This document shows, one piece after another, positions 1 through 64,000 of a stretch of DNA of 64,000 nt. A model generated the notes under the pieces. That model was given only the letters and a program-made list of their open reading frames with translations, made no database searches and was not told the DNA's origin. Made by a program: the position numbers and the translations under genes. Every line of letters begins with the position of its first letter. The first letter of the stretch is position 1. Source of the stretch: Mobula hypostoma (lineage: Eukaryota); NCBI RefSeq assembly GCF_963921235.1, contig NC_086108.1, forward strand, positions 52,764,001-52,828,000, in the 5' to 3' direction.

Positions 1-240
1 GTTCTTTACTTCACCCCTCTCCTCTCCTGGTTTCACTTATCACCTTGTATTTCTTCCTCCCCTTCCCCCAACTTCTTACTCTTGACTCCTCATCTCTTTT
101 TCTCCAGCCCTGCTGAAGGGGCTTGGCCGGAAATGTTGACTGTACTCTTTTCCAATTTTGCTGCCTGGCCTACTGAGTTTCTTCAGCATTTTGTGTGTGT
201 TGCTTGGATTACCAGCATCTACAGATTTTCTCTTGTTTAT
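1..240 (+). mobile_element. Penelope-like element 3' terminal (pLTR) fragment, older copy with degenerate hammerhead
   Basis: Pyrimidine-rich tract, then cagccctgctgaagggg..ggaaatgttgactg..ctgcctggcctactgag..ccagcatctacaga; homologous to the termini at 640-742 and 59850-60000. Confidence 0.75.
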
Positions 241-502
241 CTTGAAGTCTGTAGGCCAGGTCCAATAAATACTTTTGATGCAGTGTCGGAGCAAAAAACT
301 CCATGTGGCATTGAGTTTAAGCCCAGATCTGTGCCGTTTGATGTTCTAAACTGGGTAGTAGTCGATAGTACTGTTTGTCTCAATACCTCTTGGCTTTGAA
401 AAGGAAACATTAGCTAGGGTTTCCCCTTCTGATCCTGGTCCAATGATGCCTTTGGGAAATCATCCAGTAAAAACAGATAGAGTTGGCTGTAGTGAATTTA
501 AA

Positions 503-747
503 AACGCAAACAACAGGAATTCTGCAGATGCTGGAAATTCAAGCAACACACATAAAAGTTGCTGGTGAACGCAGCAGGCCAGGCAGCATCTCTAGGAAAA
601 GGTGCAGTTGATGTTTCAGGCCGAGACCCTTCCCTTACTCACTCTTCCTTCAGTTAGTCCTGATGAAGGGTCTCGGCCTGAAACGTCGACTGCACCTCTT
701 CCTAGAGATGCTGCCTGGCCTGCTGCGTTCACCAGCAACTTTATAAA
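503..747. mobile_element. Penelope-derived fold-back (inverted pLTR) non-autonomous element
   Basis: Inverted arms 555-632 / 665-742; flanking direct repeat agttggctgt at 481-490 and 748-757. Confidence 0.85.
655..692 (+). ncRNA. Minimal type I hammerhead ribozyme motif (Penelope-associated)
   Basis: UAGUC-CUGAUGA-AGGGUCUCGGCCU-GAAAC-GUC-GACUG: stem I UAGUC/GACUG, intact core, stem II, stem III reduced to palindromic ACGU; predicted cut after C687. Confidence 0.8.
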
Positions 748-1428
748 AGTTGGCTGTGTTGTGTCTGGTGAATCAGCTAACCATGTATAGGCTGGTTTGC
801 CTGGAAAAATCGAATTAAATCAAATTCCACCATAATCTTCATGAAATCAGCAATGACATGGGATATTATAAGAAACTACAGATTTGGACCATAAGACATG
901 GGAGCAGAATTGGGCCATTCAGCCCATCAAGTCTGCTCTGCCATTCTATCATGGCTGATCCTGGGTCCCACTCAACCCCAACACCGGCCTTCTCGCCATA
1001 TCTTTTGATGCCCTGACCGATCAGGAAATGATCAACTTCCGCCTTAGATATATGCACGGACTTGGCCTCCACCGCAGTTTGTGGCAGAGCATTCCACAGA
1101 TTTACTACTGTCTAGTTAAAAAGATTGCTTCTTACCTCTGTTCGAAAGGGTCCCCCCTCAACTTTGAGGCTGTGCCCTTTAGTTCTGGATGCCCCCACCA
1201 CAGGAAACATTCTCTCCACATCCACCCTACCTAATCCTTTGAACATTCGGTAGGTTTCAATGAGATCCTCCCACATTTTTCCAAATTCCAGTGAGTACAG
1301 GCTCTTTATTCCTGGAATCATTCTCATGAACCTCCTCTGGACTCTTACCAATGACAACACATCCTTTCTGAGATATGGGGCCCAAAACTATTGACAATAC
1401 TCCAAGTGTGGCCTGATTAGTTTCTTGA

Positions 1429-1692
1429 AAGGAAAGGTACGTCGCATCCGGAGTTTCTCTGGTTAGCGGACGATTTCCCTCCACGCCTTTCTGACGTAGT
1501 GGGGAACCACATACGCGGCAAGTCACAGCAGTGGTTTTGCCATTGTCTTCTGCCGGGTGAGTTTCCAAAGAGATCACCAGCTCGTAACCCAGCACGACGG
1601 AAAGCATGCAGGGGAGCCAGCTGGAGCTGGATTCGAACTCGGGACCTTTCATCCCGAAGTCTGAAGCTGATGCCAGTACGCCTCCAGCCAGG
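1429..1692 (-). mobile_element. tRNA-headed SINE with RTE-like internal/3' segment (copy 1)
   Basis: Minus strand has a B box GAGTTCGAATCC and GGCAGAAGACAATGGCAAAACCAC; homologous to 2557-2812; possible tcttga TSD. Confidence 0.8.
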
Positions 1693-2556
1693 TCTTGACT
1701 TTATTACTATAACTAAAGATTTAGAAACTCAGTGACTCAATGCAAAACATATCCATGTGCAGATTATAATAGTGACCATTATCTCCTTGCTTTTATATTC
1801 CATTCCCTTTGAAATAAGTGGCAGCATTGCATTTGCCTTCCTTACCACAGACTCAATCTGTGAAATAACCTTTTGGGAGTCTTGCATGAGGACTCCTAAG
1901 TCCCTCTGCAGCACTGAAGTTTGAATCTTCTCCCCATTTAGATAATAATCCGCACTATTGTTCCTTTTACAAAAATGCATTATCATACATTTCCCAACAC
2001 CATATTCTATCTGCCACTTTTTTGTCCATTCTTCCAATTTGTCTAAGTCTTGCTGCAATCGCATTGCTTTCTCAGCATTACCTATCCCTCCAACTGTCTT
2101 CATATCATCCACAAACTTGGCCACAAAAGCCATTATCCAAATCATTGACAAACAATGTGAAAAGCAGCGGTCCCAATACTGACCCCTGAGGGACACCACT
2201 AGTCACTGGCAGCCAACCAGAAAAGTTCCTTTTTATTTCAACTCGCTTCCTCTTGCCTGTCAGCCATTCCGTTATCCATGCCAGTATCTTTCCTGTAACA
2301 CCATAGGATTTTATGTTGTTAAGCTGCCTTGTTTTGTACCTTATTAAATGGCTTCTGAGTAAATGACATCCACTGCCTCTACTTTGTCCACCCTACTTGA
2401 TTCTTTCTCAAAGAACTTTAACGGATTTGTCAGGCAAGATTTCCCTTTATAGAAACCACGCTGACTTTGACATTTTATCATTAGTCTCCAAGTACCTCGA
2501 AACCGCATCCTTAACAATAGACTCCAATACTTTCCCAACCACTGAGGTTAGGCTAA

Positions 2557-2812
2557 TAATAATGTAGCTAGCATCCGGAATTTTTCCGGGTAGCGGACGA
2601 CTTCCTCCCACACCGTTCTGACGTAGATGGAATTTGCGTACGAGGCAAGTTACAGCAGTGGTTTGCCATTGCCTTCTGCCGGGTGAGTGTTTTCTTCAGA
2701 GATCACCAGCTCTTAACCCCACACGGATGGAAAGCATGCCGGGGGGAGCTGGCTGGGTTTGAACTTCGGAACCTCCGCTCCGCAGTCCAGCGCTGTTGCC
2801 ACCAGCCGGCCT
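2557..2812 (-). mobile_element. tRNA-headed SINE with RTE-like segment (copy 2)
   Basis: 14-bp TSD tgaggttaggctaa (2543-2556, 2813-2826); B box-like GAAGTTCAAACC; short (TTA)n tail. Confidence 0.87.
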
Positions 2813-5800
2813 TGAGGTTAGGCTAACTGGCCTATAATTTCCTTTCTTTTGCTGTCCTCCCTTCTTAAATAGTGGAGTGACATTGGCAATCTTCCAGTCC
2901 TCTGGGACCATGCCAGAATTGAGTGATTTTTGAAAGGTCATGACCAATGCATCCGTTATCTCTTCAGCAACCTTTCTGAGGATTTTGGGATGTAGTCCAT
3001 CTGGTCCAGGTGACTTATCCACCGTAAGACTTTTGATTTGCCTAGCACTTTTTCCTTTGTGATAGTAATGGCACTCACTCTTGCTCCCTGACACTCATGG
3101 ACCTCTGGCACATCGCTAGTGTCTTCCACAGTGAAGACAAATGCAAAGTACCCATTAAGTTCATTTGCCATTTCTTTGTCCCCTATTACTACCTCAGCAG
3201 CATCATTTTCCAGTGGTCCAATATCAACTCTCACCTCCCTTTTACTCTTTATATAACTGAAAAAAACTTTTTAGTATCCTGCTTTATATTATTGGTTAGT
3301 CTGCCCTCATATTTCATCTTTTCCCTTCCTAAAACTTTTTAGTTGCCTTTTGTTGGATTTTAAAAGCTTCTCAATCATCCAATTTACCACTCACTTTTAC
3401 TACCTTATATGCCATTTCCTTGGCTTTTACGCAGTCCTTAACTTCCTTTGTCAGCCACAGTTGCCTACTCCTGCCATTTGAGAACTTCTTTCTCTGTGGG
3501 ACATATCTATCCCCTGCTTTGTGAACTATTCCCAGAAACTTCAGCCATCTCTGCTCTGCCATCATCCCCGCCAGTATCCTCCACCAATCCACCTGGGTAA
3601 GCTCCTCTCTCATGCCTCTGTAATTCCCTTTATTCCATTACGATACTGATACATGTGACTTGTGCTTCTCCCTCTCAACGTGGTATGAATTCAATCATAT
3701 TATGATCACTGTCTCCTAAGGGTTCCTTTATGTTAAGCTCCTGAATAAGATCTGGGTTATTACACAGCACCCAATCTAAGGTAGCTTTTGCCCAAGTAGG
3801 CTCAAGCACAAGCTGCTCTAAAAAGCCATCTTGTAGGCATTCAACAAACTCCCTCTTGGCACCAACCTGATTTTTCCAATCCCCTTGCATATTGAAATGC
3901 CCCATTACAATTGTGTCATTACACTTATTTAATGCTTTTTCTGGCTCCCTTCACAATATCAACCCCACATCTTGGCTACTAGTTGGAGGCCTATATATGA
4001 CTCCCATAAGGATTTTTTTTTTTACCCTTGCAGTCTCTTAATTCCACCTACACAGATTCAACATTCTATGACCCTATGTCACTTCTTTCTAAAGATGTAG
4101 TTCCATTTCCAACCATCAGAACCACACCATTGCCTATGCCTTCCTGCCTGTCCTTTTGATACAAGATATATCTTTTGATGTTATGCTCCCAACTATGGCA
4201 TCCTTTCAGCTACGACTCGGTGGTACCCACAATGTCAAACTGACTAATCTCTGATTGCACCACGAGTTTGTCCACCTTATTCCGAATGCTACACGCATTT
4301 AAATAGAGCACTTTCAGTCCTGCTTCTTCACCTTTTTGAATTTTGCCTCTGTGGTACAATTTAACTCTTTGCTCTGTCTGCATTAGTACTCAGTCATTGG
4401 CTTCTCCTTACTTATATTCATGTTAACACCCATCATCTACTTGTCAACCTGCTGGCTCATCTTCAGCTCTATCATACTGGTCCCCATCCCCCGCTGTATG
4501 AGTTTAAACCACTCCCAACTGCACTTGTAAATCTGCCTGCAAGAATATTGGTTCCCCTTGGATTCAAGTGCAACCCATCCTTTTTGTACAGGTCCCAGTT
4601 TCCCCAGAAGAGATCGCAATTATCCAGAAATCTGAATCCCTGCTCCCTGCCCCATGCTCTAATTCATCAGCCACACATTTATCTGCCACTCCATTCTATT
4701 TCTGTCCTCACTGCTGCACGGCACAGGTAGCAATCCCAAGATTACTACCTTTGAGGTCTTGCTTCTCAGCTTAACTCCTTGTATTATTTTTTTAAGGACC
4801 TCCTCCCTTTTTCTTCCAATGTCATTGGTACCAATATATACCACAATTTCTGGCTGCTCACCCTCCCTTTTCAGGATATTGTGGACATGTCCAGAAACAT
4901 CTCAGACCCTGGGACCTGCAAGGCAAACTATCATCCGTGTTTCCTTTTCGCGTCCACAGAATCGGCTATCTGTCTCCCTGACTATAGAGTCCCCTATTAT
5001 TGCTGCCATTATCTTCAGTTCCCTACCCTTCTGAGCACTGGGCCAGACTCAGTACCAGAGGCACGGCCACTGTCGCTGCCCCCAGGTAGTTTGCCCCCCA
5101 CCCCCAGCAGTACTCAAAATGGAGTACTTATTGTTGAGGGGGATGCCCACAGGGGGTGCTCTCCCCTTTCTGATGTGTCCTTTCCCTCTCATGACAGTGC
5201 TGGCTTAGTGTTAATAAACTTTTTCTTGGGTTAAATGTAATGACTTTAAACTTCCTTCAAGACCAGATCATAATACAGTACTGACTGACTACAATATTTT
5301 TGTCAGGTTTCACATTTGAAAGAAACAGTGAAAAAGAGTTCATAACTGCCTGAGTGATTATACCAGCTTTGCATGCATTATTGAGAAAATAGTGATGGAG
5401 TTTCCTAGAAATGTGGTTATCAGAATTGAACCAATGCTTGCCACCAACACTTTTAAATTTCTTTAAACATTTATTTTCTGAGGCATGGCCATTACTGGCA
5501 AAATCAGAATTTATTATCCATCTTTAATTGACAGTAAAGGGCCAACAACATTGGCCTCTTATGGGTTAGGCAGGCAGACTTCCTTCCCTGAAATGCCCTG
5601 TGTGAAATTAAGTAAACCAATTTGAGATTTCGGACAATCTGGTAGTTTTATCATCACCATTGCCTAATAACTTTTTTATAATTAGAACTGCTGTAGTGGG
5701 ATTCTGGCATATGTTGCTGGCTATCAACCCAGTAAGTTCACTATCTGTAATTTACTTGTTTTGTATTGTTTGTTGAATCTTATTACTACCATATTTATAA

Positions 5801-6285
5801 GTGAATACTCTCCAAACGTTATTCAATTACTTCAAAAATCACTTTTTGCTTTTTTTTTTAATTTTAAAGGAGAAATGAGATAAACCCAACAAATACAAGC
5901 CAGTTAACTTTCTGTTGTGGGAAAACTTAATGGCTAGTTCTAGATAAAATTAGTGGCCAAATTTAAAAAGATGGGCATACATTCTTTTCATCTGTTTGGA
6001 TTTAGAACATCGAATAGTATAGCACAGGAACAGGCCCCTTGACCCACAATATTGTGCCAAACGGATGAAACTAGTAACTGAATGTCTAACTTGACTAGTC
6101 CCTTCTGTACACCATATTCATGTTCCTTTATTCTCTGCTCCTTCAAGTGCCTGTCCAACAGCCTCTTAAATACCTCTATCTTATTTGCCTCCACCAGCAC
6201 CCCTGGCAGAGCATTCCAGGCACTCACCACTCCCTGCTTTTTAAAAAAAAACTTGCCTCACCCATCTCCTTTGAACCTACCCCAT

Positions 6286-7031
6286 ATATAACCATATAAC
6301 AATTACAGCACAGAAACAGGCCATCTCGGCCCTTCTAGTCCGTGCCGAACTCTTACCCTATCCTATTCCCACCGACCTGCACTCAGCCCATAACCCTCCA
6401 TTCCTTTCCTGTCCATATATGTATCCAATTTAACTTTAAACGACAACATCGAACCTGCCTCAACCACTTCTGCTGGAAGCTCATTCCACACAGCTACCAC
6501 TCTCTGAGTAAAGAAGTTCCCCCTCATGTTACCCCTAAACTTTTGTCCTCTAATTCTCAACCCGTGCCCTCTTGTTTGAATCTTCTCCACTCTCAATGGA
6601 AAAAGTCTAACCATGTCAACTCTATCAATCCCCCTCATAATTTTAAACACTTCTATCAAGTCTCCCCTCAACCTTCTACGCTCCAAAGAATAAACACCCA
6701 ACTTGCTCAACCTTTCACTGTAACTTAGGAGATAAAACCCAGGCAACATTTTAGTAAACCTCCTCTGTACTCTCTCAATTTTATTGACATCCTTCCTATA
6801 ATTCGGTGACTAGAACTGTACACAATACTCCAGATTTGGCCTTACCAATGCCTTATACAAATTCAGCATTACATCCCAACTCCTATTCTGAATGCTCTGA
6901 TTAATAAAGGCCAGCAAACCAAAAGCTTTCTTCACCACCCTATCCACATGAGATTCCATCTTCAGGGAACTATGCACCATTATTCCTCGATCCCTCTGTT
7001 CTAAAGCATTCTTTAATGCCCTACCATTTAC
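6286..7031 (-). mobile_element. Younger 5'-truncated CR1 nested in an older CR1
   Basis: Well-preserved C-terminal [52 protein letters not shown]; repeated (ccatataa) tail; short ccccat flanking repeat. Confidence 0.87.
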
Positions 7032-8018
7032 CCCCATTATCTTAAATTCAAGCCCTCCAGTATTACACATCTTGACCTTGGGAAAAAGATATTGCTATTT
7101 AATCTCCATGCTTCTCATAATATTAAAACATTTATCAGGCCTTTTCACAGCCTCTGTTGCTCTACAGAAAACAACCTATGTTTGTCCAAACTCTCCTTAA
7201 AGCATATGCCTCGAATGCAAGCAGCATCTTGAACTCTGTATGCTCTTCTGTCTTAAAATGTATTGACTAAAATTCAATGCAATATTCCAGAGATGCTTTC
7301 TAGCTTTCTGACTCAGTGCCTCAGTTAATAAAAGCATGCATGTCATATGCATTCTTTAACCTGTGCAGTCACTTTCAATGATCCTGGACATGGGCCTCTG
7401 TATATCAATACTGTTAAGGATCTTGTATTGCACCTTTATATTTGAACTCACATAGTGCAAGACCTCACACTTGGCCAGATTAAACTCTGTATGCCATTTG
7501 TCTGCCGATATCTGCAACTGATCTATAATCTGCTCTATCCTTTGGCGATCTTCTATACTATCCACAATACCATCAATCTTTGTATCATTTGTGAACTTAC
7601 TAACCCACCCATGTACATTTTTATCCAAGTCATTTATATATATCTCAAACATCAGGGGTCCCAATATGGAATACGTCTCTTCATAGAACTCCTGCCAGAA
7701 TACGTACTATCAACCATTACCCTTTGTCTTCTATGGGTAAGCCAATTCTGAATCTAAACAACCAAGTGATTGTGGATCCCATGCATCTTAATCTTGATGA
7801 ACCTACCATAAGGGACCTTGTCAAATGCCTCACTAAAATCTATAGAGAACATTCCCAAATCTATTTTCATCATCTTGAAAAACTCAGTTTTCAGTAAGTC
7901 ACATCTTGCTCTGCTCAAAGCTATGCTGAGTATCCCTATGTTTTTGCAGGTGCTTATGAATTCTTTCTTTAAGAATTCTCTTCAATAGCTTTCCTACCAC
8001 TGAAGTGAGACTCACAAG

Positions 8019-8869
8019 TGTTACGTATCCCGTAACTGAGTTGCCAAACCAGCAGAAATGGACCACTTTGTTGGAGTCTGGATTACTAGAACTAAGAAAG
8101 TTTTATTAAAGAAATAAGTAACACAGTACTCTAATCGTAAGGATATAAATGCAACAGGTTAGCAATGGTAAAACACACATGTACAGAGAACTAGGATAAT
8201 AGGATCAATCAAGCTCTATCGCAGTCTAGGGGTAAAATGATCAATCTCAAGTGACGCAGAGTTCAGTTCAGTTTAGTTCAGTTCGCAGTAATCGCTGTTG
8301 TGCCGTTGGGGAGAGAGAGAGAGCGAATGATGATATTCAAATCGGATTCAAACAGACCTTTGATATTCCTCGCAGTTAGCTTTCGGGCGAGCCCTTTGTA
8401 ATGTCTTCGGAGGTCACCGACTGTGACCCCTCCGTTCCGGATACGATCGTTCTTCTGTGGTGAACCGGGCACCCAGGCAAGGGCGGACACACACACCAGG
8501 TTCCCGCCGATCGTACCTTTTCCTCCTGTGCGTCTATGGTCGGTCCTGTGACCAGACCTCCAAAACTCCCACCAACTTGTGGGGGGGGGGCACACCGCAC
8601 TTCCAGGATCTCGTTATCTCGTGGTGTCGTGGTGCATCGCTTGCCTTAGCGAACCTGTTCCTTTTATCCCCTGCTGGGGTATCGCCTGTCCATCAAACTT
8701 CAAACAGTTCAGGTTCAAAGCAACCGGTCTGACAATACTCGGAACTGTGTCTCTTTTCGTTAATCTCTCTCGTCTCTCTCTTATTAGCATTTTGAATGTT
8801 TCCCCCATTTGTCTCTCTCTTATCTCTCTTATCGGCATCAATCTTCTGATAACTTGGTCTTTTGTCACA
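8019..8869 (-). mobile_element. Solo LTR (851 bp; Gypsy-like by TSD length)
   Basis: TGTTAC...GTCACA termini; 4-bp TSD caag (8015-8018, 8870-8873); interrupts continuous CR1 sequence; minus-strand AATAAA near 8101 and GATAAAAG near 8665. Confidence 0.88.
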
Positions 8870-9555
8870 CAAGTCAATAGTTTCCAGGATTGTTGCCATT
8901 TCCCTTCTTGAATGATGGAGCTATATTAGCTGCTCCTCAGTACTCCAGGACCTCAATTGTGGCTAGAGAGGACATGAAGGTCTTGGTCAAGGCCCCAGAA
9001 ATCCCCTCTCAATAATCTGGGATGTATCCCATCGGGCCCCCTTGGGACTCATCCTCTGTTCTTCAAGAAACCCAATACAACCTCTTTCTTTTTCTCAGAA
9101 TGCTCTAACATATTAGCACGCTGCATACTGATCTCCCTATCATTCATGTGCTTCTTGGTAAGTACCAATGCAAATTACTCATTTAAAACTCGCCAACATC
9201 CTCTGGCGTCAAGCACATGTTCCCTTCTTTGTCACTGTGTGGTCCTACCCTCTCCCTAGTTATCCTGTTGCTCTTGATGTATGCATAGAATGCCTTGGAA
9301 TTTTCTTTAATCCTAGTCACCAAAAAGAATTTTCATGGCCCGTTCTGGCTCTTCTAGTTTCCTTCTTGAGTTCTTTTGTAACTTCTTTGTAATCTTCAAG
9401 GGCTCTGTTTGCCTTTAGCTTTCTAAACCTTACATTTCTTCCTTTTTATTTTTGAATAAATCCACCAGCTCTCTTGTCATTCAAAATTCCCTTACCTTGC
9501 TATCCTTGTCCTATCTTCTTTCTGGAACATATCTCTCCTAATCTCTGCAGTTTGT

Positions 9556-10600
9556 TCAAGATTCAAGATTGTTTAATGCCATTTCCTATACATAATTGTA
9601 AAGGAAAACAAAATAATAGTTATTCCGGATCAGGTTTTACAACACCAAATAAAACACTAAGTTAAAGAACATAATAATAATAATAACAACACAATAAATA
9701 TACTGTAAGTGTGTAAGATAGCTTATACACATTGATTGTATGTCCATAAAGTGATGCTAGGCACAGGAGTGACTGTACGTAAGATAACTTACAGGAAATG
9801 ATGAAGTAGGGACAGTTGGGGGTGTAGGGGGTGGGTTAGCGGGTGGAGATGTTGATCAGCCTTGCTGCTTGGGGAAAGTAACTGTTTTTGAATCTGGTGG
9901 TCCTGGCGTGAATGCTATGTAGCCTCCTCCCTGATGAGAATGGGAAATGGTAAAACATGAGCCAGCGGCCTTACGAGGGTTGACTCTCTGCAGGGTTCTT
10001 TTCACATTTTCTGCTGTTACAGATAGTGGCTGCTCATCTGGAAGAGGGGTAGCTTTTGTGGCTGGCATTGTGTTGCAAGCCTCGAAGCATGCTTGAAAGT
10101 TGCTTAGAGCATCAGGAAAGGAGGAGTCACTGGTACGGTTGACACCATTTTCCCTTGCGTAGTCAGTAATACCCTTGATGCCAGCCATGTATGCTGGGGG
10201 TCATTATAGGAGAGGTGTTTCTGAATATTTTGAGCGTAGGCAGTTCTTTGCCCTTTTGATACCTAAGATGAGATTTCTTATGGCTATTCTAAGAGCTGTT
10301 CTGTCTCCAAACTTGAAGGCAGTGTCTCAGGTTTTCAGTAGGTTGCATCTCAACATTCAGCCCAGGTTTCAGGTTGGACCATAAGATGACCATTCTTGAA
10401 GTATCAATGTCCTTTACACACCAATGACAGATGAGGCATATTTCTTGAAGTCTGTGTCATCTTCTTTTGTGGCAGCCTCCTTAAACATCTTCCAGTTAGT
10501 CCATTCAAAATAGTCCTGAAGCATAGAGAATGTTTCATTTGGCTATCTAGTGATGGTCCTCCACGTATCAAGTGAGGACTTGCCATAAAACAGTGATCAT
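9556..10600 (-). mobile_element. Rex1/Babar-like LINE fragment, internally deleted
   Basis: GIKGITDY..VKRTLQRVNPRKAAG; tail (tcttgaa)n at about 9556-9570. Confidence 0.75.
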
Positions 10601-11400
10601 TCTGAGGTTGTAAGATGTCATATTTCAATGTGTTAGGAAATGCATGATTTTGAATGTTTACATTTTAAAAAATATACTCACATATGAACCATATTTCAGT
10701 TTTAAATCTTAAAGCATCCATACAAGTTTTTGGTGGCTTTCAATTAAAGTAAGGTGTCAGTAAACATTCAGAATCAAAATTTTAAGCAAAGAAATTCATC
10801 CCAAAGCACAGTCTGGAACACATCAGATTACCAAATGTGCATACTTTTTAGGAGGAACTGCGTAGAATGACTTGTGATGAAAGTTCTTTTCTTCCCAAGC
10901 CTCCGTCAAACTAAACCTGAAATTAACTGTCATTTTCTGCAAGAATCAACTGACTGCATAAACCAAAGTAGTAATTGGTGTGTGATTGAATTGCATGCTA
11001 TGTAGCACAGTTACTAGCAGCCATTGGGAATAACTGGCAGATATTTGCTTGGTAAACACAAGTGATTCAAGTCAGTTGCTTTGCGATAGCTAATTCAATT
11101 TAATGACATCTTAAAAAGCTGATGGTGCTAACACAAGAAATGATCTGTATATCTCAGTAGAAAAATCAGTTCACTGCACCCATGCACCAACTTCTTTCCC
11201 ACTCCCTCCTCTTGAATAGTATAAATGAAATCTTGGACGCTGACTACATGGGTTTTTTGCCAGTGGCTGTTTTTAAACTGAAACAATGGGCTTCTGTACT
11301 TTGTCAGTACAGCCTTTTTAAAAAAATCTCTGGAAATGTCCCATTTAGGGCTATGTACTATTGCTTGTGAATAATACCCTTCTGTCTTCTATCCCTTAAG

Positions 11401-11484
11401 GGTGGATTGTGAGAACCAAAACAAAGTTTAGTAGAAACTCGCCTGTCTTTTTGCTGGGAAAATGCTATCATTTCAAGTCAGAGG
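11401..11484 (+). CDS. ATG4C: ATG4C coding exon (84 bp, phase 1-1)
   Basis: Acceptor tctatcccttaag|, donor |gtaagt; encodes [27 protein letters not shown]. Confidence 0.95.
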
Positions 11485-14400
11485 GTAAGTATAAAGGCTT
11501 GCTGTTGATTTACTTCAAATACTTGACTTTTTTTTTCCACTTAGAATGTCTAATAGGGAGAGTAACAAAGATAATGTGGGTTACACATTCTTTTAATTCT
11601 GGGGCTGGATTTGAATACAACAGGATAACATGAAACAGAAAATAGTGGAAATGCTTAGCACAATGACCATCCCCTTGAAAGTGAAAAGGGACATTACTAG
11701 CATTAATATTGAGAACCAAGCTCTGCCTAAAGTTTTGATCAATAATTTTTTCCCCCATTGTCGTTCACTGAGTTCCTTCACTTCTGTTTTTAATCAATTT
11801 TATAATTTTCTTTATCAACTTCCTAGAATTAATACCTGTGTGCATTCTGGATTTTTGTCAGTCACGAGAGATAATGAAAGTCTGGCTTCCACTTCATTTC
11901 TCTAAGTTTCAAGTTGGCTGATGTGACAAATGTTGGATCTGCAGTCTCTGCCACAAATGCAGCAAGAAGTGATGGCTGGTTGGGCAATTCTGGAGAGATG
12001 TAAATAGCACACTGGATCTCTTTGTGCTCCTGATGAATGGACTTGGGGTTCTCAATGTTGTCCTGAAAGCTGTTCCGGCATTTTGAGTAGTTACAGGCTA
12101 GGAATATTATACTTTTTCAAGGTTTTGAGAATATATTTGAATTGTTTCCTCTGTCCATATGGCAATCCAGCTTCTTCCATAATAGAGCTTGAAAATTAAT
12201 CCCTAATTTGAGAGTCCAGTGTATGACATGTGAATTACACAGCTTGCCCATTAGAACCAACTGAGTATAATTATGCCCTTAGTTCTAGGGATTGTGATCT
12301 GGAAGAGGTTGCTGATGTTATTTTGTTTAACCTGTCTGTCAATTGAAAGATTTTGGGGAGTATTGGTAGTACCTGTCCATTGCTTTGAGATGGTTATTAT
12401 AGATTTGCTTTCTAAGAAGTTTACAGGAAGGCAGCTGCTGTAGTGGGAGCCAAGTGTGAGAAATTTACAGGAAGGTGGGGATCACTCTTGTTCATTTGAA
12501 CATGAGCTTTGTGCTAGGTTTGATGTGTTGGTCTTCAAATATGCTTTTCCAATGTGCTTGTCTTCAAGTATTCCTTCCCTCAGACGCCTAAAGCCTGCGG
12601 TGGTGTACTGAAAATGGTATGAATTTCATCATCAATATTTCATTATAACCTGAAGTACTTGAATCTTTCTATTTACATAGTTAACTGAATGACTTATGGC
12701 AGAGCAATTTAGCAAACTTCTCATTTTGGTTGACTGTTCTGAATCTTTTTGAACTTGATGAAAGTTTGGTATGGAACACCATTGCAATCTTTCATGCCAT
12801 AAGTAGAACTTATTTAATCCAATTTTTATGCTAGGGTACCATCATATTAAATACTGATAAATCTTAACCTGAAACTTTGAAAGTATTGTTTAACAGTAGC
12901 CTAGGAATAAATTTGAAAGCAAAGTGTCATTTAAATGCAGTTTTTTTTCCTTTGAGATTTATATTCTGCATCTGTTATTTCTTGATAACAGATTAATGCT
13001 TCTTCTTAAAATCATTTCAACCTGGCTGAATTAAACAGTGAGCAATGATGCATTTGAGTGCTTAAAAACTTGTCTTTAATACCCAAGGTGACTTTAAAGC
13101 AATGCAGTATACTTTATTTGTCACTTGATGTCAATGTCTGTGCACTTACTATGCTTTCCACCCATTCAACAGCTTTCTGCTCCCTAGCCCTGACTGCCTC
13201 ATTTTCATCATGAATGTCCAGTTCCTGTTCACTTCCAGCACCCTTTAGGAAAGCCTCAAGGCCCTCCACTTCTTTCATAATAATTGCCCTGACAAGTTCA
13301 CCTACACCACCACCCTTCTCTGTCTGGCAGAGCTGGTGCTCACCTTTTAACAATTTCACTTTTGGCTCCTCCCTCTTTCTCCGGATCAAAGGTGTAGCTG
13401 TGGACACTCCCATGGGCCTTGGCTATGCCTGCTTTTTCACTGGCTATGTGGAACAATACATGTTCCAGATCCTACTTCAGTAACGCTCACCAATTCGCCA
13501 TCAGATTTCGGAATGATCCATGAACCCATGAAGACTATCTCACCATTTTGCTCATTTTTTGCACTATTTATTTCTTATTATAACTTGTAATATTATTTTA
13601 TATATTTCACTGTATCGCTTCTGTAAAACAACAAATTTCACAATATCTGTAAGTGATAATAAACCTGATTCTGATTCAACTTTTTCACCACTACATTGCT
13701 GCTACTTCCTGAACCCATGCAGAGCTCATTAATTTCATCAACTTCACTTCTAACTTCCACCTTGCCCTTAAATTCACTTGGTCCATTTTTGACACTGCTC
13801 TCCCCTTGCTTGATTTGTCTGTCTCCATCTCCAGACAGTTCCACGTAGCCACTGACATCTTTTACAAACTCACTGACTAACCTCTTCCAACCCTGTCACT
13901 TGCAAAAATGTTATTCCCTTCTCTCAGTTCACCTATCTCCACTGTATCTGTTCTCATAATGAGACATTTCATTCTGAGACAACTGAGATGACTTCTTTCA
14001 GAAAATGGGGTTTCCTCTATACTGTTGTCAGTGAAGCTCTCACCTGCATTGCCGCCATTTCCCTATCCCCTGACACAACAAGGATAGGGTTCACCTTTTC
14101 CTCAACCCATCACCCAGCTCTGCATTTGACATTCCATTCTCCACAACTTCCATCATCTCCAACAGGATCCCACCACTAAGCACAACTTCCCCTCCCCTCT
14201 CCTCTTCACTTTCCACAGAGTCTTCATGATTCCCTTGTCTACTCATCCCTCCCCACTGATACCCTTCCAGGCACTTATCCCTGCAACAATGTTAATTGTT
14301 ATTCCTGCCCCTAGACCTCCTCCCTCATCATACAGGGCCCCAAACAGTCCTTCCAGGTGAGGCAGCATTTCACAGGGTCATTGATTGTGGCTTTGTGTGT

Positions 14401-17400
14401 ATCACTGAGACCCAACACAGTTTGGGGGATTGCTTTGTTGAGCCTTCGCCATAACAATCAAAATCTCCTGGTAGCCAGCTATTTTAATTTCACTTCCCAT
14501 TCCCATACTGACATGTCTGTCTGCACTTCATCTACTGCTATTTTGAGGTCATACTCGGAGGGGTGGAGCAACACCTCATATTCCAACTTGGTTGTCTGCA
14601 ACCTGGTGACATCAACATCAATTTCTCTATCTTCTGGTAACCAACTACTCCCCTCTATTTTCCCACCTACCTCCCTTTGTTTTCCTTTATGCCTTTAGCC
14701 CCTTTACTCCTTTTCTTTCCTCTCCTGCTCACCTACCCACAACCTGCCCACCACCTACACCTTCCTCTATTTGGTTTCCATGTCCTTCCTTTTATTCCAT
14801 GATCTCCTGTCCTCTCATATTCAATTCTTCCTTCAGTCCTTTGGCTCTTCATTTATCACCTCCCAGCTTCTCACATCATTCCTTTTTTCCCCTCCCCACC
14901 TTTCTATCTTCCCCCACCCCCATCCTTTTGTTTGGGCTTCTGCCCTCTATCTTTCCAGTTCTGAAGAAGGGTTTCTGTCTGGAATATTGAATGTCCATTT
15001 CCCTCTATAGATGTTGCATGACCTACTGAGTTCCTCCAGCTTTTTTTGCGTGTTCCACCAATATTTCATTCAGAGTAAATTGTTGTAGTATCCATTTCTA
15101 GCCACTGAGTGGCACTGTAGGAAATAAATTGCAGCAATTATCCGCAGCACTACCCTGTGGCTACTACTCATAATTACATTATCTCTTCTGATATCCAGGT
15201 CACAAGGATAAGGTGTTTTACCCATTAGTAATTTATGGGGAGAGCTGGGTGAGAATTTTATATGTAAAGGTGTATAACTAAATTCAAAATTGCTTTTCAT
15301 TGCAAGCAACAGGAATTCTGCAGATGCTGGAAATTCAAGCAACACACATCAAAGTTGCTGGTGAATGCAGCAGGCCAGGCAGCATCTCTAGGAAGAGGTA
15401 CAGTCGATGTTTCAGGCCGAGACCCTTCGTCAGGACTAACCTTCTGACGAAGGGTCTCAGCTTGAAACGTCGACTATACCTCTTCCTGGAGATGCTCCTG
15501 GCCTGCTGCGTTCACCAGTAACTTTGACGTGTGTTGCTTGCTTTTCATTGGGTGCTTTAGCTTTAAAAAAAAAACAGTGCTGGGCTTTTCCTCAGCTGTA
15601 TTGTTGAATGTTCTAGGAAAGTTGGAATCTCAGTAATTTAAGTGACAGGGATAAAAGTCACTGATGCTGAAAATCTAAGGAATTTTTGTAGTTTGATCTA
15701 GCATTTCAAATTGCTGTCTGCTTTCCTGAAAGTACTGACTTTCATAAAGCTACAATGTCACTTGTAAATAATTCACCCAAATTACCATTCTTCATGTATT
15801 AACCTAGATGGTGAGCGTTGGAAGACAGTTTGGTTGTTTGTGGAGTTTAGCCAAACAAAAAGTAAATGGACAACACAGAATTTAAGGAAAAGTTAATTTT
15901 AAGGCAATATGGGTTGAGGCTAGGTATTACAGCATGACAAATAGAGAAAATTTTAGACTTGCAACTAGTGTCAACAAGGAAAAAACATTTGAATAAGGAG
16001 AAATATTGAGTTCAAGGGGAAGCTGATGAATTTGAGGACAAAGACTGCAAGAAAAGTTTTGAAGTGGGGCAATGAAACCAAATATCGTTTAACCCCTTTT
16101 TCCCTTGAGCCTGGCATTCAACAAGCCAGCTTTTAATGCAAGGGTTGTGCAAGAAATAGCATGAGTTTAATGTGAAATAGATAGCAGGATGGATGTATTA
16201 TCAAGAAGTGATTGGATGCTTCCAGCTGATGTGGTGAAGATGTACTCTGGAATTAGTTGCACAGTAACCACAGTGTTCTTAATATAGAAAATAGAACACC
16301 GAACATTACAGCAAAGAAACGAGCCATTTGGCCAACAATGTTGTGCCGAACCAGCTAAAAAGCAATTCAAAAACACCCAAGCACTAATCCCTCCTACCTG
16401 CACAATGTCCATATCCCTCCTCCTTCCTTATGTTCATGTACCTATCCAAACGTCTCTTAAAAGCCTCTAATATATTTGCCTGTACCACCATACCAGGCAT
16501 CCATGACCCTCTGAGTCAAAAAAAACTTACCCTTCACATTCCCCATGAACCTACCTCTTCTCACCTTCAAAACATGCCCTCTGGTATTAGACATTTCAAC
16601 CCTTGGAAACAGATGCTCCCTGTCTACTCTACCTATGCCTTCCATAATCTTAGAAGCCTCAACCTTCAGGGTCCCAGAGAAAACAACCCAAGATTATCCA
16701 GCCTCTCATGATAGCACATACCCTCTAAACCAGGGAGTATCCTGGTAAACCTCTTCTGCACCCTCTCCAAAGCCTCAACATCCTTCCTGTAGTTGGGAGA
16801 CCAGGACTGTATGCAATACTCAAGATATGGCTTCACCGGAGTTTTTAAAAGTTGTGACATAATCTCTTGACTTTTGAACTCAGTGCCTCGACTAATAAAA
16901 GCAAACATTCCATAAGCCTTCTTAACCACCTTATCGACCTGTGTAGCCACTTTGAAGGAGCCATGAACTTGGATCCCAAGATCTCTCTGTCCAGCAAAAC
17001 TGAAACAATGTACTGTCTCCTTGCATTTGCCCTACCAAGGTGCAACACCTTATATTTATCTGGATTAAACTCCATCTGCCGTTTCTCAGCCATATCTGCA
17101 ACTGTTCTATAACGCACTGTATTCTTTGCAGTCTTCTACACTATCCACAACTTCCCCAATCTTGGTATCATCCACAAACTTACTACCCCATTCATTTATA
17201 TTTACATTCAGGTCATTTATAGACATCACAAACAGCAGGGGTCCCAGCACTGATCCCTGCAGAACACCACTAGTTACAAAGCCTTCAGCTCGAATAAGTC
17301 TCTTTAACCACTACCCTCTGAGTTCTATGTGCAAGCCAATTCTGAATCTAAACTGCTAATTTGCTGTGAATCCCATGCACCTTAATCTTCCAGATCAGCC

Positions 17401-20400
17401 TCCATGAGGGACTTTGTCAAATGCCTTACTAAACTGCATGTAGACAACATCCACTGCCCTACCCTCATCAATCCCTCTCATCAGCTTGTCAAAAAACTCG
17501 ATCAAGTTGGAAAGACACGACCTGCCCCGCACAGAGCTGTGCTGGCTCTCCCTAATTAGCCCATGGGTTTCCAAATGCTCATATCCTAACCCTAAGAATT
17601 TTTTCCAGCAATTTCCCTACAACAGTCGTGAGACTCACCAGTCTATAGTTCCCAGGATTTTCCCTTGTTCCTCTTTTAAATAGAGATACAACATTAGCAA
17701 CTCAGTAGTCCTCCAGGACATTGCCTGTGGCTAGAGAGGACATGAAGATACTGATCAAGGTTCCAGCAATCTTGTCTCTTGCGTCCTTCAATAACCTCGG
17801 GTAAATTCTCCCCCTTGAGAATATCCTGCATTACAGTGCAGTTATTCTAGTACCCCGGAGGCAACACGTTATCCTGGTGAATCTTTTGCGGCCACAGCAT
17901 CTCCTTTCTGTCCCCCTGACTATCGAGTCCCCTAAACTACCGCACTGCCTGACTTAACCCTTCCCTGTTCTTGTTCAGTTACACATCAGCCTTCAATTTG
18001 AGAAGGTGAGAAATGCCTTCCATATTCCAATTTGGTTAATTATTGCCTTATCATTCTCCTCAATCTAATATGGTGCCACATGGGGGTTAATGGAAACTAT
18101 TGGCATCCTTGTGTACCATGTTTCCAGTAAGTTTTCACAGATCAAGAAACTTAAGTTCCTAGTCTGAGCTAGAATCCAAGTTATAGACGTTGTGGTGCAT
18201 CAGGGAGGAGGAAATTTTGTTCCAGGAGGTAGTCACACATCTTATATTAAGTACTGTGCATTTGATCAATCAAAAGGTAAAGGAGGATGTGGGAAGTAGG
18301 TATGAGAATCCAGAGGTTAGGGTTTCAGGGGTCTGTCCTTGCACTTGTCCATAACGTAGAGGATTATTACAGTCCGTGTGGATGAGATCAGACACTGAAT
18401 GGAGGATGAGCAAAATGTCGATATGTTGTATGGGAGGGGGCTTTGCATTGGAGGAGTGAAAAATAGTCTAGTGGTAGTAGGAGACAGTTTAGTTCTAGGT
18501 ATAGATAGCATTCTCTGCAGTTGCAAGTATGAGGCCTGAAGGATGTATCACTAACCAAGGTAAGAATATTTTATTGGGAAGTGTAGATACAGTTGTGATC
18601 CATGTAGAAAGAAAGATGGGATAAGAAAAGAGATTCTGTGGAGCCAGTGTAGGCAGGTAGGGTCCGCATAAAGAAACAGAACTATAAAGGTAGTTAGTGT
18701 GTTGATATTCTGCAACCAGAGGTTAGAAAGCAGGACTGTAAAGATAATAAATCTCCTTACTCCTTACTTAAAACATGTGCCATGTATTCATGAGTATAGA
18801 AAGGCGAAGATAGAACAGGTGAATGGTTGAAAAGAATGAATGTAGGAGGGAGGGATTTAGATTTCTGAGGAATAGGAGCTTTCCCTGAATGAGGTTGAAT
18901 CTCAGCAAATCAGATGGATTCCATTTTAGTGGAACTGGGTCACTTGATTTGCTAGTGCTGTTGTGGAGGATTTAAACCTATTTGTCAGGGAAAGGGAAAC
19001 ATGAGGATTTAATTAGGAGGAGAAGTTTAGGTGGAGATGGAAGTTAGGTGTTCAACTGAAGTGGCATTTAGGAAAGCAAAGAGAAAGGAAAGTCAATAGG
19101 GCAGAGTAATGACAAAAATAATTATCCAGCTTATTTGAGAAAGGGGCTTCTGAGGGATATAGTTGGGAACTTACTACTCAAGCATATTTGACGTTTGAGC
19201 ACTACTGGCAGAAAGGAAAACGAGGTAGGAAAACCCTGTAATTGAAGGATGAGAGGTGAGTAAACATTGCAATAATATAACAAACATATTGATAAAAGGA
19301 TCAAGTAGATATATTCGGTTTTGCAGGGGTATTCCATTAGGAAACCATAAGTTCTGATACAACCAGGAAATAAGTTATCCAAAATTGTTGAATTCAGTAT
19401 TGAGTTCTGAAGGCTGTATTGTGTATTGGTGAAAAATTCAAGTATATGTTGGGCTTCTTGGAACACCAGGCTGCCGAAGGCAAGAATACTAGAACAGGAC
19501 AGTGAATTAGTAATGAGTGATTAAATTTCAGTTACTCCTACTGATTGAATAGTTATTCCGCAGTCACCTTATTGGAAGGAGTTCAAGTGAATTGCTGCTT
19601 CACCAAGAAAGATAGTTTGGAGGTAGAAAAGGAAGTGTTACATCTTCTGTATTTGCACAGGGAAGTGCCATGAGAAGAGTAGTTAGTAGAGGTAGAAGAG
19701 CAAACCAGGAAGTCTGGAAGGCAATAGTTGCTTTGGTTGGCGGTGGGGGTGGGGGGAGGAAGATGGGCAAAATTGTGTTTGATGCTGAAATCTTGTTGAA
19801 GGTGTTGAAAATTACAGAGGAGGATTGGTTGAGTGTGAAGGCCAGTAGCATAGAAAGTGGGGAGGAAAGCTGGGAGCTTGTTCTTGCTCTGCCTGGAAGA
19901 AGGGGAGTGGACATAGAAGTGTAGGAATTGGAACAGGATTGATGGATCTGTCAACTTTGCTGGAGGGGAAAAAACTATTGTTAACCTTTTCATGCATTGA
20001 CTCTAAGAAACTTTATAATTCATCATCATATTTCCAACTAAGATTACGACAGAGTTGTGAACAGCAAGTTTAGTGTGAGATCAATGTCCATAAAATTTGA
20101 AATTACTGGTGTTACTTTTTTCTGTCAGACAAAAGTGGTCCCTCCTTCCAATTAAGCTCATGCATTATTAACATTTTATAAATTTCATATTATATAAAAC
20201 TATTATACTAGCATTGATTTTCTCTCTTAAAATTCTTCATTGTGTACTGTATTGAAGCAATTTTGTATTATTGGAGGTGCCATTTTTTTGAGCAATGTGA
20301 CCACACTGCAAAAGTGATTCTTTAACTGTCAAAACACGTTACTGTATTTGCAGTGTTGAATAAATAGTGTTTCTCTCCTTTTCGGTTTCTAGTGCCCTTA

Positions 20401-23400
20401 GTGTTCAACCATGCTCATTCAGAAAGTATACTTGCACTTTAATAATGGCCAACATGACTGTCACATTCCAAAGCACTTTATAATTAATAAGCACTTTTGA
20501 AATATAGTCATTGTTGTAATGAGTGATTCTTGACTGTTCTCCACAGAGCAGAACAAATGATCTTTTCAGGTTTTATTAGTCAGGTTACTGTCACTAAATT
20601 TTAAAGGGATTGATTTTGTTTATGTTCTGTTGCTTTCCATTTTCCAGGAAAGGATGAGAGTGCATCAGGCTGCACAGATACAGTAACAAACACTGAACTG
20701 ATTTCAGATAATGTGCATCAGTTCCGTAAGGACTTCATCACTAGGATTTGGCTAACATACCGACGTGAGTTCCCACAGTTAAAAGGATGCACTCTCACAA
20801 CAGATTGTGGCTGGGGCTGCACACTGAGGTCTGGTCAAATGTTGTTAGCACAAAGTCTTCTGCTCCATTTTCTTGGTCGAGGTGAGTTTGTTTCGATGAT
20901 CATCAGCAGTAGATTTTGCAATGTTGTTTTAGTAATGTATTAAAATGCTCACTGTCTACATGGGAGCAGATGTACCAACAATATTTCTGGCTTGTTCATT
21001 ATTTGTGCCATGTTGGTTGAATTGAACTGCAGTGGTGATAGGATGACAACATGGAAGGGAATTAATTGCTAATCACCATCTAATGAGTCAACTGAAAATG
21101 CATGTCTATGGGACAATAGTATGTCAACTTGATGAGGTATGGCTGTATAAACTGGCCAGTTGTTTGAAGTACCAGAAGGAACAAGGCATCATGCCTGAGA
21201 AAGAATCCAAAACTTTCAAGTCAAGAAATAACCAGAGACAATTCAATGTGAAAAGAAGGTAAGTCAAGTATCACTAATCTATTGAACTGCAAACCATAAA
21301 TTCTGATTCTAGCTTTAAATTATTGCTGTTGTAAGTATATCGTGTGATACAGATAACATATTTTCTCCTTTACAGCTGTTCTGTAGTTGTAATCTGATTT
21401 CTGGCAGGAAGGTCAAGAATGGCCTAGTTTTGTTGCATTTCCAATGCTTGGCATACTTGTGCTTGAAAATCATTAATCAGCAGTGAGAACTGGGAAACAC
21501 AGGGTAACTTCTTTTTGAGATGCACTGAATCAACAGTCACTAGATAAGGATTAGCTAACTCAGGAAATGATGACTGTTCTATATCAACTATTTGCCCTGC
21601 TATGCTAATGGGAGAGGCTGAATATTTCTCTCTAGCAATCCTCAATATCTTCATTTAAAAATAAATCTAATCAGTTGGTTATTTTTCTTTCCAGATTGGG
21701 TATGGGCAGACGTGCCACAGATGGTTCCGTTAGAATCTGAGTTATTCAAATCCAACACATCAGAGACTGATGAATCAGGTTTTACCTTCCTACCACCTTT
21801 AGAAAAATCACTACAGGACATGAGTGAACAACTGGACTTGCCAAGTAATGAAAAGCGATCTCTAAATCCAGTCAGCACAACAAATGAGGATGAAAAGTTG
21901 CACAGAACTATAATCACTTGGTTAGGCGACAGTCCAGAGGCAATATTTGGAATACATAAACTGATAGAGTTGGGTGAAAACTCTGACAAGCGAGCTGGAG
22001 ATTGGTATGGCCCAGCTTTAGTTGCACATATTCTAAGGTGAGTGGACATTGCAGGCTGTTTATGGAAACTCGATGCAGGACAGCTACTAGGTAGAGAAAT
22101 GAAGATGAGAAACAAGAAGGTCAAAAGAATTTTAACATACTAAGTTCAGATACCCAATTGCATAATCAGCCTTGGTTTTTATACATTAAGGCTTTGGAAA
22201 GGAGGCAAAGAACTTGTAAATGAAATATCTGGTTTTAATCAAGGACAAAATTTCAGAGGAACTATTGTGATGAGGCTTAAAAACAAAAGAATCAAATATT
22301 AACCAAATGTTTTTGTATTCTTGGTATTTTGGGTAAATTTTTTCACCTCATCTAGTTGGCCAGATAAATTGTGACTAAGAGAGGTGGCATGTGCCATGCC
22401 AGATGATGCAGGTTTCATTTCCTGCTTGTGATCTTTCTCCTGCAGCAGCTGAATGTAATTGGGTTCAAATGTGTATTTGTTCTTGCACAATAGAGACTGC
22501 TTTGAATTCATTTTTTATCGTGCATTTTATTCCCTTTTTAACATTGTTTTATTTATGAAACAACTTTACTGTAATAATTATATAAGTTCTAACTTTAGTT
22601 TAAATGTGGGTCTATTCCTCCTATAGTATTGGATATTGCTTCAAGAGGAAGAACTAACAAGGGAAACACAAGAACTGCCATGGTGTGGCTATTTTACTTA
22701 TGAAAGAAGTTGCAGAACTGGGAGCTACTGTTAAACTAATTTGGAAAGTTATCGCAATAAATCTGAATATGTGTTACAAGCAGATGGATATGTGTCCAAT
22801 GTTAGGATTACCAATTGGCTGAACTATCTTCTGGGTTGCCGTTTACTTAGTACCATGTGGAATAGGGTTATTTAGTTCACCGGCTCCAAAGGGAGTCAAC
22901 AGAACTATCCTATTGGTTCCATATTATGTCGTTTCATCAGAGCCCTCTAGTCTATTCTCCCTGGTATGTCCATGTGCTGCCTTTGTCAGTTAGCTACAAT
23001 AAGGGGTACTTTACAATAATCAGTTAATCTTTCAGCATATGTTTGGAAGGGCCAGGAAACACAAGGACATCATGCAAACTTCATGCAGTCCACTCCTGGG
23101 ACCTGGAAGTGTGTGCTAACTGCTGCACAAGTGTATCACCATGCTTTTCTAGCTATCCTGCTCATTCTCATATCAACCCAGCTGTAATTGGCCTGCAAAG
23201 CTTGTGAATATGCATTATGTGCATATCTCAACATGAATGGTTGAAGTTGGAGTATTTGGAAATGAATGTGCCCTTATGGTCCAGAGAGATACTGCATCTC
23301 TACGTGTGATCATCTTGAGATAATCTGGTATTAGAATGCCATGAGACAGTACCAGTCCAAAGTTGAGACCCAGTAACGTATCAAGTCTCACATGCTATAA

Positions 23401-26400
23401 TGGGCTACAAAACAAAGTTGGACAGCCTCGCTGACAATGCATCCGTTCCCAATGAGCTTAACACATGTTTTGAACAGAAGAGGATTAAAATATCATCACC
23501 TACCCTGATAGCCTCTAATGTACCTGAACCCACAGTCACATATGATCAATCTTCCAGAGAGTGAACCCATAGAAAGCATCTGGCCAGGGTGGTTTCCCTG
23601 ACTGTTTTCTTAGATCCTCTACAGATCAGCTAGTGGGGTGACGACAGACATTTTTTAACATTTTTTAAGGCCAGTCCCAAAAGGACAGCCAAACCATCAA
23701 TGTGTAAAAGACAAAAAGTGTGCAAATACACAAGAGGAAAGAGAAATAATAAGAAATAAGAAAATCACAAAGATTAGAAGAAGAGTCCTTCAGTTGTGGG
23801 AACGGTTCATTGATGGGGCAAATGAAGTTGAGTGAAGTTATCCCCTCTGGTTCAAGAGGCTGATGGTTGAGTGCTAATAATTATTCCTGAACCTGGTGGT
23901 GTGGGTCCTGAAGTTCCTGTATCATCTTCCTGATGGCAGCAATGAGAGGGAGCATGGCCTGGGTGGTAGGGATGGGGATGGTCCTTGATGATGGATTCTG
24001 CTTTCCTGCAACAGTACTCCATGTAGATGTGCTCAATGATGGGGTGGGCTTTGCTCATGATGGACTGGGCCGTATCCACTACTTTTTGTAGTTTTTTTCA
24101 TTGGAGGGCATTGGTGTTTCCATACCAGGCCATGATCAACCGTTCAATATCCTCCCAATACACATCTATAGAAGTTTGTCAAAGTTTTAGCTGACATGCA
24201 GAATCTTTCAAACTTCTAAGAAAATAGAGGGGAAGCTGTGCTTTCTTTGTAATGTCACTTACGTGCTGGACCCAGGACAGACGCTTTGAAATAATAACAC
24301 CAAGGATTTAAAGTTGCTGATCCCCTGCACCTCCGATTTCCCCCAATGAGATCTGGCTCATAGTCCTTCATTGTTAACTTGCTGACTTGGTCTTGTTCTT
24401 CTGGCCAGATTTTCAATTTCCCTTCTATATGTTGATTCGTTACCACCTTTGAGTCAGCAATGACAGTGGTGTTGTCAGCAAATTTAAATGGAGCATTGGA
24501 GCTGTGCTTAGCCCCCTGCTCTACTCGCTTTATACTTGTGACTGTGAGGCTAAGCACACAGCCCTGTAGCGCACCTGTGCTGATGGTTGGGAAAGACTAT
24601 GAATGAGATTGTGGGGATGATCTGAATGATATTGTGGGGACACACTCATCTATGACAGTTTATTAAAAAGTCTATGGTGTATTGGTTCAGATCCTCTGAG
24701 TCCTTGAACACAGCCCTGTCCACCGAATCGAAGCAATCCTGTAGATGCTTTTCTGACTCCTGCGATCACCTCTTTGTCATCCTTACCTCTGGAGCCTTGC
24801 TCTTTAGCCTCTGGCTGTATGCGGTTAGGACGACAACCAAGTAATCAGATTTCCTGAAATGCGGTCTAGGCATGAAACAGTAGGCATTTCTAATCATATA
24901 GCAGTGTTTGTGTATATTGGACCCCCTGATGTTGCAAATGATATGTTGATGATTTAAGTCCCTGATAATGATTAGAAAGGTGTTGAGATAGGCTGTTCCT
25001 TGTTTGCTGATGGCAACACTCAGTAAATCAAGTGCCTGCATAACAGCAGCTTTTGGTAGTAAGTGAACTGCAATCATGATCACGGAGGAGAACTCTCTTG
25101 GTAAATAGAATGGTCAGTGCTTAATCATTAGATGTTCCAGATTAGAGGAACAAGAGTGTGACAAGAACGCTGTGTCTGAGCACCACAAAGAGCTTATCTT
25201 GAAACACAGATGCCACATTTTGCCTTCTCTGAATCAGCAGTCTAGTCCATCGAGAATATCAAGAAGCCCTTGGGCCTTACTGATGTATTCAGCATTTCTG
25301 GAGTGAGCCATGTCTCCGTGAAACAGAGAATGCAACAATACCTCATTTCCCTCCAATACAGAAATCTTGCCCTTAGGTCTTCAATCTTGTTCTCCAGTGA
25401 CTGTACATTTTCTAATAAGTTGCTGGTTAGAGAAAGTTTCATGCCCCTTCATTTAGCCTGGCTTGGAGTCCTCAACTCCGTCCTCTCTGTTGCCTGTGTC
25501 AGTTTACCTTTGTCCGCTTAAAGCGTGCCTGAGAATCAAGTCCGTTGAGTTCTTCAGAAGATTGTGAAATGGCAAGTTTGTTAAGACAGTTCAAAATTGT
25601 GTTACTTGAAGAAAATTACAGACTGCAGATTGCATTGAGAGTAGTTCAAAAGAAGCATATTTAGAAGTTTTACAAGTTTTCTGCAACACGTCGCTATAGT
25701 TTCCTAGTGCCACCTTGCCTCACTTTCATCCATTACCTCAGAAAAACAAGGTAATATGCCTTCATGACTACTGCCCAGTTGCTCTGACATCCATTCATGA
25801 AATGCTTCATGGTATGCATCAACTTCAGCCTCCCAGACAACCTTGATCCACTGCAATTCACCTACTGCCAAAACAGTTCTATGGTGGACACCGTTTCACT
25901 TGCCCTACATTCACGTCTGGAGCATCTGGACAGATTTTTGTTTATTGGCTTCAGCTCTGCCTTTAGTACTATAATTCCAATCCAACTGACACTTTTGTCC
26001 TAGGACCCAACTCCTTCCTCTGCCTTGGCTTCCTGACCAACAATGAGAGTGCAGATGATCAGTAAAGACAGTCTGCAACACCTCTGCCACAATCATCCTC
26101 AACATTGGTGTCCCACAAGGCTGCATTCTCAGCCCTCTACTCTAATCCCTGTACTCTTACATCTATGTGGCCAGATTCTGCTCTAGCTCCATCTGTATGT
26201 TTGCAGATGATGCCACTCAGGACATCTTTAGGGAGCGGTGTCTCAGAAAGGCAGTGTCCATTATTAAGGACCTCCAGCATCCAGGGCATGCCCTTTTCTC
26301 ACTGTTACCTTCAGGCAGGAGGAACAGAAGCCTGAAGACACACACTCAGCGATTCAGGAACAGCTTCTTCCCCTCTGCCATCTGATTCCTAAATGGACAT

Positions 26401-29400
26401 TGAACACTACCTCACTTTTTTAATATAATTTCTGTTTTTTGAATGATTTTTAATCTATTCAATATTCATATACTGTAATTGATTTATTATTTTTTCTTCT
26501 GCTATGTTATGTATTGCATTGAACTGCTGCTGCTAAGTTAACAAATTTCACGACACATGCCGGTGATAATAAACCTGATTCTGATTCTGATGGTAAGCTA
26601 TGTTTCAAATAATGAGTGAGAACACAGGAAGTAGATAAAGAGCCTCATTACATGGTGTCATAACAACAACCTTTCCTCCTATGTCAGCAAAAGAAAAGGG
26701 CTGTTCATTGACTTCAGAAAGTGGGATGGTGTACATGCTCCTGCTTAGATCAATGGTTCTGAAGCCAAGAAGCTTGGGAGTTTTGAGTTCTTAAGAGTGA
26801 ATATCACTAGTGGCCTGTGTGAATCCAACGATATTGATACCACAGCCAAAAATGTTCAAGAGAACCTCCTAGGAAATTTGGCTTGTCCCGTCTGACCATC
26901 ACCAATTTTTATTGATGCACCAATCAGATGCATTATTGCTTAACATGGAAGCTATTCTGTCTGTGACTGCAGGAAACTACAGAGAGTTGTGGACACAGTT
27001 CAGCACATCATTGAAACCAGACTCCCTCCCATGACTGTCTATATTTCTCACTGTCCTGATAAAGCAGCCTGCATAATCAAAAATCCTATTCACCCTGGAT
27101 ATTCTCTCTTTTCCTCCTTCCCATCAGGCAGAAGATGACACAAAAGCTTAAAAGCACCTACCACAGCTTCCATTCTGCTGTTATAGGATGATTGAACAGC
27201 TCTTAGTATGATAAGATGGACGCTTGACCTCATAATCTACATCCTTATGACCTTGTGCCCTATTGTCTACCTACATGGCACTTACTCTGTATCTAAAACT
27301 TTCTCATTATATTCCCTTGCGCTACCTCAATGCAATGTTGTAATTAATTGATCCAAATGAATGATATGCAATGCAAGTTTTTCACTGTACTTCCGTAAAT
27401 AAGACTATAATTGGAGGGGTTGTTTGTATTAATGGTGCAACAGGTAGTACTGCTATCTCTACTCCAGTGACCTGGGTTCTATCCTGCCATCTGGTGGTGT
27501 CTGTGCAGGGTGTACATATTCTACCTGGGACCACGTAGACTTCATCCTAGGGGTTGTGGTTTCATGGAGAAATTGGATTGACTGATGGGTTAATTTGCTA
27601 TTTAAATTACCCCTTGTGTGGGTTCATGGTAGGAGAATTAGGAGGAATTAATGGCAGATGAGAGGCAATAGAAGAGAAGGAAATGCGGGAGAATGAAATT
27701 GATAAGATTGCTTTGAGAATTAATATTGACTTGATGGGCCAATTGGCTTATTTGTCATATGAAAAAATGATAACAAAAGTACGCTGGCTGTGCTGGTTCG
27801 TCATGAATGGATTGGGTAAATGAAGCTCAGCACTGTAGAATTATTTGTGATCAAATATAGCCTGAATTTACAGTGCTAGGAAAATGTAAATGAAACAGTC
27901 GAAGCGCAAAGTATGCTGCCTTGAGGAATATCTGTGCAGATATTCTCAGGCAGCTGTGATTATCTTCTAATTACTGTAATGAACTTTTCTTGTGTGTGGT
28001 ATGACTCCATCTGCTATAGGGTTTTTTTTTCAAAGCCTGGTGACATTATTTATACTAAGGCTTAGTTGAATGCAGGTTTGATCATGAAGGCATCTACTGT
28101 ACTCTCACTTCCTTCATTCTTAACATATATTTTTGCCCACATCATTGATTTCTAGAACAAGTGATTCAGCAGATTATTGGTAAATAGGTGTTGCTTAATG
28201 GTATAATATTTTGATTAAGGAGAGAGTGATAATTGGTCAAGCTAGATTTATCGTGGGATTTTTTTGTGTGGTAAGATGTACCTGGGCAATTTGCCAAATT
28301 GTTGGCTGGATACCAGCATCAAAGCTGTATTGGAACAGCTTGCTTGGGATGAAGGGGCATTTAATTATGATGTGCAGGTCTTTGCCAGTAGAGCAAAGAT
28401 GTTATCAAGCCCACAACCTTTGCTGTAAAAATGGGCCACAGTAATTGTGAATAATTGGCCATTCTTAACAGTGGATGTGTTTTCTGCTTCAGTTTTTAAA
28501 TATTTCTGTTCCCACTAAAAATTGTTACCTGTTCTATTAGAGCCTTTAGTTTCTTTCCCGCCTGATTGAGGTGTGATGGGTGATCCAATTACAGAAACAA
28601 AAAATATCTTGTTTCATACTTTTAATCCTCATTAAATGAAACTTTTTTTTCTTTGCTTCTCTTCCTTCCATCTCATCTTGGTTCCACCCCATATCCCTAG
28701 ACCCTTTTTACCTCTTTGTTTTTCCTTTTGCAACCCTCCCCTGTCCAAACTTGATAATGTGAAGTGAGAAAGACCAGTTTTGGTAAATTTAGCTAACTTA
28801 ATTTTAAAAGAACAAGTTATTTGTCATCTTCATAGACAATCAATTGTGTATGACTTGCTTCCACTCCACTTAAAGGTAATTAAAGAGGCCTGTGCATGAT
28901 CTGCAGACTCTTGTAGATGATGCTTATAGGGTCGGTGAATGGGTGGTTTAAGATGCTATGCAATTGTAGAAGTACTCTATGCCTTCTTGGATGTTCTTCC
29001 ATTGATCTGAGAGGTTATGGGCTAAGGACTCCTGTGATACAGTATGGATGTTATATCTTCTTTAATAGTCTTTTTGAGAACATATTTCTTTATTCATATT
29101 TTGGTACCTGGGTGTCACTGACAAAGCTAGTATTCATTGCCCGTCCTAATTCCTTTTTGGAAGGTCATGGTGAGGCACCTTCTTGAACCACTGGAATCCT
29201 GCATTATAGGGCCAGGATTTTGACCCAGTTATGATGAAAGACCAGTGATACGTTCCCAAAATTGAATGTGTGACTCGGATGGGTCCTGCAGCTGGTGGTA
29301 TTTCCATACACCTACTACTCCTGTCATTTGGTAGTAGAGCTCATGGATGTGGGAGGTGCTGCAGGAGTAGCTGGGCAAGTAATGGTACATGTTGCTGCCA

Positions 29401-32400
29401 ACTTCACCAATAATAGGAATGAATATTTACTATAATAGAAGGAATACCAATTAAGTGAGCCACTTGGTTGTGAATGATGCCAAGCTTCCTAAGAGCTGTT
29501 GGACCTATAGTCATTCGGATATAGATTTGAGCCTTGTGGATGGTGGAAAGGTTTGGGAATGTCAGACAATGAGTCATTTTTTTGCAGGATACCCAGACTT
29601 TGACCTGCTCTTTCAGCTGCAATATTAGTCAAAGTCAAAGCGGAGTTTATTGTTATAAGCACAAGTACATGTATTTAAAGGTACAATGAAAAACTTCCAT
29701 GCAGCAGTATCACGGGCACATAGCATCATATTAGTAGCATTCACAAGAAAAAAAACATAAATTAACAATTTTTACAGTTTGCTTGAGTTTCTCCTAGGAT
29801 TATGAGGAGTTTGTCAATATTTATACCATTGAATGTCAAAGGTTAAATGTTTAGCCTCTTTTGTATTATGAATATTACCTGTCACTTACTAACTTACCTG
29901 AAAGTTGTCTGGGTCTTGCTGCACATTGGCATGGACTGCCTCATTTACTGAGGCGTTGCAAATAGATTGAAGATCTCCACTTGGGATCTTATGATAAAAA
30001 GGCAGTCACTGATAAAGCTGCTGATCATTGTTCAGTTCCTGCACTGAGGAACTACTGTAATGGCGTTGTGGGGTTAGGATGAATGACTTCCAACAACCGC
30101 AATCACCTGTCTTTATCAAGGGTGTGATTCAAGCCACTCGAGTGTTTTCCATTTCATGGCTATTAACACAATTTTACCTGCTCCTCTTGATTCTGAACAC
30201 AGTCAGAAACTACCTGTTGTTTATTTTATTTATTGAGATATACAGTGAGAATCAGGCCCTTCCAGCCCTTCGAGCCGCGCCATCCAGCAACCCACCTATT
30301 TACCTTTAGCTTAATCACAGGACAGTTTATAATGACCAATTACTGACTGGTACATCTTTGGACTGTGGGAAGTAACTGGAGCACATGGAGGAACCTATGT
30401 CCACATGGGAAGAACTATTTTACAGAGTATGCTGGAATTGAACTCTGATGCCCCAAGCTGTAATAGCATCATGCTAACTACTACGCTACTGTGGCATCTC
30501 CTCACCTCAATTTGTATGCCATCCTTTGTTCAGAAATCCTGATATTTTGGACACTGTTTCCCACTCTCCTTTTAAATTCGTGGGTTCCTCCTGTTGCCTA
30601 TGCTCCTTTTAAACTCATAGGAACTCCACCTGCTTTTCGCATTTATTTTAAATTCATTAGAGTCTCCAATTTCCGACACTCCTTTTAAACGGCAATCATG
30701 CTCCTTCCCCCCCCCACCCCCCCAATTTCCCATACCGCTTTTAAAATCAGCTGGTTTACTGAAAATCTCTAACATCTTAAAAAGAGAGAGTGAAGTACAA
30801 GTTGGATTATTACTAGCATCAGTATCTAGTGGTCTGGAAAATCTGCCACTTTACTATGAAAGTTTTAAGGCTGCTGTACTATTGGATTTTTACTGTAATT
30901 TGTCATATTGGATAGCTGCTTTTTGTGAATACTACATACCTGGGCAATTTTCCACACTATCAAGAAATTACCAGCATTGTAACTGTACTGCGATAGTTTG
31001 GCATGAGAAGCAGCTAGTTCTGGTGTTGATCTTCATTTCCAAAGCTAGCAAGTCTGTTTCCATAGTTTTACCATATTCAGGGTTTCTAGATAGCATGTAA
31101 AATGAATTGAATGGGTTGGAGCATGACCTCTATTGAGGAGGGTATCTCTTGAGGAAGCCTGATATTTTTCATGGTTTAGATGTGTTTGAATTGTTCTAAG
31201 ATTCTGATCCTATTGATCTGAATGAAAATTATTTTAAGAAGTACTTGTAGATGTTGGCGATCAAGGTTTCAAGACTGTGATTATTCTTGGCAAATTTTTC
31301 TACAAAAGTGGTTTGCCATTGTCTTCTTCTGGGCAGTGTCTTTACAAGACAGGTGACCCCAGCCATTATCAATACTCTTCACAGATTGTCTGCTTGGCGT
31401 CAGTGGTTGCAATTCCAGGACTTGTGAAATGCGCCAGTTGCTCATAAGTCCATCCACCTCCTGCTCCCATGGCTTCATGTGACCCTGTTCAGGGGGCTAA
31501 GCAGGTGCTACACCTTGTCAAACAGTGACCTGCAGGCTAGCAGGGAAGGAGAGCTTACACCGCCTTTGGTAGAGACGTCTCTCCACCCTGCCACCCAGGG
31601 AGGTAGATTCTTCTTCATTAATGATATTGCGGTCAATGAATTGAAGAAAGATGTATCTCCCTTTGGGCAAGGTTTATCAATATTAAAAAGTTGATGTGTT
31701 TTATTGACACTGGACATCTTAAAGTGAACTTGCTACACTTAAGTTTTTTAATGATTTTATAGAAACAAGGTTTAACAGAAATCCTTTAATGTGAATTTCT
31801 TAGTGTCTTAGGGAATTGAGGTTCTAGATCATCACAATGTAGTTTATTACTGTGGTCTTAAAGCCATGTTGACTAGATAGTCTACTATCCTGAGAATCTT
31901 TTTGGGTGTTTTTATTTTGCATTTCCTAATTTGCCTTTAAATTGATGAGCTCACTCAGAGAAGCTCATTCTGAGAAAAAGAAGGCATTGCTAAACTAATT
32001 CCCTGTTTGATATTGGGAATAATGCATAAATCTCTGACATCTTGTAATGTGGTCATTTATATTAGGCCCAGCATTTATTGGCACTGGTGAAGTGATGATA
32101 GTTGTTAGCCATCTTGTTTTTTTTGTAATAATAACGTAAAAGCAGCTTACCATTTAATAGTTCTTAATGTGACATTTGTTACCACTCAGTTATCCAGAAC
32201 CAACTGTATACTTGGAGGAGTGATGCCAATCAAGTAGGCTACCTTGTCCTGGATGGTACTAAGCTTCTTGATAGTTAGGTATGTCTTCATGCATGCAATG
32301 GAGAGTGTTCTATCATATTCTTCTGTTGTGTCTTATAAGTAGTGGAATAGCTTTGAGGAGTCAAGATGTGTTACATGATACCAGAATATCCAGGCATTTT

Positions 32401-35400
32401 TGTGAGTATCAAGGTGTTCTTTAGGATGTCAGTACTGGGATTTGGTGATGAAAATATTGTTAACTTTCAGGAATAAACGATTTGCTTCTTTTATTTTGAA
32501 AGTGAGCAATGTTTGGTTCTAAAAGTTGAGTAATCTTTGCATCATTTCTGTAATACAAGCCTGCCTGTTATTCAGGCTTTGCTATATGCAAGTTTGGATT
32601 GTTTATTTATCTAAGAAATTGCAAAGGGAACTAAAAACGATGTCATCTGCCATTCTGACTTACTGATAGTCAGTTAAGAAGTAGCTGAAGCTGGTTGGGC
32701 ATTGGTAGCCATGATGTAACCAGGAGTGCACGTGTTGACTTAGAGAACATGAATGGCCATTTTTCTTACTAATGTGTTAATTTTAAGAACTAAAAAACAG
32801 AAAGTTTTAAATTTTAAAAAAAGTTGTTCAAAAAGGTGCTGAATACGGATAGGTTGGCCCAAAGATTTTCCTCGATAAAGAAATGGTTGTTTGATTTTTT
32901 TTTAAATACACTCAGACCAATTTGATTAACATCAATTCAATGGTGAATGTCTAAACCTATTTAAATTCATTTTGTTAGGAGAGCAGTGGAAGATGCAGTG
33001 GAGCCCGAGCTGCAAGGAATAACAGTTTATGTTGCTCAGGACTGTACGGGTGAGTGCCATAATATGGAAATGAGGTAAGCTGACTGGGAACTTTGCCCAG
33101 TTCTGCCAGTCATCTGAAATAGATAATGCAAGGCAGCATTTAACGTTATTCAACATAACTCCTGTTTGATTTCCTAAAAATCAATTCTTTTGTGTTCTAA
33201 AGGAGCATAATTTTAATCCTTTTTGTCCATGTTCTAAATTTATTACAAAAATCAAGGTGGTTATGATGACATATTTATCCTTGTATAAACAGTGTCATTG
33301 TTTTAGTAAATCACAACTTCCACCTTCATTTGATATAGATGCAGAAATTGCATGAATTATACAACAAATCAAGCAGCATCTGAATTAGGAAGAAAAAGAC
33401 GACCTAATATTTTAGATAGAACAATGATTTTGAAGTGTTTCTAATGAGACAGTGAGCACCAGTGTACAGATGTAATAACACATTTCACAAAAGGACAGCT
33501 GTTTTATGTATCTACCTGTAGGTTAATAAATTTATACACAATATCTCCATCTCAAAATGATGGGCAACGAGTGTGTGCTTCAAAATGTCATCTCAGACAT
33601 ATAAAAGTCATAAGAAAGGCGACAGCCCTGATCTTAATCTGTCCTACCAGGTGACTGGAGGATGTGTTTGAGTCAAATTTGCAATTTATATTCAGCCCAA
33701 ACCATTTATTTATTTATTTGTTTCTGTTAAGTAAATGGATCAGAGGCCCAATTCACAGATTACACTGCCTAATGCTCCACATATATTTTTTTCGGTGATT
33801 GATTGCACTTGTGTTGGTCTCTTCATAAACATTAAGGAATATATTTTTATTCACTTTAAAGTTACCTATTTTGCTTATTTGATAAGAATGAATTGAGATG
33901 GTCTACATATTTTCTGAAGCTATTTTAATTAATTCTATAACATTGCAGTGGTTCGTTAAGATTGTTATTATAGGTCGACCTTCACTAATCCGGCACCACT
34001 GGGACCTGAGGAGTGCCGGATTAGTGAAAATGCCGAATTACAGAAGGATCACATTAAGCATAATCAGTGCCGGATTATCGAAGGAACCAGATTACAGATA
34101 GTCGGATTAGTGAAGGTTGACCTGTAGCTGGTAATGGTAGTGGGGATAAGCTCCCACTACCTATTAAATGCTCCCAATGGCATGCATCTCAAATAGCCTC
34201 TGCCAACTAAGTCCAGCTCCTGGCCTTCGTGTGTGGCTTAGCTACTAAGCCTGGTGGAACTGTTTTTACTGACTGGAGAAGGGGTAAAAATTGGTTACTG
34301 GCACCTTGAAACCAGTTGCTTTAGACAGATGGGGCTCATCAGCCGTAGTTAGCAGCTCATCTACAAGAAGGAAAACTCTGCTCTCAAACCTCTGCTCTCC
34401 TGCAGCTCTTCCCACTCATGGGCAAGGCTTTGGGAGTAAACCTCAAGGAAAAGTCTGGAGCTGAAGTCCCTAAGGTAGTCCAACATTGAGTTCAAAGCTG
34501 ACTGACAACTCCTGCGAGCCGAACTGTTTTGATCTCTGCTGTTCCTTTGGATTCATCAGTAGTGTGGAGGGGGGGAGCCTGCTACATGGGCAACACCTTG
34601 CCCTCCATATTGTACTGTTCTGGCTTGTGTATCATGTAGACTGCTCGGACGCAACATCCATGGTTGACCCGACCCATGCAGGGCCTCAAAAATAACATCA
34701 CTGTACAGAGGTTACTATGATGTTCATGTCATTTATGTAATATATAAGAGATAAGACTTATCCTCTGAGTCTTGGTTTAAATTCATCCTAAAAGGGATGA
34801 AAATTTAATTCTGCTGCATATAAATGCCCCACGTGAAATGAGTCAAATCTCAATCTGAACTTGAGAACAAATCTAACTTTAGTTTGAAATTGGAACTTAG
34901 AAATCTATTAGCCCTTTTATTGTTGGTAAAAGGAGTGAGAGGTGTGCAGGAAACATATGAATATGTGCCTGATCGTTGATGTCACATGACATGAGTGCTA
35001 GTTTGTGATATGTGAGTGAGAGAATTACTTGTGACCAAGCCAAGGTTGATCATGTTGGGTGCTTTCTTTTCTGCCAAGTAGTTTTCTTTATTTCTTATCT
35101 GTTGAGCATTGATTTGCTTATTTTTATTTGCAGAATTTATTGTTATTATTCTGGGTACTAACACTCGAAGGGGAACCATCTGAAGCCATCTGGTGGTATG
35201 ATTACAGTTACCCCAGTTGGATTGCTGTAGTTCAGGTTTAGTTTGCAGGGAGGTTCATTTATATATGAATTTACATTCACCTTTTAGAATTTTCAGCACT
35301 TAAATGAGATGATTCTCCCGTGCATGTCAAAAGTATCTCTAGATAATAATCTTGGGCACTACACTACTATTGACATCATTTGGATGAGCTGGACACTAGA

Positions 35401-38400
35401 GAAACCACACTAGGATACACAGGTTTTTCTTCCCCAAGAATATTGCAGTTTTAATGATTGGAATTTATCACTCAGAAATACAGCCAATGTTTCTTCAAAC
35501 TCCCTTGTAATACAATTGCCATCTGTGCAGCATTGGGTTGTGCAGTCAAATTTTTAGGCCTGGCTGTCATTAAAATTGGAGACCTTGCATGAAGCTAGAA
35601 GATGGTTGGTGTGAGAAATGGTGAAATATCATATATATTCAGTAGCTGGTATCTTCTTAAGACAAATTGAACTGCATTGTATAAGGAAGTTATGCTAATA
35701 GATAAGAACATTATGCTGTTTGTATTTTTAATTAGTCTATATTTAGAAGGATAAGTAATATGAAGAGAATTCAAAGATTAAAACCATATCTGAAATTAGT
35801 AAGCATATGGTCTTCATTAGTTGGGGGATTGAGTCCAACAGTTACGAGCTAATATTGCAGCTCTATAAAACTGGTTAGACCACACTTGGAATATTGTGTT
35901 AAGTTATGGACCCCTCATTATAGAAAGGATGTGAAAGCTTTAGAAGGGGTGGAGAGGAGATGTACCAGGATGCTTCCTGGATTAGAGAGCATATTTTAGG
36001 ATTAAAGGTTAAGCGAGCTAGGGCTTTTCTTTTTGTAGTGAAGGAGGATGAGAGGTGACTTGATAGAGGTGTAGAAGATAAGGGGCATAGGTAGAATGGA
36101 CGGCCAGCATCTTTTTCCCAGAGCAGAAATGGCTAATGTGAGAGAGTATAATTTTAAGGTGATTAGGGGGAAATATCAGAGATAGGATTTTTACACAGAG
36201 AGTGATGGGTGTGTGGAATCTGTTGCCGGGGTGGTGGTAGAGGCAGATACATTTGGGACATTAAAGAGTCTCTTAGTTAGGAAAATAGATGTAAGAAAAA
36301 TGGAGCGCTACGTGCATTAGATTGATCTTTAGAAAAGATTAAAAGGTCAGCTCAACATTGTGGCCTGAAAGGCCGGGACTGTGTTGTGCTGCTCTATGTT
36401 TTATATTCTATTTTATGAGGAATCTGAGTGAACACCATATTAAATAGAATGTGGGCATAAAGCTTTGGATTCCAGCTTGACAGAGAAACAAAAAAATACA
36501 GAGTACAGGTAATAGGATATGTTGCCTTGATTTTTGAATTCAACTTAGTTTAGGGATGCAGGGAAATGAAAGAGCAGATTAGAAATTTTGGGAGAACAAA
36601 CTGTGATTAAAGTGTTGCACTCTTTTTCAGTTTATATTGCTGATGTAATGGAGAAACACTTACAAACTGTTGAATGTGGAATACCAGGTTCATCAGACAG
36701 GAATGCTGTTCTTATCCTAATACCGGTGAGACTCGGAGGAGAGAAGGTCAACCCTGAATACAAAGAGATTCTAAAGGTAGTGTCAATAGAATGTCATTCT
36801 ATAGTATCCACACAATTCTTTGGTGCTAGGTTATAACTTTTTTTTTTGTTCTCATTCTAATTTCAAATCCTTTCACAATGTACAGGGTAATATATTACTA
36901 AGGGAGTTAGTTATACACACAATTTTTACTAATTTGGTATTTACTGGAGCTGTGGTTTCAATAAGGCTTATCCATAGCCAAAGAGGGGGCAGTAAAATCA
37001 AGCAGCTTCCTGCTGTTAATTATTCTGCCAAGTTGTAACTCCATTGAAATCGAGATTTACTCTGGTTGTGATGTTCTCCATTGTTGCAAAAGTTGATGAC
37101 TATTTTTGCCATTCAAGTAAACTGTGTGCATTTGGATGGCGATCTTGAAACTTAACTGCAAATGCATTAACTTCAATTGTGTCATAGGAAGCATTTTTTT
37201 AATGTGGAAATGAGTTGCTAAGGAGTCCAAAAGTTCAAGGTGACTAATAATGCTTTTGAATGTGTATGTGTAGAAAGTGAAATAATGGATAAGAGCACGT
37301 GATATTATGGGAAAGATACTAGCATGAATAAAAGATTGGACGTTTGGCAGCAAGCAAAGAGTTGGAATAAAAGTGGCCTTTTCTGGAGACTGCTGGTGAC
37401 TACTGGTGTTTTGCATGGGTCTGTGTTAGGGCCGCTTCTTTTCATATTATATGTCAGTGATTTGGATCATGGAATTAATGGCTTTGTGGCCAAGTTAGCA
37501 GACAATACAAAGATTGGTGGAGGAGCCAGGTAGTGCTGAGGAAGCGGGGAGTATGCAGAAGGACTTGGACAGATCGAGATAATGGGCAAAGAAGTGGTAG
37601 ATGGAATACAGTGCAGGGATGTGTATGGTCATAAACTTTGGTAGAAGGAATAAAATTGTAGACTATTTTCTGAATGGGGAGAAAAATTAAAATAGAGCTG
37701 CAAAGAGGTTAATTTGCAGGTTGAATCAGTGGTAAGGAAAGCAAATGCAATGTTAGCATTCATTATGAGAGGACTAGAACTTGAGAGCAAGGATGTAATG
37801 CAGAGGACTTATAAAGCATTAGTCAGACAGTACTTGGAATATTGTGAGCAGTTTTGAGCCCATTATCTAAGAAAAAGATGTACTGGCATTGGAGAGGATC
37901 CAGAGGAGGTACATGAGAATGATTCTGGGAATGAAAGGGTTAGTGTATGAGGAGCATTTGATGACTGTAAGCCTGAACTCTGGTTTAGAAGAATGAGAGG
38001 GGATCTCATTGAAACCTATCAAATATCAAATTAAGGCCTTGTGGAGAGGATGTTTCCTATGGTGGGTGAATCTAGGACTAGAGTCTCAGAATTGAGGGAC
38101 ATCCATTTAGAACAGAGATGAGGAGGAATTTCTTTAGCCAGAGGGTAGTGAATATGTGGAATTCATTATCACAGGCGGCTGTGGAGGCCAAGTCACTGAA
38201 TATATTTAAGCTGGAGGTTGATTGGTTCTTGATTGGTTTGGGTATCAAAGGTTATGGGGAGAAGGCAGGAGAATGGGGTTGAGTGGGATAATAAATCAGC
38301 CATGATGGAATGGTGGAGTAAACGCAATGATCTGAATGTCTAATCTATGTCTTGTGCTTTAAGCTAGAGCACCCGGAGGAAACACATGTGATAATAGGGA

Positions 38401-41400
38401 GGATATGCAAACTCGAGGTCAGGATTGAACCCTGTCTCTGGTACAGTGAGCAGCAGGTCTACCAGTATTCCACTCTGCTCTACAGACTAAATATTTATGC
38501 TTATTTGCATGCTCAGTGAAATTAGTTATAGCATTTTCTAAATCATTGCAGCATCATTGAATGATGTTATAATGGAATGTTGTTTTGGGGCTGTGTTCAA
38601 AGCCTCCTAAACCATGCAACAAATTACCCACAACTATAGCCTTGAATTTATCCGCATGATAAGTTTTTATTGCACTTCACTTAACATATGAAAAGATTGC
38701 CAACTAAGCATGCTTTGCAGGGCAGGTAATAAATACTTTATATGTTTTCAGAGTCAAGGCTGTTAAGTCATTTAAACAAACTGTTTCTACCTATTTGTAG
38801 AGACTTAAATGAAAGGCAATGTTAATAGCCAATTAAATACCTGTTTGTGATAAATTAAATGCTTTTGTTTGAATTTTTGTAAATATAAAATCCCTGTTTT
38901 AATTTTAAAATCAAGCCATCTTTCTGGTTCAATGGGAAGCAGAATTTCTCAGGGTGTTAATCAACCTTGCAGATTCAAAGTCCCATGTTTCTAATTTTGG
39001 TAAGATCTTTCAGAGTGAGAGTATTGGCCACAGTTGCATAAAAGCATCAGGTGAGGGTATGATCAGATTCGGCCATGGTGATGTTTGTATATTTACCTTT
39101 CATTTAGAATAAGGCAGAACAGGTATCACTGATAATGGATGGCATTTAGTATTTACAATACTATAGAATAATGATGTTCAGAAGAGAAATTTGTTTTTAT
39201 TACACCTTAATTTCTTTGCAACTTATTGTCTTCTCAGGCAATGCACCATCAATAGTGTGGTTAATGAAAATAAAAATTAAAATATACAGGAAAAGATCAC
39301 TGGTTACACACAACCTGCACAACCTGATATCTGTGTTCCCATTACCAGTTTAACAGTTTTTTCTAGTTTTTACCTCAGATATTGTTTACACAGAAGTTAA
39401 AATCATTGGGAAGGGTCGCACACTGTTTTTCAATTATTTCTCAATTTAGAAAAAGTATGTTTTGTAGAATTGAATAAAAACCATGCAAGTTCTCACACAG
39501 TTCTTCTTTTCTATAAATAGGGGATCTTAAGTCTTGAGTTCTGTGTCGGAATTATTGGTGGGAAGCCAAAGCAGTCTTTCTACTTTGTGGGATTTCAAGG
39601 TTTGTGTATTTTGTAATTGATGTGGAACTTTTTTTTCCCCCTGAAATTAAGCAGCAATGTAATTATACATTTTACATTTTGCTCTTATTTGGTTGCAAGC
39701 TGCAATATATTAAGATGTTGTCAGTGGTGGAAGTATTATTGCATATCTGCCATTTTCTCATGTAATTGAATAGCAGTACAACAAATGCATTGAGTGGCTT
39801 GATCACAGTAAAAGTTCCTTATCCTTAAATTTGACTTCACAAAATATGACGGCAATTAATTCTATTCACAGGAAAATTTTTTTTAAACTTTATTTTTATT
39901 TTAATACAGTGAACTAAAGTGGTGATAGTTTTTTTCTTGTTGGAAGAAATGATAAAATGTAATGCATACTCCTGCTACTACATACAGGTGTGTGTTCTTT
40001 TATCAGTTGATTACATCAAGATCTAAAGTAGGAAATTTTGGCGGATAAATGTGTTTATTTAGCTTGCTTTAAGTCCTTTACAGAGTTTTCCAATGTGCTT
40101 TACAGCCATTGGAGTGTATCTGTTTTATAAGGAAACCTGACAACCTTTTTACACAAACTCCTACAAGCTACATATTTTATAGTTTGGAGTTACTAATAAA
40201 AGGAAATTTTGACCAGAACATAAAAGTAACCTTCTCTTAAAAATAATCTGTGCAATATTTAATATTTATTTAAGAAGAGGAAAAGGCCTCCAGTGCAAGA
40301 TCTATTTAAAAAAAAACACCTGTATGACTGTATCTGTATTCAGTCATTTGTATCTTTCAGTACAGAATTAAACTGGAAGATTGGTATAAGACCTTAAGAC
40401 ATAGGAGCAGAATTAGGCCATCTAGCCCATCGAGTCTGCTCCGCTATTCAATCATAGCTGATCCTTTTTTTTCCCTCCTCAGCCCCACTCCTTGGCCTTC
40501 TCCCTATAACTTGATGCTGTGTCCAGTCAAAAACCTATCAAGCCCTGCTGTAAGTACATTCAATGACCTGGCCTCCACAGCTGCCTATGGTAATAAATTC
40601 CACAAATTCACCACCCTCTGACTATAGAAATGTCTCCATATCTCTGTTTTAAATGGATGCCCCTCTATCCTGAGGCTGTGCCCTCTTGTCCTAGACTTGC
40701 CCACCATGGGAAATATCCTTCCAATATCACATCTAGCCTTTCAACATTCGAAAGGTTTTAGTGAGATCCCCCCTCATCCTTCTAAATTCCAGGAAGTACA
40801 GGCCCAGAGCCATCAAACATACTTTATACTTTATTGTTGCCAAACAATTGTACAATCATCATAGCGATATTTGATTCTGCGCTTCACACTCCCTGGATTA
40901 CAAATATTAAATATTAAAATATTAAAAATAGTTAAAATTAGTAAATATTAAAAATTTAAATTATAAATCATAAATAGAAAATAGAAAAATGAGAAGTAAG
41001 GTAGTGCAAAAAAAACGAGAGGCAGGTCTGGATATTTGGAGGGTACGGCCCAGATCCGGGTCAGGATCTGTTCAGCAGTCTTATCACAGTTGGAAAGAAG
41101 CTGTTCCCAAATCTGGCCGTACGAGTCTTCAAGCTCCTGCACCTTCTCCCGGAGGGAAGAGGGACGAAAAGTGTGTTGGCTGGGTGGGTTGTGTCCTTGA
41201 TTATCCTGGCAGCACTGCTCCAACAGCGTGTGGTGTAAAGTGAGTCCACGGACAGAAGATTGGTTTGTGTGATGTGCTGCGCCGTGTTCACGATCTTCTG
41301 CAGCTTCTTTCGGTCTTGGACAGGACAACTGGTGGGAGGAGAAGATGGCGGCATGCCTGTGTGTGCGCAGCCCTCTGGTGAAAAGTGATATCGTATCTGT

Positions 41401-44400
41401 TAAATAGGGGCCGTGGACAATTCTGATTTATTGGAGAATGGACGTGAAAGCACAGAGGAACATCTGGAGAAATTTCTGAAACGCCCGTTCACTGCTGTCG
41501 TTACTGTGTGGTCGGGAATCTTTCGGAGGGTAGGCCTCAAAATCTCCGGCCTTGCCTGCTTTTAGCGACTGAGAAGGAGGTTGAATCGTTCGGACAGAGA
41601 TGGTGCTCAGTACTCTGTGTCAGAGAGCTGATCAGAGCTCGAAGTTTTCGGATGACTCAGAGTCGGATTGTGGTCAGCATGGCAGGGAGAATTTTTCTTC
41701 CTTCTCCCGTCTGCGTGAGATGTGGGACATTTGAGAAACTTTGAACTTTACTGTGCTCATGGACTTCTTCATCAAGTTATGGTATTGTTGTGCTGTTGTA
41801 ACTATATGTTATAATTATGTGGTTTTGTCAGTTTTTTCAGTCTTGGTCTGTCCTGTGTTTTGTGATATCACACCAGAGGAAATAATATATAATTTCTTAA
41901 TGCATGCAATACTAAATGACAATAAAAGAGGACTACGTGTCTTCATAATCATAACTTCCATGCCAGGTTGTGATGCACCCTAGAAGAATGCTTTCTACGG
42001 TGCATCTATAAAAATTAGTGAGCATTTTATGGGACAGGCCAAATTTCTTTAGTTTTCTCAGGAAGTAAAGGTGCTGGTGGGCCTTCTCGGCAGTGAACTC
42101 TGCTTGGTTGGACGAAGTCAGGTCATTTGTGATATTGACCCTGAGGAACTTAAAGCTTTTGACCTGTTCCACTTGCGCACCACCGATGTAAATTGGGTCG
42201 TGCTGTCCGCTACTCCTTCTGAAGTCAACAACCAATTCCTTCGCCTTGCTGACGTTGAGGGATAGGTTATTGTTTTCGCACCATGCCACCAGGTTCTTAA
42301 TTTCCTCTCTGTACTCAAACTCATCACTACCCGAGATACGGCCTACAATTATGGTGTCATCAGCAAACTTATATATTGAGTTTGATGGAAACTTGTATGA
42401 TAACCCTTTTATTCCTGGAATCATCCTTGTGAACTTCCTCTGGACCCTCTCCAATGCCAGCACATCTTTTCTAAGATCAGGGGCCCAAAACTGTTCACAA
42501 TACAGGTTTCTCCCGCCATCCGAAGGTAGAGCGTTCCTATGAAATGGTTCGTAAGCCGGAATGTCATAAAGTGAAGAAGCAATTACCATTTATTTATGTG
42601 GGAAAAATTTGTGAGCGTTCGCAGACCCAAAAATAACCTACCAAATCATGCCAAATAACACATAAAACCTAAAATAAGAATAACATATAGTAAAAGCAGG
42701 AATAATATGATAAATACACAGCCTATATAAAGTAGAAATACTTCTCTACAATCATTGCTGCACTGTCCTCCGTAGCAAAAATCCCACGTGAGTGCTCTTG
42801 GTATAAACACAGCGCAAGCGCTCTTGGCAAAAATCTCACGTAAGTGCTCTCGGCAGAAACACTCTCTCCAGTAACCTTTAAGCTATGAAGCTGCCAAATC
42901 ATACCAAATAATGCATAAAAATACACAGCCTATATAAAGTAGAAATAATGTATGTACAGTGTAGTATCACTTACGGGAATTGGGAAGACAGCGCCGAGCA
43001 CACTGATGATGATGTGTTAGGCTGAGTCGTTGGAGGTTGGGGTGGTGCAGTGGCCCCCACCCTCCGGGCAGCGAACCGATACCGATCTGCGAAGAATACA
43101 GCGGTAGCCAGGATGCACCCGGCACATCTTTAAGAAAAAAGCCGAAATAAACGAGCTAATTAATTAGGTGCCACCCGTCACGTAAATGTCGGCCCAGATC
43201 AGAGCCGATTGCTGATTGCGTTGCCTCTGATTTGGGCTGACATTTACGTGCCAGGCGGCACCTAATTAATTAGCTTTTTTATTTCGGCTTTTTTCTTAAA
43301 GATATGCTGGATGTGATCCTGGCTACCGCTGCATTCTCCGCGGCAATGTATCGGTCCGCGGCCCGGGGGTTGGGGTGGTGGAACACTGGGGTGTCATCTT
43401 ATCGTCGTCTGTTTCCATCAGGGAGGCAGGTCATCTTCTATGTCTGCCTGTCTCGATGTCGAAGGTCGAGGTTCGTCGTCTGCTGTGGCTGATGTGGAAG
43501 GCTTGCTTGACTGCTTATTTAGCCTCGTGCATTTTTCTATCATACAGTTCTTTGCAAGCACTCAAATCATCTTGCAAATATGCCCTAAACCGATGTACCC
43601 TTTCAAAATTAAAGTCGTACTTTATCATTGCAGCGAAAATCTCACGCAGTTGCTTCACGTTCAGTTCCTGGACGACTTCACTTTCAGTCCGTTAGCTACT
43701 GCATTCGGTTTCGATTGTTATCCTTTTCTCTTCCAATTGCATCAGCTCTTCACCTATCAGTTATTGGTCATGGGATGCCAAAACCTCTTCAACATCATCT
43801 TCGTGAACTTCCACAAACCAAACTCACTTTGTCCTTACTTCGTTCACCACAATTGAAACGCTTAATTATGTCTAGTTTTACGCTAAATATAATACCCTTA
43901 TGAGCTCTTTCAGGCTTTTCTGATACCATAGAACTCGTCTTGCAAACGGCTGCTCACAGGCACGTGTTTAAGCAATGCCGGCTAGAATACAGTTCCGAAT
44001 CCGGGGGAGGAGTGGCTGCTCGGGACGCGCGCTGCTTTTATCGCACGCTGCCTTTTTTCGTAACAGTGAAAACACCTTCTGTTAGCGAAAACAGGTAACT
44101 AATATAGGTCTTTCGTAACAGTGAGGTTTCGTAAAGCGAACGTTCGAAAAGCAGGGAACACCTGTACTTGAGGCCTCACCAGTGCCTTATAAAGCTTCAG
44201 CATCACATCCTTGCTCTTGTACTCTAGACCTCTTGAAATGAATGCTAACATGGCATTTACCTTCCTCACCACTGACTCAACCTGCAAGTTAATCTTTAGA
44301 ATGTTCTGCACGAGGACTCCCAAGTCCTTTTGCAACTTAGATTCTTGGATTTTCTCCCCGTTTAGAAAAGGTCTGCACATTTATTTCTACTACCAAAGTG

Positions 44401-47400
44401 TATGACCATGCATTTCCCAACATTGTATTTCATTTGCCACTTCCTTGACTATTCTCCTAGATCCTTCTGCAGCCTACCTGTTTCCTTAGCACTACCTGCC
44501 CCTCCACCAATCTTTATATTGTCTGCAAACTTGGCAACAAAGCCATCTATTCCATCATCTAAATCATTGATATACAGCATACAATGAAGTAAACCTTTGT
44601 ACAGCTCTAAAATGGGACTTGAACCTGGAACTTTCTGAATTGTGTTCCAAATGAGTTACAGTCAGCAAAAGTGAAAATAATTTTTATTAAAAATTGGGAA
44701 AATGAGAATAGGAAAATATTTCAAATGCTTGTGGATAAAAGATTAATATTTATTGCATAATTTTGTATGGTTTAACACACTAAAATCACAGTAATCTAAA
44801 ATTCTTGCGCTTAGATCTCCACTTGTATTTTGCATTTCCTGGTCTGTCCTGTCTGAACATTTTGTATTTGGAAAGAATTGTTCCCAATGCCTTTGCCTCA
44901 TTATGATCTTGAGTTGCATTAGTTAATAGGAACATTGATTTTAAATGACTCAGCCCCTTCATGTGTAGCTAAGGGTATTAACTTCAGATTGTAACTGAAT
45001 TATACAGGCTAGGAGGACTTATGAATTACTTGCAGTACAGACGCTAAACTTGGCCCTTCGTTTGAAGGGGGAAAAGTCCACGCTGTCAATTGACAGCAAA
45101 ACAGGAAACTCAGCTTGAAAGTGAACTACAGGTACCTCTATATTTCCTGAAAAGAGGATGAATTTGCCTGTATTCCCTTGTAGTCAAAGGGCTGTCCACA
45201 ATACTTGTTGTTGGAAGTTGCATATGAATAGCAATTTTTGGGTGAGACACCAATGAGAATCAAGATCTCTGGAATTCCTCAAAGAAAACTTTAATAGAAT
45301 GATATAAAACTGGATAAGAAAGATTATACTAATCAGACTTTTTTTTGTGAATAGCAATTCCAGCAGTTGAATTAGCAGAACAAGGCATGAGTTAAAAGAG
45401 GGAGATAAAAACTTCTGCTCATAATTTGAAAGCATGGGAACCCATGGGCGGAATGTTCAAACTTATGGTCAATAGTGACATTGAACTCAATAAATTTGGT
45501 AATTTCCAGCTTTGAAATCAAAGCCACATGTGTGTTTTTAAATACCTTGTGGCAATGTAGGTCAAATTAAGGCAAGACACCAATATTAATGCGGTCAACT
45601 CTTGTAAGGAATTCTTTACTAACTGAATGTACAAATGTTGAGAGAGTTGGCTCATTAGGAAATTTTGAATGGGAGTCATTCTGAATTGTCTTTGTCAGCC
45701 AGTGTTCCAATCTCTATCGTCACCATCTCTTGCAAATCCTGATTCATCAGATAAGAGATGTACACCCACGGGGGGCGGGGTGGGGAGCAGAGTACAGTAG
45801 TACACAACTGTTATTTAAACAATAATATATAGTCTACAAACACATCTGATAATTATGTCAAGAACCTTTTCTCTTCCTCCCACCACTTTTTCCCCTTCCA
45901 TCTATGAAAGTCATGTGTGAGGTGAGGACATATCATTTAATGAAGGTTCCTCCGAATGATGGGAAATGGATGCTTCCATAATTTTATGCATTTGCCTCTC
46001 CCTCAGCTCTATTCCAAAGAAAACAACTCTAGCCCATCCAATGTTTCATATCTGTTTTTCTGGTTCTGGCAGCATCTTTTCCAGGGCAATTGTACATTTC
46101 CTATGGAACTGTACACAATTCTCAAACTGTGACTTAATGTGCATATATACAGTTCCTTCATAACCTTTCTGCATATTTTGTTTACCTTTTTTAAACTGTT
46201 GACAACTTAAGGATCTGTGGACACCTGTTCTGCTGCATTTCTCTATTCTTCCATTTATGGAATTATTCCTCTTTTCCTTTACTTCTTAAATGACTTTGAC
46301 TGATTAAATTCTGTTTACCACTTATCTGCTTCACTATCCAAATCATTTGTATCCTCAAATTGAAAGTTTTCCTCCATCTTTTTTATCTTCAAACTTCTTT
46401 TTCCTGCCAAGTATGTCTAAGCCACTTTTATATAAGTAAATAAACCAAGGGACTATTTTGGAACGTCATGGTTTAGAGCATTCTAGTCTCACAAACAACT
46501 AACAATCATTACCTTCTGCTTTCTACCATTGAACTAAATTTCAGTCCAGGTTGGCACTGTTCCTTTGATCCCAGGAAATTTTACTCTTTTGACTGGCCTA
46601 CTTCATGATCACTTGTCAGTAGCCTTGTTGAAATCCATGTACACTACAAACTCTGTGCTCTCATCAACCCTTTGTTTTTTCCTTAAAATATATAATAAGT
46701 TAGTCAGACATGACCTTGTTTTGAGTAATCATTCCTTATTCTGTCTTAATACAGTCCTTCTAAATTGATTCCAATAATTTGTTTACATTTTAAGTTAAAC
46801 TAACCACCTTCTCAATTTATCCTTCCTTTCTAAACGTTGGTACAGTGTTAATGGTCTTCCATTTCTCTGGCACTTCTGTTGGCAGGAAGGATTGAAAAAT
46901 GATGGCTCGGAGCTTCTGCAAAATCTTTCTTTGCTTCCTTCAACAATGTTTATATTTCAACTGGTGCTGGTAATTTATTCTCTTTGAAAGAGGCTCAATT
47001 TTGAAATATATTATATTTATCCCATACAATAGTCCTCTTACTTTCTCCTAAATTACAACATTGATATTATTCTGCTCTTGTAAACAGTATAAAATTTTCA
47101 TTAAGAACTGGACCCATGTCTTCCCCCTCTATATGAAATTTTGTCTTTCATAGACCAATTCTTATTCCAATATTGTCTTTTGCTTTATATTCTTTTTCCC
47201 TGATTGTACCTTACAAATTAATTTCATTTCTTCTGTTTTCATGGACACAAGACTCTACAGATGTTGTAAGTCTTGAGTAACACACACAAAATGCTGGAGG
47301 AAGTCAGCAGGTTAGGCAGCATCTATTGAGGGGAATACGCAGTCAGTGTGGATTGGAGAGGAAAGGGGCTCCATCTTTTCTCTTGGCATGAGTAAAGCTC

Positions 47401-50400
47401 CCAAAAGGAATGGCTTGTTGGCAGTGTTGTACTTTGCTCCGTGAGACTTCTTGGACTGGATCTGCTAGAAAGGAATGATGCTATGCTTCTGAATGGCAGC
47501 ATGTCAGACTCCAAGAAGAAGGGCATCACTTCCTCATCAACAAACACAAGGGCGAGAATGATGTCATCAGGAATTGGAGACCCATTTCACTGTTGAGTGT
47601 GTACTTTTAAGATTTTTTTGAGGGCCTTTGCTAACCATGTCAAATTTGCTCTTGGACAGGAAATCCACCAGACAAAACCTGTGCTGTGTCAGGCAGGAAA
47701 ATCGTTGACAGCCTTGTGCTGATTAGTGATACCTTTACCTACATGCAGGACAGAGAGGTAAATGCCTGTTTGGTCAGGAGAAGGTCTTCAACAGAATATC
47801 ATTCACATACATGATGGATGTCCTCTCTCTCCAAACAAATTTTGGGAATAGAATCAGAAATTGGATCCAACTGTTCTGCACAGATATCTGTAGTACAGTC
47901 CAAATTAATAGGTAGGGTACAGAGACTTTCCCCATAAAGTCTGGAGTCGGGCAGGATTGTCCACCCTTCTCTGGCTTGTTTTTGTGTTGCATAGAATCCT
48001 TTGCCAAATCCATCAGGAAGAGCATAAGAGGAATGGCCTTGCCAGACAGAGGAGACACACAAGCCAACACCCCTCTGTGCATGGATGATGTCGCCATCTT
48101 CTGCTTGGACCAGAGTCAGTTCACAGTTTGAGTTGGCATCGGGTCAGAATCAACTGCCGGAGGAGCGAGGTTATACTCTTTGGTAACTGGCCCAACTGAT
48201 CTAATGTCCCCTTCAGTGTCAGGCCTGACTACCTGAAAATGCTGGTGATCTGGTTTAGAAGAGCTGATGCATGTAGCAAGAATTGGCTGGGGTGGAGTGG
48301 GATGGTGAAACAAAAATTGGGTTGGTAGATATAGTGTTTTGTTGGGTGTGATACACTCTCAGGGTGCAGGTTTGGCTTGTTCCCGGCCCCTTTGCCTTGG
48401 AATCACCCAGGATCTGGACCAGATTATCTGGGAGCCCAAGTGGGTCACAGTGCACAAGTTCCCCCAAGAAAGGGGCCAAATGTGTACCCAACATTGCCCC
48501 ATCCTGGTGACCATCACGTCTGTAGCTATATCAGGCAATGTATGGACCAAAAATATGAGGGCAGCAAATGTCACTCTGTATTAAGTTTCTACACGCCCCA
48601 GGTGTAGCAGAAGATAGGCCTGTCTGCACTACCGCAGTGTCCCTGTCAGTTGGATGTTGTCGCATTACCTTTCCTTTGTAGAAGAGTACTTACAAGTACA
48701 GACCTTTGTGTGACAGAGATTTTTCATTATTTCAAAAATAGATTATGTTCACAATTAAAAAGTGTATACAAAGGAAGAAACAGTATTTTTTTAACATTCA
48801 TGGTCGCTGCATTGAGTAACGTAAACATTTAAAGAAAGCAAACACAAACAAACGTAATACAATTGCCACTCGCATGATTTCCCGAGGTGCTAACCCTTTC
48901 ATTATTTGTGGGGGAAGGGGGCTACCCTGTATAAATCAACCCCTCTGAGCAGTAGTGGAAGGAGCCTAGACTGTGGCTGTTGCTGATAGAGCCTTAGCAT
49001 TGACTGCATCCCTCAGCCTGTGCTCCTGCAGCCTGGACTGTGCCAGTCCACAGCATTCCATTACAGACATCTTGGTATGTTTTTTAATGGAATTATAATC
49101 TAACTGTAATCCATAGACTTCCTTCTTTCTGATTGGCAGTAATGAGGATATATATATATATATACACATACATACACACACACACACACACAGTATATTT
49201 TAGTTTGTACCAAATTCTTTGCATTTAATCTGGTGCATAGATTGACATCATTCCAGATTCACCCTTCCACTCTAGTGTAGCTGCACATCCTACTGCTTTT
49301 GAAATGGAGTATTGCTGCTTTCAGTCCTAACATAATTACTGTCTGTTATCTTTAATACTAATTGAGTCACTCTTCTTTTTACATTTACTATCTAAGATAG
49401 CTCTCGCTACTTGAAATCCCTGTACGTGATCTTTTCACCATATGAACATATTTTCTTTCACATTGCATAGAACAAATAGGTGTCCATTGCTGGCTGCTTT
49501 TTAATTTTTGATCAAGTTTTCCAACATCTTAAATAACATCAAAATGCTATGTTAAAGAAAAATTGTTTAAAAAGTGTGTGTTCAGAATACAGTCTTGTCT
49601 GAAGACTTCATTCAATAAATGTGATATATTGAGCATTATTTTACATGTTGAAGAAACGGGACTGTAAGAAGATGTCTGATTAGGATATTGAGAATCTATT
49701 TTCTTTCTTTTTGTCCTTCAAGATGACAGTTTAATTTACATGGATCCTCATTACTGCCAATCATTCGTGGATGTCAGCATGAAGGATTTTCCACTTGAGG
49801 TGAAGTTTGCATCTGTAAAATACTTACTTTGTTTTTCTCATTCGGACTGTAAATTAGAATTATTTAGTCTTGTACTACGGGACACTTTACACTAAGATGA
49901 ATACATTTCCGTCTTAATCAAGATTTATTAGTAATAGATTCTGAAGGAGCTGTTAAACTTTTGCTTTATCCCTTTGTTTTTTTAGTAAATTTGTGTTACT
50001 TAAAGACACCTGGAATATATTTCAACTTTAAAATCCAATGGAACTACAACTAAATTAAGACTATATTATTGAATTTCAAATTTCACAAAAACATTTGTGC
50101 ATCAAGAGTTAACAGATACTTCAAAACTGTGCATATAGACTAATTATAGCATCCATACCATTGGTAAAATAAATGGGAATTTCATTCTTAGCAACTTGAC
50201 TATGTAACACTTAAATTACATGTAAAGTCAATTATCATTTTTAATAGAAATAGAATTTCTCATTTTTGGTGTGTTACAACTATGTTGTGTGTAGTTGTGT
50301 CCTCAAAAGTATTACAAAATTATGTGACAAGACAGTAGTTTAGTAATTTAATTTAGTGATTCATAAACTTGCACTAACAACATTAAAATGCAAGTTCAAA

Positions 50401-53400
50401 TTCCAATATGACGTTTAAATTCAGTTAGTAACATAATCTAAAACAAAAAGTCTTGGTAATGAACTGGACTCTATTAGATTCTTGTGGCTGATGGATTAAT
50501 GGTAACAGTTTAAAAAGTGATAACACAGATAAAGTACCAAAAATTGTCATGAAACTCAGAAATGGTAGAAGATGAGATGCTGTTCCCCATGCTTGCATTG
50601 GCAGGAGACCACAGATGCTTGCTGCCCTGCAGAGAGGCAATGGATGCCCTTTTGCCTCTTTCTTACCCACCATCCAGGCATCTAAAAAGTCTTTCCAGCT
50701 GAAGCAGTTACACTTCCTCCAGGCTAGAATACTGCATTGGATTTCATAACGTCGTCTCCTCTACATTGGAGAAACACAGATTGGGCAGCTGCCTTTCAAA
50801 GCACCTGCATTCTGACTGCTTTGCAATTGATGTCTTTTCAAAATGTGTTTAATGTAAGGAAAATGTTATATCTGATGGCATGAATTTTATCCAGAAAGGT
50901 CAGTATAGTTTTACTGTGGGTGCAGTTTCACCTGGAAATTATCAGTTAGTTGACTTACTCTGGGTTTCATCAGTTTCATATGACATAACAAAAAAATCTG
51001 TGCCACATGTTCCAATTTCTAGGCAAATACATCCAACTAATTCTGCTCTATTCTTTTATCTTCCATTAATAATCATGCATTACAATCTTATTTGATCATA
51101 TGAGACAATTTCAGAATTGATAGTATAATTAGAATTATTATAAGTACTGTTTTCTCCAGTTGAAGTGTGCTAAGTGTAATACTGCTGCAAGCAAATTTTT
51201 CATTGTACCTCTACCTCACCGTACTTGTGCATATGACAGTAAACTCAACTCGATTTGATTTGAATTGTATTTATCAGGATTAGTAAACCAGTGGAGTTGT
51301 CCGTGCTTTTTGCTGAGGGGCTAATTCTGCAATTTTTGTTGTATTTTCAGTCTTATCACTGTCCATCTCCAAAAAAAATGTCATTTGGTAAAATGGATCC
51401 TAGCTGCACAATAGGACTTTATTCATCCAACAAATATTATTTTGAACACATAATTGATGAAGTAACAAAGGTGAGTGGTAGAATTATTGATGGAGTAGGC
51501 TGGGATAAGTCACTGGGTAATTTCTTTCTTCACTGTTTCTCTGTACTACTTAAAATCTATTAGAAGAAGTAAATAATCATCTGATAGAGCCGATTAATAA
51601 GGGTATAACTTGGTATAGCATTAACCATACATTCTTGGAAGATCTGAATTAATTGAGATTTGCTGCATTGATTCCAGGGAGTGGCAAAATAATCCAAGAT
51701 TCCCACACTGATGTGTAAGAATAGTACTTTATTTTATAGATTTGTTCTTTCATATTGTGCTTAATGAAAATTATGGTAATTGTACACGGGAATTTTCGGG
51801 TTAGTTGAACTGCAGCTTTTCACACTTTATTGGTTAATGATGGAGGAATAAGAAATGTACTTGTCAAGTGCACATATTTTACTTGTAGATTTGAAAAAGA
51901 CGATGGCAAACTATCCTTTTGGTTAGAAGCTAGAAGTAAAAGGGGAGGAGTTGAAATACCTCATTGTTTTTTCAGTTTCATATGAATTCTTAACAACAAA
52001 AGCCAGGAAGCTACCAAGCCTGTCATATTTTTAATTGACCTAACCATCTTCTCAACATGGCCCTTAGTCCTTCCTTCTCGAGAAAATCTGTTCTGGGGAA
52101 TGTTTATATTACTCGCTTCAAGAGACTTCTCTGATTTATTATACACTTCTATTACCTATTTGGAATAAAATTTCTGCCTCATTTCCCTTTTTCATAACCT
52201 ACCTGTTCTTGTTACCCCTGGTATTTGAATCCTGAAACACAATGAGCAAATTGCCAGGTCAACTTTGTCAATTCCTTTTATCACCTTAAATATAATTAAC
52301 TCACCACACCAAATTCAGTTATTTTTGTGTACCATAATCATCAGTGATATTTTGAAAGCAGTTTTGTGAAGACTGCATCTATAATTTTACAAAGCATTCC
52401 TGCTAATCAGAAGTCCGGGGTTCAATTTTCCTATTAGCATTGTTCATTCATTTGACATTGTATTTTTCAAACAGCTGTCAAATATTGTGACCAGCAGGTG
52501 GCAATATTGAAAGTAAAATAAATCTAAGCTTGGCAAATCACTTTCATTATACTCTGACTTAAATGAAGCTTTACATTGTGTGCAGTTCTGATAGATTATT
52601 TCATTCATGGCGCACACTAAAGTTGGTTTGATTTGGGGGGAAATTATTCTATTAGTGCATGAAAACGTGCTTAACTGTAAGGAAATTTAATTTATCTTAA
52701 ATTCTTTTCTGCATAAAAAATAGAATTAACCATTTTAAATGTTAAAAATTATTGATTTAACAGATATAAACCTGTCCTTTGTTTAAATATAGTCATCACA
52801 TTAGTAACTGATGCTCAGATACACTTTGTAATGCATACTACTCAATCTTCATTGATCTCATTTTCTTGGGTGACATACCCTCCACAACCTGCAGCTTCAG
52901 ACGCACAATCTTGTGCAGTCCAGTTCTACCTTCTACACAAAGATCTTCCTTCAGTCTTCTCTTTTCTTTTCCCTCTCAATGAGATCTTTCCTATATCCAT
53001 TGTGACATCTCTGATGTCCTCAACTTCTATATCTCCTGCCTCCATCAATGAGTATTCACTACTTGACATATCTTCTCCTCCCCTCTCTTGACCATCTTGA
53101 AGGGACCATACCTTCTTTGCTTCACTGTCCCACTTTAACATCTTTACCACCCACTCCCATTTTCTTGGCACATTCCCATGTGCATGAAGTGCAACATCTG
53201 CTATTTTGTTATGTCCCTTCCTATCATCTGAGAACCCAAAGAAATGAAGCAACAAAGCCCTTGCACGTCTTCTAGTTTAGTTTGTTGAGTTAGCTGTTTA
53301 TGCCAAGGTTGTGTCTGCATTGGAGAAAGTAAATGTAGATTGAGTGACCACATTCCTGATTTCTGCACTGCAGTACACAAGCTCAGACATCAGGAAAGCA

Positions 53401-55310
53401 CTGACCCATGCACTGCTTGTAGTTCTCTTCGAAACTGCTGACTAGCAAATAATATGATCCTGCCCATTGAAATTTTAAAACAACTTAGGCATATTAAATA
53501 AATAACTGAAACTAATTGTGAATCTTTTCATTTATAGTTTTGTCAGTGCTGTTGTAGAACGTGTATAGTTTCATATTTATGCAGTTTTATCTTTCAACAT
53601 TCATCAGGGACTTGTTTGAAATTTCTGTTTGATAGATTGTTAAAATGTAATCATTGGTCTCCCCAATAGTTCTGTTGGTAATAATGCTCTCTGATGTAAT
53701 ATGGACTTACACAAACCTTGAACGTCCCCAATTTCGTCATTGTTCTATATTGAATTTACTAATATTAGCTGGATCAGTGCTAAGTTTTTTAAAGTTGCTG
53801 GTGAACGCAGCAGGCCAGGCAGCATCTCTAGGAAGAGGTGCAGTCGACGTTTCAGGCCGAGACCCTTTGTCAGGACTAACTGAAGGAAGAGTGAGTAAGG
53901 GATTTGAAAGTTGGAGGGGGAGGGGGAGATCCAAAATGATAGGAGAAGACAGGAGGGGGAGGGATAGAGCCAAGAGCTAGACAGGTGATAGGCAAAAGGG
54001 GATACGAGAGGATCATGGGACAGGAGGTCCGGGAAGAAAGACAAGGCGGGGGGGGGGCCCAGAGGATGGGCAAGAGGTATATTCAGAGGGACAGAGGGAG
54101 AAAAAGGAGAGTGAGAGAAAGAATGTGTGCATAAAAATAAGTAACAGATGGGGTACGAGGGGGAGGTGGGGCCTTAGCGGAAGTTAGAGAAGTCGATGTT
54201 CATGCCATCAGGTTGGAGGCTACCCAGACGGAGTATAAGGTGTTGTTCCTCCAACCTGAGTGTGGCTTCATCTTTACAGTAGAGGAGGCCGTGGATAGAC
54301 ATGTCAGAATGGGAATGGGATGTGGAATTAAAATGTGTGGCCACTGGGAGATCCTGCTTTCTCTGGTGGACAGAGCGTAGATGTTCAGCAAAGCGGTCTC
54401 CCAGTCTGCGTCGGGTCTCGCCAATATATAAGAGACCACATCGGGAGCACCGGACGCAGTATATCACCCCAGTCGACTCACAGGTTGCCTCACCTGGAAG
54501 GACTGTTTGGGGCCCTGAATGGTGGTAAGGGAGGAAGTGTAAGGGCATGTGTAGCACTTGTTCCGCTTACACGGATAAGTGCCAGGAGGGAGATCAGTGG
54601 GGAGGGATGGGGGGGACGAATGGACAAGGGAGTTGCGTAGGGAGCGATCCCTGCGGAATGCAGAGAGAGGGGGGGAGGGAAAGATGTGCTTAGTGGTGGG
54701 ATCCCGTTGGAGGTGGCGGAAGTTACGGAGAATAATATGTTGGACCCGGAGGCGACATCTGCAGAATTCCTGTTGTCTAAGTTTTTTAAAATTGGCTTGT
54801 TGCATGAAAGGGAACTTTAGCAAGATTTCCTGTTCTGTATTGTTAATTAATTGTTAATGCGTGCGGTTAATCTCTGAAATGTACTGGAAAGTGCATGTGC
54901 AAAAATTTGTGTTGGAACAGGATTAGATATAGGTAGGTATAAAAATCTGATGATACTCCCTGGCTAGCGTCATACACAGAAAATGACAGATTTGGTGTCG
55001 GTGCCAAAACATGGAGGAATGAGTGAGAACTGAATATTGAAATAAAAAGTGATAAGATTTTTTTGTAAGAATGAATCAGTTTAAAAATGTAAATGAAAAT
55101 CTGAAAGGTATTTACTTTCTATTTAATTTTTAGGTTTTCAGCTCTCCTTCTAAGGAGAAATATCCACTATTTACTTTTTCAGAGGGTCATGCTAAAGATT
55201 ATGAAGTTAATAAACACAGTACACTGAAAACTGAATCAATAACACAGGACTCTGGGACTCGGAGGAGGAAAGCAGAAAGGTTGAGTAATGAGGAATTTGT
55301 TTTGTTGTAA
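11401..55310 (+). CDS. ATG4C: ATG4C cysteine protease (peptidase C54), 5'-partial spliced CDS: join(11401..11484,20648..20881,21695..22037,32979..33049,36631..36776,39521..39599,49723..49799,51351..51470,55134..55310)
   Basis: Nine GT-AG exons (1331 nt) with compatible phases give one open frame: ..[163 protein letters not shown]. From recall, [33 protein letters not shown] and EEFVLL match ATG4C rather than ATG4D. Confidence 0.96.
13140..15056 (+). mobile_element. Old Penelope-like element remnant (RT, GIY-YIG, pLTR), with a short LINE 3' end inserted at about 13500-13680
   Basis: [29 protein letters not shown] (PLE RT motif GxAMGT); [17 protein letters not shown] (EN region); degenerate hammerhead at 14956-14993. 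Confidence 0.82.
15303..15537. mobile_element. Penelope-derived fold-back non-autonomous element
   Basis: Inverted arms about 15336-15433 / 15444-15540; 13-bp TSD ttgcttttcattg (15290-15302, 15538-15550); hammerhead cores on both strands, each imperfect. Confidence 0.88.
16283..17965 (-). mobile_element. CR1 LINE fragment
   Basis: [69 protein letters not shown]. Confidence 0.9.
18320..19180 (+). mobile_element. Degenerate CR1 ORF1 (esterase) region
   Basis: gtggtagtaggagacagtttagttctaggtatagat encodes [12 protein letters not shown] (GDS motif), followed by a VVIHV-like segment. Confidence 0.65.
19490..19990 (-). mobile_element. Old Penelope-like fragment
   Basis: Minus strand [20 protein letters not shown], similar to the PLE at 54464-54750. 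Confidence 0.65.
20648..20881 (+). CDS. ATG4C: ATG4C coding exon (234 bp) with the catalytic Cys
   Basis: Acceptor ttttccag|, donor |gtgagt; encodes [45 protein letters not shown]. Confidence 0.97.
21695..22037 (+). CDS. ATG4C: ATG4C coding exon (343 bp)
   Basis: Acceptor tttttctttccag|, donor |gtgagt; encodes [48 protein letters not shown]. Confidence 0.96.
23340..27410 (+). mobile_element. Rex1-like LINE (+) split by an antisense Rex1-like copy and a younger 3' fragment (26218-26590)
   Basis: [64 protein letters not shown]; (ctgatt)n tail at about 26575-26590. Confidence 0.82.
23665..25718 (-). mobile_element. Rex1-like LINE, antisense, with APE and RT remnants
   Basis: [24 protein letters not shown] (APE start); [33 protein letters not shown]. 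Confidence 0.82.
27430..27745 (+). mobile_element. tRNA-derived HE1/V-SINE-like element
   Basis: gacctgggttctatcctg (B box), V-domain-like gtctgtgcagggtgtacatattct..gaccacgtagac, CR1-like tail gacttgatgggccaattggc. Confidence 0.7.
29070..30200 (-). mobile_element. Ancient CR1/L2-type LINE remnant with a small Rex1-like 3' insertion (about 29628-29775)
   Basis: [28 protein letters not shown] resembles a CR1/L2 RT C-terminus; very degenerate. Confidence 0.55.
30220..30495 (-). mobile_element. V-SINE-like element
   Basis: tctttggactgtgggaagtaactggagcacatggaggaacc (reverse V-domain), ggaattgaactc (reverse B box), tttatttatt tail. Confidence 0.7.
31270..31598 (-). mobile_element. RTE-related non-autonomous element
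   Basis: Contains agtggtttgccattgtcttct, shared with the SINEs at 1429 and 2557 (RTE-like AATGGCAAACCAC). Confidence 0.55.
32979..33049 (+). CDS. ATG4C: ATG4C coding exon (71 bp)
   Basis: Acceptor ttttgttag|, donor |gtgagt; encodes [23 protein letters not shown]. Confidence 0.95.
33971..34124. mobile_element. MITE of the Tc1/mariner-pogo (Tigger) type, 154 bp
   Basis: About 22-bp TIRs taggtcgaccttcactaatccg / cggattagtgaaggttgacctg, TA on both sides, internal (ccggatta) subrepeats. Confidence 0.88.
34127..34690 (+). mobile_element. RTE-type 5'-UTR-like repeat
   Basis: agaaggaaaactctgctctcaaacc..ggctttgggagtaaacc resembles RTE LINE 5' regions (recall only). Confidence 0.45.
35800..36410 (+). 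mobile_element. CR1 3' fragment
   Basis: ctggttagaccacacttggaatattgtg..aggaggatgagaggtgacttgatagaggt..tgtgctgctctatgtt tail. Confidence 0.88.
36631..36776 (+). CDS. ATG4C: ATG4C coding exon (146 bp)
   Basis: Acceptor ctctttttcag|, donor |gtagtg; encodes [33 protein letters not shown]. Confidence 0.95.
37300..38355 (+). mobile_element. CR1 RT/3' fragment, followed by a V-SINE fragment (about 38360-38480, minus strand)
   Basis: [36 protein letters not shown]. Confidence 0.88.
39521..39599 (+). CDS. ATG4C: ATG4C coding exon (79 bp)
   Basis: Acceptor ttttctataaatag|, donor |gtttgt; encodes [26 protein letters not shown]. Confidence 0.95.
40818..42393 (-). mobile_element. Young Rex1/Babar-like LINE, 5'-truncated
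   Basis: [68 protein letters not shown], then [31 protein letters not shown]. Confidence 0.9.
41331..41952 (+). mobile_element. Non-autonomous retroposon (622 bp) inserted in the Rex1-like RT
   Basis: Interrupts the frame ..TTWHGS|CPVQD..; aact at both ends; starts ggtgggaggagaagatggcggc; ends AATAAA..(cataat)2. Confidence 0.75.
42503..44164 (-). mobile_element. Internally deleted Tigger/pogo DNA transposon
   Basis: TIRs caggtttctcccgc / gcagggaacacctg, TA TSD. Minus-strand transposase remnants: [34 protein letters not shown] (N-terminal HTH) and [20 protein letters not shown] (Tigger-like C-terminus). Confidence 0.87.
45960..47200 (-). mobile_element. Highly degenerate CR1 remnant
   Basis: cacttgtcagtagccttgttgaaatccatgtacac..aagttagtcagacatgacctt, a reverse-strand CR1 RT signature. 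Confidence 0.65.
47245..47348 (-). mobile_element. Penelope-like terminal fragment
   Basis: cacacacaaaatgctggaggaagtcagcaggttaggcagcatcta, homologous to the reverse of 160-235. Confidence 0.65.
47600..49080. mobile_element. Tx1-clade (L1 group) LINE remnant: RT on +, 3' end on -
   Basis: + strand [66 protein letters not shown]; - strand [18 protein letters not shown]. Confidence 0.72.
49148..49192. repeat. (TA)n/(CA)n microsatellite
   Basis: atatatatatatatacacatacatacacacacacacacaca. Confidence 0.95.
49723..49799 (+). CDS. ATG4C: ATG4C coding exon (77 bp) with catalytic Asp/His (DPH)
   Basis: Acceptor tttttgtccttcaag|, donor |gtgaag; encodes [26 protein letters not shown]. Confidence 0.96.
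51351..51470 (+). CDS. ATG4C: ATG4C coding exon (120 bp)
   Basis: Acceptor gtattttcag|, donor |gtgagt; encodes [40 protein letters not shown]. Confidence 0.95.
52488..52506 (+). promoter_or_regulatory. CTCF-like motif in unique intronic sequence
   Basis: tgaCCAGCAGGTGGCAata matches the CCASYAGRKGGCR core. Confidence 0.5.
52850..53360 (+). mobile_element. Old Penelope-like remnant
   Basis: cagttctaccttctacacaaagat (FYLLxKIH-like), then EN-like cattggagaaagtaaatgtagattgagtgaccac. Confidence 0.55.
53794..54776 (-). mobile_element. Young 5'-truncated Penelope-like element (Neptune-type) with Cys-rich linker, GIY-YIG endonuclease and pLTR
   Basis: [50 protein letters not shown]; 14-bp TSD ctaagttttttaaa (53780-53793, 54777-54790); frameshift near 54484. 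Confidence 0.92.
55134..55310 (+). CDS. ATG4C: ATG4C last coding exon, ending in the LIR-type motif EEFVLL and stop TAA
   Basis: Acceptor atttaatttttag|; encodes [34 protein letters not shown]. Confidence 0.95.
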   Translation, partial: VFSSPSKEKYPLFTFSEGHAKDYEVNKHSTLKTESITQDSGTRRRKAERLSNEEFVLL

Positions 55311-55468
55311 CAGAATTTCACAGTAACTACAATGGGGTTTCCTGCCATTGCTGGCAGAAACTATGGGTGCCTACTAACATTGATGGATAATCTGTGAAAC
55401 ATCTGCAAAAGTATATATTTCACTGTATAAAAATGTAAACTTAAGTGTCTTTTTTGTAATTTACTATA

Positions 55469-55474
55469 AATAAA
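55469..55474 (+). terminator. Candidate polyadenylation signal of ATG4C
   Basis: AATAAA about 160 nt after the stop, in AT-rich sequence and followed by T-rich tracts; use not verified. Confidence 0.5.
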
Positions 55475-55724
55475 ATAATTTAAATACTAGTTTTTTACAG
55501 CTGAACATTTTTCTATGGTTTTCTTCATGCATCTTTATTTTCTTTGCCTCACTAAGTTAAATCATAGACATTTGAGATTAACAAAAGAATGATCTTGGAA
55601 ATATTGTGATGGTTTAATATATAAATCAGTGATCATACACTAGCAAAAATTTCTCCAGTTATCCTGCCTCACTCTGAACAAGCTCCCTTTATATTTATAT
55701 AGTCTCCTCCTTGACCTTGCTGAT

Positions 55725-56525
55725 ATGGACGTGAAAGATAAGTGTGAAGTGGTTTATTTTGGTAGGTCAAAAATGATAGCAGAATATAGTATTAATGGTA
55801 AGACTCTTGGCAGTGTGGAGGATCAGAGGGATCTTGGGGTCCGAGTCCATAGGACGCTCAAAGCAGCTGCGCAGATTGACTCTGTGGTTAAGAAGGCATA
55901 CGGTATATTGGCCTTCATTAATCGTGGAATTGAATTTAGAGAGGTAATGTTGCAGCTATATAGGACCCTGGTCAGACCCCACTTGGAATACTGTACTCAG
56001 TTCTGGTTGCTGCGCTACAGGGAGGATGTGGAAGCTATAGAAAGGGTGCAGAGGAGATTTACAAGGATGTTGCCTGGATTGGGGAGCATGCCTTATGAAA
56101 ACAGGTTGAGTGAACTCGGCCTTTTCTCCTTGGAGTGACGGAGGATGAGAGGTGACCTGATAGAGGTGTATGAGATGATGAGAGGCATTGATCGTGTGGA
56201 TAGTCAGAGGCTTTTTCCCAGGGCTGAAATGGTTGCCACAAGAGGACACAGGTTTAAGGTGCTCGGGAGGAGGTACAGAGGAGGTGTCAGGGTAAGTTTT
56301 TTACTCAGAGAGTGGTGAGTGTGTGGAATGGCCTGCCAGAAACGGTGGTGGAGGCAGATATGATAGGGTCTTTTAAGAGACTTTTGGATAGGTACATGGA
56401 GCTTAGAAAAATAGAGGGCTATGGGTAAGCCTAGTAATTTCTAAAGTAGGGACATGTTCGGCACAACTTTGTGGGCTGAAGGGCCTGTATTGTGCTGTAG
56501 GTTTTCTATCTTTCTACGTTTCTAT
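55725..56525 (+). mobile_element. Young CR1 3' fragment just downstream of the ATG4C poly(A) signal
   Basis: [46 protein letters not shown]; (tttcta) tail. Confidence 0.92.
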
Positions 56526-57649
56526 GAAATCATGACTGGAAACCTAAATTATTTATCTCCCTTTTATTTCTCGATACAGTTAGTATCAAAAACCAGTTTC
56601 TGATTTAAAGTAAATAATTGACGATTGTCATTTGTGAAATTTCCTAATTTCTGTCACCCTCTGCATAGTTTATTGTCATGTGTACACTAAATAGCTTGAT
56701 TTGGTTACTGTTCATACAAATCAAATCATTACACAGTGCATTGAGCTAGAATAAGGTAAAACAATAACTATGCAGAATAAAGTGTAAAAACTACCGAGAA
56801 AGGAGTATAATCATAGTGAAAAAAAGAAAATGATGGACACACAGAATAACTAGCAATAGTCTTTGCAATTGGATAGTATCTCTTGGCTTTCCTATTTCTT
56901 AGTACATAATCATGACAGAATTTAAGTTAAAAGGAGAGAAATGTGTATATTTCTAAAACAGGACAGTCTGTAAAGTTATTGTGGTTATCCTATTTCATGA
57001 TTGAGGTTGCAGAGAGTGTTGTTGCCAAAGTAATCCAAGTTAAATTATTGTAATGCATTCAATAGTTTGTATATACTGCAGCCACAGTGCACTGCAGATG
57101 CAAGGTATACTTGCATTCGTGCTCAGTTTTTTTCATACAGATTTGACCACTTGCCCAAAAAATAAAGGTTGCATATTTCAACATCTCATTTCAGAGATTT
57201 GAAATTTAACTGCCTTGATATATTAATATTGCTATGTAAATGTAAACTGCTGTTTTAGTTATCTGACCAAGGAGTGATTGTTAAGTAATGATAGGCAGGG
57301 GTGACAATACCTTAACATGTAAGTATTGCATTTCCCCAGTTTACCCTTTCTCCTAATTTAACAATTTGCACTGTATGCCATACCAACCTGAGCAGGATAC
57401 TTATAACTTTAGTGTTGACAGACTAATAACATGGTTCTCTTCAGTCTCAAGGACACGTGCACTGTTTAGATATTCTTTATATGCACAGCAATTGCTTAAT
57501 CTTGGCCAAATGTGACTCCTTTTCAGGTATTCAATGTATGGTTCATGAACCAGGGAACAGGGTGGAATTTATGTACCACAGTTAGTTCAGGACTACTGGT
57601 TTTCTGTGGAGTATGAGAAGGATTTTACAGTTTGATGGGACAGCAGGTG

Positions 57650-59385
57650 AATCTGCCATTGAGGCAGTGGTAACAATTGCCACAAAGCAGGAGTTGGTAG
57701 AGTGACAGGAGTAATGACAGGCAAGAAAATTGAGAGGACTCTGGCTATTGAGGGAACTTGTTTCTATCAATTAAGAGTAAACTGATTTTAGTAATGTGCT
57801 ATTTTTCTAAATCAAGTTGAAGAGCACATGGTAAATTTACAATTATGCAGGAAGGTACAAAATTGGGAGAGGGTAAATTACAACAGGGTAAGGTAGAAGC
57901 TAAGGGAGGATTAATTGTGACTAGGTGCTGTCAGGGAAGTGATGTCTGAAATGTGGGAGCTGTTTAAAGACCAGCTGATCAGAGTTCTGGATCTGAATGT
58001 TCCAGTAAGGAGTAGGGACAAGGGTGGTAGGATAAGGGAACCTTTGATGACTTAAGAGGTCCTAAATTTAGGCAGGGATGAAAAGGAAGTAAGCATAAGA
58101 TTTTAGGAAGCCAAAATCAGACTGGTCCTTGTGGAATATAAGGACGGCAGGAAAGGTGCTCAAGCAGGTCATTATGAAGGCCAAAAGAGGCCACAAATAG
58201 TCCGTAACAAGCAGGACCAAAGAGAATCCCGAGGCGTTTCATATGTATTAAGTAAAGGTGGATAGCAAGGAGAGGGTAGGTCCACTCAAGGAGAAAGTAA
58301 GGAATATGTGCTTAGAGCAAGTGGCTGAAGTAGTAAATGAGTACTTTGTGTCAATATTTACCAAGGGGAAGAAATTGGAGGACTGTGAAAACAGAATGGA
58401 GCATTCTAATGTGCTGAGACATCTTGAGATTAAGAAGGTAGTGTTGGGTCTTATGAAAAGCATTAAGGTGGATAAGACCCCAGGACCTGATGGTATATAT
58501 CCTAGAAAATCAAAAGAATCAAGAGAGGAGATTGCTGGGCTTTCATGTGAATCTTTGAGTCCTGATTAGCAACAGGCGATGTCCCAGAGGACTGGAGAGT
58601 AACAATGTTGTGTCTTTGTTCAAGAAGAGAAATGGGGATAATTCAGGTAATTAAAGGCCTGTGAGCCTCATGCCAGTGGTGAGGAAACTATGGGGAGGAT
58701 ACTAAGAGATAGGATTTAGGCTCATTTGGAAAGACATGGCCTGGTCAGGGACAGTCAGCGTGGCTTTGTGCAGGGCAGATCATATCCTACAAACTTGATT
58801 TGAGTTTTTTGAGGAGGTTTCAAAGGTGCTTGATGAGGGGAAAGCAGTTACGTTATTCACATGGATTTTAGTAAGGCATTTGACAAAGTTCCACGGTAGG
58901 TTGATTCAGAAGATAAAGGTGCATGAGATCTGGGGTAAGTCAGAAGTATGGATTCAGAACTGGCTTGCCTATGGAAGACAAAGTAGGGGTAGAAGTCTGT
59001 TATTCTGGTTGGAGGTCCACGATCAGTGGTGCTCTGCGAGGATTGGTGCTGTGACTTCTGCCATTTGTTGAAAACACCAGAGGACATGCTTTTGAGATTG
59101 GAGGGGTAAGTTTAAAGGCATCGTAATGGGCAAGTTTTTTAATATATAAATGCAGAGAGTGGTAAGTGACTGGAATGTGTTCCCACAGCAGTGGTGGAAT
59201 TGGGTAGTTTGGTGGAGTTTAAGAAGCTTTTGGATGCACACTTGAATATAAAGGGAAAGAAGTAGTATGGATGAAGGGATTTAGATGTTAATAGGAGGAG
59301 GACATTTGGTACAACCTGGCAACAAGATTGGCACAACATCTTGGGCCAAATGGACTGTCCAGTGTTGTAATGTTTGTGTTCTAAA
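57650..59385 (+). mobile_element. Degenerate CR1 LINE
   Basis: AEVVNEYFVSIFTK..IKVDKTPGPDGIYPR; CR1 3' tail ttgggccaaatggactgtccagtgttgtaatg. Confidence 0.85.
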
Positions 59386-59750
59386 CTGGGACAGGAATCA
59401 GGCCTTAGTCTGTTAAAGTAGATGGTAACCTATGAGAGCACGTTTAATGTAGCACTGAAAGTGTTCTTATTTGAGAGTTGAGGCAAACAGTGTCGCACCA
59501 TCTTATTAGACGCAATTGGAGCTAACTGCTTCTGCTTTTGTTCTTATTCTGGATTATTTTATTCTGAAATAATTTTGAGTTTATTCCTCCTTAATGCACT
59601 ATTGTTGATTATCTTCAAGTGCCTCAATCCCATTCAAAGAAGATTTTTTGCAGAATCAAGTTTGATATCGCTGGCATATATCATAAAGTCTGTTGTGTTG
59701 CAGCAACAGTACATTGCAATAGATTTTTAAAAACTACAATAAGAAATATT

Positions 59751-60001
59751 AGCAACACACATCAAATTTGCTGGTGATCGCAGCAGGCCAGTCAGCATCT
59801 GTAGGAAGAGGTGCAGTCGACGTTTCAGGCCGAGACCCTTCGTCAGGACCTGAAACGTCGACTGCACCTCTTCCTACAGATGCTGAAATGTCGACTGCAC
59901 CTCTTCCTACAGATGCTGCCTGGCCTGCTGCGTTCACCAGCAAATTTGATGTGTGTTGCTTGAATTTCCAGCATCTGCAGAATTCCTGTTGTTTGCGTTT
60001 A
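59751..60001. mobile_element. Penelope-derived fold-back element with an internal 33-bp tandem duplication
   Basis: 13-bp TSD aataagaaatatt (59738-59750, 60002-60014); inverted arms about 59751-59829 / 59849-59960; duplication 59851-59883 / 59884-59916. Confidence 0.9.
59814..59850 (-). ncRNA. Minimal type I hammerhead ribozyme motif
   Basis: Minus strand GGUC-CUGACGA-AGGGUCUCGGCCU-GAAAC-GUC-GACUG; intact core, 4-bp stem I. Confidence 0.75.
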
Positions 60002-60271
60002 AATAAGAAATATTTGTATGATATATAATATTAATATTTATATATACGTACCACAGATTCTGTAATTATCAATAAACCAACTGTATGGAATCAATTGACT
60101 GTACCTGGTGGTCTCAGGGCTGGGTGTGTCTACACCTGCACTACTCCCTGCCCCTGGCACTCTCTGCCACCTGCCCCATACCCCTCCCATGGTGTTCCCC
60201 CTTGCCTAAGACGTTTGAATAGTACTGTATGTGTAAATGTGTGTGTACCGTATATATACATATGTGTAGAC

Positions 60272-60292
60272 TGTGTGTGTGTGTGTGTGTGT
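60272..60292. repeat. (TG)n microsatellite
   Basis: tgtgtgtgtgtgtgtgtgtgt. Confidence 0.95.
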
Positions 60293-60497
60293 CTATCTGT
60301 CTGTAGATCTTTGAGTGAGTGTGAGTATATATGTATACATGTGTGCATAAATTAAATTTGTAGTGCAAATAGAGAGCAAAAAAGTAAAACAAAATAGTGA
60401 GGTAGTATACATGGGTTCATTGCCCATTCAGAAATCTGATGATGGTGGTGGGGAAGAAGCTGGTCCTAAACCGTTTTTGTTTTTGTCTGTTTGTCTC

Positions 60498-60514
60498 TGT
60501 GTGTGTCTGTGTCT

Positions 60515-60553
<39 letters not shown>

Positions 60554-60569
60554 CCTCCCCCCCCCCCCC
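60498..60569. repeat. (TG)/(TC)n microsatellite and poly-C tract
   Basis: tgtgtgtgtctgtgtctgtgtctctctc...tcttcccctccccccccccccc. Confidence 0.95.
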
Positions 60570-61874
60570 ATACCACCTCCTTGATTGCTGTTTCGTCCCT
60601 TAAAATTGCTCCCACTTTTTGGTGCTTGTTATTTCTGTATCTCTATAAAGCAGTGGTTAGTACATTAAGAATTCAATAGAAATGCATGTTGTTGATTGTC
60701 ATTCTGATGTGGAATGTCACTGATCACTTTGGAGAATGTAATTTCCAAAGTTGAAGGTGGAAAGTATATTTCTCATACATCAATTTGGTAAAGAGCTGCA
60801 AATTTGTTTTTTTTTAAATTTAAGATTTGTTATTAGGTGCGTTTTTCTAAGTATGCATGACATTTGATCATTTAGATTTATGACACTGATACTTTCTAGG
60901 TAGTGATGCTGTGTGTGACTCTATGTTATGTGTTTTGCACCTTGGCCTTGAAGTAACACTGTTTTGTTTAGCTGTAGACATGTATGGTTGATTGACAATT
61001 AAACTTGAACTTGTACAGTATGTAGAAGATGCAAATTGTGCATTATTATTATTGGTTAATGATCAGGTTAATTGGTTAATATGTCAGTGGCAGCTATGCC
61101 CTAACTAACCTAAATCAAGTTTAAGAAATTATATTATGTAGATGCCTGATTAGCTGTAGACTTAAACTTGTTTTGCAGATTATTTTCATATTTTTGGTTG
61201 GAGTTTATTCAATTGAGTGATAATAGAACATATAATTTTTCTTGACAAGTTTAACATTGTTGTGAGGTATGGTCATTAGATGTAAAAGAGTGAATTTTAT
61301 CAGTATATTCTGCTGGTATCATCCTATGGATTTGTGTTTTTAAAAGGGTCTTTCCGAAGTGCAAGTCTAGCTTTAACTGTGGGATAAAACATTCTCCGCA
61401 CACTAGGTCAATTTGCCATTTAATGTCCATCATTCTCAATTTTTCAGCAGTAACCAATGGTGGGTGCTAAGGCTAGGTAGGATATCACTAGTTTCTTTGC
61501 AGGATCTTATTGGCAATTACAATATTTCCCTTAGCTTTCTCCTTGGTCTGTTCAACAAAATCAACAAAATAACTTCATACCAAGGAATCAGAACTTATTA
61601 TGACACTACACTATGAAGGAAGTTTGCTCAATCTCCACTTCGCTTCCACCCATTGAAAATATTGTTTCCAGAGGTTATAAGTTAATGTGAAGAATTCAAT
61701 GAAACAAGATATTACATAATATTTCAAAAGTAAGGATTGGAGCCAATATGGAAATTTTTGACTGATGGGAAATAATTGTAAGATAATTATTTAAAAATAT
61801 AAAAGCTATAAATTTATCAAAATTATAGTGATGCCATTTAAAATAGATTCATGAAATAAGTATGCACATTATTA

Positions 61875-62677
61875 TACATCAGCTAATCGGGACAACCATT
61901 TATTTGAAACAACTCTTGAAGAACAGAAGCAAATCAGGAAAATAGCCAGGATTCCCTTCATTTATTTGGGGCACCATACTACTTAATTAGGGACTGTTGC
62001 TAAACAGTTTCCATCTAGTGTCAATCGCATGCACTTGCATGGTTATTAGATACTACACTGTGCTTTTAGAGAGAATTTTTAAAAATAGCATTATTTTGTT
62101 TGTTTGTGTTCAAAAACCAGCAATTTTTTTTGTTGCTGATATTTAGCGAGATATAAGTAGTAAGACAATTAAAAATTGTTTTGCTCTCTGCGGTTTCAAG
62201 TATTCAGGCTTGAGGATGCCAGAAATGGCCATGAGTGAAAATGAAAATGAACTTAAAGAAGGTAGAAACTATGAAAAATTTGAATATATTGACAATCATC
62301 TTGAATGTTACAATGAAAATGAAGATTTGGAGGATGCAATAATCAAAAGAACTGTATGAAGGCAGTCCATTATCTGCACTAGGTGCCTGCGCTAATTTTG
62401 TTCATTTACAGTCAATCAAAAGAACACAACAGTGCACACTGGATGAATTACTCCATTGATAACTATAATGAACTAACATGCAGTTTTATCGTACTGTTTT
62501 AGTATCGATAGTTCTCTAATTTGTTCAGTATTTCATTTAAATACATAACTCGTTACTCCATTTGTGTTTTTTATACCTTTTTAACTATTTCCATGAAACT
62601 TTGGCTAATTGGGGTAACCATTTAACTGGGCCAAACTGTGCTGGTTCTGATGTGACCCAATTAACCAGAATCCATTG
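61875..62677 (+). mobile_element. Tigger/pogo-type non-autonomous DNA element; left end eroded
   Basis: Right end gtgacccaattaaccagaatccattg|ta; repeated (taattggg) subterminal motifs; acidic remnant ENENELKEGRNYEKFEYIDNHLECYNENEDLEDAIIK. Confidence 0.62.
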
Positions 62678-64000
62678 TATTACGTTTTGAGGGGATAATC
62701 AGTTCTTATTTTTAGGCTCGGGAAGTCATTATAAGGAATGGGGCACCTACCATTTTACAAGCTCAGTGTCATAAGCAAATGATCCTAGTTAATTTACAGT
62801 AGGATTTAGATATGAAATTCCCTCTACTTTGCTTTTTGAAGCAGTGCTAAGTGTACCATCAATTATATACAGGATAAATTTCTGCTCCATTAAGCACTCC
62901 CACAGTGGGCATAGAAAGATGGTCTCTTCCCTTAGATCTGTTCTTGTGGATTATAGTGCCAAATGTAATGATGACCATATTTGAGTATGTGATCAAGATC
63001 ATTTCTCATTCTCACCATTCAATTCAAGACTCTGAACAACCTGGACTGTACCTAGCTTGAGGGGTGGAAGGTGGGGAATTGAGGAATGTGTTACAGTCCA
63101 TTTCTCACTTCATCATCTGGCCAATTGCATGTAAATTTTCACTATTCACCATGTAGAGCAACCCACAACAGGTCTGCTCGCTGAGCTTCTACTTTCAAAT
63201 GGAGTTCTGAGAGGACCAACTACTGTCATGTACAACCAACTAATTCAATGCTGGCTGAAGATCCATTTTATTAAGTAACTCACTGAAGAAGTGTGTTTAT
63301 TTGCAATCAAAAACAATTTGCTAAGAACAGATCTTATAATTATTAGGAGAATGCATTTTATCTCAGAAATATTATGTGGAGAAATATGTGTGAAAGCTCT
63401 CTGGTATTTCATCTTGTAGTTGTTTGCTAAGCAACTATGGGAAACACCCCACAGTAAAATATGTTTTTAAGATTGTGTCCTGTTGGCAGTGTAGGCAATA
63501 GTTTGTTGTCATGCTAAATACAAATTCTTGTAGTAATGGGTCAACGGCCTAACTTTCTTCATCTGCATTTGAGAGCCTATTGAATTGATGGTAAACAAGG
63601 GAACAGAAGGACAATTCATTGCAGGCCTCTTGGTAACAGATTAGAAATGGTTGGTATGAAGCAATGAAAGAATAATTTTTAATTTAATTGTATGACCATG
63701 AACATTTTGTAATCGGTCAGAGGGGTTCAGTTATGTCCTTTTTGGAAATGGCAGCGGAGAGTTTTACTAGCATTGTAATTGCAAAAACACGATCATATTT
63801 TCTGAGGATTTTTTGTTTCAGTTTTTAACATGAAAGGGTGCTTTTTTCTGAGGGGATATACTGTTCAGTGTGTATTTACAGAGAGGTATGAATATTTGAT
63901 TAAATGAGTCATGGTCTCTGGAGAAATTTAATAACTATGGCATACACAGCACACTCCTTTCACAGTTAACACAGCTGCCAATAATGTCAATGACATTCAG

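Follow-up and report, generated by a model that had tools for sequence, protein, structure and literature searches.

Minimal hammerhead ribozymes (min-HHRs) have been described in the Xena, Poseidon and Neptune Penelope-like elements (PLEs) of fishes (Cervera and De la Pena, 2014, PMC4209133). According to that study, they do not cleave as single motifs and cleave at a low level as dimers; the G10.1-C11.1 pair is highly conserved in min-HHRs, yet does not belong to the published descriptor. Descriptions of PLE insertions also include inverted, 5'-truncated partner copies and one-sided tails (Arkhipova et al., 2013, PMC3846280; Craig et al., 2021, PMC8557442). In the Poseidon element PAc of Anolis, reverse transcription from two start sites was found to account for the tail; the ribozyme was reported to cleave only in the presence of the element protein and to be dispensable for insertion in vitro, and no read ends were found at its cut site (Frangieh et al., 2024, PMC11167929). 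Related non-coding hammerhead retrozymes occur in the sole sampled chondrichthyan genome, every species with them also has PLEs, and one of nine Xenopus retrozyme dimers was cleaved (bioRxiv 10.64898/2026.07.22.740005). Finally, conserved intronic hammerheads of amniotes, in RECK and other genes, are found in many species and have tertiary interactions (PMC6155905).

We analyzed a stretch of 64,000 nucleotides of the Mobula hypostoma genome (contig NC_086108.1, positions 52,764,001 to 52,828,000), hereafter the window. Inspection of the sequence revealed a minimal type I hammerhead motif of 38 bases on the plus strand at 655-692 (Table 1). The original prediction had given the letters of stem I, the core, GAAAC and GUC, the cut after C687 and the loopless palindrome ACGU correctly. 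Its stem I of 5 bp does have five pairs, four of them Watson-Crick and the terminal one U-G. In the best fold of the isolated motif, stem II consists of G668-U679, two G-C pairs and U671-G676, closes a 4-nt loop, leaves A667 unpaired, and has pair probabilities of 0.82-0.91. Thus, two of the four stem II pairs are G-U, including the first one, and the description of the motif as intact holds for the full core, but needs qualifying at the opening of stem II, where min-HHRs have the highly conserved G10.1-C11.1 (PMC4209133).

Table 1. Features of the hammerhead motif, the surrounding insertion, related copies and the host gene (positions in the window).
Feature	Position	Strand	Remarks
Stem I	655-659/688-692	+	4 Watson-Crick pairs and a terminal U-G
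Core CUGAUGA	660-666	+	by sequence
Extra A between core and stem II	667	+	unpaired in best fold
Stem II region	667-679; pairs 668-671/676-679	+	fold of isolated motif
GAAAC	680-684; GAAA 680-683	+	by sequence
Loopless palindrome ACGU (reduced stem III)	683-686	+	by sequence
GUC	685-687	+	predicted cut after C687
Inverted pLTR	502-632	-	begins inside the hammerhead; without CUGA and stem I 5' strand
Direct 5'-truncated pLTR	631-742	+	holds the hammerhead; 96% identical to 3' end of longer copy (53902-53791)
78-bp hairpin	555-742; arms 555-632 and 665-742, loop 633-664	+	folding prediction
10-bp word	481-490, repeated 748-757		offset 11 and 5 nt from element ends
Young copies of element end (n = 4 in window)	502-742, 15302-15546, 53791-54780, 59743-60000		
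Older copies	near 106-238, 13.2-15.0 kb, 47.3 kb		
Second fold-back stump	15302-15546		13-bp target-site duplication (15290/15538)
Third fold-back stump	59743-60000		downstream of ATG4C stop codon; 13-bp target-site duplication (59738/60002)
Longer 5'-truncated copy	53791-54780	-	in the last intron of ATG4C; has a linker between RT and endonuclease, a remnant of GIY-YIG and the 3' pLTR
GIY-YIG endonuclease frame	54177-54482	-	Pfam PF01541, E 2.6e-5, 24.9 bits vs. cut-off 22.6
C-x4-C-x2-C linker motif	54545-54571	-	upstream of GIY-YIG domain, by sequence
ATG4C coding exons, residues 26-468	11400-55307	+	nine exons, tblastn with five elasmobranch ATG4C proteins

The motif shares most of its features with the published min-HHRs (PMC4209133). 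It is of type I with the core order CUGANGA...GAAA...UH (660-666, 680-683 and 686-687), has a helix I in the range of 4-5 bp (four Watson-Crick pairs and U-G), a palindrome at 15.2-16.2 without a helix III loop (ACGU), and an extra, unpaired nucleotide between 9 and 10.1 (A667) followed by a helix II of four pairs. Like them, it is situated in a PLE pLTR, as this pLTR end is also found 3' of the GIY-YIG frame of the copy at 53791-54780, and occurs mostly as single dispersed copies. The differences are the length of helix II (four pairs, two of them G-U, vs. 7-8 bp in the Schistosoma families), its opening pair (G-U vs. G10.1-C11.1), and the predicted masking of this copy by an inverted arm.

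To estimate the role of chance, we used a strict minimal-hammerhead descriptor comprising the core, a stem II of at least 3 pairs, the loopless palindrome and a stem I of at least 4 pairs. It matched the window twice, at 655-692 and on the minus strand near 59846, and none of the 60 first-order Markov simulations of the window. The 34-nt pattern with at most 3 mismatches had four copies in the window and none in 100 shuffles, while the loose pattern CTGANGA-N5-30-GAAA had 17 matches against 6.6 expected. The motif is a real minimal hammerhead sequence rather than a chance match. The Rfam hammerhead models had no match in 1-3000 at E≤10, probably because helix III is missing, and the motif is assigned to no Rfam family. 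Four other Rfam matches in the same region (MIR6020, mir-4650, PrrB_RsmZ and mir-504) were below the gathering scores and were rejected as generic fold-back matches. Across ten copies in the window, none of the eight helix pairs showed a two-sided change. Exact-pattern scans of metagenome contigs and of viral contigs yielded no loci in either set.

The element to which the motif belongs is represented in the window by a longer copy, as 631-754 is 96% identical to 53902-53779 of the minus strand. The pLTR hammerhead of this longer copy has a G8A core change; the copy also carries a short inverted tail piece and a 14-bp target-site duplication (53780/54777), and its truncation leaves it without the RT region. 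The GIY-YIG frame is out of frame with the upstream linker and is 94% identical to a predicted RT-endonuclease-like protein of Mobula hypostoma. In that search, ten of 57 candidates passed. Relatives P0121, P0123, P0124 and P0129 have, by eye, a YIDD/YVD-type motif upstream of the endonuclease, and Pfam found nothing but GIY-YIG in the four relatives scanned. A Cys-rich CX2-5CxxC linker separates Neptune and Nematis from Penelope/Poseidon (PMC8557442, PMC3846280), and only Neptune and Poseidon PLEs are reported among the vertebrates sampled in bioRxiv 10.64898/2026.07.22.740005. Since the ray family has a linker of the Neptune/Nematis type, it likely belongs to the Neptune clade, an assignment resting on one linker motif and not on a tree. 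On sequence grounds, 655-692 represents the pLTR hammerhead of a PLE that is abundant in the ray; the link to the GIY-YIG-bearing copy supports the original proposal of a minimal type I hammerhead, its stem III reduced to a palindrome, from a PLE pLTR. A pLTR hammerhead and a tail are likewise present in the PAc element of Anolis, a PLE that differs in being of the Poseidon clade and experimentally active (PMC11167929); the ray family has the Neptune-type cysteine linker.

The family is very abundant. Public contigs aligned to 240-900 numbered 104,610 in run X1, 69,266 in X5 and 19,654 in X9, with depth heaped on the repeat bins and single-contig depth over the unique flanks; contig totals and summed depths are no copy number. 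In run X15, presumed to be RNA, the repeat bins were covered and the unique flanks were not, which says nothing on the transcription of 502-742. Among the best 40 of 49 variant entries, family variants of at least 5% within the motif were located at 664, 679, 691 and the CpG sites 684, 685 and 687. C at position 679 makes up 17% (X1), 21% (X5), 69% (X9) and 19% (X15) of the family depth, and the pair at 679 is maintained in the family as G-C or G-U, the change being one-sided. Position 664, the free N7, is T here and C in 71% of the X1 family depth; the variant at 691, in stem I, was listed through run X9. The three CpG sites of the motif were about 9% variant each (X1), the CpG sites 570 and 571 outside it 16% and 13%, and larger variants were seen just beyond the motif, at 693 (53%) and 705 (33%). 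This pattern, from a partial list (the best 40 of 49 entries), fits constraint on parent elements and largely neutral CpG decay of copies. Of the 15 joints listed among 536 in family contigs, nine were at 656-660, and large groups of loose ends start at 656, the sequence upstream of them being mixed (agreement 0.38-0.47). The outer edge of stem I seems to be where many family copies begin, and the direct copy in 502-742 starts 24 nt further upstream.

The insertion carrying the motif, at 502-742, is a 241-bp stump with no ORF, in which an inverted pLTR is joined to a direct one with an overlap of 2 nt (631-632). At its 3' end, the inverted pLTR exceeds the direct copy by about 53 nt, which form a tail (502-554); it is no ribozyme, since CUGA and the 5' strand of stem I are missing. 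The two arms differ at three sites, and at two of these, 609 and 612, the change is C-to-T at a CpG relative to the other arm. The 10-bp word on both sides of the stump is at best an imperfect target-site duplication. Complex PLE insertions described earlier (PMC3846280, PMC8557442) have the same arrangement of a truncated direct copy and an adjacent inverted one, a tail at one end, a short junction overlap, and target-site duplications, present here in the sister copies. By contrast, the stump is only 241 bp long with no ORF and an imperfect target-site duplication, and its tail is about 53 nt vs. the published 30-40.

All four young copies in the window contain an inverted piece, and three of them have a clean 13-14-bp target-site duplication, 502-742 being the exception. 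In the stump at 15302-15546, the plus-strand motif is without the 5' strand of stem I and the minus-strand motif has a broken palindrome. The stump at 59743-60000 has an intact core on the minus strand, for which burial in a long hairpin is likewise predicted (fold of -177.6 kcal/mol), and part of its arm is duplicated internally. The direct pLTRs of two independent copies stop at the same base (742 and 53791), those at 15.5 kb and 59.75 kb extend 10-15 nt beyond it, and the inverted copies about 50 nt. This pattern of ends is compatible with a small number of preferred start sites for reverse transcription. Contigs of organisms A and B cover the unique flank and end 14, 17 and 24 letters into 502-742, and under a 31-letter bridging rule no contig bridges the insertion. 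In organism C (run X9), a 315-nt contig with a depth of 4.3 covers 267-490, and a depth of 4.3 is seen again from 769 to about 830. This hints at an empty site and is not counted as evidence, with no joint across it among the 15 of 536 listed.

The host gene, ATG4C, is encoded on the plus strand. Its first exon in the window, at about 11400, is 10.7 kb downstream of the motif, the exon at 20662-20883 matches Peptidase_C54 and shares 93% identity with stingray ATG4C, and the nearest named relatives are myliobatiform rays. Residues 1-25 had no tblastn match in the window with any of the five elasmobranch queries. Therefore, the motif is sense-oriented, and its likely position is the ATG4C intron that precedes the exon at 11400. 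The original statements on the missing start exon, the sense orientation and the probable intron were thus supported.

To see how the motif would fold in its context, we predicted equilibrium structures, which take no account of tertiary contacts, proteins or editing. On the plus strand, the two arms form a hairpin of 75 Watson-Crick pairs, two G-U pairs and one mismatch. It covers 665-692, from the end of CUGAUGA (two bases) through stem II, GAAA, the palindrome and the cut site to the stem I 3' strand. For the region 540-760, the predicted fold has -168.1 kcal/mol (z -21.4); none of 200 shuffles was as stable. Imposing stems I and II while keeping the core open cost 2.5 kcal/mol in the bare motif, 9.7 kcal/mol in 633-742, which is without the upstream arm, and 49.0 kcal/mol in all contexts with both arms (555-742, 480-800 and 300-1000). 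Because the upstream arm is transcribed first, the hairpin is predicted to form before the cut site: in folds of the growing transcript, the arm pairs reach a mean probability of 0.99 at transcript end 680, before C687 exists. The minus strand of 555-742 is without CUGA. These predictions do not support the working ribozyme in the pre-mRNA that the original description implied. Its interval of 655-692 delimited the motif properly and overlooked the inverted pLTR at 502-632, which is made first in the transcript and whose predicted pairing with 665-742 imposes the penalty of 49 kcal/mol.

Hence, with high confidence, we read the locus as the pLTR hammerhead of a PLE, likely Neptune, caught in a 241-bp fold-back in a likely ATG4C intron, predicted to pair with its inverted copy and so likely never to cleave. 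The observed parts of this reading are the motif, the anatomy of inverted and direct pLTRs with the tail, the link to the GIY-YIG copy, and the orientation of the gene. By analogy with published PLEs, the motif of the parent element would cleave after GUC in tandem transcripts, as a dimer or a protein-assisted ribozyme, and the stump would go back to an insertion truncated at its 5' end and joined by an inverted partner. Judging from the folding, arm 555-632 of the plus-strand transcript would be made first and would capture 665-742 during its synthesis. In that case, a long intronic double-stranded hairpin would result instead of a ribozyme, and the locus would be decaying like other dead copies. 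Among the points against a decaying, masked stump are the unclean target-site duplication, the lack of an Rfam hammerhead match, the absence of two-sided helix changes among the ten window copies, and the unmutated core of 655-692. The last of these says little, as a core or palindrome change is seen in two of the three other full-length young copies (n = 4). Moreover, proteins, editing or a dimer partner upstream of position 1 could alter the prediction of masking.

Intronic inverted repeats serve in other vertebrates as A-to-I editing substrates or sources of small RNA, and the near-perfect 78-bp duplex in a likely pre-mRNA could be used by the host in the same way, the ribozyme being irrelevant. 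The best Rfam matches are indeed to miRNA-precursor models, though all under the gathering scores. Nevertheless, any fold-back insertion yields such a hairpin (there are three in the window), the arms bear CpG-type changes, and 502-742 has no sign of selection, so that we consider host use unlikely.

An active intronic ribozyme that cuts the ATG4C pre-mRNA as a trans-dimer or with the aid of a protein, affecting splicing or yield, is still harder to accept, and we regard it as very improbable. The core is intact and in sense orientation, the abundance of the family (104,610 contigs on 240-900 in X1) means that trans partners could exist, and conserved intronic hammerheads are known in amniotes (PMC6155905). 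Against it stand the folding penalties, which amount to 49 kcal/mol in context and still to 9.7 kcal/mol when the upstream arm is left out, and the G-U pair at the start of stem II. For two isolated motifs, the double hammerhead had -11.5 vs. -26.7 kcal/mol for the best alternative, a weak test, as ViennaRNA, used for this comparison, ignores core contacts. In addition, the window's part of ATG4C has no intact sense-strand partner for a dimer: of the other three motif copies on the sense strand, those at 105 and 14956 have an altered core and the one at 15439 is without the 5' strand of stem I, and the remaining near-intact copies in the window are on the minus strand. Finally, the amniote ribozymes are conserved across many species (PMC6155905), whereas 655-692 is within a repeat insertion.

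If the element were a palindromic DNA transposon (MITE) that resembles a hammerhead by chance, the long inverted arms and the short total length would be accounted for, but the arms are unequal (one has the 53-nt tail), their centres differ between copies, the strict descriptor had no matches in 60 simulations, and the link of the same end to the GIY-YIG frame of a PLE ORF largely refutes this least probable explanation.

Comparison with the other intronic and PLE-derived hammerheads leads away from both classes. Animal non-LTR retrozymes are, like 502-742, non-coding PLE-derived units with type I hammerheads, and in Xenopus they are often intronic; however, they are head-to-tail tandem units, while 502-742 is a single head-to-head fold-back (bioRxiv 10.64898/2026.07.22.740005). 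Having no head-to-tail tandem units, 502-742 is ruled out as a non-LTR retrozyme. The amniote intronic hammerheads (PMC6155905) are also of type I and on the sense strand of an intron (here a likely one), but 655-692 is a minimal motif that sits within a repeat insertion and is predicted to be masked by a hairpin. It shows nothing that would mark a domesticated intronic ribozyme.

The kind of element is already known, as vertebrate PLE pLTR min-HHRs and inverted pLTRs with a tail have been published (PMC4209133, PMC3846280, PMC8557442). As for the ray family itself, two supplementary files of PMC4209133 contain no shark, skate or Callorhinchus entry, and the manta genome preprint gave no whole-word matches for 'PLE' or 'ribozyme' in the text searched. 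A search for a 14-nt motif returned no papers, and we found no paper naming the ray hammerhead family; the species list of Lunse, Weinberg and Breaker (RNA Biol 14:1499), which was outside the search, could include chondrichthyans.

As a single copy, 502-742 is of little importance, being a remnant of an abundant element of a known kind with a ribozyme predicted to be masked. It does show that the flanks should be included when hammerhead calls in PLE stumps are folded. The ray family, in turn, provides a test set for statistics of cleavage in vivo, with very many near-identical intronic copies, masked and unmasked, in either orientation. One could imagine that the inverted arm is a built-in antisense catch, and that sense-strand intronic copies with an intact core persist in ray genomes mainly when masked, the unmasked ones being purged. 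We consider this a doubtful speculation; if true, it would provide evidence, at the scale of the genome, for cleavage of host pre-mRNA by minimal PLE hammerheads in vivo.

The window contains further traces of PLEs and other repeats. The 3' end of a copy from a diverged PLE subfamily, 72-78% identical to the young family and with the core changed to CUGCUGA, occupies 1-238 of the plus strand, 390 nt upstream of the 502-742 fold-back. An older, broken PLE copy at 13210-15030 (plus strand), in the second ATG4C intron of the window, has remnants of the RT region and the endonuclease (tblastn to P0121-P0130) and includes the decayed hammerhead at 14956. Short PLE-like remnants were found by tblastn or blastn at 19586-19906 (minus strand), 47254-47324 and 50645-50779 (plus strand). 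Another short dispersed repeat has two copies, 80% alike, at 1444-1647 and 2571-2774, and LINE-like remnants with matches elsewhere in the window are located at 887-1407, 1777-2293 and 6141-9530. Among the protein relatives, the stingray models P0123 ("divergent protein kinase domain 1C isoform X2") and P0125 ("mucin-2 isoform X2") consist mostly of the PLE ORF and look like annotation artefacts.
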